NCBI GenBank assembly: GCA_963765495.1
Contig: CAVXWP010000009.1
Span: 736,001 to 800,000 of the forward strand
Direction of reading: 5' to 3'
Length of the DNA: 64,000 nucleotides
DNA from: Blastocatellia bacterium
Lineage (GTDB): Bacteria > Acidobacteriota > Blastocatellia > UBA7656
Shown piece by piece: positions 1-64,000 of this stretch. The notes beneath the pieces are model-generated. The model did no database searches. It saw only the letters and a list, made by a program, of their open reading frames with translations, and was not told the origin of the DNA. Each line of letters begins with the position of its first letter. Positions within the stretch are counted from its first letter, which is position 1. The position numbers and the translations under genes were made by a program.

Positions 1-768
1 ATGCCGTGTTCTACATGTACCCTCACACTCGCCTTCGCTCGATTCTCCTCTCGCTCATCATCACTTAGCTCACCTCCTTTCGGCTTCTTGTGTGGTACTT
101 CGATTCCCTCTGTGCCCTGATATCCCAAATCCCCTTGCTTGCTCGCTTCTCGATATTTCTCCCCCACTCCACTGGCTTCATATACTCGCTTATCCGATGC
201 TGGCCCGCGATGCCCTCCTCTGATACCCAGCACTTCTCCCTTTCGATCACTCTCTACTTGGCTCTTGAGCGTGTGGCATTTCTTTTTACCAGAATATACC
301 CGTTTTTGACGTTCATAATTGGAGGGGCGGGGTATTGGCGTCTCAAAACTGTCGATGAGAATTCGGTCAATCTCTTGGATTTTGAGGCTCGGTTCCTGAC
401 CTCGAAACCTCTTCTGTGCCTCAAAGCGATTGGAGGGAAAGAGTTCTCTGAGCAAGGGGACAATCTCGTGAAAGAGATTCTCGGAGGTGTCGGCGCTAAC
501 ACCAAACAAGGCTGCGACAACGCGCGTGAGCGAGGTTGTGACGCAGGTAGATGAGAACGAGCAAGACCTCCTGAGAAGGAGTGAGTTTGGGTTTTCTACC
601 GCCACCGAGAGCGCGTTTGCGATCAGGGCGAAGAAGTTTGGCCTGTTGACGGAGATGAACCAAGACCGGCACGGTAGTAGACAACAATTGTTGAAGGGCG
701 TTTGTCGTCATGCGGGTCAAGGCGCGGAGTCTTGCAGGTTTGAGATTGTTGATTTGTTCGATTGTCAT
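1..768 (-). pseudogene. IS5-family (DDE_Tnp_4/ISL2-like) transposase, frameshifted, runs off the window start
   Basis: N-terminal HTH part (RKRALGGGRKPKLTPSQEVLLVLIYLRHN, ORF 496-768). After one extra base near 523 it continues in another frame: VVAALFGVSADT...LIDSFETPIPRP...YSGKKKCHTLKSQ...GDLGYQG...RVHVEHG. Confidence 0.85.
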
Positions 769-938
769 GCGAATAGTTTACCAAAGTCCTTCTTATTCCT
801 CGGATCATCTATTTTATAAAAATAGAATCGGTGCGAGCCATGCAACTCACGCCCTATTTTAATCATGCCCCTTTTTAATCATACCCTGCCCGTGTGGCGA
901 ATTTGACACGCGCAAAAGGGCCGTGCTAGTTTGACGGC

Positions 939-1919
939 GTGTCTGCCAAGTCTAGAACCCTCCTTCGTAATCGGCTTGAGTTTGCGCTTGCCTGGCTGCT
1001 GCTGAAACTGCTCGGATTTTTGCCTCGCAAAGGCGCAATCCTCGCAGGCCAGGCTATAGCCCGGACCATCTTTTCTCTGCATGGCAGGTTGCGCCGAACG
1101 GGACATAGAAATCTGGCACTGGCTATGCCGGAGTTGACCACAGAAGAACGCGAAAGAATTATCAGGAGTGTTTCCAGTAATCTCGGTCGCTTGCTCGGAG
1201 AGTTTTCTCAATTCCCAAAGATCACACCTGATAATATCGGCCAACTGGTTGTCTATGATGGCTTCGAGAATTATGAAAGGGCTGCCAGACAGGGTCGTGG
1301 CGTACTGCTTTTGACCGGGCATATTGGCGCATGGGAACTATGCGCTTTTGCGCACGGAGCCTACGGCCATCCTCTCAGTTTTCTGGTCCGTCCGCTTGAT
1401 AACCCCTTGCTGGATCGGTGGATCAGTCGCTATCGCGAGCTTTCAGGCAATCGCATAATAGACAAAAACCGCTCGGTCAAAGCCGTGCTGAGTTCTCTCA
1501 AACGGGGTGAAGGAGTGGGCCTGTTGATAGATGTCAACACACTGGCGGATCAGGGGGTGTTTTGCGATTTCTTCGGCATACCTGCCTGTTCGACGACGGG
1601 GCTGGCAGTCTTTGCGCTCAGAAGCGATGCGCCTGTCATCCCCGGATTTCTTATCTGGGATGAGAGACTGAAAAAATACCGTCTTCGTTTCGAGCCCGAA
1701 GTTCCTCTCGTGAAGACCGGTGATTTCAAAGAAGAAGTAGGAATTAACACTGCCAACTACACAAAGGTCATCGAAGAGTATATCCGCCGCCACCCCGACC
1801 AGTGGCTTTGGATTCATAAGCGATGGCATACGCGTCCCGAAGGCGAACCGGACCTCTACAGCCCGGGCGAGCCAGGACCTCCCACTCGCCCTTCTTTGAA
1901 GGCAGAAGCTAAGGCTTGA
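939..1919 (+). CDS. htrB: Lipid A biosynthesis lauroyl/late acyltransferase (LpxL/HtrB family)
   Basis: GHIGAWE (HxxxxE) motif, FFGIPA, PDQWLWIHKRW C-terminal motif. Confidence 0.85.
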   Translation: MSAKSRTLLRNRLEFALAWLLLKLLGFLPRKGAILAGQAIARTIFSLHGRLRRTGHRNLALAMPELTTEERERIIRSVSSNLGRLLGEFSQFPKITPDNIGQLVVYDGFENYERAARQGRGVLLLTGHIGAWELCAFAHGAYGHPLSFLVRPLDNPLLDRWISRYRELSGNRIIDKNRSVKAVLSSLKRGEGVGLLIDVNTLADQGVFCDFFGIPACSTTGLAVFALRSDAPVIPGFLIWDERLKKYRLRFEPEVPLVKTGDFKEEVGINTANYTKVIEEYIRRHPDQWLWIHKRWHTRPEGEPDLYSPGEPGPPTRPSLKAEAKA

Positions 1920-1964
1920 CCAAATCCCTTTTGCTCGCCAGAGACCAACCGGCTTGCTCATAGA

Positions 1965-2327
1965 TTATCTGGGCTCTGTGCCTTTCCTCTTATAATCGTC
2001 CTCGAATCTGATTATGTCGTCTTCGCCCAGATACGATCCGCATTGAACCTCTATAAATATCAGAATATCTTTTCCGGGGTTCGCAATTCTATGTTTCGTC
2101 CTGACGGGAATGAATACGTCTTCATTAACCGCTCGCCTGACCTCTTCATCACCTAAGGTGACAAGGGCCTCGCCGCTCACTATTACCCAATGCTCGCTGC
2201 GCAGATCATGCATTTGCAAACTGAGGCGCTGGCCGGGTTTTACTTCAAGTCGTTTGACTTTATACCCGGGTCCTTCCGCCAGTACTTCATACATTCCCCA
2301 TGGTCGTTCATCTCTTTCCATTTCCAT
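1965..2327 (-). CDS. Mannose-6-phosphate isomerase type II C-terminal cupin (standalone)
   Basis: RPWG, RLSLQMH, RSEHWVIVSG, IEVQCGSYLGEDDIIRFEDDY motifs. Confidence 0.9.
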   Translation of the reverse strand: MEMERDERPWGMYEVLAEGPGYKVKRLEVKPGQRLSLQMHDLRSEHWVIVSGEALVTLGDEEVRRAVNEDVFIPVRTKHRIANPGKDILIFIEVQCGSYLGEDDIIRFEDDYKRKGTEPR

Positions 2328-2412
2328 AGTGCAAAATAGTGTACACCAGTTTCGGTCTTGCAGTCATAGCTGATAGAAATTCCTGAAAAATATCATGCAA
2401 GTCGGCAGGAAA

Positions 2413-2438
2413 GAAAAAGGGGATGGTTACCCATCCCC
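2413..2438 (-). terminator. Intrinsic terminator downstream of the small basic protein
   Basis: On the minus strand GGGGATGG-gtaa-CCATCCCC followed by TTTTT. Confidence 0.75.
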
Positions 2439-2482
2439 GCGTTCTCACACAGAGAACCCCCGTTTTGCGTAGCGGCAATATA

Positions 2483-2647
2483 CTATCTCTTCTTAGCGCC
2501 GGCTTTCTTAGCAGGTGCCGCTTTCTTAGCAGGTGCTGCTTTCTTAGCAGGTGCCGCTTTCTTAGCAGGTGCCGCTTTCTTAGCAGGTGCCGCTTTCTTA
2601 GCAGGTGCCGCTTTCTTGGCGTCGCCGCCTTTCTTTGCAGTTGCCAT
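2483..2647 (-). CDS. 54-aa histone H1-like Lys/Ala/Pro protein (not in the ORF track)
   Basis: MATAKKGGDA(KKAAPA)x6KKAGAKKR*. AGGAAAGGAG Shine-Dalgarno upstream and terminator downstream. Confidence 0.8.
   Translation of the reverse strand: MATAKKGGDAKKAAPAKKAAPAKKAAPAKKAAPAKKAAPAKKAAPAKKAGAKKR
2503..2617. repeat. 18-bp tandem repeat x6 (GCAGGTGCCGCTTTCTTA), coding
   Basis: Units start at 2511, 2529, 2547, 2565, 2583 and 2601, with one synonymous variant. Confidence 0.95.
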
Positions 2648-2840
2648 AGAGTGTGCTTCTCCTTTCCTTTAATTTTAGCTCGCACACAAGATACTGTATT
2701 ATTACCGCTCTTGTGCACTAGTCTGAATAACACACAACATATTGTTGTATATATTGACTTCACGCATGCTTGTCAACGTTTTTTTTTGGAAACAGCCCTA
2801 TTCAATCGCCTCATAATAGTTAGTGCCTTGAAACCGGCTG

Positions 2841-2993
2841 CCAGAGCCTGTTTCAGAAAGCCTCTATATTGGGGCAGCCTTAGATTCGGCACGGATGTAA
2901 TGACACGCATTTTGCTGGTTTTGGAAATTCTTGGAAACGCGAAAATGGCTCTCAGAGCCGTTTTCGCGGCACGTGCCCTGAAACGGGCTCTGG
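2841..2993. mobile_element. MITE-like element (~150 bp) with 16-bp terminal inverted repeats
   Basis: CCAGAGCCTGTTTCAG ... CTGAAACGGGCTCTGG (15/16 match). Internal hairpin CGCGAAAATGGCTCT/AGAGCCGTTTTCGCG. Confidence 0.65.
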
Positions 2994-3108
2994 TGGCTGA
3001 TTTCGTGCCAGCGCCTTGAAACTGGCTCCTGTCGCAAGTTTTAGGGATTGACTTCGACTTTTCAGGCTCGATTGACTTTATCTATCAGCGACGGATAATA
3101 TCCTGTCG

Positions 3109-4035
3109 ATGCAAAATCGAATGATAGATCTTCATACCCACACAGTAAACTCAGACGGCAGCGTGACACCTGAAGAACTGGTCAGGCTGGCTGCGCGTGA
3201 AGGAGCAAGCGCTGTTGCGATAACCGATCACGATACGGTGAAGGGACTTGCCGAAGGTCGGACGGCTGCCGAACGAATCGGCATCGAATTTATCAACGGC
3301 ATAGAGATCAGCGCGGAGTATTCACCGGGCACGATGCACATACTGGGTTATTATATTGATGATAATTCGTCGGATCTGAAGATGAGACTCGAAGCATTAA
3401 AGCAGGCTCGCGATAGGCGAAATCCCGAAATAGCGAATCGACTTCAATCTCTTGGACTCGATATAGACTATGAAGAGGTTGCACGCCTTGCAGGTAATGA
3501 AATAGTTGGACGTCCTCATTTTGCGCGCCTGATGGTTGAGAGAGGTTACGTTGAAAGCATTCAGGAGGCTTTCAACAGATTTCTGGCAAAGGGGGCTGCG
3601 GCCTATGTGGAGAAGGAACGATTTTCTCCAACCGAATCCATATCGCTTATCCATGATGCCGGAGGTGTTGCGGTTCTGGCCCATCCTTATCAGTTGAAGC
3701 TCTCTTCAAATAGAGAAACCGAAGAGATGATTTCCAATCTGGCGGCCATAGGGCTTGACGGAATCGAGGCCGTCTATAGCCGTCATTCCGATCTTCAGCG
3801 AAATGAATATAGCCGCATAGCAAAGCAATACGGGTTGCTCATAACCGGGGGCAGTGATTATCACGGCACATATAAGCCTGACATCAATCTGGTCAAGGGG
3901 CTGGGTGATCTTCGAGTGCCTTACGAATTGCTTGAAGAGATCAAAGCGCGAGCGGCCTTGCGAGCAAACCGTAGTCGAGGCGATAAAGAGCGGCTTGAAA
4001 AGAGCCCGGAACTCGGACAGACGGTGCCCAAATAA
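3109..4035 (+). CDS. PHP-domain metal-dependent phosphoesterase (TrpH/YciV-like)
   Basis: [47 protein letters not shown] motifs. Confidence 0.9.
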
Positions 4036-4076
4036 GATTTAGCGGCCTTGTTTTGGGCTGCGAGGTTGGCAGACTT

Positions 4077-4973
4077 ATGCAGGAAGATTTGAACATCGAA
4101 GCACTGGTTTCGCAAATCACCGATGTGATTCTTTCACGGCTGGGCGGCGGCGGAATCACAAACGAGTGCGCCTTATGCCACGATGAGTGCTTTGTGAAAT
4201 GCCCCGACCGTATGCATTCGATAATTGCCGATGGAGGCGTGCGGTTGGGACTTACGGGCGCGGAAAGCGAAGCAGCCCGACAGGTCGCCCGATACATCGA
4301 TCATACCCTGCTCAAGCCCGAGGCAACGCGAGACGACATTCTGAAGATATGCGAGGAGGGAGCACGGTACGGGTTCGCATCGGTCTGTATAAACCCGACC
4401 TGGGTGCGCGAAGCAGCATGCGCACTGCGCGGAAGCGGGGTGAAAGTTTGTACTGTCATCGGTTTCCCTCTGGGCGCAAACTCCACCGATACGAAAGCCT
4501 TTGAGTCGAGACGCGCGATATTCGACGGCGCGACCGAACTCGATATGGTCATCAATATCGGAGCATTAAAGTCAGCCGATTATGATCTGGTTCTGCGCGA
4601 TATAAGAAGCGTTGTTGAAGTTGCGCACGAAGCCGGTTGTATCTGTAAGGTGATTATCGAGACGGCGCTCCTGACCGATGATGAGAAAGTCAGAGCGTGC
4701 GCAATAGCAAAAGAAGCGGGGGCCGATTTCGTAAAGACCTCGACCGGATTCAGCAAAGGCGGCGCAACGATTGCAGACATCGCGCTCATGAGACAGGCGG
4801 TTGGTTCCCGAATGGGTGTGAAGGCCTCAGGGGGAGTTAAAGATCTGAAGCAGGCTCAAGAGATGATTCGCGCCGGGGCGACTCGCATCGGGGCGAGCGT
4901 CGGCGTGAGGATAGTTCAGGAAGCAAGTGGCCTTGAATCTTCCGCAGGCAGCCAGGCTTCTCTCAGTTACTGA
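4077..4973 (+). CDS. deoC: Deoxyribose-phosphate aldolase with an N-terminal extension
   Basis: [44 protein letters not shown] motifs. About 70 extra N-terminal residues containing 4 Cys. Confidence 0.93.
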
Positions 4974-5006
4974 CACGCCGGATCAACCACAGGATCAAAA
5001 TGCGAA

Positions 5007-5039
5007 CGGCGCGGCTTTGAAGTGTGCAAAGCCGCGTCG
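5007..5039. terminator. Hairpin between convergent deoC and fabH
   Basis: GCGCGGCTTTG...CAAAGCCGCGT inverted repeat. Confidence 0.6.
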
Positions 5040-5062
5040 CTTCGTCTAAGATCAGAGACTCT

Positions 5063-6064
5063 TTAGTAAGCCCAGCGGGTAAGAACGGAGCCTACCGTAT
5101 AGCCCGCGCCCACGGCGGCGAATAATACGAGGTTATCTTTTTTAAGCCGTCCGCTATCGAGCGCGTCGCCGAGCGCAAGCGGAATCGTTGCGGCGGTAGT
5201 GTTGCCGAACTTGTGAATGTTTTTTACCACCTTGTTTTCATCCAGACCAAGTTTATCGGCGGCGGCATTGATGATGCGAAGATTCGCCTGATGCGCGATG
5301 AAAAGGTCTATGTCTTTGCCTTCGAGGTTGTTGCGCTCAAGCACGTTTCGGCTTATCTCGCCCATCTTGCGAACCGCGTACTTAAAGACCGGCTGGCCTT
5401 CCTGATGAACATAGTGCATCTTCTTTTCCACGGTCTCGTGCGACGAAGGGTTCAGGCTTCCGCCGCCCGGCATGTAGAGGAACTGGCCTCCCGACCCGTC
5501 TATTTCATGCATATAATCGAGTATACCGATCTCTTCGCTTTCACTCGGCTCAAGCAAGACCGCGCCCGCGCCGTCTCCGAACAGCACGCAGGTAGCTCGA
5601 TCCTCGAAATTGATGATGCTCGACATCACATCCGCGCCGATTACCACTACCTTGCTATGCGCGCCCGATTCGATGAACTGCGTGCCAACGGTCAGCGCGT
5701 AGAGAAAACCGGAGCAGGCCGCCGAAATATCGAATCCCCACGCGCGCGAGGCCCGCACTTTGTTTTGCACCATGCAGGCGGTTGAAGGAAAGAACATATC
5801 GGGCGTGACGGTGGCAACGATGATTACCTCGATCTCGTCGGCTTCAATCCCTCGGCGCTGAAGCAGATCGCCTACAGCCTTTGCCGCCAGTTCCGAGGTC
5901 GGAGTGCCCGGCTCGACCATGTGGCGTTCGGTAATGCCCGTTCGCTCTACTATCCAGTCGTGCGTCGTCTCAACTCTTTTTGCCAGATCGTGATTGGTCA
6001 CAACCTTCGGCGGCACATAGCGCCCAAGCGCCGTTATCTTTGCTCTGCGTGTAGCTTTCATCAA
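5063..6064 (-). CDS. fabH: 3-oxoacyl-ACP synthase III
   Basis: [22 protein letters not shown] and GNTTAA motifs (Cys/His/Asn triad). Confidence 0.95.
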
Positions 6065-6273
6065 ATTATTCCTTCCCTTGAATCCTTAATACCATAACAG
6101 GTTCTGGAGTTTGCCTGAAGTAAAGCCCGATAGTAGCATCCGATTGTTTTTTGGCGCAAGCAGCGAAATAAACAGCCGAGACCGGCTAGAGCTCGCGCTT
6201 GTCGGGCGTAAGAGGGTTATGTTATAGGGTAAGTAAGACCTTACCCAAACGTTTTTGCGAAGGAGAACGCTTT

Positions 6274-6954
6274 ATGACTGAAACGACATCGAATACCAGA
6301 CCGAGCATCACGCAGTTGATTCTGATTCCAAGCGTGATAACGCTGGCTATCACGCTACTACGACTGTTTGGTGAACTAAATCACTGGTCCAGCACGTTGT
6401 TCAACCCGGCCCCCGGAGGAGCAGGGTCGCTCGTCGGCATCACATGGCTTGCGCCAATCTTCGGAGCCTATTTCGCCTGGAAACTTGCGCAGCGGGGCGA
6501 CCGGCCCGAGCATCCTGGCCGCACTATCGTTTATGCTCTTCTTGGAACCGTAGTCGTATTTGCCGGAGCCATTTTGGCATTTGCCTCGAATGGCTCTTTC
6601 TCAATTCTCAGATTAATAGCCGGGTTGCTACTTATGATGGCGGCTGCGGCAGTGCAGTCTTCCGGCTGGCCGTCGCTCTTCAAGACGCAACTGGCCTATG
6701 CATACGCGGCGCGCATCCCTGTGCTCATCGTAATGTTCATAGCAATCCAGGGCAACTGGGGGACTCATTATGATGTTGTGCCTCCGGGATTCCCCGAGAT
6801 GGGTCTGTGGCCGAAATTCCTGCTCATAGCGTTTTTGCCCCAGATGATTTTCTGGACCGCCTTTACTGTTGTAACCGGCTTGCTGTTTGGCGGCATCGTG
6901 GCGGCTCTAAGGCGCGGAGATAAGACTGCGCCGCACGCAGCAAGCGCGGCATAA
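6274..6954 (+). CDS. Hypothetical multi-pass membrane protein
   Basis: About 6 hydrophobic segments. AAGGAG RBS before the ATG at 6274. Confidence 0.75.
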   Translation: MTETTSNTRPSITQLILIPSVITLAITLLRLFGELNHWSSTLFNPAPGGAGSLVGITWLAPIFGAYFAWKLAQRGDRPEHPGRTIVYALLGTVVVFAGAILAFASNGSFSILRLIAGLLLMMAAAAVQSSGWPSLFKTQLAYAYAARIPVLIVMFIAIQGNWGTHYDVVPPGFPEMGLWPKFLLIAFLPQMIFWTAFTVVTGLLFGGIVAALRRGDKTAPHAASAA

Positions 6955-6996
6955 ATATGATCGCGGCTTCGAGCGCAACGAAATCAGGGTTCACAA

Positions 6997-7761
6997 ATGA
7001 TGCTAACTAAACTCGCGCTGACGACAGCAGCATTTTTCGCTGTCGCCCTCATCAATCGCGCTTCTGCTCAGAATTTCAAATCTGAACAGGCGAAACAGGT
7101 TCGCGTGAAAGATGCAATAGCCGAAAAAGAAGCGACGGTAAAGGCGCTGTTCGAAAGTAAGGGATTCGCTTATCCGCCGAAAAATATTTTCATTCGAGTG
7201 TTTAAGCGCGAGCAAGTACTGGAACTCTGGGCGAGTCAAACTCCGAAAGATAAATTTGAATTGGTGAAGGCCTATAAATTCTGCGTGGCCTCAGGCCAGC
7301 TTGGGCCGAAGCGCAGGATGGGAGATGAACAGATCCCCGAGGGCTTCTACTATGTAGATCGCTTCAACCCTGCGAGCCAGTTTTACCTCTCGCTGGGCGT
7401 GGACTACCCCAACGCATCGGATCGAATACTTGGAGAAAAGGGCCGCCTGGGCGGAGACATTTTCATTCATGGCGGCTGTGCCTCAATCGGTTGCGTCCCG
7501 CTCGGTGATGAGAGCATAAAGGAGCTTTACCTTATAGCCGTCGAGGCCAGATCAGCAGGGCAGCAAGCGATACCTGTTCATTTCTTTCCCACCCGTTTTG
7601 ATCAAAACGGGTTGAAGCAACTGGAGAGGCTGGCTCGTAACGACAGTGAGCTTAGAGATTTTTGGGCTAATCTGAAGGAGGGATACGATTTCTTTGAGAA
7701 GCATCGCCGTCTGCCAAAGATAGGAGTTGATCGCAGGGGAAGATATCTGATTGGCGAATAA
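6997..7761 (+). CDS. L,D-transpeptidase family protein (YkuD; YafK/DpaA-like)
   Basis: Signal peptide, GPKRRMGDEQIPEGFY, IFIHGGCASIGC catalytic motif. Confidence 0.85.
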   Translation: MMLTKLALTTAAFFAVALINRASAQNFKSEQAKQVRVKDAIAEKEATVKALFESKGFAYPPKNIFIRVFKREQVLELWASQTPKDKFELVKAYKFCVASGQLGPKRRMGDEQIPEGFYYVDRFNPASQFYLSLGVDYPNASDRILGEKGRLGGDIFIHGGCASIGCVPLGDESIKELYLIAVEARSAGQQAIPVHFFPTRFDQNGLKQLERLARNDSELRDFWANLKEGYDFFEKHRRLPKIGVDRRGRYLIGE

Positions 7762-7817
7762 TTGGATTGACCGTTTCTGTTTTTAAATCGAATCAGCGAA
7801 CGGGGACAATACCAATA

Positions 7818-7890
7818 GACCACGGATAACGCGGATGCGACGGATTTACGCGGATATGACCTTAATCCGTGTTGATCCGTCGCATCTGTA
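7818..7890. repeat. CGGAT/ATCCG short-unit inverted repeat between convergent genes
   Basis: CACGGAT..GCGGATGCGACGGAT... paired with ATCCGTG..ATCCGTCGCATC. A related ATCCG run occurs at ~30573-30610. Confidence 0.6.
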
Positions 7891-7925
7891 GGTTAGCCTG
7901 AAATTATCTGCTCTTTCGCCGATTC

Positions 7926-9254
<1,329 letters not shown>

Positions 9255-9378
9255 TTTAGTTCCTTTCAGAAAATCGCCCGGTCACTGCGCCTCAACTGAC
9301 CTCACTCTATTAAACCAGAACGGCCCGGAACCGTCTTGCGCGATATTGCTCTATATTAGCGGAGAAGTGCCATTCTGG

Positions 9379-9506
9379 AGGGATGAGGGATGAGGGATGA
9401 AGGATGAAAAAGAGCCTGAGAGGAAATTCCGATTAATTGGGTTGACTTATTATCGGAGTCTTACCCGACAGTCCTTTTCATCCCTCATCCCTCATCCCTC
9501 ATCCCT
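9379..9506. repeat. (GGGATGA)n ... (TCATCCC)n inverted heptamer-array element, copy 1
   Basis: About 4 heptamers per arm around a ~60-nt spacer. The right arm overlaps the araC 3' end. Confidence 0.9.
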
Positions 9507-10375
9507 TCGTTCCTCCCTCTATAGGCTCGTGGGGTGATGCCGGTGGCAGATTTGAATATCTTTGTGAAGTGGCTCTGACTCTGATAGCCGACCATCGCCG
9601 CGATCTCGTTTATTGAATACGCGGTTTCGACTATAAGCTTGCGGGCGCGCTCAAGCCGGATGTTTGCCAGATAGACATGGACCGTGACGCCCGTGATCTG
9701 CTTGAAAAGGCGGGCGAAATGGTACTCGGACAGATAGGCGGCCGAGGCTATTTCTTCAAGCTGTAGCTCGCGCGAAAAGTTGTCGTGCATAAACTCGATG
9801 GCGCGGCGCAGACGGCGATCTACAAGACCGGCGCGTGATAGCTCTACGCGAGTCGATTTGCGAACCGTCAGATGTGATCTCAACAAATGAATCACGATCT
9901 GTCGCGCCAGGGCGTCGAGCATCGCGCCGTGACCGGGGCCAAGGTCGGCCATCTCACGCGCTACCCGGCGCGCAGAATCGGTGATGAACGCGTCGGTTAC
10001 GACGCTTGAGCGAAAGGTGATTTCCGAATGGGTGCGAGTAAGGCCGATCTCCATAACAAGCTCGTTGATTATGACCGGACTGATTTCAATCGAAACGAAT
10101 TCCACGTTGCGCGCCCGGCCCGAGTGAAATTGACCCGTGTTTGTGAGCGCAGTCTGGCCCGGCGAGATGTCAAAGTTACCCGCGCCTATCGTTGCCTGCA
10201 ATTGCCCCGACAAAACGGCGGTCACGGTAAAGGAGGAATGTGAATGATCCAGAAACTCGCAGTCTGCCGATAAGGTGTGCCGCATTGTAAAGTGCGGGCG
10301 CGTGATGATTCTTTGGACCCCCGTTTCAGGGGATTGCCCGGGGGCGTTGTCGCCTGTCGTTGCCTGCTTCATCAA
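9485..10375 (-). CDS. AraC-family transcriptional regulator
   Basis: N-terminal cupin. C-terminal LSEYHFARLFKQ...IAAMVGYQSQSHFTKIFK..TGITPRAYR. Confidence 0.92.
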   Translation of the reverse strand: MMKQATTGDNAPGQSPETGVQRIITRPHFTMRHTLSADCEFLDHSHSSFTVTAVLSGQLQATIGAGNFDISPGQTALTNTGQFHSGRARNVEFVSIEISPVIINELVMEIGLTRTHSEITFRSSVVTDAFITDSARRVAREMADLGPGHGAMLDALARQIVIHLLRSHLTVRKSTRVELSRAGLVDRRLRRAIEFMHDNFSRELQLEEIASAAYLSEYHFARLFKQITGVTVHVYLANIRLERARKLIVETAYSINEIAAMVGYQSQSHFTKIFKSATGITPRAYRGRNEGMRDEG

Positions 10376-10378
10376 AAA

Positions 10379-11323
10379 TCACCTGCGACGGCGCAGTTTG
10401 CGCCCCTTTGAATCGCGCGTCCTCGGGGTTTCAAGAACGGTAAACAACCTGTTTGGAAAGTTAGTTATTATCGAATTCACGCCTACTGAGATGAGCCGAC
10501 GCATCAATATCTTACTGTTGGCGGTCCAGACCGAGACCGCAAGCCCGCTCTCCTGAAGGCTCGCGACCGTGCGGCGCGTGGCGAGACCAAAATGCAGGGC
10601 CGTTTCATCTGCGCCTATTCGTTCAGCCGAGCGGATGATTGATCGCGCCGTCACAAGCGTCTTTCCGGCTGTCGGAAATGTAGCCGCCGCGCGAATATCG
10701 GAAGCAACCGTTTTGGCAAGCCGCACTATTTCGTGATCGAAAGAAAGCAGTGTGACCTCTCGTTCCAGATGAGAGGCGCGCACAAGCGAGACCACAGCCC
10801 GAAGCAGCGTTTCTCTGTTTGTGGGATCGCTTTTCAATTCTATGTAAATCCGAGAAAGCGAAGTCCGGGCAAGCAGCGCGAGTACTCGCTCGAGCGTAGG
10901 GACTGCCTCGCTCGAGAAATCCATTTTGCCGCCTGCAATCGCGGCAGCGCGTTCGGCCATAGCCCGCACTCGGGGTCTGACCGCAAGCCTCTGCTCGAAC
11001 CACGTCCCCGCATCGAGTGAGCCGAGTTGCTCCGCGGTGAGGCGCGATACAGGTCCGGCTCCGTTCGTAGTGCGGTCTATGCGGATGTCGTGGATGACGA
11101 CCGGCTGCCCGTCTGCGGAAAGCTGCACATCCATCTCAACGCCGTCTGCGCCCAGATGGGTTGCAAGACTGAAGGCCGCGAGCGTGTTTTCCGGCGCAAG
11201 CCCAGATGCGCCTCGATGCGCGATGACGAGCGGCGTTTGTCCGCCTGTTTTTACCTGTCTCTGATTTTCGGGCGATGGTATCACTACCGGAAAATAATAA
11301 GGCCCCGTAAAGGCGGAGGGCAA
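10379..11323 (-). CDS. Glycerophosphodiester phosphodiesterase (start codon uncertain)
   Basis: IAHRGASGLAPENTLAAF, EMDV, VIHD, IELK, WTAN, IITNFP motifs. Confidence 0.9.
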   Translation of the reverse strand: MPSAFTGPYYFPVVIPSPENQRQVKTGGQTPLVIAHRGASGLAPENTLAAFSLATHLGADGVEMDVQLSADGQPVVIHDIRIDRTTNGAGPVSRLTAEQLGSLDAGTWFEQRLAVRPRVRAMAERAAAIAGGKMDFSSEAVPTLERVLALLARTSLSRIYIELKSDPTNRETLLRAVVSLVRASHLEREVTLLSFDHEIVRLAKTVASDIRAAATFPTAGKTLVTARSIIRSAERIGADETALHFGLATRRTVASLQESGLAVSVWTANSKILMRRLISVGVNSIITNFPNRLFTVLETPRTRDSKGRKLRRRR

Positions 11324-11382
11324 CTGATGTGTGGCGGGTGAAAGAGTTCTGGACAGGATTAACAGGATTAACAGGGCTAAAA

Positions 11383-11841
11383 TCAGCCCGCTTTTTTAGC
11401 CGCTTTTTCGACCTTCTGACAACTGTCGCATATGCCGAATATGCGATGGCTGTGGTGGAGCGGCTTGAACCGATAGCGGCGCGTGATCTCGTCTTGCAAC
11501 CTCTCTATGTCTTCGTTGTAAAACTCGATCAGCGCCCCACACTGCGTGCAGATAAGATGATCGTGATGCATATGGTTGTAATCGTTTTCGTAGAGCATGC
11601 GACCGTCGTGAAACTCCAGTTCGCGCGCCAGCCCGCTCTCTTTCAGCAGCTTCAGCGTGCGATAGACGGTCGTAAAACCTACGGACGGATCTTTGGCCTT
11701 TACAAGCACATAAAGTTCTTCGCTCGAAACATGCCCCGATGTATTGAGAAAAACATCAAGGATCAAATCTCGTTGCGCGGTTCGTTTTAGCCGCTCGCGC
11801 TTTAGGTGTTCGTGGAATACCTGTTTCTCTTCACGTTCCAT
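11383..11841 (-). CDS. fur: Fur-family transcriptional regulator
   Basis: [37 protein letters not shown] motifs. Confidence 0.92.
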
Positions 11842-11979
11842 AAGTGTCCGGGATTTACTAAAACGATTATACACTACTGGTCCGGCAGTGCAAACTTTGG
11901 GCAACCGCCCGTTTTGACAAGGGTGTAAACCGGATTGAGCGCATTCAATCGGAGCAGGTATAATGCCAGGCGGTTTAAT

Positions 11980-14900
11980 TCAATCTGCGACCTGTCGGAC
12001 CCCATCATTTTGCAATACTTCCTGAAGCGTGACCCGCACGCGCTTGTATTCGACTTCCAACTCGTTGACCATCGTAGCCGCCTCATCAAATTTGCCTTCG
12101 TTTGCGGCCTCTTCCAATCGGGCACATTGCGCGGCCAGACGTGTCGCGCCAAGATAGCTGCTGCTGCCTCTGAGAGTATGCGACATCCGTTTGATCTCTT
12201 CCGCGCTTTGCGACGAGATGGATTCCTTGAGCGCTTTCATCTGCGCAAGCGAGTCCTCAAGGTAAAGACTTATCAACTCTCCGGTCAGACTGCCTCCGTC
12301 CTCATCATCCATGCGCCTGATGTCATCCAACACAGTGAAATCTATTGAAGAATCTTCATCACCTGCCGTACTCGCTGTAGGCTCTGTTTGTACGCTCAGT
12401 TTCGATCCCCACTTCTCAAGGGCGGTCTTCAGTATCGCTATCCTTACGGGCTTGCTGATGTAATCATCCATGCCCGCGGCCATACACTGCTCGTTGTGTT
12501 CCGACATCGCGTTTGCCGTCATAGCGATCACTCGCGGGCGGTTTGGCTCGGGCCAGCGCCGACATATATGGCGAGTGGCTTCAAGCCCGTCCATCTCCGG
12601 CATCTGCATATCCATCAGAATTATGTCGTAAGGCTGTCGCTCAAGAGCCTCCAGAACTTCCAGTCCATTGCCCGCGATGTCGGCCCGATAGCCGAGCGAT
12701 TCTAGTATTTTCAAAGCGACCTTCTGATTGACGGCGTTGTCTTCGGCCACAAGTATCCTGAGCGGCAATCTTTCGGCCATACTCTTCGTGTCTTCGGTTG
12801 CGTCGTTCTTCTCCTCGTGCGGGGTGACTCTTATGCGTCCCGGGTGCTGCCTGTCGAATACCTCCATCAGCGCATCGAAGAGTTGAGATGGTTTGATAGG
12901 CTTGGTCAGATAGACCGAAAAGAGCGAATCAACCGTCTTGTTATCTTCCGCCCTGCGACCGAGTGAGGAGAGCATCACGAGCGGGAGCGTCTGGCCGCCT
13001 TCCTGCTTGAGGATCTCTTTTGCGAGCATCACGCCGTCCATCTCAGGCATCTGCATGTCGAGTATGCCCACGTCGAACCTCTCTCCGCTTTTAAGTATTT
13101 CCAGGGCTTCGGCCCCCGAAGCAATCGCCTGCGTAGCCATTCCCCATAATCGAGCCTGCTGAGTGAGAATAAGGCGATTGGTTTCGTTGTCGTCTACGAT
13201 CAAAGCCTTCTTCCCTTCCAGTTGCGGCTGCGCCCCTCGCAGGTAGATGCGCATCCTGCCGCTTGAGGGCTGCGTTGTAATTGTGAAATAAAATGTCGAC
13301 CCGATACCGACATCGCTTTCCACCCACATCCTGCCGCCCATCAATCCCGCGAGCCGCTTGCTGATTGCCAGGCCAAGCCCCGTTCCTCCATATTGCCGGG
13401 TCGTCGAAGCATCAACCTGGCTGAACGATCTGAAGAGCCGGTTGAGCCTGTCGTCGGGTATACCTATCCCCGTGTCTCTGACCGCGAAACTCAATTCGTA
13501 TGTCTGCTGGGATGCCTGATCGAGCAGGCGGCTGCTTACCGAGACGACGACCTCGCCCTGGTGAGTGAACTTCACGGCATTGCTCAATAAATTGACCAGT
13601 ACCTGCCGCAACCGCGTTACGTCGCCGCAAATCATGCCGGGTACGTCGCTGCTTATCAGGTAGGCCATCTCCAGCCCCTTCTCCGCCGCCTTCGCCGCAA
13701 CCAGATCGAGCGATTCTTCTATGCAATCACGCAGATCAAAGGGCTGTACTTCCATCTCAAGCTGGCCGGATTCTATCTTCGAGAAATCGAGTATGTCGTT
13801 GATAATTGTAAGCAGTCCATCGCTGCTGCTGCGTATAGTCTCAACGAAATCGCGCTGCTCGCCGCTCAATTTTGTATCGAGCAATAATCCCGTCATGCCT
13901 ATGACGGCATTCATCGGCGTGCGAATCTCGTGGCTCATATTGGCCAGAAACTCCGACTTCGCCCGCGTAGCGGCCTCGGCTGCTTCTTTGGCCTTTCGCA
14001 GTTCGGCGGCGGCCATCTTGCGGCTTGTAATGTCGCGGATTATCCCTGTGATAGTCGGCGAACCGTCGATTTCCTGCTCTGCGAAAGACATTTCAAGGTG
14101 AATCTTTTTACCGCTCTTGTGAAGCCCCGGGATTTCCATCGAAGATCGCTGTAGCTGCTTCTCTCCGGCCTCGGCTTGATCTCTGGATGCGGCTTCCTGA
14201 ATTTGATTCATGAATTCGGGCATCAAAAGCGTTATGGATTGACCGATCATGTCCGTGGTCGGATGGCCGAATATCTTTTCGGCCGCCGGGTTGATAAAAG
14301 TTATCCGGCCCTTGCTGTCTATAGTCACGATGGCATCGGTTGCGGTCTCTGCCAGCGCGCGATAACGCTGCTCGCTCTCCTGCAAGGCCGCCTCCGTCCG
14401 TTTCAAGGCCGTGATGTCAACGGCGTGACCCAGCACATAGGCGGGCCTGCCTGGCTCTTCGTGCCGCGAATTGCGGAACATCCAGACTCGTTTCTCGCCC
14501 TCTTTTGTCAGGAGCGTCATCAATCCCGATGATGTCTTTTCTTCCCGGATGAGCGCAAGATAGCCTTCAAAATAAGCCCCCTTTGATCGCGGGATCAACT
14601 CTTTCAAACTCTTGCCGACCAATTCAGACGCCTCGTATCCGAGAGCCGACGCAGCGGCCGTGTTGACCGATAAGAGGATTCCATCCAGGTCGTGCGTGCA
14701 TATCATCCCCTGGCTGTTTTCTACGAGATCGCGGTAACGCCGTTCGCTCAGACGAATGATCTGCTCCGCCCGTTTGCGCGCAACGAACTGACCGATCTCA
14801 GAACTCAGGCGTTTCATCACGTCGGCGAGGGTCTCATCCCCGCTTCGTTTCTCGCGAGAGAAGAAATGAATAAGGCCGATGACCTTGCTGCCCAGGGTGA

Positions 14901-16422
14901 GGGGGAATCCTGCGCCGCCATGAATGCCGTTCATTTCCGCGACCCTGGATCGAATAAACCTCGACTCCCGCGCAACATCCGAAATCCAGACGGGCTTGCT
15001 CGTTTCCCATACGAGGCCCGACAACCCCTCGCCCTGCTTGATTGATATCTTCCGGCTTACGGTTTCAAACTCTTTCATCTGCATTTCAGGCGCATGCCAG
15101 ATCGCGACCATCTCAAGCGCGGTTTCGTCGTTGTTGGCAATCCAGATGTCGGCGGCATCCCAGCCCAGTCTCTCGCAGATCGTTTGAAGCATGTTCGGAG
15201 CCACCCCGGTGAGCGATTCGGCCTGAGCCAGCAACCGGCTCACCTCGTGCTCGATTACCAGCCTCTTTTCGGTCAGCTTGCGGTCGGTTATGTCTTCGGA
15301 CGTTCCTACGTGGCCCAGCAACTGACCGTCCTCATAAACCAGAGCCCTGGTGCGACTCGATACCCATCGAGTCTCTCCCCGCCTTTGCATCCTGAACTCC
15401 AGGGCAGACTCACCATCCTGGGGCGCAACTTTTGCCCAGTGATCGAGCACGCTCTGCCGGTCTTCGGGATGTAAGGCGCGCACCCATCCATCGCCGAGAC
15501 TCTCTTCAAGCGTAAGCCCCGTGATCTCTTGCCATCGCTTGTTTGTGTATATGCATCTGCCGGAGGCGTCGGTCTGGAAAATGCCTATGGGAGATGCGGC
15601 GCTCAGCGAACGGAATCGATCCTCGCTCATCCGAAGCGCCGAAATGTACCTCTCTCTGTCCATCCCGGTCTTGTTTAGCTGTCGTGAAAGCCTTCGCCCG
15701 TAAAAGAGCGCGCACCCGACCAGCCCGACTATGCAAGTGGCTATTAGAAGCTCGCGGGTACGAAGCGAAGCAATATGAGACTCTCTTTCTGTCAGACGTT
15801 CCTGTTGGATGTCGCGCTGGGTCTTTTCAAGTTGTGATAGCAATCGGCTGACCTCGGTGAACCCGCGATTCATGATCACCAATCTCCCCCTGGTGTTCTG
15901 CGCAGAGGCATCCTTAAAGCTGGATAAGGTCAGATTGGCCTCATAAACCGCGCTGTTCATTTTCTGACCGAGCGCATCGAGTTGCCCGAGAAGAAGATCG
16001 CGGTTCGCTGCATCCTGATTGTATTCAACCTCAGAACGGGCTGCGCCCAGTGCTGTATTGAACTCCGAAACCGCATTCGACAACTCCTCCGCTTCCCGGT
16101 CAAAATCGTCCGGCTCGAAGGCTTCAAATGCACGAAACCTCACCCCGGCGGCCAGTTGCCGGAGATTGGCATACTGATTCAGTCGCCTGGTCAATACCTC
16201 ATCAACTTGCGATGAGGCCGAGTAGGTCTTTATTATCTCGTGGCTTTGAAAAAGGCTCAGCAATACGGTTATGACTACGAGAGATGCCAGAAGTGAATAG
16301 ATCGGCATCCATTTCGGTCGCTGCATAGCCGGGGCGGGTCTCGGTTTGTTTAGAGACAAGGGAACTATAGTAATATCGTCCAGGCTGACTTCCTTTTCCT
16401 TGCTTAAGAATTTGAATGGCAT
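11980..16422 (-). CDS. Hybrid sensor histidine kinase (2 TM, PAS, GAF, PAS, PAS, HisKA, HATPase, 2 REC, Hpt)
   Basis: FLANMSHEIRTPMNA, NLLSNAVKFT, DTGIG, GGTGLGLAI, two DMQMP receiver motifs, SHTLRGSS Hpt. Confidence 0.95.
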   Translation of the reverse strand: MPFKFLSKEKEVSLDDITIVPLSLNKPRPAPAMQRPKWMPIYSLLASLVVITVLLSLFQSHEIIKTYSASSQVDEVLTRRLNQYANLRQLAAGVRFRAFEAFEPDDFDREAEELSNAVSEFNTALGAARSEVEYNQDAANRDLLLGQLDALGQKMNSAVYEANLTLSSFKDASAQNTRGRLVIMNRGFTEVSRLLSQLEKTQRDIQQERLTERESHIASLRTRELLIATCIVGLVGCALFYGRRLSRQLNKTGMDRERYISALRMSEDRFRSLSAASPIGIFQTDASGRCIYTNKRWQEITGLTLEESLGDGWVRALHPEDRQSVLDHWAKVAPQDGESALEFRMQRRGETRWVSSRTRALVYEDGQLLGHVGTSEDITDRKLTEKRLVIEHEVSRLLAQAESLTGVAPNMLQTICERLGWDAADIWIANNDETALEMVAIWHAPEMQMKEFETVSRKISIKQGEGLSGLVWETSKPVWISDVARESRFIRSRVAEMNGIHGGAGFPLTLGSKVIGLIHFFSREKRSGDETLADVMKRLSSEIGQFVARKRAEQIIRLSERRYRDLVENSQGMICTHDLDGILLSVNTAAASALGYEASELVGKSLKELIPRSKGAYFEGYLALIREEKTSSGLMTLLTKEGEKRVWMFRNSRHEEPGRPAYVLGHAVDITALKRTEAALQESEQRYRALAETATDAIVTIDSKGRITFINPAAEKIFGHPTTDMIGQSITLLMPEFMNQIQEAASRDQAEAGEKQLQRSSMEIPGLHKSGKKIHLEMSFAEQEIDGSPTITGIIRDITSRKMAAAELRKAKEAAEAATRAKSEFLANMSHEIRTPMNAVIGMTGLLLDTKLSGEQRDFVETIRSSSDGLLTIINDILDFSKIESGQLEMEVQPFDLRDCIEESLDLVAAKAAEKGLEMAYLISSDVPGMICGDVTRLRQVLVNLLSNAVKFTHQGEVVVSVSSRLLDQASQQTYELSFAVRDTGIGIPDDRLNRLFRSFSQVDASTTRQYGGTGLGLAISKRLAGLMGGRMWVESDVGIGSTFYFTITTQPSSGRMRIYLRGAQPQLEGKKALIVDDNETNRLILTQQARLWGMATQAIASGAEALEILKSGERFDVGILDMQMPEMDGVMLAKEILKQEGGQTLPLVMLSSLGRRAEDNKTVDSLFSVYLTKPIKPSQLFDALMEVFDRQHPGRIRVTPHEEKNDATEDTKSMAERLPLRILVAEDNAVNQKVALKILESLGYRADIAGNGLEVLEALERQPYDIILMDMQMPEMDGLEATRHICRRWPEPNRPRVIAMTANAMSEHNEQCMAAGMDDYISKPVRIAILKTALEKWGSKLSVQTEPTASTAGDEDSSIDFTVLDDIRRMDDEDGGSLTGELISLYLEDSLAQMKALKESISSQSAEEIKRMSHTLRGSSSYLGATRLAAQCARLEEAANEGKFDEAATMVNELEVEYKRVRVTLQEVLQNDGVRQVAD

Positions 16423-16441
16423 CCGTTTTTAACCTCATGCT

Positions 16442-17377
16442 TTAGTTATCGCAGTGCGAGCAGTCGTGCCTGCCGCAGCGCAGTTCGATCACCGCGATTT
16501 CAGGCGGGCAGAAAAAACGCACCGGCACACACGACGACCCGACACCCGAACTCGTATACCCTTGCACGCGCCTGTATCTCCACGCGCCCTTCGTGTACTT
16601 CCTCGGGCAGTTTGCGTTCACAAGAATTGGCCCTATCCACGGAAGACATATTTGCCCGCCGTGAGTGTGCCCGCATAAGTAAAGGTCTATGTCGCTCGCG
16701 TCGGCCTCTTCCAGCATCTCGGGCGTGTGAACGAGCAACAGCTTGAAGGCATCGCGGGGCACCCGGCTCAGGGCCGCGGGCAGATCGTCACAGCCGTAAT
16801 AGTGAGGATCATCAACCCCGACTACCCAGATGCTCTGCTTGCCTTCGCGCAACTCTACCGCGTCATTGATCAGCATCCTGACACCCATTCGCTCAAGCTC
16901 GAACGCCTCTTCGGCGAAGTCGTGATTTCCGAGAACTCCCAATACGCCGTGCCGCGCCCTTATGCTGCCGGCTATCTTTTCCATGTTGTGATAGACGCCG
17001 TGACACGGCCCGTAAATCTCGAAGCAGTAATCTCCGGTCAACACGCACAGATCGACTTCAATCCCTCTGATTTTGTCGCAGATCGCTTCGGCGAGTCCCG
17101 CAAGCCCGTCGGCGTGCAGATCGGACAGATGCATCAATCGAAATCCGCAGAAATCTTTCGGGAGCGTATCAAAGGTAAATCGTATATCGCGCACCACGGG
17201 GCTGAGCGCGTTTCTCTCGCCTCGCGCAAGCAACCCTGTCGCGCGCAACAATCCGCGTATGATGTAAGGAAGTATCTTGAGATTTTCAAAATGAAACGAG
17301 CCGCGACCCCGCCCGAGCCACGCTTCAAGATGGCCCAGTTCGATGGCCTTTCTTTTGAGTCTCAGGTTTTCCATCAC
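16442..17377 (-). CDS. Calcineurin-like metallophosphoesterase (YkuE-like)
   Basis: SDLH, TGDY, GNHD, VHTP, GHTHGGQ motifs. Confidence 0.9.
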   Translation of the reverse strand: MMENLRLKRKAIELGHLEAWLGRGRGSFHFENLKILPYIIRGLLRATGLLARGERNALSPVVRDIRFTFDTLPKDFCGFRLMHLSDLHADGLAGLAEAICDKIRGIEVDLCVLTGDYCFEIYGPCHGVYHNMEKIAGSIRARHGVLGVLGNHDFAEEAFELERMGVRMLINDAVELREGKQSIWVVGVDDPHYYGCDDLPAALSRVPRDAFKLLLVHTPEMLEEADASDIDLYLCGHTHGGQICLPWIGPILVNANCPRKYTKGAWRYRRVQGYTSSGVGSSCVPVRFFCPPEIAVIELRCGRHDCSHCDN

Positions 17378-17384
17378 TCCCGCT

Positions 17385-18021
17385 TTATCCTCGGATGTTG
17401 TTCGAATCTCTCGCCTGTAATCGAGAAGGCCGGAAAGTCTCGCCTATGATGCGCGCCAGGTATCCGGCCAGAAGCTTCAGATCGTGCGTGAAGCTTGCCG
17501 TGACGGAGTAGAATGCTTCCGACGAATAAAGCTCGTCTTCCGTAGGGTGCGCGCCGTAATTGATGTAGGCTTCGATAACGATACCGGCTTTCGACTTCAG
17601 ATAGAGCGTTTGCCAGTCGTGAGGCAATGCCTTTATCTCGCGTCGGCTCAAGGGTCGCACGCCGACAAATCGCAATTCGTCCTTCGCCACATTGACAAGC
17701 GCCGGCAGAAAGCCCAGAAAGAATGCCTTAAGCCCGCCCGGCGCGCTTTCATAAGCCGGGCTGAAACTCCACCGCTCATAGGTGCGCCAGAGCGCCGGGT
17801 CTGAATCCGCGGGCAGGGTCACGGCCTCATACTTATGCAACACCGGGCCGCGCTGCTTTAGCTTGAGCCACAAAGCAGTGAGCAGGATCATCGGCCACAA
17901 GAGCGCAAGCAGCAAGAGCGCCGTCAAGCGCGAGAACGCGCCTGAAAAGCTCTTCCATAAGCTCAATGCGATGCGGGATAGATTTGCCCTCCGTATTTGA
18001 TTCTGAAATCAACACGTCCAT
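17385..18021 (-). pseudogene. C-terminal bacterial sugar-transferase-like fragment; the RBS-proximal start at 18021 is out of frame
   Basis: LPALVNVAKDELRFVGVRP..DLKLL resembles Bac_transf. The ATG just after the STAS gene (MDVLISESNTEG) is in another frame, and the C-terminal frame has a stop ~10 nt downstream of that ATG. Confidence 0.6.
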
Positions 18022-18039
18022 AATTTGCTCACTCTTGAA

Positions 18040-18384
18040 TTAATTGTGAAATGCGTTGAGGGCTTCTTCACGCGTATTGAAGATGTCGAATATCCTGTGC
18101 ATGCGTACGAGCTCAAAGAGCGCCCGCACGGGTTTGTTCATCGAACAGAGCTTCAATTCGCCGCCTGCCGCGTTGAGTTGTCGCAAACAGGATAGAATCG
18201 CGCCAAGCCCTGAACTGTCGACGAACTGCAACTGGCTCAGATCAAAGATGAGCTTTAAATTCTTGTCTACATACGGGGTGGCATATCGCTTGAACTCCTT
18301 GACGCTGCCTGCGTCGAGGCTATCGCCCTGCAAAACCAGCACCGTGACATTGCCTACTCTTTCGACGTTCCCTTCCATAATCAT
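18040..18384 (-). CDS. STAS anti-sigma-factor antagonist (RsbV/SpoIIAA-like)
   Basis: DLSQLQFVDSSGLGAIL motif. Confidence 0.92.
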   Translation of the reverse strand: MIMEGNVERVGNVTVLVLQGDSLDAGSVKEFKRYATPYVDKNLKLIFDLSQLQFVDSSGLGAILSCLRQLNAAGGELKLCSMNKPVRALFELVRMHRIFDIFNTREEALNAFHN

Positions 18385-20489
18385 TCGCTCCTTATTTCTG
18401 AAAATTTCTTTATCAAACAGGTGAAATTGTTGCCGCTCGCGTCGCGGCCATAAGTCAACTCATCAACAAGCTGCTCGATGATAAACAGTCCGAACCCGCC
18501 GTCACGCGAGCCGTCGAATGAAGGCGGGCTCACCGATTGCGGATCGAAGACCTCTCCCCGATGACACAGGCGCAGCGTGAAGCGGTCGGCTGTCACGCTT
18601 GCATCCAAAATAACAGGCTGGTCGGCGCGGCCTCTGTATGCGTGTCTCATTATGTTGCTCACGGCTTCGTTGACGGCAAGCTCAAGCTCGGTTGCAACCT
18701 CCTGGCTCACATTCAGGATCGAGACCCTGTCCAGGACTTTTCGAACAAAGGCGCGAGCCGCCCCGAGTTCCGACAGATTGCTTAGGATTTCTGCTCTTTC
18801 CCGAACCAGATAGAATTCGTCTTCGGTGCCTGAGATCTTGACCACGATCAGGGTGAAGTCATCGGAGAGGTTTTCAGAGCCCGCGAAAGATGTAACGGCC
18901 AGCCTTATAACAGTCAATAGCTGTTGTGGATTGAGGCGGTTGTAATTCTCTACTAACTCGGCCAGCCGCTCTTCGCCAAACATTTCGCCCTGCGGGTTGC
19001 GCGCTTCGGTTATGCCGTCGGAGTAAAAGAGGAAAACGTCCCCGGCTTCGAGCGGGATCGAGAACTGTCTGTATATCTCTCCGTCGCTGAATCCGAGCGG
19101 CATATTATCGCCTTGCAGGGTTCCGCACATACCCGTGCGTCGCCAGAATCTGATTGTCCGCGTGTGACCGCAATCGACCAGCTCGACACGCCGACCGCTC
19201 GTATCGAACCGCGCATAACAGATAGTTGAGAAGCTTTCGAGTGCGATCAACTGCCGGGTCATTTCGTTGTGCACAAACATTACAATCTCTTCGGGTGAAA
19301 GCAGGCTCTCGCGGCTCATGGCTCTGAGGAAGCTGGTCTTTGTAGCCGCGCCGACCAGGGCCGCCGGAATGCCTTTGCCCATGACATCGCCGATCAGCAC
19401 ATCCATGCACTCGTCGCTGTGCTTTATAAAGTCATAGAAATCGCCGTCGATGTACTGCGACGGTATCGTGAGCGCCGCCAGTTTCACCCCCGCGATTCCT
19501 TCGGGCGTTTTGCCTACTAAAAGCGATTGCTGAATCTTTGACCCGATCTCGATCTCCTGTTGCAATCGCTCGCTTTCAATCGCCGCCCTGTGGAGGAAGT
19601 CGTTCTCTGTTACCATCACGGCCTGAAGCGTGAGCGTCTGCAAAAGCCTTATCGAGTGCGAGTCGAATACCAGTCCCTCGCCCTCGTACCAGACTTCAAG
19701 CGCGCCGGCCAGCCCCTGTCTGGTGGCCGCCGGAACTATGGCTACGTTTGTTGCGCGGGCAAGCTCTACGTCATCACCTTTTCGCCCGGCAATCTTTGTC
19801 TGGTCGTTTAAGACGAGCGGAGAGCCCGCTGCAATGGCTTTGCCGACAAGGCCCCCCTGCAAGGGCCTGTTTTCAAGATCGGAAATATTCTTCGATACCA
19901 AGGGCGTGAGCGAGCCCTCCGATTCCAGCCAGAAGACGGCTCGCGTACCTTCCCAGATCGAGGTTGCCCGGTCAATTATTCTGTCGAGCAGTTCTGTCGA
20001 ATTCCGCGTAGCTCTTATATCCGAACTGACTTCATAGACGGCTTCCAGGCTTTCCCAGCTTGCGCTCAATTCCTCAAGCAATAGCTCTTCGCGTTTCTCG
20101 CGCTCGATACGGGTTGCTGCTGTTTGCGACAGATAATCAATAATGCCCGGAAGAAACAGGTGTTGATGGTCATAGCATACGATTACTTCACCCAGGTCCT
20201 GCGAATCGCAATCGACCCGGGTCGAGGTGAAATACCTGTCGCAGACCTGAAGCCTTTCCCGACAGGCTGGCAATTTGCCTGCCGCCTGCGAACACGCGCA
20301 CTCTTTGCGCGATGCAAGCCAGCAGATGGATGACTCGCGGATAAAGGCGATGGCCGCGTCTGTGTTTCCGGCAATCGGCGTTATGGCCCGGCTGAGTTCA
20401 TCCAAAAACAGACGGCTCAATCCATCCGGGTCAGCCTCGAACCTGAATTCGAATAGACTTCCGGTATATGCCTGTAATTCAACGCTCAT
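18381..20489 (-). CDS. GAF + PP2C/SpoIIE phosphatase + RsbW-like HATPase fusion
   Basis: GDFYD, IGDVMGKGIPAAL, YSDGITEA, DDFT. C-terminal LAVNEAVSNIMRHAY..GGFGLFII. Confidence 0.9.
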   Translation of the reverse strand: MSVELQAYTGSLFEFRFEADPDGLSRLFLDELSRAITPIAGNTDAAIAFIRESSICWLASRKECACSQAAGKLPACRERLQVCDRYFTSTRVDCDSQDLGEVIVCYDHQHLFLPGIIDYLSQTAATRIEREKREELLLEELSASWESLEAVYEVSSDIRATRNSTELLDRIIDRATSIWEGTRAVFWLESEGSLTPLVSKNISDLENRPLQGGLVGKAIAAGSPLVLNDQTKIAGRKGDDVELARATNVAIVPAATRQGLAGALEVWYEGEGLVFDSHSIRLLQTLTLQAVMVTENDFLHRAAIESERLQQEIEIGSKIQQSLLVGKTPEGIAGVKLAALTIPSQYIDGDFYDFIKHSDECMDVLIGDVMGKGIPAALVGAATKTSFLRAMSRESLLSPEEIVMFVHNEMTRQLIALESFSTICYARFDTSGRRVELVDCGHTRTIRFWRRTGMCGTLQGDNMPLGFSDGEIYRQFSIPLEAGDVFLFYSDGITEARNPQGEMFGEERLAELVENYNRLNPQQLLTVIRLAVTSFAGSENLSDDFTLIVVKISGTEDEFYLVRERAEILSNLSELGAARAFVRKVLDRVSILNVSQEVATELELAVNEAVSNIMRHAYRGRADQPVILDASVTADRFTLRLCHRGEVFDPQSVSPPSFDGSRDGGFGLFIIEQLVDELTYGRDASGNNFTCLIKKFSEIRSE

Positions 20490-20493
20490 CGTG

Positions 20494-20916
20494 TCAGGCC
20501 ACCTCAGCCCGGTTTGAAATCAGAGGCGCTACTCCGCTGTCGAGCAGCTTTTTTATCAACGTAGTAGGAGCCGCGGGTTTGACACAATGAAAGCTGGCAC
20601 CGGCTTCTGACACTTCACTCGACATCCCCTCAAACGAGCGTGCAGTGAGAATGCCTATCTTTACATGGTCGTGATGATGATTGGCCCTCACCCGTTTGAG
20701 CACATCCAGACCCGAGAGCCCCGGCATCACAAGGTCTAGCAACAGGCCATCCGGCTCGAATCGCTCGATCATCTCAAGCGCCTGCTCACCGCTCGTGGCC
20801 ACGCGCACCTGATAGCATTCCTTCTTGAGCACATACTCCATGAGCCTTGCAATGTGGCGCTCGTCATCTACCACAAGTATCCTGGCCGGGCGCGATATAA
20901 ATGATTCTTTGGACAC
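20494..20916 (-). CDS. Single-domain response regulator (REC)
   Basis: ILVVDDE, LLDLVMPGLSG, ILTA, KP motifs. Confidence 0.9.
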   Translation of the reverse strand: MSKESFISRPARILVVDDERHIARLMEYVLKKECYQVRVATSGEQALEMIERFEPDGLLLDLVMPGLSGLDVLKRVRANHHHDHVKIGILTARSFEGMSSEVSEAGASFHCVKPAAPTTLIKKLLDSGVAPLISNRAEVA

Positions 20917-21049
20917 TAATCCCTCAATTCTCGATTCAAGAGCTGGCTTTGCCTATGGCAGTCAATGACTCAGCCGGTTGGGGGCAGGGCAAGTTGTCTT
21001 TATCCGCACCTCAGATAGTCTGGGCCGACAAATAGGTATCACAGTCAAG

Positions 21050-21065
21050 AGCAAGATATATGCCG
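21050..21065 (-). promoter_or_regulatory. Putative sigma-54 (-24/-12) promoter of the REC-PP2C-STAS-kinase operon
   Basis: Minus strand CGGCATATATCTTGCT has exact GG-N10-GC spacing, ~135 nt upstream of the REC start. Confidence 0.6.
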
Positions 21066-21230
21066 CTTTCCGTACCTTTACAGTCGAGCGGCGCAAGTAT
21101 TAGATTCGTTATCTTTAATTGGCCTTTCGCGTGAGGGCCACAGATTCAGGCGGCATTTGATGTGGAAATCCGAGCCACCTGGCCTGGGGCGGAAAGGGGC
21201 AGCAGGCCAGGTTGTGTGGCAGTCTGTACT

Positions 21231-21322
21231 TGAAGAGTGAAGAGTGAAGAGTGATGCGTGATGCGTGAAGGTGGATTTGTTGTTTTGACTCGCTGCTATT
21301 TCCGGTCACGCATCACGCATCA
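21231..21322. repeat. (TGAAGAG/TGATGCG)n ... (TCACGCA)n inverted heptamer element
   Basis: Direct reading of the sequence; ~35-nt spacer. Confidence 0.8.
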
Positions 21323-21328
21323 TTCTTC

Positions 21329-21484
21329 TCATACGCTCTTAACGCCCCAAATATTTTTCGCATATTCGCGGATGGTCAGGTCTTCCCATCTCTTTGCAAC
21401 CGTGTATCTTGAGTGGAGAAGAATCGCCTCGCGCAACTGGCTCACACTCTTGATAGAAGTCTTCTGCTCGTCGCAGATCATCAT
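21329..21484 (-). pseudogene. glgP: Glycogen phosphorylase remnant: N-terminus fused in frame to C-terminus (51 aa)
   Basis: MMICDEQKTSIKSVSQLREAILLHSRYTVAKRWEDL-TIREYAKNIWGVKSV*. TIREYAxxIW is the conserved GlgP C-terminal motif. Strong GGAGGTG RBS. Confidence 0.8.
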
Positions 21485-21570
21485 AGCCTCACCTCCCGCG
21501 CAGGGTTGATCCCTGCCTTGTCAAATTGCTTAAAGGGGCCGCGCTCAATCCGCCGGGCTGACCTGCGATC

Positions 21571-22131
21571 TCAGGCCGCGTTTTCGTATTGAGGAAACCA
21601 TCCCATCAATTCTCGAAATGTCAGAGCGGTACGGTCTCTGTGCGACAGGGTCGGCAGATTGACGGGCCACTCGATGCCAAGCTCGGGGTCGTTCCACATC
21701 AGATGAATCTCGTCTGACGGGTTATAAAAGCCCGTACACTTGTACTCTACCTGCGCCGCCTCGCTCGTTACGCAAAAGCCGTGGGCAAACCCCGGCGGGA
21801 TATAACATTGCCGCGCGCTTTCAGCCGATAACATTACCGCTACCCATCGGCCAAAGGTCGGCGAGCCTTTGCGGATGTCAACCGCTACATCGAATACCTC
21901 TCCCTCGATGACCCTTACAAGCTTGCCCTGCGGGTTTCTGCGCTGGGCATGAAGCCCGCGAAGAGTATGGCGAGACGAACGAGAATAGTTGTCCTGCACG
22001 AAGTTTGCTGTAATGCCGCCCTCGGCATATTTTCGCGCATTGAAGGTCTCAAGAAAAAAACCTCGCTCGTCGCAGTATATGTCCGGCTCGACGACGATTA
22101 TTTCGGGTATTTCGGTCCTTATGAATTTCAT
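21571..22131 (-). CDS. rmlC: dTDP-4-dehydrorhamnose 3,5-epimerase
   Basis: [37 protein letters not shown] motifs. Confidence 0.95.
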
Positions 22132-23006
22132 GCGTACACCTCCTGCTCAAGCATCTTCATCAGATATTGGCCATAACTATTGTTCTTCATCACCTCTGCG
22201 GAGCGTATGACCCTGTCAACCGTGATATAACCCATGCGATAGGCGATCTCTTCTATGCAGGCCACCATCAACCCCTGCCGCTCCTGCAATGTCTGTATGA
22301 AGGTCGATGCCTGCGTGAGCGATTCATAGGTCCCCGTATCGAGCCACGCGATGCCGCGTCCCAACCGCTCGACGTGCAGCGCGTTCATCCGCAGATAGGC
22401 GAGGTTGACATCGGTTATTTCAAGCTCGCCGCGCGCAGACGGCTTTAATTCACTCGCTATATCAACCACACAGTTGTCGTAAAAATAGAGACCCGTGACC
22501 GCGTGATTGGAGCGAGGGTTGACGGGTTTCTCTTCGAGATTTATGGCTCGCGCTCTCTCATTGAATTCGACCACGCCGTATCGCTCGGGGTCGCGCACCT
22601 GATAGGCGAATATCATGGCCCCCGAAGTTTGCCGCGCCGCGCGTTGCAGGTATTGCGAGAGGTTGTCTCCATAAAAGATATTGTCCCCCAAAACCAGCGC
22701 TACGGGACTGCTGCCTACAAACTCGCGGCCAATGATGAAAGCCTGCGCGAGGCCATCGGGCGCAGGCTGAATCTCGTATTGAATCTCAATCCCCAGGTCT
22801 GAACCGTCTCCGAGCAGTCGCATGAACTGCAATTGATCGTGCGGTGTAGTGATAATCAGAATCTCGCGGATTCCTGCCAGCATCAGCGTCGAGAGCGGAT
22901 AGTAGATCATCGGCTTGTCATAGACGGGCAGTAGTTGTTTGCTCACGGCTCGCGTCATCGGATACAGGCGCGTGCCCGACCCGCCAGCCAGAATAATGCC
23001 TTTCAT
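22128..23006 (-). CDS. rmlA: Glucose-1-phosphate thymidylyltransferase
   Basis: [35 protein letters not shown] motifs. Confidence 0.97.
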
Positions 23007-23146
23007 ACCATACCTCCGGTATATGTGAATCGTTGCTTTGTATAAAAAGAAGGGGCAGCAGAAAAAATCATCAGGTAGCGAGTCGAATCATCGCCCGGCA
23101 ATCTGAATATCTATTGCCGGATTGCGAACCGCTGATTCAACCATTG

Positions 23147-24238
23147 TCAATGCTCGTTTCCTTTGACGCCGAGCCGCTCGCGTCGATACTTATTTGCCTG
23201 AACCGTTTCGCACCATTCGCGATTGTCGAGATACCAGCAAACGGTATTCTTTATCCCTGTCTCAAAGCTGTGCGAGGGTTTCCACCCCAGTTCCGTTCGA
23301 ATCTTGCTCGCGTCAATCGCGTAGCGGCGGTCGTGGCCGGGTCTGTCTTTAACAAACTTTTTGAGATCGCTGTAACTTGTGATGCCGCGCGCCCGCATCG
23401 CGAGGTTTTCGGGCGCAGGAAGCAACACTTCGAGCACGCCGCAGATTCTATCCACGACCTGAAGGTTCGTCCTTTCATTCCCGCCGCCGATGTTGTACTT
23501 CTCGCCCGGCTTGCCGTGTCTGAGCGCCTGCAATATGCCCGAACAGTGGTCTTCAACATAGAGCCAGTCTCGAATATTTCCGCCGTCGCCGTAAATGGGA
23601 AGCCGCTTGCCCTCGACGGCGTTCAATAGCGTGAGCGGGATCAGCTTTTCCGGGAACTGGTAAGGTCCGTAGTTATTCGAGCAGTTGGTAATTACAGCGG
23701 GCAACCCGTAAGTCTCAAAATAGGCCCGGACCAGGTGATCGGCTGCGGCCTTTGATGCCGAATACGGCGAGTTTGGCGCGTAGGGAGTCGTCTCTGAAAA
23801 CAGCCCCGACGGCCCGAGCGTGCCGTAAACCTCATCGGTCGAAACATGGAGAAAGCGAAACGCCTGTCGCCTTCTTGCGTCGAGTTTCGCTACGTATTTG
23901 CGCAAGGCTTCAAGCAGCATAAACGCGCCGACTATGTTTGTGTCTATAAACGGACGCGGGTTGTCAATGGCGCGATCCACGTGAGTTTCAGCCGCGAAGT
24001 TCAACACCGACTGCGGGCGATGCTCGCGGAGAACCGTTTCGACGGCTTCAGAGTCAGCGATGTCTGCCTGAATAAATACGAAGCGCGGCTCGTTCATCAA
24101 ATCTTCGAGTGTGCAGAGGTTTCCGGCATAGGTGAGCTTGTCGATCACGACTATGCGTGCATCTGTCTGCGCCAGCGCGTAGCGGACGAAATTCGCTCCG
24201 ATAAAGCCCGCGCCTCCGGTTACGATCATTGTTTCCAT
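23147..24238 (-). CDS. rmlB: dTDP-glucose 4,6-dehydratase
   Basis: TGGAGFIG, HVSTDEVYG, PYSASKA, DRPGHDRRY motifs. Confidence 0.96.
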   Translation of the reverse strand: METMIVTGGAGFIGANFVRYALAQTDARIVVIDKLTYAGNLCTLEDLMNEPRFVFIQADIADSEAVETVLREHRPQSVLNFAAETHVDRAIDNPRPFIDTNIVGAFMLLEALRKYVAKLDARRRQAFRFLHVSTDEVYGTLGPSGLFSETTPYAPNSPYSASKAAADHLVRAYFETYGLPAVITNCSNNYGPYQFPEKLIPLTLLNAVEGKRLPIYGDGGNIRDWLYVEDHCSGILQALRHGKPGEKYNIGGGNERTNLQVVDRICGVLEVLLPAPENLAMRARGITSYSDLKKFVKDRPGHDRRYAIDASKIRTELGWKPSHSFETGIKNTVCWYLDNREWCETVQANKYRRERLGVKGNEH

Positions 24239-24309
24239 ATCTGTTCAAAACTCCTTTGATATCGGCAATTGCCTTTTTCCCAACTATTCATATCCATTTC
24301 GGCCGACAC

Positions 24310-24903
24310 TTACCGATAATTCATTACTACGGCTTCCTCGACCTGATTTTCAACTCGTTGATTTTCAGCTCGTTGATTTTCATCTCGTCGATTTTCAACC
24401 CGTTTTTTGGGTTTGACCTTTGCCGGGATGCCTACGGCTATGGAATCCGTCGGAACGTCGGTCAGCACTACGGCGTTCGCGCCGATGGCGACATCATCGC
24501 CTATGTGAATCTCTCCGAGGATTTTCGCGCCCGCCCCGATGTCAACCCGATTGCCGATTACAGGTGCGCCTCTCACTCCCGTTCGCCTCAACCCTACGGT
24601 GACGCCGTTGCGAATCACAACGTCATCTCCGAACCGGGCATCACCGCTGATGATGATGTCGCCGAAATGCTCTATCTTGAACCGGCGGCCCACCGTGACT
24701 TCGCATGGCAGATCGATGCCGGTCAGAATCTGGCTTATGACTTTCATGATTTTGTAGCAGATTGAAAACGGGACGCGAACAAACCCCGGCCTGATCTTGT
24801 ATCGCCACCGCCCGAAACGATAGACCGCCATCACCCAAAGCCCCTGGCGGAAAATATCTCTTTCGTATACCTGCCAATCTTCGCGGATATTACTGAACAT
24901 CAC
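24310..24903 (-). CDS. Serine O-acetyltransferase-like hexapeptide acetyltransferase (EPS-associated)
   Basis: APVIGNRVDIGAGAKILG, AIGANAVV. C-terminal (RxENQ) 15-bp repeats. Confidence 0.88.
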   Translation of the reverse strand: MMFSNIREDWQVYERDIFRQGLWVMAVYRFGRWRYKIRPGFVRVPFSICYKIMKVISQILTGIDLPCEVTVGRRFKIEHFGDIIISGDARFGDDVVIRNGVTVGLRRTGVRGAPVIGNRVDIGAGAKILGEIHIGDDVAIGANAVVLTDVPTDSIAVGIPAKVKPKKRVENRRDENQRAENQRVENQVEEAVVMNYR

Positions 24904-24936
24904 TTGAACTCCTGAACACGTGCGAAGCCTGCTCGT

Positions 24937-25620
24937 TCAGCCGCGCAATGCGGCCGTCAACATGCCTTCGATGTCGGCGAATCGCCTCATGTAGTCTTCG
25001 TAACTGGCTCGTATCACGTTCAATGCCTCCTGCCGCCCGTAAACGTCTGTTATCTCGGTCTTCGATTTGGCCGAGCCGGGCGCGCCCTTGTAGGTCAGAA
25101 AGTAATGCTGGAGCCTGTCTATCACGGAGCGGGGGCAGTCTTCGATGTCTTTCCAGTTTCCGTAGGCCACGTCTTCTTTCATCACGGCTATGATCTTGTC
25201 GTCGGCCTCTTCTCCGTCGATCATGCTGAGTCCGCCAATCGGGACGGCCTGCAATAATATATTGCCGTGCGAGATCGCTTTTTCCGTAAGCACGCAGATG
25301 TCGAGCGGGTCGCCATCGCCTACGATGTCTTGGCGGCCCGCCCGCTTGCTCAAGAGTTCGGCCACGCGCTCGCCGCAAAATGTTTGCGGGATGAGGCCGT
25401 AGGGCGAGGGGCAGACGTTTGAGAATCTCTGAGGGCGATCAACCTTCAGGATTCCCGTTGTTTTATCCATCTCATACTTGACCGTGTCTGTAGGCACGAT
25501 TTCTATGTAGGCCGTCACCACATCGGGCGCGTCATCTCCGATTGAGACGCCGTGCCACGGGTGAGCCTTAAAGAGCAACCCCATCAATTTCCACAATGGT
25601 TCCTGTGCGTTTCCACTCAT
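24937..25620 (-). CDS. ppa: Family I inorganic pyrophosphatase
   Basis: HPWH, KYE, DGDPLDICVL, DDKIIAV, YFLTYK motifs. Confidence 0.92.
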   Translation of the reverse strand: MSGNAQEPLWKLMGLLFKAHPWHGVSIGDDAPDVVTAYIEIVPTDTVKYEMDKTTGILKVDRPQRFSNVCPSPYGLIPQTFCGERVAELLSKRAGRQDIVGDGDPLDICVLTEKAISHGNILLQAVPIGGLSMIDGEEADDKIIAVMKEDVAYGNWKDIEDCPRSVIDRLQHYFLTYKGAPGSAKSKTEITDVYGRQEALNVIRASYEDYMRRFADIEGMLTAALRG

Positions 25621-25635
25621 AGTTACCTCATCTCC

Positions 25636-26631
25636 TCACCAGGGGCGCGGCGGCGAGACAAGCCCTCCGCGCGTCTCCTGCCACGCCTGTCGCATCAGCA
25701 CCGCTATCGTCTGCGAGTCTTTCGCTTTCGCCTGCCGCTCGCCGTCACCGCTCGACCGGTTCTTTCTGGCGCGCAACGTGTGCCACAAAGATTCAAGCCG
25801 CATCGCCCCCCACGCCCCTTTCAACCCGTGATGCTTTCGATAATAAAGCAGAGCGCTCCTCATTCGCCAAAGCGTAAGCTGCGAGCCCGCAGATGACATC
25901 GAAAGATACTTGATAGTTTTTGATGACTCGCCTCCGATGTGCTCCACAACAACCTCGGGCCAGTACCATATCGAGTATCCCGCCGATTTGATTCTGCGGC
26001 AAAGGTCCACCTCTTCACAGTAGAGAAAAAACTTCTCATCAAAGTATCCCACTTTTTCGAGCGTTTCGCGGCGAATAATCGAGAAGGCCCCGGGAACCCA
26101 ATCGACCTCGGCGGCTTCCTCAGGGTCTGCCCACGTCCGGTCGAATCGGCCAAAAAAGCGCGAGCGCGGATATTTGCCTGCAAGCCCCGAAAGAATGATT
26201 ATCTCATCAAGCACCGACGGAAACTTTCTGGCCGAAGGCTGCCACGAACCGTCCCGCCCTACCAGTTGCGCACCGGCAAGACCTGTGCGCTCGTCAGCGT
26301 CCATCTTTTCAAGCGCCTTTGGCAGAGCGCCGGGCCGCAGAAAGGCATCCGAGTTTAACAGTACTACGTGGCGGCCCTTTGCGATTTGAAAGCCGCGATT
26401 ATTTGCCGCGCCAAATCCCAGATTCACATCGCTGCGGATCAATTTTGCTTCGGGAAAGACGCGCTCGACCATCTCAGCCGAGCCGTCCTTTGAAACGTTG
26501 TCAACGACTATGGTTTCGTAGCATACGCCCCCGGCATGCTTTGCAAGCGTAGCCATGCATTCGCGCAGCAGATCGCGCGTGTTAAAAGAAACGATCACTA
26601 CGGAAGCATCCGGTTGCAAATCGTGTGTCAT
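25636..26631 (-). CDS. Glycosyltransferase family 2 (rhamnosyltransferase-like)
   Basis: VVDNVSKDGS, NLGFGAANN, LLNSD, FDEKFFLYCEEVD. Real start is MTHDLQ, overlapping the upstream stop. Confidence 0.9.
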   Translation of the reverse strand: MTHDLQPDASVVIVSFNTRDLLRECMATLAKHAGGVCYETIVVDNVSKDGSAEMVERVFPEAKLIRSDVNLGFGAANNRGFQIAKGRHVVLLNSDAFLRPGALPKALEKMDADERTGLAGAQLVGRDGSWQPSARKFPSVLDEIIILSGLAGKYPRSRFFGRFDRTWADPEEAAEVDWVPGAFSIIRRETLEKVGYFDEKFFLYCEEVDLCRRIKSAGYSIWYWPEVVVEHIGGESSKTIKYLSMSSAGSQLTLWRMRSALLYYRKHHGLKGAWGAMRLESLWHTLRARKNRSSGDGERQAKAKDSQTIAVLMRQAWQETRGGLVSPPRPW

Positions 26632-27926
26632 GGTCTTCCTCCTTCGGAATTGGCGCGCTCGGTGCGGACCCACTCTGCGTCTTTTTTTGCCGTGCGTATC
26701 ATCATAGGAATCAATGCCGCCTTCCAGGCTATGTAAAAAGGAGCGGCTGCGAGCGCGGCTAAATCTCTCAACCCGCCGCCTCCGACATAGATCGCCGCGA
26801 GTATGTGTGAAGCGACCGCCGCAAGCGCCGCGAGCGCATAAGTCCTTGTCGGGGCGAACCCCACGGCGAGCGCCGCAAGCAAAAGCAGTACGTGAAAGGC
26901 CAAAGGCAGGAGCAACAATTCGAGCAGAGGCTCGATCAATTTCAATCGCCCGGTCATGACGCTTTTTGCGAGCGAGGGCGCAAGCTTTCCTATCATCTGG
27001 AACCTGCCGCCTTCCCATCTGGCCCGCTGGGTCTTTGCCCCGCGCCCGCCCGCAGGCATTTCGGCCCTGACCGTAACCGCGTCGGCGAAGCGAACACGGC
27101 GGCCTGCCCTGACGAGACGCAGATGGTATTCGAGGTCTTCGACCAAGGAAACGGCGGTGTAGGGAACCGCGAGAAGCGTCTCTCGCGTGAGCGCAAAACC
27201 GTTGCCGAGTATCCCGCACGAAAGCCCCAGACGGTCTCGCCCGCGCGGCCTCAGCACATTGAATGCGAGCAGCGCCGCGTGCCCCGCTGTCGCGTTCAAC
27301 GCCAGCGAACGGAGGCCGGGGCTTGCGGGTCTGCGATCACTTTGATTGACCTCCATAAGCGGGCGGGAATCCTTTTCGATCCACCACTGAGTAGGCAACT
27401 CCGAATCCGACACGCGGGTGAGCGCGACTACATCGCCGGGCGCGAGTTCGGGCGCGTCCTCATCGACCAGAAACCTCGGAGAGCCGTCGATCTTGCTCTG
27501 GCGTGATTCGACTATCGAACCGTGTCGCCCCGCCGAGGTGCCTGTCAGCACATCGAATCGAGCACCAGTCCAGAAACCGTCGGCGCGGGCCAGTATCGCG
27601 GTGTCATCTGAAAACCCCGATGCATCGGCTCTGCTGACGATCACGATTGCGCGATCAATGACGCCTTCAAAACCGGGATTCTTTAACACGTTTGACGACA
27701 ACTGCTCTGCCCCCCACGATGTCCACGTACCGATATTCACTCCAAACCGCTTCACATCCGAAACCTGTCGCGCTGATTCAATTTCGAAACTCGCGCTGCC
27801 TGCCCGCGCAGACTTTGACTCGCGGGCGAAAAGCCGCCCAAGCATTGATCCGCCTCTTGTGTTACATGTCGCCGAAAAGCAGAGCGCAGTCGAGACGGCG
27901 ATCATTATCAGGGTCTTTCGTTTCAC
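26628..27926 (-). pseudogene. In-frame chimera: N-terminus of a secreted EPS-locus protein fused to the C-terminal half of a GT2
   Basis: Signal peptide plus a carbohydrate-active-like N-region up to LNATAGH, then ALLAFNVLRPRGR..GNG..LVEDLEY..TQRARWEGG (GT2 C-half lacking the DxD N-half). Junction near 27275. Confidence 0.7.
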
Positions 27927-29146
27927 CGTATCGCCTCCAGCCTGCGGCGGAAAATATCGGCCAGCCGCGCCGTGTTTCGCCCGAGTTCGTATTTGTCACA
28001 TACTTTTTTTCTGCCCTGCTCTCCGAGCCTGCGGCGCAATCCGGCGTCCTCCATCAGGCGCGCTATCGCCTGCGCTAGCGCCTCGTCATCAGACGGCGCG
28101 ACAAGCAATCCTTCCGACCCGTCGTGAATCAATTCGGGTATCCCCGTGATAAAGGTAGTCACGCAGGGAATCTCCATCGCCATCGCTTCCATCAGCACAA
28201 CCGGAATCCCTTCTGCGAAACTCGCGAGCGCGAACACGTCGGCCCCCGAGTAAAGCGCGCGTATGCGATCCTGATTTACTGCGCCTTCAAAGATCACGCT
28301 TGCTTCAAGCCCTCTTCGATTTACCATCTCTTCGAGGCTTGCGCGGTCGGGGCCGTCGCCTACGAGCCTGAGCCTGATTCTGCGGCCTTCTCTTACAAGT
28401 CGCTCGATTGCCGCGACCAGAATATGCTGGCCTTTGGCCGGAACCAGACGCCCTACGCTTATCACCTCAAACGTATCGGGGCGCTCGCGGAAGGCTCGCG
28501 GCGCGAATGCCTCCGGGTCAACTCCAAGCGGAGAGACCTCGAATTTATCCCACTCGGCCACGGGCGAAAGCTTCATCAACTGGCTGCGAGCATAGGCCCC
28601 TATGCAGCAGATAAAGGACGCGCCTCTTATCTTTTCGGCAAGCCTGTAATTTGACACGTCGTAAAATTCATCAGGCCCGTGGACGGTGATCGAGAAAGTG
28701 ACGGGGAAAACTTTGGCAGCGATCAAGCCTACGCTTGATGCGGGCGTGGCGAAATGTACGTGCAGATGCGTCAGCCTGTTTTGCTTCATCCACTGGCCAA
28801 CCATTATCGCTTCGACGAAATAGAGGAATCCGAACAGAACGCCCTTCACATCCATCCCGCCAAAACCCAGGGCGAAAAAGAGTCCGCGCAAATAGGCGAC
28901 GGGCGCTGAAAAAAAGGTTGCCAGATGCGCTCTGATTGCGCCTGCCGCGCCGTGACGCTTGACGTAATAAGCGCGTGCGCTCTCGCCTCGTTCTTCTTCG
29001 GTCAGGCCGTCAGCGGGGCGGTCGGGATCATTGATCGAGGCTACGTGAATATCAAACCCCATCGCGCGGAGGCTCATCACCTCGCGCAGTATGAAAGTAT
29101 GTGAGATAGCCGGGTAACGGCTCACAAGATAAGCCAGCCGGATCAT
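27923..29146 (-). CDS. Glycosyltransferase family 4 (WcaL-like)
   Basis: YPAISHTFILRE, HLHVHF, VGRLVPAKG, EGIPVVLMEAMA motifs. Confidence 0.92.
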   Translation of the reverse strand: MIRLAYLVSRYPAISHTFILREVMSLRAMGFDIHVASINDPDRPADGLTEEERGESARAYYVKRHGAAGAIRAHLATFFSAPVAYLRGLFFALGFGGMDVKGVLFGFLYFVEAIMVGQWMKQNRLTHLHVHFATPASSVGLIAAKVFPVTFSITVHGPDEFYDVSNYRLAEKIRGASFICCIGAYARSQLMKLSPVAEWDKFEVSPLGVDPEAFAPRAFRERPDTFEVISVGRLVPAKGQHILVAAIERLVREGRRIRLRLVGDGPDRASLEEMVNRRGLEASVIFEGAVNQDRIRALYSGADVFALASFAEGIPVVLMEAMAMEIPCVTTFITGIPELIHDGSEGLLVAPSDDEALAQAIARLMEDAGLRRRLGEQGRKKVCDKYELGRNTARLADIFRRRLEAIR

Positions 29147-29157
29147 TGATTCTTCCT

Positions 29158-30516
29158 TCATTTCAAAACTCTTCTGAAACGAAATAAGGGTTGTTGTACG
29201 GGAGCCAGAAAAGCGTTCTCGCCCGCCGGTTCCTCTTTTCGCGTGACGGGACCTTCGGTCCATCCCGCCATCATGAATAAAAGCTGTTGCGCCTGTAGCC
29301 CGAGATAGACCGTCACTATCGAAATCACGATTGCAAGCAGCGCGGCAAGCATACTGAAAGCGAGCGAACTGCCTGGCGCTTCACGCGGCGCGTTATATGC
29401 GTAGATGCCCAGCCGAACCGCCGCAGAAAACACTATCAATACAAAGAAGCCAACCGTAACCATTCCGTGTCTGATCGCCAGGTTCAGAAAATGATTGTCA
29501 ATCGAAGGCATGCCGGGAACTTTCGGCCATTCGTTCTGACCCCATCCGAGCCACGCTTTTTGAAGCGCAATGTCGGTGTATTTGTCTATAAGCTCTTTTC
29601 GATATGCGGCGGTTTCCTGCGTGTCGCTTGTCGCCCCGTCGCGGCCTACGGACACATAAGCCTGAAAGGCGAGATAGGCCGGTGTGCCTATTACGACCGC
29701 AAGCGTGAGCACGGTCGCAAGCATCGTCTTGCGATTCTTGGCGCGGCCTATTATGACTATGGTGCTTCCAAGCATGGCCCCGAGCCACGGGCCGCGAGAT
29801 TGCGTCATAACCATCCCTGCGACCATAGCCGTGGTCATCAATTGAGCCTTTCTTTTCGTAGGCCAGTGACCTTGCTGTTGCAGCCATCGCTGGATGCGAA
29901 AGCCTGTAGCCATCAGAACGCCGCAAAGAATCGCGTGTCCGTAAGGACCGGCGGCGCGGCCAAGCCCGCTTCTTATGGTTGTGACCCATCCGTATCCCTG
30001 ATAAGGAAAAAACGGGTTGAAGATCATCTTGAAGACATTGTTTATAAAGCGAAACTCGTAAGCCTGCCCGATTGTGACTATCGCAAGCAGCGTGACGAAT
30101 TTCTTTGCAAAATCTACGCGCAGGCCAGAAGGCTCGATGATCCCTTTCGCAAGCACGTAGGGGAGGATGACTATGCATATCATGTCGAATATCAGGTTTT
30201 GCGCGTCGTTGTAACCCGAGGCCAGAAACTGCGAAAGGCCCTCGCAGACGGCAAACCCCAGCACGAGCAGATCGGTGAGCGTGTATCGCCACCCCTGCGC
30301 GCCTCGCATGAAATAAGCGATGGCGATGTGGATGATCGTAGCTTCGCTGAAAGTCGGATCGGGCAGTCCGGCTACGATCCAGCGATAATAATCGGGCACG
30401 AGGAAAAGCACCGGGAGATAGACCTGCATGAATGCCTTCTGCGGCGAACGCGAGAACGCCACATAAGCTGCTATGAATGCCGGTATCAAAACTATAAACT
30501 GCACTCTATCTATCAC
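29158..30516 (-). CDS. O-antigen ligase/Wzy-like polymerase
   Basis: About 11 TM segments, RAAGPYGHAIL, TQSRGPW, SIDNHFL motifs. Confidence 0.8.
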   Translation of the reverse strand: MIDRVQFIVLIPAFIAAYVAFSRSPQKAFMQVYLPVLFLVPDYYRWIVAGLPDPTFSEATIIHIAIAYFMRGAQGWRYTLTDLLVLGFAVCEGLSQFLASGYNDAQNLIFDMICIVILPYVLAKGIIEPSGLRVDFAKKFVTLLAIVTIGQAYEFRFINNVFKMIFNPFFPYQGYGWVTTIRSGLGRAAGPYGHAILCGVLMATGFRIQRWLQQQGHWPTKRKAQLMTTAMVAGMVMTQSRGPWLGAMLGSTIVIIGRAKNRKTMLATVLTLAVVIGTPAYLAFQAYVSVGRDGATSDTQETAAYRKELIDKYTDIALQKAWLGWGQNEWPKVPGMPSIDNHFLNLAIRHGMVTVGFFVLIVFSAAVRLGIYAYNAPREAPGSSLAFSMLAALLAIVISIVTVYLGLQAQQLLFMMAGWTEGPVTRKEEPAGENAFLAPVQQPLFRFRRVLK

Positions 30517-30667
30517 CCTTCATACAATCAGAAACGACCTTCATTTCAATTCACAATGCGCCGACCCGATATGATCCAATCCGCGAAAATCCGCCGCATC
30601 CGCGTCCGTCCCGGCCTATTTCTAATTACCTTTCTTTAAAACTCATTTTCACCAATCCCTCGCAAAC

Positions 30668-31075
30668 TTATCCGGCCCCAAAGAAATAGCCTATCCTGAG
30701 CCGCCGCAATTCGACTTCGAGATGCGGATCAAAATCGCCCTCTCGATTTCTTATCAACTCAGACCATGGCAACTGTTCCGTCTGCGACTTAAACCGCTCG
30801 ACCAGATCATCCAGGCTGCAAATCCTTTTGGCGGGTACTCCGCCCACGACCGAGTTTTCCCCCACATCGGAAGTGACCACCGCGCCCGATGCGACTATGG
30901 CTTTCGGGCCTATGGTCACGCCGGGCAATACGATTGCGCCGTGGCCGATGAATACGTTGTCGCGTATGTCGATCTTTCCTACGCGATCAAGCTTGCAGCC
31001 GTAGGCGCGGTTGAGCATGTTCACGCTGCCGTCGTGCCCGAACAGGGTACAGCCCGAAAGACGCACGTTGTCGCC
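30668..31075 (-). pseudogene. Hexapeptide acyltransferase, N-terminally truncated
   Basis: Begins abruptly at GDNVRLS. IDIRDNVFIGHGAIVLPGVTIG..GGVPAK. Confidence 0.75.
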
Positions 31076-31305
31076 GGAACCCCGACTATCAATACGAGGA
31101 CCATTATCGTGAGCGCGAGGTATTTGTGCGCTCTCAAGGAGACCAGAGGCTTTATGCCGCGTCCCTTTGGAGGCTGAGCAGGCTGCTGAGTTGCTCCTGC
31201 CACGGGCAGGTGTGCCGACGGCGTGAGGCTGCGGCGAGCGTCCGCGGCCTCCGGCTGCTCGTCATTATTCGAACTCGTAATTTCAGTTAGAGTATCGGGT
31301 TTCAC
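31070..31305 (-). pseudogene. N-terminal stub of a Wzc/GumC-like polysaccharide co-polymerase
   Basis: Directly follows wza. Cytoplasmic leader, then SLRAHKYLALTIMVLVLIVGVP (first TM), then breaks into the acyltransferase sequence. Confidence 0.6.
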
Positions 31306-32363
31306 TTCTTTACCAGCGACGCTCCAAAGAGCATGTATGTGGTGAACGGAGCTATCTTTTCCATCACATATCCGATCTTTGAAAGCCCTCTCTTTGGAAC
31401 GTAGATGATGTCTCCCTCGTTGAGCGAGACGTTATCTTCATTTGCTGCTTTCAACAGATCGGCAAAATCAATTTCGCGACTGAGTTGCTGGCTCGGTCGA
31501 ACGATGTGAAGCTTTTTCGAATTGGCGTCTCTGTTTGGTCCGCCCGCGAGCGCAAGCGCATCCATAAACGTCATGTTCGGCGTCAGGCGATAAGCCCCGG
31601 GTGTATTGACCTCGCCAAGCACATAGACAAGCTGGTCGTCGGAATCAGGTATATAGACTGCATCGCCGCGCTTTAGCCTGAGATTTAACGCGAGGTCCTT
31701 TCCCGTCAAAAGGTTTTTCAACTCTATCCACACCACCTGATCGTGTCCGCGAAAGATGGCGCAACGCGCAAGCGCCGCTTTTTCCGCGCCTGATCCTCCG
31801 ACAGGCAGACCGCCCGCCCGCGTAATCGCTTCAAGCAGCGTGGGCGGCACTTCAAAATCGAGCGTGCCTGGTTTCATCACGCGCCCGAGCACCGAAATGC
31901 GATTCGACGCGTAGCGGTCCACGCGGATCGTCACGGCCAGGTCGAGGTAATATCGCGCAAGCCCGTCGGAAAGAGCCCGGGTGCCCGCTTCGCGAGACAA
32001 TCCGGCCAGATTGATCGCTCCCACCTGCGGCAGGGTTATCATTCCATCAGGCCCTATGATGTGCTTGCCCGAAAGCTCCGGGTGATCCCACACTTCGACG
32101 GTTAATTCGTCCCCTGCGCCAAATGTGTATTCGCCCGCGCCTTCTGCCTCAAATTTCGCCAGCAACTCTGCGGGAGTAAACACGCTGCTCTTTTCAACAT
32201 AGTGAAAATCGCCCTGCGGAGATTGCGAAGAGTTGGAACTGTTTTGCAAGGCAAGGCTCTGGCTCGACAGTGTAAGCAAAAGGCAGACGAGTGCGGCAGG
32301 GCTTATTTTTTTATACGCGCGCGTGACGCATCTGATCAGATTACTCAAAGGCTGGAAATCCAC
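31302..32363 (-). CDS. wza: Polysaccharide export protein (Poly_export + 2 SLBB domains)
   Basis: YTFGAGDEL, IGPDGMITLP, VYVLGEVNTPG, DALALAGG, GDIIYVP motifs. Confidence 0.88.
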   Translation of the reverse strand: MDFQPLSNLIRCVTRAYKKISPAALVCLLLTLSSQSLALQNSSNSSQSPQGDFHYVEKSSVFTPAELLAKFEAEGAGEYTFGAGDELTVEVWDHPELSGKHIIGPDGMITLPQVGAINLAGLSREAGTRALSDGLARYYLDLAVTIRVDRYASNRISVLGRVMKPGTLDFEVPPTLLEAITRAGGLPVGGSGAEKAALARCAIFRGHDQVVWIELKNLLTGKDLALNLRLKRGDAVYIPDSDDQLVYVLGEVNTPGAYRLTPNMTFMDALALAGGPNRDANSKKLHIVRPSQQLSREIDFADLLKAANEDNVSLNEGDIIYVPKRGLSKIGYVMEKIAPFTTYMLFGASLVKK

Positions 32364-32440
32364 ACGGCTACCTTTCTCCGGTTTTCAGGAGGGTTCATAA
32401 ACAGGGGAGGGGCAAAAGGCAAAAGCCGATTAACGAACCT

Positions 32441-32480
32441 GAGAAACCTGTTGAACGTGGCCGGTTTCAACAGGTTTCTC
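32441..32480. promoter_or_regulatory. 15-bp inverted repeat in the leader of the EPS operon
   Basis: GAGAAACCTGTTGAA-N10-TTCAACAGGTTTCTC. Confidence 0.55.
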
Positions 32481-32946
32481 TTCGCAGACATCAACGTCGT
32501 TTCAAGAAAACGGGCTCAAAATGTTTGGCAAAGGATGTACCACTCAATCCGGGTTGAGTTGATGAAGGTAATCAGAGATGTCCCGAATCGGTTAAATCAT
32601 TCATACTTTACGGGCATTCCTGTAATAAATATCTGTTGTGCTCTCGCGCTGCGATATAGACAGAAGCAAGTGGAAGTGTAATTGCGCTACATGTTTTTGG
32701 TAATGACCGTGGCTCAAATACCCATGAGATCGGGCGGATGATGCGTGATGCGTGATCGGTGAAGGGAATCACTGATGGCTCAAAGTACGCCAGAGATTTT
32801 CTGAGAATCAAATGGTCCTGCTGCAATGCAACCCGTCAGATCCGATTGCTGTTGATTTCAGTATGCCGCTGGTTTATTCTCGATTCTCCCGCCTCGCCTG
32901 TGTTTATCCGGACAGGCCGGGCGCTTGCGACTGGGGATAAATACTG

Positions 32947-33858
32947 ATGATGAAATCTCTCTTGCTTTATCTGTCAGGTAGCGAAGGTTTCAAGAAGTTT
33001 CTTACGCGTTTCAAATCTTTCAATAACGTCACCCATCGGTTCGTAGCGGGCGAAGAGCTTGCGGACGCGGTCGAAGCCGTCCGGGAACTCAACCGCAGGA
33101 GTATCTCCGCATCATTCGATCATCTGGGCGAATCAATAACGGTCGAAGCCGAGACACGCGACGAGGTAGACGAATACACGCATATCTTCGACAGCATAAA
33201 CGAACATGCGCTCGATTCAAACGCATCGGTCAAGCTGACTCAACTCGGACTCGACATCGATAAAGAGCTTTGCTATCAAAACACCCGCGCCATCGTTGAG
33301 GCCGCCGCCCGCTATAAGAGTTTTGTCCGCATCGACATGGAAGACTCGCCCAGAACCGATGCTACGCTTGAGATATTCACCCGCCTGCGACCGGAGTTTG
33401 ACAATGTCGGAATAGTTGTTCAGTCATACCTCTATCGCACCGAAAAAGACATAGAAAACCTGTTGAAACTGGGCGCGAGGATCCGCCTGTGCAAAGGCGC
33501 ATACGACGAACCTGAATCCGTAGCCTTTCCCAACAAAGAAGACGTGGACGCCAACTACGTAAAGCTGATGAAGATGCTGGTTGTATCAGGGATCTATCAC
33601 GGCATAGCCACGCACGATGAGAACATGATCGCGGCTACGAAGCAGTTTGTCGAAGAACGCAAGATAGATCGCGACAGGTTTGAGTTTCAGATGCTTTATG
33701 GAATCAGACGCGATTTACAGGAGCAACTCGTAGCCGATGGCTATCGCATACGCGTCTATGTGCCTTACGGGCGCTTCTGGTATCCGTACTTCATGCGGCG
33801 ACTGGCCGAACGCCCCGCCAATCTCTGGTTCGTCCTGAAGAATATTATGAAAGGGTGA
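32947..33858 (+). CDS. Monofunctional proline dehydrogenase
   Basis: RFVAGE, SVKLTQLG, IDMED, RLCKGAY, IATHD, EFQMLYG, YVPYG..YFMRRLAERP motifs. Confidence 0.93.
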   Translation: MMKSLLLYLSGSEGFKKFLTRFKSFNNVTHRFVAGEELADAVEAVRELNRRSISASFDHLGESITVEAETRDEVDEYTHIFDSINEHALDSNASVKLTQLGLDIDKELCYQNTRAIVEAAARYKSFVRIDMEDSPRTDATLEIFTRLRPEFDNVGIVVQSYLYRTEKDIENLLKLGARIRLCKGAYDEPESVAFPNKEDVDANYVKLMKMLVVSGIYHGIATHDENMIAATKQFVEERKIDRDRFEFQMLYGIRRDLQEQLVADGYRIRVYVPYGRFWYPYFMRRLAERPANLWFVLKNIMKG

Positions 33859-33874
33859 GCGAAGGGATTTCAGA

Positions 33875-34009
33875 AGGGATGAGGGATGAGGGATGAGGGA
33901 TGAGGGATGAAAAGGACTGTAACGTCACATCTCAATTAAATGGGGAGAGGGAATACCGGGATGTTACCAGATGGTCCTTTTCATCCCTCATCCCTCATCC
34001 CTCATCCCT
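33875..34009. repeat. (GGGATGA)n ... (TCATCCC)n inverted heptamer-array element, copy 2
   Basis: 5 + 4 heptamers. The inner flank AAAAGGAC/GTCCTTTT is shared with the right arm of copy 1. Confidence 0.9.
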
Positions 34010-34015
34010 TAAGAA

Positions 34016-35350
34016 TTAGGTTCCGATTCTCATCTCGAAAAGCGGATTGCTTAGCGAAGCGCTCGCGGTTTTTGCTGCGGCACGCTTCTGTTGGGCTTTT
34101 GGTTTGGCCGAGGCTTCCTTTATTACCTCAACGGCTTTCTTTAGTTGAACGTCTTCGACAGGTTGCTCTGGCGGCTTGGGCACGGTGGCCTGCGGCTGCT
34201 CGCCTTTATCATCGGCGGCCGAATCATCGTCGTCATCGCCGTCGGGCAGGACGACTTCCGCTTCCACCGGGCGGTCTACTTTGATTGATGGAGTGACCGG
34301 CTCTTCCATGAAAGGCTTGCCGGTGGCGGGCGCGTATTTGGCCGTCGTGATCAGCAGCGCCCCGCCGTCTGAAAGCGAGAAGAGTTGCTGGTCAGACCCC
34401 GCGCCGAAAGTGCGCTCGCCGACGACATCGCCGCGTTTCTGTTCGAGAACTGCCGCTGCGATGATCTCTGCCGGTCCAGCCGTAGAGCGATCCGTTACGA
34501 CGACCAGCGGCCCGTTGAATACGACCTTGCTCTCATCGGCGTTAAAGGCTTTCGCCTCCTTGCCGCCTTTGCCCACGATGCGCGCAAGCGGCCCCGAGCC
34601 TATGAAGAGGTTGGCAACAGCCACGCCTTCTTCGATCTTTCCGTTAGCCGCGCCGCGCAGGTCGAGCACAATCTTTTGAGCGCCCTTCGAGATCAGATCG
34701 TTTAGCTGCGATTTCACTTCGCCCGCCTTGCCTTCGACCATGCTCGTGACCTTTATATAGCCAATTCCCGGCTCTTCCACACGCGCTTCGATTGCGGGCT
34801 GAACTATCTTTGCGCGAGGCACCATGATCTTGTGCGACTGTCCCTGATGGAGTATGCGAACCTCGATCGAAGTTCCGGCCTGCCCGCTCAATAGTTGCTC
34901 GATGTCATACAGGCTCAGGTCTCTTGACGGCACTTTGCCTACATATTCTATGAAGTCGCCTTCGCGTATGCCTGCCTGCTCGGCGGGCGTTCCTTTCAAG
35001 ACCGAAACTACGTAAGCGTACCCGGCCACCTTCGACACTATCATGCCGGTCTGGGCGAGATTGGCTTTCGGGTCATACTGCTTGACCTGTTCGGGTGTCA
35101 GGTAGGCGCTGTAAGGATCAAGCCCTTCGGCAAGCCCGCGAAGGCTGCCGATTCTCACCTTTTCCAGGTCGGGCTGGTCAACATAATCGCGGATGATGTG
35201 GCTGAGCACTTCATCAAAGGTTGTTAATTGAGCGTATTGACTTCCGCGCGCCACCGCCTGGCCGGACTTCGACATAAAGCTGCCGACTATGGCATAAAAG
35301 GCGATGACCGTTGAGAAAACGACGATGGCGATTTTGGTTTTGAACTGCAT
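34016..35350 (-). CDS. S41 C-terminal-processing protease homolog (PDZ), catalytic residues substituted
   Basis: LDPYSAYL, PDZ domain, VLDLRG. TAGPAE in place of SASASE and TFGAG in place of TFGKG. Confidence 0.85.
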   Translation of the reverse strand: MQFKTKIAIVVFSTVIAFYAIVGSFMSKSGQAVARGSQYAQLTTFDEVLSHIIRDYVDQPDLEKVRIGSLRGLAEGLDPYSAYLTPEQVKQYDPKANLAQTGMIVSKVAGYAYVVSVLKGTPAEQAGIREGDFIEYVGKVPSRDLSLYDIEQLLSGQAGTSIEVRILHQGQSHKIMVPRAKIVQPAIEARVEEPGIGYIKVTSMVEGKAGEVKSQLNDLISKGAQKIVLDLRGAANGKIEEGVAVANLFIGSGPLARIVGKGGKEAKAFNADESKVVFNGPLVVVTDRSTAGPAEIIAAAVLEQKRGDVVGERTFGAGSDQQLFSLSDGGALLITTAKYAPATGKPFMEEPVTPSIKVDRPVEAEVVLPDGDDDDDSAADDKGEQPQATVPKPPEQPVEDVQLKKAVEVIKEASAKPKAQQKRAAAKTASASLSNPLFEMRIGT

Positions 35351-35623
35351 CCGTGACTCCTTATTAGGCGTTGAGCACATCATATATTAACCCGCACCCG
35401 AGTCCGGGCGCAAGGATTTAAGACTCCGCCTCAAGAGCCAAAGTATATTGATCATCAGAACCACCTGGTTTTGTGCCGGGTCATTGTCATAGCGCGACAG
35501 CAATTCACGGACATTTATTCCCTCCGTATTTCCCAGTAGATTGACTTGCTATCCAAGCTGCTATAGATTCACTGTCGGATCAACTCCGTCTCTCATCCTA
35601 AGATTGGATCCCAAGAGGTGTTT

Positions 35624-37177
35624 ATGCGAGCTAGAATCATTCGCCTTTTTATTCTGGTGGTCTTCATCTCATTTGCTTTCGTTAGCATTTGTTTTAATAG
35701 CCAAGCACAGAAACCTGACTCCCGCTTTTCGCCGATGATCCCAAAAACCTGGGACGAAGCCGCGCTTGCCGATTGGGCAACGCCGGTCGCTGGATTGAAT
35801 GTGCGACCCACGCATATTTCGGCCAAAGAGTACTACTCCTTACCGGTGGAGAATCTGAGAACCTATCCGGTCTATGTCCCAGGCCGGGAGCCGGAAGGCT
35901 ATTGGGAGATGCTTCAGCGTGTCGGGCCACAGCCTTTGATTGAGCCCGAGAAGCTGAAGACCGAAGCTGACTGGATTGACGCGGGACGGAGAGTCTTCGA
36001 AGGAGCGGATGATTTGCACCTCCGAACTTTCGCCCCAGAGTTAATATCTACAGCCAGGAACCCTAAGACTTTTGAGGGGCGGCAACCGTTACCGGACGGC
36101 ACGGTATCAGATTTGCGATGGGTCCCGACGAAAAACGGGGTTGCTCTTTCCCTTTCAAATTGCACGAATTGTCACCTATTGCTTCTGCAGGATGGCACGC
36201 TCGTCCCTGGCGCCCCCACGTTCGCCAGGCCTAATCCCCCTGGCAGAAGCGGCCTGGTTCGCCCGCTACAAACTGCGGTGCGCTCCGTTACCGGAGCCCC
36301 GCCATTCCTTATGGGAACTGAGAGCTTTGGGACCTGGCTCTACCAGGCATACGGGGTTCCCTGGAAGGAGGACGACATCCACGAGCGAGTGAAGGCGATG
36401 TCGGAGGCTGATTACAACTTATGGATCAATGCCGCAGTGCGCGGCGGCGGCGTGCCGCGCTGGAATGGCAGCCCTTATTACCCGGCAAAGATTCCGGATC
36501 TGATCGGCATTAAGAACCGGAAATATTTAGATCATACGGCAACACACTTGCACCGCGGGATCGGCGACCTGATGCGGTATGCATCTCTGATTAGCTTCGC
36601 CGAAACGGCTGAGTTTGGCCGCTATCACATGCTATTGCCAACCACAAAGAGGGCTCAGGCGAGATTGTCGGATGAAGCGCTCTACGCGCTCGCGTTGTAC
36701 ATTTATTCGCTGAAGCCGCCTCCGAATCCGAACTCATTCGATGAGCAAGCGAAGGCAGGAGAAAAGATCTTCGCACGAGAGGGTTGCACGATGTGTCACA
36801 CGCCGCCGTTGTACACAAGCAACAAACTCACCCTCGCTGAGGGGTTCATCCCGCCGAAGGACGTGCCAGCGACACTCGACATCCTGCGGCTATCGGTCGG
36901 CACCGATACGGGTTTGGCGCTGGGAACGCGTAAGGGCACGGGTTATTACAAGGTGCCCTCGCTCAAAGGCGTATGGTATCGCGGACATTACCTGCACGAT
37001 GGGGGGGCGGCAAGTCTGGAGGAGATGTTCGACCCAGATCGCCTCAAAGAGAGCCATGTAGCTGGAGGATGGTGCCCACCTGGTACCCAAACCCATGCCA
37101 TCAAGGGTCACCCGTTTGGCCTAGACCTGTCAGAGGGGGAGCGTAAAGCATTGATCGCTTTCCTGAAGACGCTCTGA
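35624..37177 (+). CDS. Secreted di-heme c-type cytochrome (cytochrome c peroxidase/RoxA-like superfamily)
   Basis: Signal peptide, CTNCH and CTMCH heme motifs, YKVPSLKGVW..YLHDG. Confidence 0.75.
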   Translation: MRARIIRLFILVVFISFAFVSICFNSQAQKPDSRFSPMIPKTWDEAALADWATPVAGLNVRPTHISAKEYYSLPVENLRTYPVYVPGREPEGYWEMLQRVGPQPLIEPEKLKTEADWIDAGRRVFEGADDLHLRTFAPELISTARNPKTFEGRQPLPDGTVSDLRWVPTKNGVALSLSNCTNCHLLLLQDGTLVPGAPTFARPNPPGRSGLVRPLQTAVRSVTGAPPFLMGTESFGTWLYQAYGVPWKEDDIHERVKAMSEADYNLWINAAVRGGGVPRWNGSPYYPAKIPDLIGIKNRKYLDHTATHLHRGIGDLMRYASLISFAETAEFGRYHMLLPTTKRAQARLSDEALYALALYIYSLKPPPNPNSFDEQAKAGEKIFAREGCTMCHTPPLYTSNKLTLAEGFIPPKDVPATLDILRLSVGTDTGLALGTRKGTGYYKVPSLKGVWYRGHYLHDGGAASLEEMFDPDRLKESHVAGGWCPPGTQTHAIKGHPFGLDLSEGERKALIAFLKTL

Positions 37178-37190
37178 ATAGTTTAAGATC

Positions 37191-37218
37191 ATTTCGCAGA
37201 ATGCCTGTAGTGCGAAAT
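37191..37218. other. dif-like 11-6-11 recombination site
   Basis: ATTTCGCAGAA-TGCCTG-TAGTGCGAAAT, 48 bp upstream of a tyrosine recombinase start. Confidence 0.6.
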
Positions 37219-37266
37219 TATTGAACCGATTTGACAGCTTTTGTAGTAGGCTGAAAACGTCTACTT

Positions 37267-37614
37267 ATGCGTACTCCATCCGCTAAAGCGAAATCTCAAA
37301 ATGGCCTGAAAGAGCTTATCTCTGCGACCACAAAGCTTTGGCGCAAGCATCATCTCACTAATGATCAAGCCCGCTATATCTCTAAAGAGGTCCGAAGGGC
37401 TTTGGGTATCGAGCGGGTAAAGTCTCGCAAGCGGATAGTCCAACGCCTATCGCGAGATGAGGAGCAACATCTCATCCAACACGCATATAAGCAAAGCGGA
37501 GAGCGCGGCCTATTGGTCAAGTCCCTATTCCAGACTGGTGCAAGAGTATCCGAGTTCGTCAACATCAAGGGGGAGGATTTCTTCTTTGAAGAGACAAATG
37601 GCTCCGGGGCCTGA
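37267..37614 (+). pseudogene. Tyrosine recombinase, C-terminally truncated
   Basis: Box I LFQTGARVSE is present; no HxxR or catalytic Tyr before the stop. Confidence 0.8.
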
Positions 37615-37684
37615 ATAGAACGGCAACTCGGCTTTAATCGCGCTCGTTGACACCTCGCAATCGCCCTACTTATACTGAAAATTA

Positions 37685-38104
37685 ATGCGTGTGCTCGCCA
37701 TAGATTTCGGCACTAAAAGAATAGGAACGGCCGTATCGGACGCGCTAGGCATAAGCGTGCGTCCGGTAGAGACGATTCGCCGCTCGTCTTTGGGCAAAGA
37801 CCTTGACAGGTTAAAGTCGCTGGTCGAAGACCTTGAACCCGAGGCGGTCGTCGTGGGGTTGCCTTTAAGAATGGATGGCCGGATGGGCGACGCCGCGCTG
37901 TCGGTTATGCGGTTTGCCGAGCGGTTGCAGGTTGCGCTTTCCATACCCGTCTACACGCAGGACGAGCGATTGACCAGTTACGAAGCCGAACAGATGATGA
38001 TCGAACGCGGCATGGGGCGAGACGAGCGGCGCGCGCGCTCGGACCAGTTTGCAGCGATGATAATATTAGAGGATTACTTATCAACAGCCAGGATCAGGAA
38101 ATGA
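37685..38104 (+). CDS. ruvX: Holliday junction resolvase-like / pre-16S rRNA nuclease YqgF
   Basis: LAIDFGTKRIGTAVSD, VVGLP, QDERLTS motifs. Confidence 0.93.
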   Translation: MRVLAIDFGTKRIGTAVSDALGISVRPVETIRRSSLGKDLDRLKSLVEDLEPEAVVVGLPLRMDGRMGDAALSVMRFAERLQVALSIPVYTQDERLTSYEAEQMMIERGMGRDERRARSDQFAAMIILEDYLSTARIRK

Positions 38105-39237
38105 ATTCGCAAGAACCGGAGGCAGATGCCTCAAGCATACAGATCGAGTCTGTAGCGCCGGAAACTCCCGCCGCCGCGCCTCCTCAAAAGCCGCGCCGCC
38201 TGCTTCGCTACGCGGCGCTCTTTTTACTCGCACTGATTCTGGCAGCGATAGCCGCAGGCGCGCTGTGGGTGAGGGGGGCCGTGGCCGGGCAGGTCGAGCA
38301 CTCTTCGGCAGACGAGATAATTTCAATAGAACCGGGGATGAGCACGCAGGCGATCATATCTCGATTGACCGCAGCCGGAATCGTTCGCCGCCCGAGAGTG
38401 CTCAGACTCTATTTGCGCGTCACGGGGCTGGGCGATAATCTCAAGGCAGGCGATTACAGATTCGACTCTCCGATCTCGCCGCTTCAGGCTATAGACAAAA
38501 TAAGGCGAGGCGATGTCTATCTCGAGCGCGTCACCATACCGGAAGGTTTCAATCGCTTCGACATAGCCGAGACGCTCGCGACAAAGACCGGCAAGGCCAC
38601 AAAGGAAGAGTTCCTCCACTTGATGGAAGACCAGACGCCGATTCTCGATATAGCACCGTCGGCGCGAAATCTTGAAGGTTATCTCTTCCCGGATACATAC
38701 TCTTACACATCAAAGACCACGCCCGAGGAATTGATTCTTTTAATGGTCAATCGCTTTAAGGAGGTATTCACGCCCGAATGGCAGGCGCGGGCGAGTGAAC
38801 TGGGGATGACAGTGCATCAGGTGGTCACGCTCGCCTCCATAGTCGAAGAGGAGGCGCGACTGCCCGAGGAGCGCCCGCTTGTCGCGTCGGTCTTTCACAA
38901 CCGTTTGAAAATAGGCATGCAGCTTGCGAGCGATCCAACCTTTATTTATGCCGCGATCCTGGCCAACGACTATGACGGGAACCCCAACCAGCCGCGCCAC
39001 CGCCGCCGGGACTCGCGCTACAACACTTATCTGTATCCGGGGCTTCCGCCCGGCCCCATAGCCTCGCCCGGTCGCGCTTCGCTTGAGGCGACACTCTTCC
39101 CGGCTGAAAGCGATTATCTCTATTTTGTAGTGAACGGGACCGGGGGACATCACAAGTTCTCGCGCACCTCGGCAGAACACGAAGCCGCGGTCGAAGAGTA
39201 CCGCAAGCTACAGCGCGAGCAACGCGGGCAGCAATAG
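38101..39237 (+). CDS. mltG: Endolytic transglycosylase
   Basis: VTIPEG, LEGYLFPDTY, LASIVEEE, YNTY..GLPPGPIASPG motifs. Confidence 0.94.
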   Translation: MNSQEPEADASSIQIESVAPETPAAAPPQKPRRLLRYAALFLLALILAAIAAGALWVRGAVAGQVEHSSADEIISIEPGMSTQAIISRLTAAGIVRRPRVLRLYLRVTGLGDNLKAGDYRFDSPISPLQAIDKIRRGDVYLERVTIPEGFNRFDIAETLATKTGKATKEEFLHLMEDQTPILDIAPSARNLEGYLFPDTYSYTSKTTPEELILLMVNRFKEVFTPEWQARASELGMTVHQVVTLASIVEEEARLPEERPLVASVFHNRLKIGMQLASDPTFIYAAILANDYDGNPNQPRHRRRDSRYNTYLYPGLPPGPIASPGRASLEATLFPAESDYLYFVVNGTGGHHKFSRTSAEHEAAVEEYRKLQREQRGQQ

Positions 39238-39246
39238 CCAAAGCCG

Positions 39247-39301
39247 TCAGTCTCCCGTTGTCCCTTGTTAAATTCTTCCACAACGGACAACGGGAGACTG
39301 A
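39247..39301. repeat. Inverted repeat (ACAACGG family) between convergent mltG and htrA
   Basis: TCAGTCTCCCGTTGTCC ... GGACAACGGGAGACTGA. Confidence 0.75.
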
Positions 39302-39315
39302 CAACCGACAGCTTT

Positions 39316-40455
39316 TCACCGAACAGTCTTCGGTCGTTCGCTGAGTCGCACCGGCAGGGTCAGGCGCTCGCTTTGACGCAACAATTCCAGTTGGACTGTC
39401 TGCCCGGGTTGCTTGTTCTGGAGAACGTGCTGAAGGTCGTCGTTTGATTTGATAGGTTGTTTGTCAATCGCAAGCAGCACGTCGCCCAGTTTTTCCAGAG
39501 CCATTCCATAAACCGTATCGCGCACCTCTGATCCGCGAACGCCCGCCGCCGCCGCGCCGCTGCCGCGATAGACATCGCCGATTATCAATCCCTCTTCAAC
39601 CGGCAAGTTTAGTCTTCGAGCCATCCTTCGGTTGAGCGGAATCAGCGAAACGCCAAGCCACGGGTGCGCGACATAGCCCTTAGAGATCAGATCGGGAATG
39701 ATCTTTTTGGCCGTGTCAACCGGGATGGCAAAGCCTATGCCCACGCTTCCACCCGACGGGCTGTATATCGCCGTATTGATGCCTATCAATTCGCCCTTCG
39801 CATTCAACAGAGGTCCGCCGGAATTGCCGGGATTGATCGAGGCATCGGTCTGTATTGCGCCCTCGATTGTGCGGCGCGAACTGGAATCGCGCAACGGTCG
39901 CTCGAGCCCGCTGATTATCCCTGTCGTCAGGGTTCGCTGAAGCCCGAAGGGATTGCCGATAGCCAGCACCTTCTGGCCTACTTCCAACCCCTGCGATGTG
40001 CCGAGCTTGACGGCAGTCAATCGGTCTCGCGGGGCCTTTACCTGTATGACCGCCAGATCGTTGTCGGGGTCTGTGCCTATGAGGGTTCCCGGATATTTAT
40101 CATCTCCGATCATCACCTCAAGCTGCTCGGCTCCCTGCACGACGTGGTTGTTTGTGAGGATATGGCCTTCCTGATCAATTATAGAACCCGAGCCGCTGCC
40201 TTCCTGCGGGTATACGCCGAACCATGTCTCAGTGTAGCTGCGGCTTGTGATGTTGACGACGCCGGGGCTGACCGTCCGATATATGTCGATGTTGTTCTGT
40301 TCGTCGGTTGCAACCGAGGGGTCGGCAATGGCGACAGGTTCTACGCTTGCGCCGCGCCGCTCCAATCCGAATTGCGCGAGCGTCACAAGCACCCCCGCGA
40401 TCACAGCCGAAAAAACTGCCAGCGCCGTAAGCTGCTTACCCGTGACCCGATACAT
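39316..40455 (-). CDS. HtrA/DegP-family serine protease (1 PDZ)
   Basis: ILTNNHV, DLAV, IQTDASINPGNSGGPL motifs. Confidence 0.94.
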   Translation of the reverse strand: MYRVTGKQLTALAVFSAVIAGVLVTLAQFGLERRGASVEPVAIADPSVATDEQNNIDIYRTVSPGVVNITSRSYTETWFGVYPQEGSGSGSIIDQEGHILTNNHVVQGAEQLEVMIGDDKYPGTLIGTDPDNDLAVIQVKAPRDRLTAVKLGTSQGLEVGQKVLAIGNPFGLQRTLTTGIISGLERPLRDSSSRRTIEGAIQTDASINPGNSGGPLLNAKGELIGINTAIYSPSGGSVGIGFAIPVDTAKKIIPDLISKGYVAHPWLGVSLIPLNRRMARRLNLPVEEGLIIGDVYRGSGAAAAGVRGSEVRDTVYGMALEKLGDVLLAIDKQPIKSNDDLQHVLQNKQPGQTVQLELLRQSERLTLPVRLSERPKTVR

Positions 40456-41007
40456 AACTGCTTCCTCCTTTGAATCCATCTTTTCATTCAACCGGATGGC
40501 AATCTGCTCTTTCACCGATTGGTCTTTCCATCCCGACATCAATTATAACGCCTCTCCCCGAATTCTCGCTGCATCATTTTGCCTTCCCGAAGTTCACCCC
40601 TTGCTCATACGTGACTGAATTTTATCGGTCATTTCATTCACTTTGACCGAAAGCCGAGACGGCCGAAGGTACCCTGGTGAAGAGAGATATATTCCATATG
40701 AAAGAAGATTAAACGAGCAAAGAAAATCGCTCAGAGACAACTCGGTCGCGGTTTGGTGGGAGCTAAACCATTGCGTCTACAGGGTATATCTTATTTCGAG
40801 GCGAGGGCGAAGAAACGGTTTTTTGCGTATTGGACCGATCACGGCGCGCTTACCCGAAGGGGATGGCCGTTATTTGGTACATGGCTTGATAGTTATCTTG
40901 AGCGAGAGGCCAATCGAGAAATTCGGGTTGGGGATAGGGCGTAAGGCAGAAGGGTACAGAAGAGGATAAAATCTCAATTTAACAATCCTATTCTTAAACG
41001 AAAAATT

Positions 41008-43011
41008 ATGAAGAAGAATCAAGTCACAAATCAGAGACCGGGAGCCTTCAAGAGTTTTCTTATAGTAGCCTTGATGATATTGCTTCCCTTTTCGGGAATA
41101 ATATCAGGAGGGTTTGGAGCCAGCGTCTTAGCTCAAACTGGTTCCAGAAAACCGATTTCAACCAACGGCAACCCTCAAAACGGTGGTTCCAGGCCCCCGT
41201 CCGGCAATCAACCCGACACCAAGATTTCGCGTGACCTGAGAGTTTCGATAAACAATGACGCATCAAAGATGATGCGCGTAATCGTTCAGACCCAGACGCC
41301 TCCACAGAAAACAAAAGACTTTCTCACGGCTCTCAGTCGCACTGGCGGAACGATTCGCAAGAGCTTTACCCGGATCAATGCTGCGGTCGTAGAGATTCCT
41401 GCCGCCTCGGTTGATTCTCTTCTCTCTCGCACCGATATCAAGTTCATCTCTCCAGACAGACCTACCCAGGTATCGGGCCACGTAGAGGTTACGACCGGAA
41501 CCAGTCTGGCTCGGTCCTACGGCACACCCACTACAGGCGTGATTGACGGGCACGGCATAGGCATAGCGGTTCTGGACTCGGGCATCTACTCTGCCCACGA
41601 TTCTCTTCACTCTTCCACCCTGCAATCGAGAGTCGTGGCAAACGTAGATTTCACGGGCGAAGGAAGAACCGATGATCCGTACGGGCACGGCGCTCACGTG
41701 GCGACGCTGGCGGCGGGCAACAATGAGATTTCCGGCGGCGCATACACCGGGACCGCTCCGGCGGCCAACTTAATCAATGTAAGAGTGCTCGACTCTCAAG
41801 GACGGGGCACATCCTCGGCCCTGCTGAGCGGCATAGACTGGTGCATTCAAAACAAAAATACCTATAACATCAGAGTGATGAACCTGAGCCTGGGCACCGT
41901 GGCTGTTGATTCCTACGTCAACGACCCGATTTGTCTTGCCGTGCGTCAGGCGGTCGAAGCAGGCATAGTGGTTTGTGTGGCGGCGGGAAACCTCGGAAAA
42001 GATGAGAACGGAAACAAGATTTTCGGAGCCATTCACTCGCCGGGCATCGAGCCCTCGGTGATAACGGTCGGAGCAGCAAACACAAAAGGCACTGACTCTC
42101 GCAGCGACGACACGGTAGCGACTTATAGTTCCTGCGGGCCGACCAGAGGTTATTACACGGACAGCTACGGCGAAAAACATTACGACAACCTTATCAAACC
42201 GGACCTCATTGCGCCGGGCAACAAGCTTATCTCCGCCAAGTCCCCAAACAATTATCTGGTAACCACGCATCCCGAACTGGATGCGCTGGTGAGCCCGCTT
42301 TCCACCCGCAGCATGATGACCATGAGCGGGACCTCGATGGCAACGCCAGTCGTGAGCGGGGTGGTGGCGCTGATGTTGCAGAGGAACCCCGCGCTGACTC
42401 CGAATATGGTCAAGGCGATCCTCGAATATACGGCGCAGCCGCTGGCCGGATTCAGCACCATCGAGCAGGGAGCGGGGCTCTTGAACGTTGAAGGCTCTGT
42501 TCGACTCGCAGGGCTCGTCAGACCGGATTTTGCCGGGTTGCCCGCAGGCTCGCCCTTACTTACCGGCACGGCCCCCACCGAAGCGACTACGATTGCAAAC
42601 GAGACCTTTGTCTGGGGCGGCGGAATCATTCAGAAATGGAATTTCCTGACCGGGTCTAATCTGATAACCCAGTGCCAGGGGATTTACGGCACAGGCGTAA
42701 TCCTTTCGGATGGAGTAATACTTTCGAACGGAAGCTTCGTGCCCGACGGAGTATTGCTCTCGCAAGGCGTGATTCTTTCAAACGGAGTTATTCTCTCGGA
42801 TGGAACCACGTTGGGGAGCGGTCCTCTGCTGGCCGATTCCGTGTTGCTTGCGGATGGGACGATGTTTGCCGACGGAGTAATGTTAAGCGATGGAGTGCTC
42901 ATCGCTGACAGCATACTATCGGATACGACCGCCGCTCAGAGCGCCCTGTCCACACCCTACAATGGTGATGACGGACCGAGCTTAGTTCCCGTGCCGGACG
43001 GAAATCATTGA
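41008..43011 (+). CDS. Secreted S8 subtilase with C-terminal GVILSD hexapeptide repeats
   Basis: VLDSG, GHGAHVA, GTSMATP catalytic triad. About 10 GVxLSD-like repeats. Confidence 0.9.
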   Translation: MKKNQVTNQRPGAFKSFLIVALMILLPFSGIISGGFGASVLAQTGSRKPISTNGNPQNGGSRPPSGNQPDTKISRDLRVSINNDASKMMRVIVQTQTPPQKTKDFLTALSRTGGTIRKSFTRINAAVVEIPAASVDSLLSRTDIKFISPDRPTQVSGHVEVTTGTSLARSYGTPTTGVIDGHGIGIAVLDSGIYSAHDSLHSSTLQSRVVANVDFTGEGRTDDPYGHGAHVATLAAGNNEISGGAYTGTAPAANLINVRVLDSQGRGTSSALLSGIDWCIQNKNTYNIRVMNLSLGTVAVDSYVNDPICLAVRQAVEAGIVVCVAAGNLGKDENGNKIFGAIHSPGIEPSVITVGAANTKGTDSRSDDTVATYSSCGPTRGYYTDSYGEKHYDNLIKPDLIAPGNKLISAKSPNNYLVTTHPELDALVSPLSTRSMMTMSGTSMATPVVSGVVALMLQRNPALTPNMVKAILEYTAQPLAGFSTIEQGAGLLNVEGSVRLAGLVRPDFAGLPAGSPLLTGTAPTEATTIANETFVWGGGIIQKWNFLTGSNLITQCQGIYGTGVILSDGVILSNGSFVPDGVLLSQGVILSNGVILSDGTTLGSGPLLADSVLLADGTMFADGVMLSDGVLIADSILSDTTAAQSALSTPYNGDDGPSLVPVPDGNH

Positions 43012-43057
43012 ACGGAAACGATTGAGACGGGCAACATCACAGGCCAGGGATAAACAT

Positions 43058-43099
43058 GGCGCGGCGGATTTATGTAAATCCGTCGCGCCTCTCTTTTTG
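43058..43099 (+). terminator. Intrinsic terminator
   Basis: GGCGCGGCGGATTTA..TAAATCCGTCGCGCC followed by TCTCTTTTT. Confidence 0.8.
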
Positions 43100-43181
43100 T
43101 CCCGTTGATGGTTAAAAAGCGCGGCGCTTTCGATAAAGTTTTCCGCCCGGTTTAGCGTGTTTCGCGGACCTAAAATTTATT

Positions 43182-44027
43182 TCAGGACCGTTTCCGCCCG
43201 ATTGCCAGTATGTGCGCGCTTGCGCCGATAATCGACGGCTCATCTTCAACCCTTCGGATGGCGGCAAGCAATCTCTCGCGGCGAGCGGGGTTCTGCCACT
43301 GCTCATCAAAATTTTGCAACAGCCACGCGGGGCCTTCCACGCTCAGGCTATTTTCGTAACTTAACCCTGCATCCTCGAATTCAGACGCAATCTCGCCCGG
43401 GTGATGAAAATAAGCCGTTGTGAAATAGGCCGGGTGATTCGTGGGATTGCGGTGCTGGCCGTCTTTCAGGTCGCGCTCGACAATTTTCACAAACTCGGGG
43501 TCATCAAGAAAACCCTGACAAAGCCCGTCAAGCGTCGAGGCAAATCTCGATATGACCGCCGCGATTACGGCTCCGCCTTCGCGCACTACGCGCCTCGCCT
43601 CCGCGAGAGCCTGAATCCTTTCGCCTCGTTCGATCAGGTGGTAAAGCGGCCCGAGTAACAACACCGCGTCGGCGCTCGAATCGGTGCGCTCAAGGCGGCG
43701 CGCATCGCCTGTGTTGAGGCTTGCTACGGGATGCGCGGGTTGAGAGGCGGAAGCCTTGCGCGCCAACTCTACATGCAACGGCAAGGCATCTATCAGGTGC
43801 ACCTCGTAGCCCTTTCGGGCAAGCCAGCAGGCATAGACACCCGGCCCGCCTCCAACATCGACAACCACGGCGGGCGGCGAGGGCAAAAATCGCTCGATTA
43901 TTTCCCGCGTGCGCGCAAGCTCAAGCCGGCCCGACCCGCCTGTGAGCCTCTCCCCTTCATAGCCGCTTTCGTAATGATCCGACAAGGCTTCCGCGAGCGC
44001 CTTCTGTGATTCTGATGAATTCGACAT
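43182..44027 (-). CDS. Class I SAM-dependent methyltransferase
   Basis: VVDVGGGPG, GDAR, LLGPLYHL motifs. Confidence 0.88.
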   Translation of the reverse strand: MSNSSESQKALAEALSDHYESGYEGERLTGGSGRLELARTREIIERFLPSPPAVVVDVGGGPGVYACWLARKGYEVHLIDALPLHVELARKASASQPAHPVASLNTGDARRLERTDSSADAVLLLGPLYHLIERGERIQALAEARRVVREGGAVIAAVISRFASTLDGLCQGFLDDPEFVKIVERDLKDGQHRNPTNHPAYFTTAYFHHPGEIASEFEDAGLSYENSLSVEGPAWLLQNFDEQWQNPARRERLLAAIRRVEDEPSIIGASAHILAIGRKRS

Positions 44028-44068
44028 GTTCTCTCTTTGCATCACGCATCGCCCATCGCGTCACTCGA

Positions 44069-45220
44069 TCAAGGCTTTATCGCCGCTTCGATCAGCTCTA
44101 TGCGCTCGCGTGGCGTTTCGCCGTCGCGTGGCGCTTTCTCTATCCTCTCCAGAACATCGAAACCGTCGATCATCTTGCCAAAGATCGTGTACTTGCCGTC
44201 GAGATGCGGGGCCGGGCCAAGCACTATGAAGAATGATGTGGTGGCCGAATCGGGGCTTTCCGTCCGAGCCATCGAGAGCACGCCCCGCGTGTGTTTTCTA
44301 AAGCTGAACTCGGCCTTGAGCGGATGGACCCAGCGATCAGCCGGGTGCGATTTTTGATCCACTCGCGTTTCTCCGAGACCGCCCTGAATGACGAAGCCCG
44401 GAATCACGCGATGAAAGGCCGTGTGATCAAACCACCCCGTCTGAACAAGCATCAGGAAGTTGCGTACGTGTTCAGGCGCGAGGTCCGGGTCAAGGCTGAT
44501 GGTAATATCGCCGAGGCTGGTCCTGAGCAACACATCCTTACGCATCTCTTCGACGGATGCGAACTTAAACGGCTCGACTCGTTCAGGCTCGATTTTGACG
44601 CTCGTTATTCTGATCGGAGTGATGGTCAGATTATCTTTGCCTGAGGGCGCAGCCGATATTTTGTCTACCACATCCATTCCCTCGACCACTTTGCCAAAGG
44701 CAGAGAACTTGCCGTTTAGCTGTGACTGCGGCGAAGAGCAGATAAAGAACTGCGCGCCGCCGCTGTTTGCGCGGTCGGGAACCTGTACGGCAGAGACGGT
44801 TCCGCGTTCGTGTTTGAGGTCGCTCACCTCATCGGCAACCTGATCGAGCCCCCCGCTTCCCCATCGCTCGCGTGGGGTCTTCGGGTCTTTGAGCAGAGGG
44901 TCGCCTCCCTGAATGATTCCGAGTTTGACTACTCGATGAAAAGCAGAGCCGTCATAGAAGCCCTCACGCGCAAGCTTTATGAAATGCTGGACGTGTTTTG
45001 GCGCTTTGTCTGGGAGGAACTGGAATCTGATCACGCCGAGTTCGGTTGTGATGACGGCTTCCAGATGGGCCGCATCGGGAGCCTCCACGGCTTCGGCCCC
45101 GGCGGGTTGAACCTCCCTTTTCTTGTGCTGGGCCGACGACAGACCGGGCGCGCACAATGCAAACAATAAAAAGATAATCACGTACGGGGTTATTACGGCA
45201 TCTCTTTTCACAATCCTCAT
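44069..45220 (-). CDS. Secreted peptidyl-prolyl isomerase with two cyclophilin domains
   Basis: FYDGSAFHRV..IQGGDP and WFDHTAFHRVIPGFVIQGG..LSMAR..LDGKYTIFG. Confidence 0.9.
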   Translation of the reverse strand: MRIVKRDAVITPYVIIFLLFALCAPGLSSAQHKKREVQPAGAEAVEAPDAAHLEAVITTELGVIRFQFLPDKAPKHVQHFIKLAREGFYDGSAFHRVVKLGIIQGGDPLLKDPKTPRERWGSGGLDQVADEVSDLKHERGTVSAVQVPDRANSGGAQFFICSSPQSQLNGKFSAFGKVVEGMDVVDKISAAPSGKDNLTITPIRITSVKIEPERVEPFKFASVEEMRKDVLLRTSLGDITISLDPDLAPEHVRNFLMLVQTGWFDHTAFHRVIPGFVIQGGLGETRVDQKSHPADRWVHPLKAEFSFRKHTRGVLSMARTESPDSATTSFFIVLGPAPHLDGKYTIFGKMIDGFDVLERIEKAPRDGETPRERIELIEAAIKP

Positions 45221-45347
45221 TCAACATCACTCCTTGTGTTCGATCATCGAATTAGTGGTTTGAAATTCCAACCGGCGGCAAGTCAATTCTAACATCTTCG
45301 CCCGGAGCTTTCGACAACCGGGGAAATATATCAGGGTTCAGCAACAG

Positions 45348-45411
45348 CCACAGAGGCACAGAGACACAGAGATTTCTTTTTATCATTTCTCTGTGGCTCT
45401 GTGCCTCTGCG
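45348..45411. repeat. (CACAGAG[G/A])n inverted repeat element
   Basis: CCACAGAGGCACAGAGACACAGAGA ... TCTCTGTGGCTCTGTGCCTCTGCGG. Confidence 0.8.
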
Positions 45412-45566
45412 GCAAAATTTCTCTTTCTGAACGCATACTCATATCCTTGAGAGAGGTCTTGTTGATCGTTGTGGATTACTATTGCCGCCGAGACGCTTTC
45501 GAAATACCATAGGGCTATCGCGCGATTGCCCCTGAGAACCTTTACAACTAATCAAGAGAGACACTC

Positions 45567-45980
45567 ATGAAACGGATGCTATCGATAATGGCAATGCTGT
45601 TTGCAATAACGCTTTGGGGTTGTGACGCGATAAAGACAGAACAGGCTCCGCACGTGACCGCGGGAAACGAAATGGCGGCAATGACGAGATTGCATGCAAT
45701 CGCCGCCGCCGAGGCCCAGTATCAGGCGACCGACGGCAGCGGCAATTTTGCCACGCTAGACGAGCTTATCGAAAAAGGCTTTGTCAGAGACCCATCGAGC
45801 GGCAAGTTGACCGGCTATCGCTTTACGGTCAAAGTCCGTGCGGGCGGGTTTAGCGCCACGGCGGTTCCCGAAAAATTTCCCATCACAGGCACGCGCTCTT
45901 TTTATGTGGATGAAACAAACGTGATGCGGGGCGCAGATAAAAGGGGTATGGAAGCCACAAGCTCAGACCCGACAGTCTGA
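45567..45980 (+). CDS. Lipoprotein with a pilin-like globular domain
   Basis: Lipobox LWGC, GNEMAA..L..I..AE, GYRF..ATAVP..TGTRSFYVDE. Confidence 0.65.
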   Translation: MKRMLSIMAMLFAITLWGCDAIKTEQAPHVTAGNEMAAMTRLHAIAAAEAQYQATDGSGNFATLDELIEKGFVRDPSSGKLTGYRFTVKVRAGGFSATAVPEKFPITGTRSFYVDETNVMRGADKRGMEATSSDPTV

Positions 45981-46041
45981 TTCGTGATGCGTGATTCGTG
46001 ACTCACCAGCCTTGTTATCTTTAACAGGCAGTCTTCCTTAG
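45978..46041. repeat. (TGATxCG)n ... (TCACGxA)n inverted heptamer element
   Basis: Direct reading. Same family at 21231, 32739, 44039, 48384 and 62288. Confidence 0.8.
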
Positions 46042-46084
46042 AGTCACGAATCACGCATCACGGACGAGCGAAGCGAGTCGCGCG

Positions 46085-48377
46085 TTAACAGAAGTCGCTT
46101 ATCAGGACGGCATCTGTGGTCGAGGTGCCGCGTGAGCAGACAAACTGTTTTCCGTCCGGCGACCAGTCGAACGAAAAAATCAGGTCAGATTTAAAATCGG
46201 TCAACTGTTTAGACGGGCCGCCCTCTATCGGCTGAATCCAGATATTAGAGACTCCGTTGTGCGTCTCGACGTAGCTTATTGCGCGGCCATCCGGTGTCCA
46301 GCGAATCTCTCTGATCGGAGAACTGGCGACATCCAATATCTTTACAGGCTCTCCGCCCTCAAAGGGCAGAAGAGCTACATGGAATCGCGAGTTCGGTTGC
46401 TGAGACAGGTAATTGCAGGCTATAAGCTTTGCGTCGGGCGAGACGGCCGGTCTTCCCACCGTATCCTTGAAAGTCAGTTGTACGGGGTCGCCGCCTTCGA
46501 TAGGGACCCTCCACACGTGAACACCCTGCGGGGAATGCCGATAATAAACAACCCATTTGCCGTCAGGTGAACAATCGGGAATGCTCCCGCCATCGACTAA
46601 CTGTCTGGGGTCTGCGCCGTCGCTGTTCATTCTCCAGATGCTTGCCTGGTGCGAGCGATCAGAAGAGAAAACTATATAACGACCATCAGGAGAGACCGAG
46701 GGGAAACTATTGGAACCGGCATCCGAGGTCAGTTGTTTTTGCCCCGTCCCGTCCTCGCTCATAATCCATATATCCTGATTGCCGCTTGCCGCCGACTGGT
46801 AGACTATTCTGCCGTCAGGTGTCCAGCAAAGCCCCGCGTAATCGCTTGTTGCCGATGTGATCTTTTGAGCGCGGGTTTGATCTGCCTCAGGCACGATCCA
46901 GATATTTGCGGACTGCTCGCCCTGCACCGTTACAAGGGTTCGGGAATCTGCCGTAAGGCTCACGCCCATGTAACCGCTCAAGTCATTGGTAATCCTGTAG
47001 GCTTCGCCCTCCGGGTAAGATACGCGCCACAACTGCGGCTGACCGGCTTTCTCAATGGTCGATATAATCAGACCGCTCGCATCGGAAAGCCATGTAAAAG
47101 CTTCGACATAACCCCATTGCTTTTGAGAGAAAGCTTTCTCTGTGCCGTCATCTGCCCGCACTTCGATAAAACTCCTGTTGCCTCCGCCCACGCTGCCGCC
47201 TCTGGCAAAGCTGCCTTCAAGACAGACGATAATATTTCCGTCGGGCGACCACGCCGCTCCCGCCAGATACTCGGGCAGCGTACGCGAGGCAAGCGCACGC
47301 TCACCTGTTCCATCCGTGTTGATTACAACCAGACTTCTATTGAAATTCTCGTCCAGGCGAATGAGGGCGATCCGCTTCCCGTCAGGCGAAAAACTGATGT
47401 TGCTCAATGTGTCCTGTATGCTTATATCCGCGATCAGCTTTTTAGGCTCGCCTCCGAGGACCGTCATTTGATAGAGCGTGGCGCGCGGCTCGCCTTTCTC
47501 TCTCCCGAGGTAATAGATGTAGTTTCCATCACGTGAGAAGGCCAATCCCCGATAAGATCGGTCCCGGGCGGGCCGAAGTATCTGCACGTTGCTTGTCGTG
47601 GCCGCTTGCCTGAGCCAGAGACTCTGCCGTCCCGCATCGTCTATCACATAGATGATATATTTGCCGTCGGGCGAAATCGCCGCCCCCGCCAGATTGCCCG
47701 TCGATGTGAGCTTCGTCATGTTCATCGTCTGAAAAGGCGAGGACGTCTTATTTTCTTCGGGCTTTTGCCCGATGAATCGTGACAACGCAAAAGCGGTCCC
47801 CAAAACGACAACCGCGAGCAGGGTTAAGATGAGGGCCGCGCCTCTCTTATTGCGTTTGATCTCGCTGATGATCAGGTCAACCGAGGATATCGGGCGAGCC
47901 TCATCCGAAGCGAGAGTTTGAGCCGATACCTCGGCCGGGGTCTGAATCACGGTATCCCGGCCCGGGATAGGCGGCGCGGGCTTCCTGTTCGAATCGGCGC
48001 ACCCGCTGGTCATCGGTCATGAAGGTGGCGGGCAGCAATTTGATTGCAACGGGGCGGCCCAGCCTGCTGTCCTGCGCCAGATAGACTTCGCCCATCCCGC
48101 CTTTGCCGATCTTCGAGATTATCTTGTAAGGGCCTATGCGCTGGCCCGATTCCACCCCCGGCCCGGTTTCCGAAACCATCTCGGCCGCCGCTCCAAAGAT
48201 CAGCGATTCGAGGAAGCCGCCCGCTTCATCGTGGGCGGCCAGAAGCGATTCGACCTCTTTTCGAAGCGAGATGTCGTCTCCGCACATGCGGTCGAGCAGC
48301 ACGGCTCGCTCGTCAGATTTGTGCTCAAGCGCCGATTCCAGAATCTTATTGATCTGTTGCCATCGCTCGGGTGTCAT
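46085..48377 (-). pseudogene. Ser/Thr kinase-TM-TolB/PD40 beta-propeller protein with most of the kinase domain deleted
   Basis: [34 protein letters not shown], then out of frame to the linker, TM and repeated SPDG propeller blades. No HRD, DFG or APE motif. Confidence 0.88.
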
Positions 48378-48515
48378 AGAGATCGTGATTCGTGATTCGT
48401 GACCTGATAGAACAAACGCACCTAGCTTATGCATTTGCCCGATGCGAGTCAATTAGAAGGTTATCGAGAACAATCCCTCCTGTCCCACAGGACCAGCATT
48501 TGATTCTCAGGAGAT

Positions 48516-48589
48516 TCTTTGCGTGCTTCGCCTGCTCTGCGCCTCGGCGAGAAATAGGTGCTCGCCAGGGCGCAAAGCGCGCAAAGAGC
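48516..48589. repeat. CTTTGCG/CGCAAAG inverted repeat element
   Basis: TCTTTGCG..TGCGCCTCGGCGAG ... CTCGCCAGGGCGCA..CGCAAAGA. Confidence 0.65.
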
Positions 48590-48735
48590 TTCCTTAACAT
48601 AGATTATCCCCCGAAATAAGGCCCGACCTGCCGCTTTGAACCTGTTGCCGCCGGTTGACTACAATGCTAATTTCATGTTTCATGCTTGCTTGCAATTTGT
48701 AGAACAACATCTCTTGCTCAAGTAGAATACAGATA

Positions 48736-51108
48736 TTGTCTTCGATGACGAAAAACAACGGGCAGCAGCCCTCAAACGAATACTCTGCCCCCGCCGGGAC
48801 TTTCTGGCGGGTCGAGGGTAGTCTCCTGAATCTGAGCGCGGTGCGCCCGGTAGGCTTTTTCACCTGGAACGCTCAGAGCTTCCTCGAACGCTGGGCGCGG
48901 CGCTCAGGCGTGGCGCTGCTTGCGCTTGTGCGTCCCCTGCTCTACGCCACGAACCGCGTATTCGCCACCCGCGTGCTGCATTCGCTGCTGCGCGGAGTAA
49001 GCCAGGACCGCCTCGACCTTCTCGGCGAAGAGTATTTCAATTACATCCTCAGACCCCGGCTCAATCAGGAAAGCGTAGAAAAGCTGAGAGAATTGATGAA
49101 CGCGGGTGAAGACGTGATTCTGGTCTCGCAGGGGCTTGAGCACGTCATGCGCCCGCTTGCCGCATACCTCGGGGTCGGTCGCCTGGTAGCCAACCGGCTT
49201 GAGTTTCGCGACGGGCTCGCGACGGGCCGTTTGCTCGATCCGGTCATACGGCCTCGCGGAGGCTTTGCGCGTCTTGCCAGACGAAAGGTGGACGGGCGCA
49301 TCGCCCCGGAACGGATGGCCCGAGACCTCGGATTTTCCGGCGGGCCCGAGGCGCTCGGTCGCGCCATAATTCCTACGACCAGAAACCAGCATTTGCCCAC
49401 CCGCCCCATAGTGCTTTTCGACACCCGCAAACGGCTCAAAGAGTTTTCCGTAAAAGAGTCGCTTGCCGGGAAACACGTTTTGCTGATCGGGACCACCGGC
49501 TTTATCGGCAAGGTATGGCTGGCAAAAATTCTCAGCGAAGTCCCCGATATAGACAAAATATACCTGTTGATTCGCCGCCAGCGATCTACTCCGGCGCAAC
49601 GCCGTTTTGAAAAGATAGTGGAATCCTCTCCGGTCTTTGAGAGCTTCCACGAAAAGTACGGCGAAGATTTGCCGCGTTTCTTAGGCGAGCGAATAGAGGT
49701 GGTCGAAGGCGATGTGACGCTTGCGGGCCTCGGGCTTGAGGCGGAAACCAGAACGCGCCTGCTCGCCCGACTCGATCTTGTGGTCAACAGTTCCGGTCTC
49801 ACGGATTTCAATCCCGACCTGAGACTTGCGCTTTCAATCAACGTGGACGCGACGGTACACGTTCTCGACTTTATTCGCCAGAGCGACCACGCGGGCCTCC
49901 TCCACCTTTCTACCTGCTACGTAGTGGGGCAGAGAGACGGGCGGATACTGGAAGAGATTCGGCCCAACTACACCCCGGCGGGCGTTAAAGGTTTCGATGC
50001 CGAGCGAGAACGCGAGGCGCTTCACGCGCTGGTCAGAGAGATCGAAATCAGAAGCGAAAGCACCGAGGTCACCGAAGAGTTGCGCGCACAGGCGCGGTCA
50101 AAAGCGCCAAAAAATATCAGCGAAGAGGTGCTTGAGAACCACGTCCGAAAGTATCGCTCGCGCTGGGTGCGCGCTCGGTTGACCGAGACCGGGATGCGCA
50201 GGGCAAGAGAACTGGGCTGGCCCAATACCTATACCTTTACAAAGAGCCTGGCCGAATCGCTGCTGGCAAAACGCGGCATAGACCTGCCGGTTGCGATAGT
50301 GCGGCCCTCGATTGTAGAGACATCCACGCAAGACCCGTTCTGCGGCTGGAACGAAGGCGTAAACACATCAGCGCCGCTCTCTTATCTGCTCGGGACTTTC
50401 TTTCGCCAGCTTCCATCAAACGAGCGTAAGTGCCTTGATCTGATCCCCGTAGATATGGTCTCTCGCGGGATGTGTTTGATCTCGGCCGCGATAGTCAATC
50501 GGGTCCACAGCAGGGCATATCAACTGGCTACCTCGGCGGTAAATCCCTGCGACATGCGGCGCTGCATAGAGCTTACGGGGCTTGCCCATCGCAAGCACTA
50601 CCGCGCGCAGGAAGGCTTGGAGCACTGGCTGCGGCGCAGGTTCGATTCTATCCCCGTCTCCAAAGAGCGGTACGAGCGATTGTCTGCGCCGGGGCAGAAG
50701 GCCGTAGTTCATGCCATCCAGCGAATCAGCGCGCCGCTACCGCTCAAGCGTCCGCCCTTTGTGCGCACCGAACGCGACCTTGAACGCGTCGAGAAACTCA
50801 TAGAGCTTTACGAGCCGTTCATTCTCCATAACGAGCACGTCTTTGAAGCCGAGAATGTCGAGCTTTTATCGGAAGCCCTGCCCGAGCGGGAGCGCGAAGC
50901 CTTCAGCTATGACGCGCTTTCGATAGACTGGTGGGAATACTGGATCAATATCCACATCCCCGCGCTTAGGAAGTGGGCCTATCCCTTGATCGAGGGGCGG
51001 CCTCTTGAGTCTCGCCCGAGTCACGATTTTCACCTTCCGGCGCAACAGGCGCAACAGGCCGCTAAGGGAAACAGCAATCGCCTGAGCGATGAGCCTGTAG
51101 GGACTTAA
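48736..51108 (+). CDS. Degenerate HAD-IB domain fused to a fatty acyl-CoA/ACP reductase (male-sterility type)
   Basis: N-terminal HAD-like region ([25 protein letters not shown]). [40 protein letters not shown]. Confidence 0.88.
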
Positions 51109-51113
51109 TCAGT

Positions 51114-52250
51114 ATGGCAATATTTCTAACAGGCTCGACGGGGTATCTCGGCGCTCACCTCGCGGCAGGCTTATTAGAGGGGCACGCCGAAAAGCTGAAT
51201 CTTCTGGTTCGCGCTAAGAGCGAGCGCGAGGCGGAAGAGAGATTATGGCGCGCCCTGCAACTGCACATGGATTTCCCGCGCTTTTATGACTTCCTGAAGA
51301 CCAGGATCAACATCTTTTGCGGCGATCTGACCGACCCGCGTTTTGGGCTTGAAGCAGATGATTATCTTCGCATGGCGAAGACCACGGATTCGATTATTCA
51401 TTGCGCCGCTTCGCTAAATCGCAAGAGCGAAAAAAGCTGTCTGAATGTAAACCTGAGGGGTACGCTCGAAGTAGTCAAATTCGCAGCCGCCGCCCGCGAC
51501 GATCACGGGCTTCGCCGCATCAGCCACGTGAGCACCGTGGCCGTGGCCGGGCATCGCAGCAATGAAGTGGTCAGGGAAGACGAGGCGATAGACTGGAACC
51601 GTTCCGATTATGACCCCTACGCCCGCACAAAGAAGTTTTGCGAGCACATGGTGGCGGAACTCCTGCCCGATGTGCCTCATACCGTATTTCGCCCGAGCAT
51701 AATACTTGGCGACAGCCGCTGGCCCGAAACCACTCAATTCGATATGGTGCGCTCATTTGTCTTTCTGGCCGGACTTCCCGTCCTGCCCTTTCGCGCCGAA
51801 GACCGCATAGACATAGTGCCAGTGGATTTCGTCGCCTCTTCAATCGTCGCGCTCCATCAAAAAGAGAAGCCCGATCACGATATTTATCATCTGTCGTCGG
51901 GGACAAGTTCTCAGACTTTTCGCGAGCTTACCGATGCGCTCGCGAGGGTCCGCGACAAGCGCGGGCCGGTCTTTTTGCCGAGCCTTGAGCGCCCCTTTAC
52001 GAGCGCGGTCAATTATCTGGCAAACAGACGCGGCACGACTCTCGGTTATGGAGCCTCGCTGCTGAAGGTCTTTATTCCTTATCTTGTGTGGAACACCGTA
52101 TTCGACAACACGCGAGCAGTTACGGAGACAGGACAGTCGCCCGCGCTGTTTTCCGACTACAGCTATGGCCTGTTGAAGTTCGCCAAAGAAGGCAATTTCA
52201 CATACGATTACAAGCAATGGCCGAGTGCCGTAGAGGAGTATGCCCGATGA
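51114..52250 (+). CDS. Extended SDR / thioester-reductase-like oxidoreductase
   Basis: [28 protein letters not shown] motifs. Confidence 0.88.
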
Positions 52251-53659
52251 GCATGGATTTGATTTTAGAAGGCTGGGTGAGCGGTCTGATCGAAGTGACG
52301 CGACTTGGCTGGATGCTCGGAGCAGGGAGGAGGTGGACGCCAGGCGAAAAACTGAAGCTGTTGTTTACGGGCTACAACGGCACGCGAAACACGGGCGCGG
52401 ATGTGCGCGTGGAAGAGATGCTCCGCCAGATTCGCCACATACTTGGAGACGAGAATGCCCGGTTGAGCGTACTCAGTCAAAACTTCGACATGACCAGAGG
52501 CTATTTCGACAACGTCAAACAGGTCAAACTGCCCGACATCTTTCCGCCTTTCCTTTACCGCGAAGTGCGCAAGTATGACGGCGTGGTAGCGTGCGAAGGC
52601 TCTATGTTCAAGAGCAAGTTTGCAAACGCGCTGACCACGATGATGATAGGCTCGCTTGCCATCGCTTCATCGCAAAACAAGTTGAGCCTCGGCTACGGCG
52701 CGGAGGCCGGACACATGGACCCTACGCTTGCGAAGATGTGCAAGCGATACTGCAAGGATTCGCTCGTCATCACTCGCAACGAAGAATCGGCCACGGTGCT
52801 TGGCAAGCTCGGCGTATCAACAGAGCTTGGGACCGACACGGCCTGGACCTTTGAGCCGCACGGAAACGAATACGGGGAAATGGCGCTTAAGAAAGTCGGA
52901 TGGGACGGCAGCACGCCTGTTCTGATCGTCTGCCCCATCAATCCGTTCTGGTGGCCCGTGAAGGCATCGGTTGCCAAACGCGCCGCGCATCTTATGACCG
53001 GCGCTTTCAAGGAGAGCCACTACCGTTCGGTCTATTTTCACAATGCCGGGCCGAATGTGGATCGGGCCTACGAGCGTTATTTGAAGGCCATTTCGAACGC
53101 GGTTGACAGGTTTCGCAAAGAGAATCGGGTCTTCCCGGTTCTGGTAGGTATGGAGGCGCTCGATATGAAAGCCTGCAAGAGAGTCTCTGACCACCTCGGG
53201 GGCGTGCCCGTTTTCACATCTTATGAATATGACATGTACCAGCTTGTCAGCATACTTCGCTGCGCTCATATGCTGGTCTCTTCGCGGTATCACGGCATAG
53301 TGACGGCGATGCCCGCGCTTGTGGCCTCGGCCGGTGTGACTATGGACGAGCGCATACGTAATCTGATGCACGAGCGCGGGCACGAAGATTTACTGCTGAC
53401 CGTAGACGACCCGGACCTCGAAGAGAAGCTTCTGGTAGTGATGGGCAAATTGCAAAAAGAGCACGAATCGATACGCGACGGCATAGGGCGAACGGTTGCA
53501 AAAAACCTAAAGGTGATGGCTCGCATGGGAGTCTATTTCGAAGAACACGTGCAGAAGCGTTATCCCGAATTCCCAATACGCACAGGCATCCTGAGCTGGG
53601 AAGATTATCTGCCCCCGTTCAGCCCGAGCTTAAAGAAACTGGTCGAAAATTATGGGTAG
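52247..53659 (+). CDS. Polysaccharide pyruvyl transferase family (GT-B-like) protein
   Basis: [29 protein letters not shown] motifs. ATGA overlap with the upstream gene. Confidence 0.75.
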
Positions 53660-53688
53660 TGGTCAGTGATCAATGACCACCGCTTGTT

Positions 53689-55335
53689 ATGAACTTTATC
53701 GAGAACATCTTTAATCGCCTCAGACAGACGCCCGAGAGAATCGTGTTGCAGGAGGCGCGGGACGGGCAGATAGTGGCGGCGGAGAGCAAAGAGTTGCTGG
53801 CGCTTATCCGCGCCGCCCGCGCTTTCCTGAGGGCGGCGGGTGTCGGAAAAGGCGACCGCTGCGGCCTGCTTGCCCATAACAGCATCCGATGGGCGGCGAT
53901 GGATCTGGCCTTGATGGCCGAAGGCATTATAGTAGTCCCGCTCTACGCACGACAGGCCCCGGCAGAGCTCGCCGCGATGATGAAAGATTGCAAGACCACG
54001 CTTGTTTGCTCGGGCGATGAGAGTCTTCGAGACGGCATACGGGAAGCCTGGCCCGACGCCCCCCCTGTAAAATTATTCGATGAGATTTTCGCTTATGATT
54101 CGGGCGATCTTACAGACGACCCGCTGCCGCTTGCCAATGCTGACCCGGTGACGATCATCTATACATCGGGCACATCCGGCGAGCCAAAGGGCGTAGTCCT
54201 GACCGCAGGCAACGTTACTTTTATGCTGCCCTGCACCAATGCGCGGCTCGATCTGCTTATGGGCAGACGGGCGGAAGCCGACCGCGTCTTTCATTATCTG
54301 CCTTTCTGCTTCGCCGGATCGTGGATACTGCTGCTCACAAGCCTCACGCGCAATAGTGTGCTCACGATCTCAACCGACCTCAACAAGCTTGTAGATGAGA
54401 TGAAACTGGCCGCGCCCAATTATTTCCTGAATGTGCCCGCGCTGCTTGAGCGCGTTCGCGCGGGTATAGAGAGCCAGTTGAAAGAGCGAGGCGGCGCGGG
54501 GCAGTTCTTATTTGAAAAAGGGAAGACGGCGTGGTTTCGCCATCAGGCCGAGCAATCGAGCCGTATCGACGGAGTGTGGCTGATGCTTGCCGGGAAGCTT
54601 GTCTTCCCGACCATAAAGGAAAGGCTCGGCCCGAATCTGAAGGCGCTGATCTGCGGGTCGGCCCCTCTCAGCCGAGAGACGCAACTCTTTTTCAGTATGA
54701 TAGACATCCCTGTTTTGCAGGTCTACGGGTTGACCGAAACTTCCGCTATCTGCACTATGGATCATCCGCATCAGGTGAGGCCCGGTCGCGTGGGGCCGGC
54801 CATACCCGGCATAGAGATGAAACTCGGCAAGGGCGATGAGATACTTGTGCGGGGGCCGCATATCTTTCCGGGCTACTGGAATCGCCCCGAAGAGACCGGA
54901 CGGGTATTGAATAATGGATGGTTCCACACGGGCGATCAGGGCGAGGTGGATCAATCGGGCAACTGGAACATCATCGGGCGCATAAAGAATCTGATTATCT
55001 TAAGCTCGGGTCATAACATAGCGCCCGAACCAATCGAAGAGATGATCCTGAAAGAGGTTCCGGCAGCCGGGCAGGTGTTGCTTGTTGGAAACGGGCGCAG
55101 CTATGTCTCGGCCATCGTGACCGGAGAGGTGAGCGACCGCGAAGTGGAAACGGCGCTTGACAGGGTCAATCCGCAGTTGCCCCACTACAAACGCATCCGC
55201 GCGTTTTACATATCGAAAGACCCTTTCACTATAGAGAACGGGTTGCTTACGGCCAACGGGAAATTGAAGCGCGATCTTATAACTGGGCATTACGGCGCTC
55301 AGATCGAAGCTCTCTATCGCAGCAAGAAGGCTTGA
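53689..55335 (+). CDS. AMP-dependent long-chain acyl-CoA/ACP synthetase 1
   Basis: [32 protein letters not shown] motifs. Confidence 0.92.
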
Positions 55336-55342
55336 GGAACTT

Positions 55343-55567
55343 ATGATTATCAGTTTCGGCGATATTCGCCATCTTATACCGGCATACATATTCAACGAAT
55401 ACGGCCAGCTTACGGGCAACTACGTCTACGGCGACCAGATAGTGTGTGAAGTCGATCAGGGGCGCATAAAAATCTGGCTGAATCAGGACGCCTTTGACCA
55501 GAAAGACCCCGAAAGGCTGATATGCGATTATGATGAAACGACTCTGCGCAGTCAGAGCGCGGGCTAA
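55343..55567 (+). CDS. Small hypothetical protein (74 aa)
   Basis: GAGG RBS; fills the operon gap with 7-nt and 3-nt spacings. Confidence 0.7.
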   Translation: MIISFGDIRHLIPAYIFNEYGQLTGNYVYGDQIVCEVDQGRIKIWLNQDAFDQKDPERLICDYDETTLRSQSAG

Positions 55568-55570
55568 ATT

Positions 55571-56374
55571 ATGAACAGCTATAACGGCAAGACACTATCC
55601 TGGGAGGTGACAGACGGGTGCGTAGAGCTTAAGCTCCACCGACAGCCCTGCAACGAGATAGGCTCGATCACGCTTGAAGAGCTTGAGCGATTTGCAGAGG
55701 CGCTCGGCTCGCTTGAAAGCTACGCGCACGCGCTCATAATTCACAGCGCGGAAAAACCGGGCTTTTGCGCGGGCGCGGATTTGCGCGAGCTTTACTACCG
55801 CTCACAGGAGACGGCCGAGCCTGACCGCAATGCGGGCGTGCGCGATTTTCTGGAACGCATTCACCGCGTGATGAACCGGATTGACTCGACTCCGTTGACC
55901 ACAATAGCAGCGGTTCACGGAGTCACCTTTGGCGGAGGCTTCGAGCTTGCCCTTGTCTGCGATCTGATCATCGCAGACAAGATGGCGCGCTTCTGTTTTC
56001 CCGAACTCAGGCTTGGGCTCATTCCCGGTTTTGGCGGCATCCCGCGATTAAAGCGCGACCTCGGAAACGGCGTGGTGCGCGACCTGCTGCTGACGGGTCG
56101 AAGTATAAACGCGGCCAAAGCTCAGGCCGTGGGCCTTGTCAGCCAGCTTGCCGCCGAAGGAGAGGCGCTGCGGGTTGCGCGCGCGACCGCCGCGCAGATC
56201 AAGAAGTTTGATCGAGCCACAAGCGCCACGGCCAAGCATTTTATAAAGCCGATTCCCTACGAAGAGTTGCGACAGGAAATAGACATCTTTTGCGATCTGT
56301 TCACGCGCCCGGCAGTCGAGGCAGGGCTGCGAAAGTTTGTAGAAAGCACAGACGCGCTGCCCTACCTGCCGTGA
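55571..56374 (+). CDS. Enoyl-CoA hydratase/isomerase
   Basis: FCAGADL, GGGFELAL, FPELRLGLIPGFGG motifs. Confidence 0.92.
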   Translation: MNSYNGKTLSWEVTDGCVELKLHRQPCNEIGSITLEELERFAEALGSLESYAHALIIHSAEKPGFCAGADLRELYYRSQETAEPDRNAGVRDFLERIHRVMNRIDSTPLTTIAAVHGVTFGGGFELALVCDLIIADKMARFCFPELRLGLIPGFGGIPRLKRDLGNGVVRDLLLTGRSINAAKAQAVGLVSQLAAEGEALRVARATAAQIKKFDRATSATAKHFIKPIPYEELRQEIDIFCDLFTRPAVEAGLRKFVESTDALPYLP

Positions 56375-56392
56375 TTGTGAGCAGCAGAGTTT

Positions 56393-56505
56393 TGTAGGGG
56401 CAGCCCGGATGAGTACATTTATTGTGGCTGCCCGAATCCGTCGTAAGCGCGATGACAGTCATCGCCCTTCGGGCGATCCGGGCGAGGACAAGCCTCGCCC
56501 CTACA
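56393..56505. repeat. GTAG-type REP doublet (REPIN-like)
   Basis: TGTAGGGGC... ending GGGCGAGG-ACAAG-CCTCGCCCCTACA, with internal hairpins. Confidence 0.7.
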
Positions 56506-56519
56506 ATCTGGAGATAAAC

Positions 56520-56762
56520 ATGCGAACACTTGAACAAACCACTGATGAGATACTTACGCTCGCGGCGACTCATTTCAAAGTCTCGCGCGAAGAGCTTGCG
56601 CCCGAAGACGATTTTTTCAAGAAACTCGGAATAGACTCTCTGCAAGCGCTCGAACTGCTCACCCGGCTTGAGAATCATTTCAACGTAGAGTTGCCCGATT
56701 ACGAGATTCAGGGAGTGACCGACTTTCACACTCTGGCCGATAGAATCCAATCGAGACTGTAG
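56520..56762 (+). CDS. Acyl carrier protein
   Basis: LGIDSL phosphopantetheine motif, GGAG RBS, 80 aa acidic protein. Confidence 0.92.
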
Positions 56763-56766
56763 ACCG

Positions 56767-58479
56767 ATGCTCGACCTCAACATATACCAGTCCCTCGGCG
56801 CTGCGCTCAAAGACGCGCTTGAGCAATGGCCCTACGAGACCTGCCTGATCGAAGCCGACCGCGACCGCGAGAACTGCCGCCTGACTTACCGTCAGTTCAA
56901 AGAAGCCGCTCTCCCGCTTGCCGCATACCTTCAGCAGTCGGGGTTCAAGGCAGGTTCTCGGGCAGCCATCATAATGACAAATCAGTCGAAGTGGCTCATC
57001 AGCGCCTACGCCATATTTTATGCGGGCGGCGTTCTTGTGCCGCTCGATTACAAGCTGAGCGCCCGCGAACACCTGCAATTACTCGCGCATTCCGGGGCCG
57101 AAGTCCTCGTGGTCGAATACTATCTCTGGCGCGCGATAATCGCCGAAGAAGGGTTCAAAGACCTGAAGGCCCGGACCATCCTCGTCACCGAGGCACCGGC
57201 CAGGGCCGATCTTAAAGGGGCCGGGCGATGGGAAGAAGCCAGAGGCGCGAGCGAGCCGCAGTTTGTCGAGCGAGAGCGCAAAGACATGGCCTGCATAGTC
57301 TATTCGTCGGGCACAGGCGGCAGGCCGAAGGGCTGCGTGCTCACGCACGAAAACTATCTCGAACAATGCATGGCGCTCACATCGCTCTACCCGTTCTGGC
57401 CGGGCGTTCGTTACCTGAGCATCCTGCCTACGAATCACGCGATAGATTTCATGGTCGGTTTTATAGGCCCGTTCACCTGCGGCGCAGCCGTGGTTCATCT
57501 GCGCACGCTCCGCCCGGAGTATGTGCGCGAGGCGTTTCCGCGTTACAAGATCACCTACATGAGCCTCGTGCCTATGGTGCTGAAGAACCTCGAAAAGGGA
57601 TTGCGCGCCCGCTTTGATGAACTGCCCGCGACAAAGCGATTCGTGTTCAACCGGCTTCTGGGCATCAATCGCGGGCTTACGCGGAAGCGGCCAAATCTGA
57701 ATCTGAGCAGGCGGCTTCTCAAACAGGTGCACGAAGCATTCGGCGGAGAGTTGAAGTCGCTTTTCGTGGGCGGCGCTTTTATTGATCCGGGGACGTTGCA
57801 GTTTTTCTATGACCTCGGCATTCAGGTGTCGAACGGCTACGGACTGACGGAAGCGGGCACTGCCGTTACCTTAAACGATATGAATCCGTTTCGAGCAAAT
57901 ACGGTTGGGAAGCCTCTGCCGGGCATGGAGGTGAAGATAATAAATCCCGACGCGGAAGGCATAGGACAGGTGGCGGTTCGCAGCAAGACCGTGATGTCTC
58001 ATTATCTGGATGACCCGGAGATGACCGCCGAAACTATTGTGGACGGCTGGCTGATGACGGGCGATCTCGGACGCATTGACGACGCGGGCCACCTGCAATT
58101 ATTCGGGCGGGCAAAGAACATGATCGTCACCGAGGGAGGGAAAAACGTCTACCCCGAAGACATCGAATCGGCTTTTGAAGACGTGCCTGTAAAAGAGCTT
58201 TGCGTCTTTGCGGCAAACTATATCTGGCCCGAGCACACGATGACGGGCGAGCAACTGGTAATAGTGCTTGGACTTGAGCCGGGGCAGAAATTCACCGAAG
58301 AGTTGCGCGCAGTATTGATCGAGCGCAATCGCCGACTGCTCGATTACAAACGGATAAGCGGCTACGTTTTATGGACAGACGAGTTTCCGCGCACCGCCTC
58401 GCTCAAGATCAAACGCGGCGTTCTGGCGGAAGAATTGCGGAGCCGTCTCGACCGCCAAACAGCGCTGGTAGAACTGTGA
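56767..58479 (+). CDS. AMP-dependent acyl-CoA/ACP synthetase 2
   Basis: [47 protein letters not shown] motifs. Confidence 0.92.
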
Positions 58480-59375
58480 CGACACCGTACCTTGCAATAG
58501 TAAATCCGGCTGCCGGGTTTGGTCGCGCGGGCAAACTGGTAGGCCCCGCGCTCGACCGCCTGCGCGCCGAAGGCGTTGAGATTGAGGTGGTTGAAACCCG
58601 TTACGCGGGCCACGCTACCGAGATCACGAGAGAGGCTTACCGCGAAGGGCGCACGCGTTTTCTGGCCGTCGGGGGGGACGGCACCTCTTTTGAAATCGTA
58701 AACGGATTGTTCCCCGAAGCCGAAGGCAAAGAGCCTCCTGTGCTTGGCTTTTTGCCGCTCGGTACGGGCAATTCCTTCCTCAGAGATTTTTCCGAAGACG
58801 GACTCGCGCATGCCCGCCGCGCGCTCGTAGAGAATCGCTCGCGCCCGTGCGATGTCGTGCGGTTGACTCATAAAGAGGGCGAGATCTATTTCATCAATAT
58901 CCTGAGCCTCGGTTTCGTAGCCGATGTCTGTATGCTCGCCAATCGCCGTTTCAAACGCATGGGAGAGATGGGTTACATGCTCGCCGTAGTGCTTTGCCTT
59001 GCGCGATTCAGGCAGGGCGAATTTACCATGCGGGTGGATGGCGCAACCGAGCCCGACACTCATCGCACGGCGTTGCTGATATTCAACAACAGTAAATACA
59101 CGGGCGGCAAGATGATGCTTGCTCCAAACGCCGACACGAGCGATGGGTTGATCGACATAGTTCGATGGTCGTCGGGGCGCTTCGATTTTATATCGAATTT
59201 TTCCAAAGTGTATGACGGTTCGCACGTAAACCACCCGCTCGTATGGCAGGGCAGGGCAGGGCGCATTGAATTTGATTTCGACAGCCCGGTTGATGTGATG
59301 GTGGACGGCGAGGTGCTGACCCTGCAATTCAAATCGCTTGAAGTTCTGCCTTCGGCCCTGACGGTGATGGTATGA
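58476..59375 (+). CDS. Diacylglycerol/sphingosine kinase family lipid kinase
   Basis: IVNPAAG, VGGDGT, LPLGTGN, VDGE motifs. GTGA overlap. Confidence 0.9.
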
Positions 59376-60124
59376 AGAAAGTCTATCTGATCATACGCAG
59401 CATAATTGTATGGCTTGTGAGCGGTCTGCATTTTTTCACCGTTTGCAGCTTTCTGGTCCTGCTTGGCGCATTCATTGATCCGCGCAAAAACGACCGCCCG
59501 CAGCGATGGTTCTTTCGCAATATACTCAGGCTTGCAGGCGTGGGGTTCGAAGTAAAATACGCGCCCGGATTCGACCGCGAGCGCACGAGTTTTTTCGTCT
59601 GCAACCACATAAACATTTTCGACGCCTTTGTCATCTATTCCGCCATCCCTCAATTCGTGCGCGGGCTTGAGCTCGAATCCCATTTCAAAATCCCGGCTTA
59701 CGGCTGGATGATGAAACGTTTCGGCAACATCCCTGTGCCCGCCGAAAGCACGGCATCGGCGCTGAAAGAGATGATGAAACGCACGCGCCGGGCGCTCGAC
59801 GCGGGTGTGAGCCTGATTGTCTTTGCCGAAGGCACGCGCACCGTGACGGGCCGCGTAGGGCCTTTCAAAGAAGGCATCTTTCGCATGGCGATTCAATTCG
59901 GCTACCCGGTAGCGCCGATGAGCATTGTCGGTTCCTATGAATTCAATCGCAAAGGCGACTGGATGCTCTATCCTTCGAAGATAACCGTCTACATGCACGA
60001 CACAATCGAGACAAAGGGACTAAGCAAAAATGATGTAGAGGCGTTAAGGGATCGCGTGCATAAGATCGTTTCCGCGCCGGTTGATGAGCACTTCGGCATA
60101 GGCGCGAAATCGGAAGCGGTGTGA
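59372..60124 (+). CDS. 1-acyl-sn-glycerol-3-phosphate acyltransferase family (PlsC-like)
   Basis: NHINIFD (HX4D), FAEGTR, FKEG motifs. Confidence 0.9.
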
Positions 60125-60125
60125 T

Positions 60126-60203
60126 TTAGACAGGATTAACAAGATTAGATTGGATTGACAGGATTCTCTTTTAATCTTTGGAAATCCTGTTAATCCTGTC
60201 TAA
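60126..60203. repeat. (CAGGATTAA)n inverted repeat element
   Basis: TTAGACAGGATTAACA ... TGTTAATCCTGTCTAA. A half copy occurs at 11350-11378. Confidence 0.8.
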
Positions 60204-60257
60204 GTATGGCCGTGCCTGTTCAGGTCGCTGGCTGTTTACTGAATCGACACATATTGA

Positions 60258-62276
60258 TCAACGAATTCCCGTTCGGAAGTCGCCCTGCATCACGGTTTGC
60301 CCGAGCAGGTCCTGTATCTCGATGTGGCGAATGGAGTCTATCTGCCCGGGCAAGGGCGGGAGCGGCTGTCCCACCCCGTCATTTGCAAACAGGACCCGCG
60401 CATATCCGAATCGAGCGGCTACCAGCCCGATTGTCACGCCGTCGGCCACTACGCGATAAGTCTCGCCCGAATTAAGGCCCTCGACCTCTATGCCTAAACG
60501 CTCGCGGTCGGATTCAATGCTTATCCGCGCCCGGCCTCCGGCATCCGCGAGCCCGAGCGTCGACGCGAGCCGCGCTTCTTTCTCAAGCGATCTGATAACA
60601 GGCTCCGGCCCCGGGCCATCTGTAGAGAAATCGCCTTGAAGGATGATTCTGCCCAGCGCGTCTCGCAACTCGACACGTTTTATAGTAGTCAGAGGATCGA
60701 GCGGCGCGGGCAGCGGAGCCTCTCCCGGAGCGGTCGAAAATTTGAATTTGAGACCGCCCAGACTGGCCGATAAATCCGCGCCTACTTCCCTGTCGTCTAC
60801 AAACAGATCATACGTAGAGCGGACGTTTAGGCCGATGGCTTCGAGGACGAATTCCTGCGTGCTTCCGGTGACGGTTATAGAGGCGCGGCCTCGCCCGCTG
60901 CCAACCGACGGGCCGCGCATAAGCTCAAGTTCGATGTGATTGAACGAAGGGCGGTCCTGAATAAGCTGGGCCTGGAGCGCGGCAAGCGGGTCGATACGCC
61001 CTTTGCCAAGCTTTCCGGCATATTCGGGATTGATGTCGTCAAGGTTTACGGCAGTGCCTGTTATGAGCCGGTCTACATCGGGAAATCTTGAATCCGCCGA
61101 GAGCAGGAGCGCGGCTTCTGCCGAAGCGAACGGCGCGGCGAAAGAGGTCCCGCTCCACCTCGCATAATTGCTCGGATCATCAGCGGGATCGGTGCCCGGA
61201 TACGCGCTTATGAGCTTGGTGCCGGGAGCGCACACGTCTACGTGTTTGCCGAAGTTTGAAAATTCGGATTTCCTGCCGTCCAGATTGATCGCGGCCACGG
61301 CTATGACATCGGGTGAGCTTGAAGGGTACATAGCGGGTTTTGCCGTATTGTCGTTCCCGACGGCGGCTACCATAACTATTCCGCGCTCCTTTGCATAATT
61401 TATCGCGTCTTCGAGCAGGGGCGATACTTCGGGCGAGCCGAGGCTGAGGTTGATCACATTCGCGCCGTGGTCCACCGCATATTTGATGGCGGCGGCTACC
61501 GTAAAAGCATCGCTCATGCCTTCGGGCGGGAAGGCGCGGACGGGGAGGATGCGGCAATCGGGCGCGAGCATATTGATGAGCCCGCCGATAAATGTGCCGT
61601 GCCCGGCGACGGTCGTTTCCGGGTCGTCGGCCTCTTCCGAGGGGTCGTTGTCGTTGTCTACGAAATCCCACCCGCGAGCGTCGTCTACGAGCCCGTCGCC
61701 GTCGTTATCAATCCCGTCTCCTTCGATGTCGGCATTGCGCCGTTCATCTTTCCAGATTTGACCGGCGATCTGGGGGTGAGCGAAGTTTATTCCCGTATCA
61801 ATAAGCGCGACTACTATATTTGCGCCTCGTGAACGAATGCTCACCTGTTCAAGCGCGAGCAGATCGAACAGCGCCTGTTGCGAGTTGTAATCAAGCAGAC
61901 TGAGGCCCGGAGAGGCGACGCCGTCCGGGAAGCTGAAGGTTGATCGCCCAAAGAGGCTCGGGCTTGTGATAACGGGGTTGAGCGAGGCGCTCAAAACGTC
62001 GCGGTCTTTGCTGAGTTTCTTGCGCCATTTCTTCTCCTTCTTCGCTTTTGGGGTCAGGAGTCTATAGAAATTGGTCCCATAAAGCCGCTCGATGGTCGTG
62101 GTGCCAAAACGCGCGTTTATTGCTTCAATCGAAGCGCCCGCCTTTATTTCGACCACGACTTCGCCCCTGCGGACATCCTTGTTGATTTCATCCGGCTGAC
62201 CTTCGGTTTGAGCCATCAGGGGCGTGGCCCCACCCAAAAGCAATATCAAAACAAGAACCGCATTTATCAGCTTCAT
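60258..62276 (-). CDS. Secreted S8 subtilase with a duplicated ~110-aa C-terminal domain
   Basis: LIDTG, GHGT, GTSFAAP triad. DNDGDGLVDD calcium loop. Two repeats ending LGxxxxQGDF. Confidence 0.9.
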   Translation of the reverse strand: MKLINAVLVLILLLGGATPLMAQTEGQPDEINKDVRRGEVVVEIKAGASIEAINARFGTTTIERLYGTNFYRLLTPKAKKEKKWRKKLSKDRDVLSASLNPVITSPSLFGRSTFSFPDGVASPGLSLLDYNSQQALFDLLALEQVSIRSRGANIVVALIDTGINFAHPQIAGQIWKDERRNADIEGDGIDNDGDGLVDDARGWDFVDNDNDPSEEADDPETTVAGHGTFIGGLINMLAPDCRILPVRAFPPEGMSDAFTVAAAIKYAVDHGANVINLSLGSPEVSPLLEDAINYAKERGIVMVAAVGNDNTAKPAMYPSSSPDVIAVAAINLDGRKSEFSNFGKHVDVCAPGTKLISAYPGTDPADDPSNYARWSGTSFAAPFASAEAALLLSADSRFPDVDRLITGTAVNLDDINPEYAGKLGKGRIDPLAALQAQLIQDRPSFNHIELELMRGPSVGSGRGRASITVTGSTQEFVLEAIGLNVRSTYDLFVDDREVGADLSASLGGLKFKFSTAPGEAPLPAPLDPLTTIKRVELRDALGRIILQGDFSTDGPGPEPVIRSLEKEARLASTLGLADAGGRARISIESDRERLGIEVEGLNSGETYRVVADGVTIGLVAARFGYARVLFANDGVGQPLPPLPGQIDSIRHIEIQDLLGQTVMQGDFRTGIR

Positions 62277-62287
62277 AATAACCTCGC

Positions 62288-62404
62288 AGCGATACGTGAT
62301 ACGTGATACGCGATACGTGATGCGTGATATGTGAAATTAGCACTGACCTGCAAAACAGTCGTTAACCTTAAAATTACGAATCACGTATCACGCATCGCGC
62401 ATCA
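62288..62404. repeat. (CGTGATA)n ... (TCACGxA)n inverted heptamer element
   Basis: About 6 + 4 heptamers around a ~40-nt spacer. Confidence 0.85.
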
Positions 62405-64000
62405 ATTTGGGTTGCCCATCAAGACAAACGGAGCCCAGTAGTAAGGATGCCCATACATGTCTTTGAGGGCAAGTTGCGCCGCCCTGAGCGCCGCTCGTTT
62501 CGTAGCGCCTTCGCGCAAATGCCCGTACATCTCTTGCATAAATTCGGCCGTAGCCGTGTCGTTTGCCGCCCACAGGCTTGCGACAAGCGAAGGCGCTCCC
62601 GCATAGAGGAAGCCCCGCACGAGCCCGTGAAGCTCATCACCCGGAAAGACCATGTTTACTCCCGTGTGGCAGGCCGAAAGCGTGACCATCTCGGCCTTTA
62701 ATTCAAGCTCTAACAGACTGTAAAAATTCAGAGGCGAATCGGCGAGCTTCAGAAATGAAAACATGGGATTGTCCCGCCTGAAATATCCGTGCGAAGCCAG
62801 ATGAAGAAAACGCGCTCGCGGCGCGTGCTTCATGAGGTTGTCGCGTGTGGCATCGTCTCCGACAAGAGTCACAGCGCCGGGGAAGATTTTTCTGAGGGCC
62901 GAGACTTCAGCCTCTATGCTGGGCGTTTCCGGGTGCGCTACGCCAAGAGCCACCATATCGCATTTGAGATTCGAGATTTGAGATTCGAGATTTGAGCTTG
63001 CCCGAGCATCCGCGCTGATCTGATTGCCCCGGTCGCGGCAGAGCTTTAGCACGGTTGCGCTTGGCGCGTATGAAATTTCAAAGCGGTCAATCAGAAAACC
63101 GCGCCGGTCGAGCAGCGCGTGAAACGGCACATAATGCAGCGCCCCGTGCGGGATGATAATCAAGCGGTCGCCTTCTATGTAGGGTTCGAGCGGCGCAAAG
63201 ACCGCCTCAGATAACCGTATCAGATGCTGGTTGGTTGCGTGGTTGAGATGTTCGAAATGCTCGTCGGCAAACTCCGACCCGTAATTGAATTTCTCAAGCT
63301 GAAACCTGAGCCCGGCAAGCATCTTTTCCACCTCGCCCTTTGAGGCTACCTCACGCACTACCCTGATGCAGTCGCGGCCTACGATAAAGGCTGAGACTAC
63401 ATTTCCCGTTGTGAAGTATTCGATAGCCGTCTCGTCGGCTTCAAGCGAGCTTCGCAAATCCGATACGGAAGCCGCCTGCATGCGCTGCATCTCGGCAAAC
63501 TGAGAGCCGTCGGCCTCCATGCGGCGGAATAGCTCGGCTATACGGCGTTCGCAGTGCTCGACCTGGCGAGCATATCGCCCCGCAACGTGTGCCCTGCGCT
63601 GATTGCCCTTTTCATCTTCGAGTCTCGCCTGAGAGCTATACCAGTTCAAGTTTTCAATCAACGTGAGCAATCGCGTCCGTGCCTCGTCTTCGACAGGTCG
63701 GCGAGCGGTGGATTGCGGGTCGCGCAAGTATCTGGCGAGCAGGTCGGCGAGCGCCCGAGATTTCGACGATTCGACCAGACGGAATGCCTCTTCGACAAGC
63801 GGTTCCGTGCTTTGATCGAGGCACGCGCCGATAGCGTCTTCATACACCCCGATCTTATCGCGCAGGAAAGTAGCCTTGAATTCATCAGCGGCGATTCCGC
63901 CTCGCATCTGCTCTACGGTTCGAACCGCGATTTGAAATCTTTCGAGAGCCGCACGTATCTGCCCCCGGTCCCTCTCTATCTTTCCGATCAGATGGTGACA
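62402..64000 (-). CDS. CHAT (caspase-like) domain protein, probably TPR-CHAT; 5' part lies outside the window
   Basis: ESSKSRAL, IPHGALHYVPF, LHLASHG, VTLSAC, SLW, HPYYWAPF motifs. Confidence 0.9.
   Translation of the reverse strand, partial: CHHLIGKIERDRGQIRAALERFQIAVRTVEQMRGGIAADEFKATFLRDKIGVYEDAIGACLDQSTEPLVEEAFRLVESSKSRALADLLARYLRDPQSTARRPVEDEARTRLLTLIENLNWYSSQARLEDEKGNQRRAHVAGRYARQVEHCERRIAELFRRMEADGSQFAEMQRMQAASVSDLRSSLEADETAIEYFTTGNVVSAFIVGRDCIRVVREVASKGEVEKMLAGLRFQLEKFNYGSEFADEHFEHLNHATNQHLIRLSEAVFAPLEPYIEGDRLIIIPHGALHYVPFHALLDRRGFLIDRFEISYAPSATVLKLCRDRGNQISADARASSNLESQISNLKCDMVALGVAHPETPSIEAEVSALRKIFPGAVTLVGDDATRDNLMKHAPRARFLHLASHGYFRRDNPMFSFLKLADSPLNFYSLLELELKAEMVTLSACHTGVNMVFPGDELHGLVRGFLYAGAPSLVASLWAANDTATAEFMQEMYGHLREGATKRAALRAAQLALKDMYGHPYYWAPFVLMGNPN

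Follow-up and report, generated by a model that had tools for sequence, protein, structure and literature searches.

The question raised by this locus is whether the ten co-oriented open reading frames (ORFs) at positions 48736-60124 of the window (the whole 64,000-nt stretch of DNA that was analysed) encode a split and expanded version of the Elb ether-lipid pathway, as held by the original prediction, or a lipid pathway with a core of its own. All ten ORFs were recovered on the + strand at these coordinates, and the families originally named were borne out by clear Pfam matches for nine of them, the exception being a 74-aa ORF. The features of the region are as follows (Pfam matches in parentheses):

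g1, ORF 48736-51108, likely 48745..51108, + strand, HAD-like domain fused to a fatty acyl reductase (FAR) (HAD 9.8e-12, NAD_binding_4 1.9e-51, Sterile 1.8e-10)
g2, 51114..52250, + strand, predicted thioester reductase (NAD_binding_4 1.3e-47)
g3, ORF 52088-53659, likely 52247..53659, + strand, pyruvyl-transferase-like GT-B enzyme (PS_pyruv_trans 8.4e-8, 32.9 bits)
g4, 53689..55335, + strand, acyl-AMP/CoA ligase 1 (AMP-binding 2e-54)
74-aa ORF, 55343..55567, + strand, no family match, probably no gene
g6, 55571..56374, + strand, enoyl-thioester hydratase (ECH_1 6.6e-39)
g7, ORF 56409-56762, likely 56520..56762, + strand, acyl carrier protein (ACP) (PP-binding 2.9e-13)
g8, 56767..58479, + strand, acyl-AMP ligase 2 (AMP-binding 8.9e-71)
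g9, ORF 58371-59375, likely 58476..59375, + strand, lipid kinase (DAGK_cat 7.4e-25, YegS_C 4.2e-29)
g10, 59372..60124, + strand, PlsC-type acyltransferase (Acyltransferase 3.4e-20)
Candidate sigma-70-like hexamer pair TTGAAC-18-TACAAT, 48636..48665, + strand, about 80 nt upstream of g1, weak

The starts of g1, g3, g7 and g9 were revised on the basis of homologue alignments and junction sequences. The ORF of g1 opens with TTG at 48736, and the first ATG, at 48745, is the likelier start; g3 likely begins at ATG 52247, in an ATGA overlap with the stop of g2, and g9 at GTG 58476, in a GTGA overlap with the stop of g8, its ORF opening at 58371. The ORF of g7 begins at 56409, but ATG 56520, with GGAG 9 nt upstream, is the likelier start of the gene, whose homologues align only from residue 31-43 of the ORF onward. 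The ATG of g10 (59372) overlaps the stop of g9. The GC content of the operon equals that of its flanks, and a search of the region against Rfam gave 0 matches. Since sigma-70-like sites in the region (7) were not in excess of those in shuffled sequences (5.9 +/- 2.3), the upstream hexamer pair is considered a candidate promoter only. The 74-aa ORF, originally counted as an operon gene, lies in the 235-nt spacer between g4 and g6; it matched no family in Pfam or NCBIfam, a tblastn of 14 loci at E<1 returned no relative and one 17-residue chance match, and none was found in 80 + 80 further loci (0/55 with enough downstream DNA; 174 related loci overall), so this ORF is unlikely to be a gene.

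The original prediction hinged on gene order being conserved in other genomes, and this order proved to be strongly conserved across many soil Acidobacteria. In Blastocatellia and Terriglobia, g1-g2-g3-g4-g6-g7-g8-g9(-g10) ran colinearly in 79 of the 80 species-level genome loci compared, which were the best of 583 or more such stretches, and the order remained unchanged in a clade at ~50% identity. Among the loci of this set with enough flanking DNA, g1 and g2 were present in 62/62, g4 and g6 in 59/59, g7 in 56/59, g8 in 54/59 and g9 in 48/55, while g10, found in 16/55 and missing from Acidobacteriaceae-type loci, is a lineage-variable last gene. Some genomes (L009 and L015) retained only g1-g4 here; in two other loci (L132 and L154) g4 and g6 are separated by a gene for a carboxyl or lipid methyltransferase of the ICMT/PEMT type, and four Blastocatellia loci (L013, L014, L016 and L035) carry a FabH-type KAS III between the hydratase (ECH) and the ACP. 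The operon is patchily distributed, with g3 in 12 of the 301 sampled genomes of the phylum, and Terriglobia MAGs make up the majority of the g3 holders listed; ether lipids are described as rare in cultured Terriglobia (PMC13159169). Among 41 relatives, the g1 type occurred in 14 and an ElbD type of ~1,450-1,500 aa in 4, the two never together (0/41), and none of the 16 genomes of the ElbD-bearing family contained g3.

The relation to elb (Myxococcus xanthus elbA-E, MIBiG BGC0000871, and homologues in subdivision-4 Acidobacteria) was assessed by blastp against the canonical acidobacterial elb cluster of the same class (L017). FAR, adenylating ligase, ACP, PlsC-type acyltransferase and HAD part are common to both systems, with 32-36% identity for the FAR, the ligase and the HAD part. 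The FAR of g1 aligned with that of ElbD at 35.6% over 553 columns (315 bits), and its HAD domain with ElbB at 31.9% (87 bits); the ElbD adenylation domain was matched by g8 (32.8%, 264 bits) and g4 (27%, 182 bits), and the ElbD acyltransferase domain by g10 (25.6%, 49 bits). A YegS-type kinase lies close by in both, that near the canonical cluster being 30.6% identical to g9. Thus, the proposal that all four ElbD activities, which elb combines in one protein, occur here on separate proteins held by homology for the FAR, ligase 2 and the acyltransferase, but only at the family level for the ACP, as g7 had no blastp match to ElbD at 1e-2. Already reported elb variants include some in which ElbD is split and genes for a DAG kinase, an acyltransferase and a KAS III lie alongside (bioRxiv 10.64898/2026.06.23.733905).

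The wider description of the operon as a split, expanded Elb system fits these shared parts and the nearby kinase, but not the rest. Compared with L017, the operon has neither ElbC (Lar_N in the acidobacterial cluster) nor ElbE; g2 is of the thioester reductase type and no ElbE-type epimerase, with which it shares a local match of only 34 residues. Unlike ElbB, the HAD domain is joined to the FAR and is degenerate: in motif I, 60/60 aligned orthologues show [FY]WRVEG[SG]L where 3/3 ElbB sequences have FYDLEGTL, the catalytic nucleophile Asp being replaced by Arg in g1 and missing from all 60. Given the absence of ElbC and ElbE, the loss of the HAD Asp and the nature of g2, the operon is therefore not merely a split ElbD and would have a different pathway core. 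This predicted core, in place of ElbC/ElbE, comprises the g3 GT-B enzyme, the second ligase (g4), the crotonase and the thioester reductase, which are as conserved as the shared parts. We read the pathway as elb-related yet distinct, and literature searches found no paper describing this operon or an equivalent, in keeping with the original view that it is not a described cluster.

The g1 reductase is of the alcohol-forming type (NAD_binding_4 + Sterile), contains GxxGxxG and YxxxK, and matched the fatty acyl-CoA reductase 7eoz in the PDB (5.1e-49), its HAD-IB-like domain being ElbB-like. The extended SDR originally called for g2 was refined to a probable stand-alone, carrier-protein-type thioester reductase, with TIGR01746 at 4.6e-42 (144.6 bits, under the 213.35 cut-off; NCBIfam) and the MxaA R domain as nearest solved structure (1.2e-23), followed by PKS and CAR R domains. 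In Pfam, NCBIfam and PDB searches g4 is ACSL/FadD11-like, with AMP-binding_C_3 present, and g8 resembles the ElbD adenylation domain. The crotonase-fold g6 retains both catalytic Glu residues (GGG[FL]EL in 110/112 orthologues, the PE Glu in 111/112), g7 has the DSL serine motif of a dedicated ACP, g9 belongs to the YegS/DgkB family (TIGR00147, 141.2 bits, over the 118.65 cut-off), and g10 carries NHxxxxD and FAEGTR motifs.

The most distinctive gene of the operon is g3, a divergent GT-B enzyme of the PS_pyruv_trans family (PF04230) with 470 aa, the sole PF04230 match in the genome and the best conserved operon gene (mean column identity of 74% among 8 orthologues). The pyruvyl-transferase assignment made originally stands in that the Pfam score, though modest, exceeds the 25.3-bit cut-off, but the CsaB equivalog TIGR03609 scored 64 bits, far under its 213.1 cut-off. 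No glycosyltransferase family in Pfam matched g3 at E<=0.01, and a sequence search of the PDB gave no match; the public annotation name for the family is 'polysaccharide pyruvyl transferase'. The AF2 model (pLDDT 95.8) has a GT-B fold, with Z scores of 21.3 to PimA, 18.6 to MGD1 and 16.6 to Pvg1p, and UDP-GlcNAc 2-epimerases as top Foldseek matches; the modelled fold is thus no nearer Pvg1p, the one pyruvyltransferase with a solved structure (fission yeast; ~9% identity in structural alignment) than ordinary GT-B glycosyltransferases and epimerases. In alignments, R177, R347, H349 and R369 are invariant or near-invariant among orthologues, and their spacing (an Arg, an RxH and, 20 positions past the latter, a basic residue, as in CsaB/Pvg1p) matches R148, R306, H308 and K328 of Paenibacillus alvei CsaB, for which PMC10435577 predicts PEP binding by docking and describes substitutions at R148, H308 and K328, R306 lying outside the mutated three, that altered or abolished activity. 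Unlike CsaB and Pvg1p, g3 is part of a lipid operon that is devoid of glycan genes, and elsewhere it occurs in natural fusions to FAR, ACP or a ligase. Fusions unite non-adjacent parts, as FAR+g3 (P0272, 923 aa; P0127) and FAAL+ACP+g3 (P0271), and adjacent genes, as g3+ligase 1 (P0171, whose ligase part is nearer g4, at 29% and 242 bits, than g8, at 23% and 122 bits) and ECH+ligase 2 (P0281). Most fusions join genes that are already neighbours, and several are singletons with partial coverage that may be frameshift or gene-call artefacts.

We hold, with about even confidence, that a single conserved operon is made up of the nine supported genes and serves a carrier-protein-dependent route that starts with a fatty acid and yields the precursor of a fatty-alcohol-derived membrane lipid, probably an ether lipid; its most likely product would be an alkyl ether glycerolipid. 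In this route, g8 would load a fatty acid onto the g7 ACP and the FAR domain of g1 would reduce the chain to an aldehyde or alcohol, which g3, with its PEP-binding-type R...RxH...R pattern, would couple to phosphoenolpyruvate to yield a carboxylate-bearing (enolpyruvyl) ether. The carboxylate would be activated as a thioester by g4, the acrylate-type double bond hydrated by g6, for which the hydration of methacrylyl-CoA by crotonase is a model, and the thioester reduced by g2 to O-alkylglycerol. This would be phosphorylated by g9 and acylated by g10, or by a housekeeping enzyme where g10 is absent, which resembles the known salvage route of alkylglycerol kinase and acyltransferase into ether phospholipids (PMC3520006).

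The steps from g3 to g2, as written, are held with low confidence. The operon has a hydratase and lacks an acyl dehydrogenase and a ketoreductase, so the enolpyruvyl group would be its only internal source of an α,β-unsaturated carboxylate; the PS_pyruv_trans match with no glycosyltransferase family match, together with the CsaB-like residue spacing, argues for a PEP-dependent g3. Against these steps, the chemistry would give a 2-O-alkylglycerol, and subdivision 4 is reported to have 1-O-alkyl ethers; in addition, the known members of the PS_pyruv_trans family yield sugar ketals and no enol ethers. We also counted against the preferred route the ambiguous fold and low scores of g3, the patchy distribution, the Terriglobia holders and the loci with g1-g4 only.

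Some of these points suit other readings. An unlikely one is that, instead of a glycerol ether, the operon makes another specialised fatty-alcohol or diol lipid such as a wax-type ester, a signalling lipid or a long-chain 1,3-diol; for the latter, the ECH would supply a 3-hydroxyacyl thioester, which g2 and g1 would reduce to the diol, to be capped with a pyruvate ketal. A 1,3-diol would mimic the O4/O6 pair used by ketal-pyruvyltransferases, and the two reductases, the KAS III genes of four loci and the accessory distribution are in line with this; however, turning a loaded fatty acid into the enoyl or 3-hydroxy substrate would take a dehydrogenase or ketoreductase, and neither is present, the kinase and PlsC pair indicates a glycerolipid-like acceptor, and elb genes are the closest relatives of the FAR, ligase 2 and HAD-like domain within these genomes. 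That homology to ElbD and ElbB would also be expected if the shared parts made an elb-type ether lipid through other glycerol-phosphate chemistry and g3 only decorated it, e.g., with a pyruvate ketal on the free diol of an alkyl- or acylglycerol, while ligase 1, the ECH and the reductase acted on the pyruvyl carboxylate or on a second acyl chain. Enzymes of the family are known to place cyclic ketals on diols (PMC10435577), and the methyltransferase in L132 and L154 hints at a lipid carboxylate. We judge this decidedly unlikely: because ElbC and ElbE are absent the ether-forming step is left with no enzyme, the hydratase and second reductase have no necessary role, and the conservation of g3 and its fusion to FAR in some lineages better fit a core step. 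Very improbable is a g3 acting as an ordinary GT-B glycosyltransferase or polysaccharide-modifying pyruvyltransferase, with the cluster making a glycolipid or lipid-anchored glycan; its best structural matches, to lipid-acting or nucleotide-sugar GT-B enzymes, and its public annotation agree with such a role, whereas the missing glycosyltransferase family match, the conserved RxH-type PEP pattern and the absence of sugar-activating, glycan-polymerising and export genes from the operon, the window flanks and the loci read speak against it.

The preferred ether-lipid route also has counterparts in other systems. As in CAR and the PKS/NRPS terminal reductase modules (A-T-R; MxaA), a ligase, a carrier and a thioester-reductase-type SDR occur together and, by analogy, would convert an activated carboxylate into an aldehyde or alcohol; here, each part is a protein of its own, two ligases accompany one ACP, and a FAR-type reductase is added. 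The operon ends, as does eukaryotic alkylglycerol salvage (EC 2.7.1.93, then alkylglycerophosphate acyltransferase), with a kinase followed by a PlsC-type acyltransferase; the animal kinase is described as having no assigned sequence (PMC3520006), whereas g9 is a bacterial kinase of the YegS/DgkB family, with alkylglycerol as a putative substrate. Alternative bacterial ways to alkyl/alkenyl glycerol ethers are MXAN_1676-1674 (AGPS, FAR-acyltransferase, epimerase; PMC9131029) and the PlsA/Ger ester-reductase routes (PMC13159169); these begin at DHAP or an ester lipid, unlike the route proposed here, and no AGPS-type or PlsA/Ger-type gene was found among the operon genes by Pfam. If the preferred reading is true, these elb-related genes, with their different and uncharacterised enzyme core, may therefore show a new bacterial way to ether lipids.

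The open reading frames (ORFs) occupying positions 48736-60124 of the window form the predicted operon: ten co-oriented ORFs lie on the plus strand, and nine of them display clear family matches in Pfam, as the original prediction had described, with one small ORF of 74 amino acids (aa) being doubtful. The nine genes are listed below together with their occurrence in related loci.

Genes of the operon (48736-60124, plus strand), Pfam assignment, and presence in loci with enough flanking DNA (best 80 of at least 583 genome stretches retrieved with g3)
g1: HAD, NAD_binding_4 and Sterile, fusion of a HAD-like domain with a fatty acyl reductase (FAR); 62 of 62
g2: NAD_binding_4/epimerase fold; 62 of 62
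g3: PS_pyruv_trans; query
g4: AMP-binding ligase (ligase 1); 59 of 59
g6: enoyl-CoA hydratase (ECH); 59 of 59
g7: PP-binding carrier protein (ACP); 56 of 59
g8: AMP-binding ligase (ligase 2); 54 of 59
g9: DAGK_cat and YegS_C lipid kinase; 48 of 55
g10: PlsC-type acyltransferase; 16 of 55

Judging from the junction sequences, these genes look like one transcription and translation unit: g1 and g2 are spaced by 5 nt and g7 and g8 by 4 nt, and overlaps occur at g2/g3 (ATGA), g8/g9 (GTGA) and g9/g10 (ATGA). Alignments of homologues place the likely true starts of g3, g7 and g9 inside their longest ORFs, at 52247, 56520 (with GGAG in front) and 58476, respectively. The GC content of the operon equals that of its flanks, whose genes are unrelated and encoded on the opposite strand. 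A search of 48000-60500 against Rfam gave zero matches, a promoter and terminator scan of the region gave counts no higher than in shuffled sequences, and the runs listed as containing the stretch comprised one soil-metagenome DNA run and no RNA runs. Two features were observed in the flanks:

46085-48452, minus strand, upstream: Ser/Thr protein kinase/PD40 beta-propeller gene, apparently broken; the reading frame that includes the kinase N-terminus (GxGxxG, VAIK) ends at about 183 aa, a different frame encodes the transmembrane and PD40 regions, and little of the kinase catalytic core is left
60258-63907, minus strand, downstream: S8 subtilase with a fervidolysin-type prodomain and a CHAT-domain protein, unrelated to the operon

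The 74-aa ORF, originally counted as an operon gene, is doubtful. It matched no family in Pfam or NCBIfam, relatives of it were found in none of the 55 loci with enough downstream DNA, and its comparison with 14 loci at E<1 yielded a single match of 17 residues; in the related loci, g4 and g6 adjoin or other sequence fills the gap. It is probably a chance ORF in a 235-nt spacer.

The distribution of the operon was assessed at several scales. A search with g1 matched 18 of the 41 related genomes screened: 14 (the window's genome counted in) carry a full g1-type protein at 63-77% identity, and in the other 4 a FAR domain, at 37% identity, is part of a 1,442-1,504-aa open frame and the HAD gene stands apart, 2-5 kb away. 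None of the 41 genomes has both the g1 type and the type of ElbD, the multidomain protein of the elb ether-lipid operon of Myxococcus xanthus, and 23 have neither. The full order g1-g2-g3-g4-g6-g7-g8-g9-g10 was found in four fetched loci; four others end at contig ends, three of them (L011, L021, L022) within the shared order and one (L012) keeping g1-g4 followed by an ECH at 33% identity, and in two more the genes beyond g1-g4 are unrelated. When aligned g3 orthologues (74% mean identity) served as query, at least 583 genome stretches at species level were recovered, of which the best 80 were used, being the closest to the query and not a random sample; gene order is colinear in 79 of these 80. 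Their taxon labels are Blastocatellia, Terriglobia, Acidobacteriaceae, Sulfotelmatobacter, Acidiferrales and unclassified Acidobacteriota MAGs, with three bins labelled Clostridia, Heliomicrobium and Verrucomicrobiia, and in Acidobacteriaceae-type loci the kinase (g9) is the last operon gene. A metagenome scan recovered more standard operons as well as a more distant clade (about 50% identity, GC 66-70%) in which the gene order is unchanged and extends to g9 and g10; a protein atlas and a single NCBI name (Sandaracinaceae) point to Myxococcota as the likely source of this clade. The operon is uncommon by species: of 301 genomes drawn evenly from the phylum, 12 yielded g3 at E<=1e-30, and among 16 genomes of the ElbD-bearing family none did. 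At 90% identity the g3 family falls into at least 7,820 clusters (8,000 candidates scored), and at 50% identity into 826, of which 240 have E<=1e-30; its sole name in databases is 'polysaccharide pyruvyl transferase family protein'. The operon is real and uncharacterised, with deep conservation in two acidobacterial classes and high abundance in soil data.

Additional genes and one rearrangement were observed in particular loci from related genomes and metagenomes:

L013:8550-9554, L014:10236-11240, L016:10188-11186, L035:14797-15801: FabH-type KAS III (334 aa) between hydratase and ACP in some Blastocatellia; absent from the window's operon
L132:12938-13699, L154:13133-13855 (two metagenome loci): ICMT/PEMT-family membrane methyltransferase between ligase 1 and hydratase, which may hint at a lipid carboxylate or at headgroup methylation
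L014:4294-4800: lineage-specific DUF4199 gene between g1 and g2
L010:8876-9466: lineage-specific DUF4126 gene between ECH and ACP
L153:4940-5665: lineage-specific ODP/metallo-beta-lactamase-fold protein between g4 and g6
L009:7397-7750: lineage-specific MazF-like toxin after g3
L166:15497-19300 (metagenome contig): g6-g9 inverted relative to g1-g4, the one clear rearrangement among the long metagenome loci compared

Regarding the catalytic equipment, among the operon proteins g9 alone passed a curated NCBIfam cut-off (TIGR00147, 141.2 vs 118.65 bits), and by this score it is a member of the YegS/Rv2252/BmrU lipid kinase family; the others fall below every named equivalog, so that none of the genes can be recognised as the orthologue of any named enzyme. 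Alcohol-forming fatty acyl reductases are defined by NAD_binding_4 and Sterile domains together with the Rossmann motif GxxGxxG and YxxxK. The reductase of g1 is of this type, with Pfam matches to NAD_binding_4 (1.9e-51) and Sterile (1.8e-10), the motifs in the forms 'GTTGFIGK' and 'YTFTK', and a match to the fatty acyl-CoA reductase 7eoz in the PDB (5.1e-49). Motif I of its HAD-like domain reads [FY]WRVEG[SG]L in 60 of 60 aligned orthologues, placing Arg at the position of the nucleophile Asp found in ElbB, the HAD-like protein of elb (FYDLEGTL in three acidobacterial clusters), and in the same 60 orthologues the Lys of motif III and the acidic pair of motif IV are absent. With a looser pattern, the g1 motif was recovered in 90 of 101 orthologues, the other 11 not fitting the pattern. 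The domain, though homologous to ElbB, is therefore probably not a phosphatase, and the strict conservation of the Arg replacement suggests a retained non-catalytic role, e.g., ligand binding or docking. The g2 protein also has GxxGxxG and YxxxK, its closest solved structures are the R domains of MxaA, PKS and carboxylic-acid reductase (CAR), and it matches TIGR01746 (4.6e-42, 144.6 bits) under the curated cut-off of 213.35; on this basis we classify it as a thioester reductase predicted to work like an R domain. In g6, both catalytic Glu are kept, within GGGFEL and FPEL (110 and 111 of 112 orthologues, respectively), which we take to be Glu144 and Glu164 of rat ECH. Furthermore, g7 has the DSL serine, and g10 the HxxxxD and FAEGTR motifs.

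The operon had been interpreted as resembling a split and expanded elb pathway. In M. xanthus, the elb operon is described as encoding ElbA and ElbE of the NAD-dependent epimerase/dehydratase family, a HAD-like ElbB, ElbC of unknown function, and ElbD, in which FAR, acyl-CoA synthetase (A), ACP and acyltransferase (AT) domains are joined, and its disruption reportedly leads to fewer alkyl and vinyl ether lipids (PMC9131029). The same arrangement was found in a relative's genome (L017), whose canonical acidobacterial cluster has a HAD gene, a Lar_N-domain protein occupying the ElbC position, an ElbD of 1,476 aa in which the four domains are all present, and an epimerase, with a YegS kinase and an additional acyltransferase nearby. 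The blastp comparison of the operon with this cluster is as follows.

Matches of operon proteins to the elb cluster of L017 (blastp)
g1 FAR vs ElbD FAR: 35.6% identity, 315 bits
g1 HAD vs ElbB: 31.9% identity, 87 bits
g8 vs ElbD A domain: 32.8% identity, 264 bits
g4 vs ElbD A domain: 27.2% identity, 182 bits
g10 vs ElbD AT domain: 25.6% identity, 49 bits
g9 vs the kinase near the elb cluster: 30.6% identity, 112 bits

No match to the L017 elb proteins was obtained for g7, g3 or g6, no operon protein matched ElbC, and g2 aligned with ElbE over 34 residues only (E 0.002). The claim that the ElbD activities reside here on separate proteins (g1, g8, g7 and g10) is hence borne out by homology for three of the four (FAR, A and AT), the ACP resembling that of ElbD at family level only, and a search with g1 found no single-polypeptide ElbD in the window's genome. 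The relationship to elb extends to the homologous parts that both share, but ElbC and ElbE are missing, and g2, g3, g4 and g6 appear instead, conserved as well as the shared genes. Split ElbD variants, and elb-like clusters adjoined by DAG-kinase, acyltransferase and KAS III genes, have already been reported in sponge symbionts; section 14 of that account names no pyruvyl-transferase-like gene and no fusion of HAD with FAR (bioRxiv 10.64898/2026.06.23.733905). Two features of the canonical clusters were noted alongside:

L017:7848-9446, likewise in L018 and L019: gene at the ElbC position with a Lar_N (lactate-racemase N-terminal) domain
L017 elb cluster: interleaved 23S-rRNA-IVP gene and ankyrin-repeat gene

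The most distinctive component is g3, for which PS_pyruv_trans (PF04230) is the sole Pfam family matching at E<=0.01, with 32.9 bits against a cut-off of 25.3 (33.7 bits in a whole-genome scan, where g3 is the genome's only member). Its homologues score 26-58 bits, except for P0271, a fusion protein discussed below, which at 21.4 is under the cut-off; against the CsaB equivalog TIGR03609, g3 scores 64 bits where 213.1 are needed. Among 54 sequences, R177 and H349 of g3 never vary and conservation is at least 90% at R347 and R369; the spacing R177/R347/H349/R369 (170/2/20) resembles that of CsaB (158/2/20), a correspondence by spacing only. For CsaB, docking predicted phosphoenolpyruvate (PEP) binding by R148, R306, H308 and K328, and substitutions of R148, H308 and K328 are reported to change or abolish activity, R306 not being among the mutated sites (PMC10435577). 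The case for PEP use by g3 is one from sequence, namely the PS_pyruv_trans match and the CsaB-like residue spacing. An AlphaFold model built from 54 diverse sequences (pLDDT 95.8, pTM 0.93) predicts a GT-B fold with an N-terminal helix. With this model, Foldseek ranks UDP-GlcNAc 2-epimerases and glycosyltransferases first, and a wide VIA search places PimA on top (Z 21.3) and the yeast pyruvyltransferase Pvg1p at rank 28 (Z 16.6, 255 residues aligned, rmsd 3.5); since PimA and others outrank Pvg1p, the fold alone gives no verdict among pyruvyltransferase, glycosyltransferase and epimerase chemistry. When the PDB was searched by sequence using g3 profiles, there were no matches at E<=1, and those at E<=10 were chance matches only. 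In contrast to the PF04230 ketal-pyruvyltransferases of saccharide and glycan biosynthesis, g3 lies in a lipid-operon context: g4 is next in 59 of 59 loci and g2 before in 62 of 62 (best 80 of at least 583), and no glycan genes were found in the window flanks. The contexts of g3 homologues outside the operon (L113, L116-L119, and a 40%-identity homologue in genome G088) were uninformative.

Gene fusions provide further links. P0272 (923 aa, 5 member sequences) joins FAR and g3, P0127 the C-terminal domain of FAR and g3, P0171 (967 aa) g3 and a ligase nearer to g4 than to g8, and P0281 (846 aa) ECH and ligase 2 (43-44% identity); in P0271 (1,348 aa, on 4 contigs), a FAAL-type ligase with a PilZ insert is followed by ACP and a g3 part 53% identical to g3, and several high-identity singletons have ECH fused to parts of ligase 1 or of ACP. 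Most of these fusions join neighbouring genes, and some, of partial coverage, may be artefacts of frameshifts or gene calling. More telling are the FAR-g3 and FAAL-ACP-g3 fusions, whose parts are non-adjacent in the window's operon and which, at the level of protein architecture, link g3 with that end of the pathway where the fatty-acyl-ACP and FAR act. With PilZ in its adenylation domain, P0271 could represent a c-di-GMP-responsive form; used as metagenome query, it retrieved more standard operons instead of its own locus type.

Taken together, we consider the chances evenly balanced that the operon makes a fatty-alcohol-derived lipid, probably an ether lipid. A more specific proposal, to which we assign a rather low probability, is that the glycerol backbone of this ether lipid is built from PEP on the fatty alcohol itself. 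Here, once ligase 2 (g8) had loaded a fatty acid onto the ACP (g7) and the FAR of g1 had reduced it, g3 would form an alkyl enolpyruvyl ether from fatty alcohol and PEP, ligase 1 (g4) would convert it to a thioester, the crotonase (g6) would hydrate the acrylate double bond, the thioester reductase (g2) would yield 2-O-alkylglycerol, and the kinase (g9) and acyltransferase (g10) would complete a phosphatidic-acid analogue. What speaks for this order of steps is its economy, as it gives one job to every conserved gene: two carboxylates, the fatty acid and the PEP-derived acid, would explain the two ligases and two reductases, and the hydratase would obtain a substrate without a dehydrogenase or ketoreductase, neither of which is present in the operon. 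Its weak point is the formation of the enol ether, which to our knowledge no PF04230 member performs; moreover, a lipid study of subdivision-4 Acidobacteria reportedly found 1-O-alkyl ethers, whereas a 2-O-alkylglycerol is predicted here. The later steps have precedents, since methacrylyl-CoA, a 2-substituted acryloyl thioester, is hydrated by a crotonase, and carrier-bound thioesters are reduced by CAR and MxaA, the structural relatives of g2. Alkylglycerol phosphorylation by a kinase followed by acylation has also been described (PMC3520006), and 2-O-monoalkyl glycerols are reported from bacteria, namely sulfate reducers (PMC5552659).

Two other assignments were rejected: a C-C aldol of PEP with fatty aldehyde, of the DAHP/KDO8P-synthase type, is the chemistry of another fold, and a bacterial sphingolipid cluster would call for a serine-palmitoyltransferase-type gene, which was found neither in the operon nor in its flanks.

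A literature search, with subscription journals thinly covered and supplements left out, found no description of this gene set, in agreement with the initial view that it is not a described cluster. The first comparison of elb clusters in Acidobacteria is reportedly that of Sinninghe Damste et al. (2014, 2018). The operon is akin to the elb-like ether-lipid clusters, and could be categorically new if the PEP route holds.

These findings bear on how aerobic soil bacteria make ether lipids. According to published accounts, elb is linked genetically to ether lipids in Myxococcus, with no enzyme assigned to the ether-forming step, and in Acidobacteria the link is by homology only (PMC9131029, PMC13159169). 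Branched tetraethers, widely used as climate proxies, require an sn-2 ether whose origin in aerobes is unexplained. The PEP route, if true, would provide an oxygen-tolerant, glycerol-phosphate-independent ether bond at the middle carbon of glycerol and a candidate source of the sn-2 ether in bacterial di- and tetraether lipids, and would hint at a related 2-oxy-C3 acid as the substrate of the LarA-like ElbC in the canonical pathway. The operon is a small defined set of soluble-looking enzymes, open to expression and assay, and even if its product were not an ether, a PEP-type transferase central to a lipid pathway would extend the PF04230 family to a new role.
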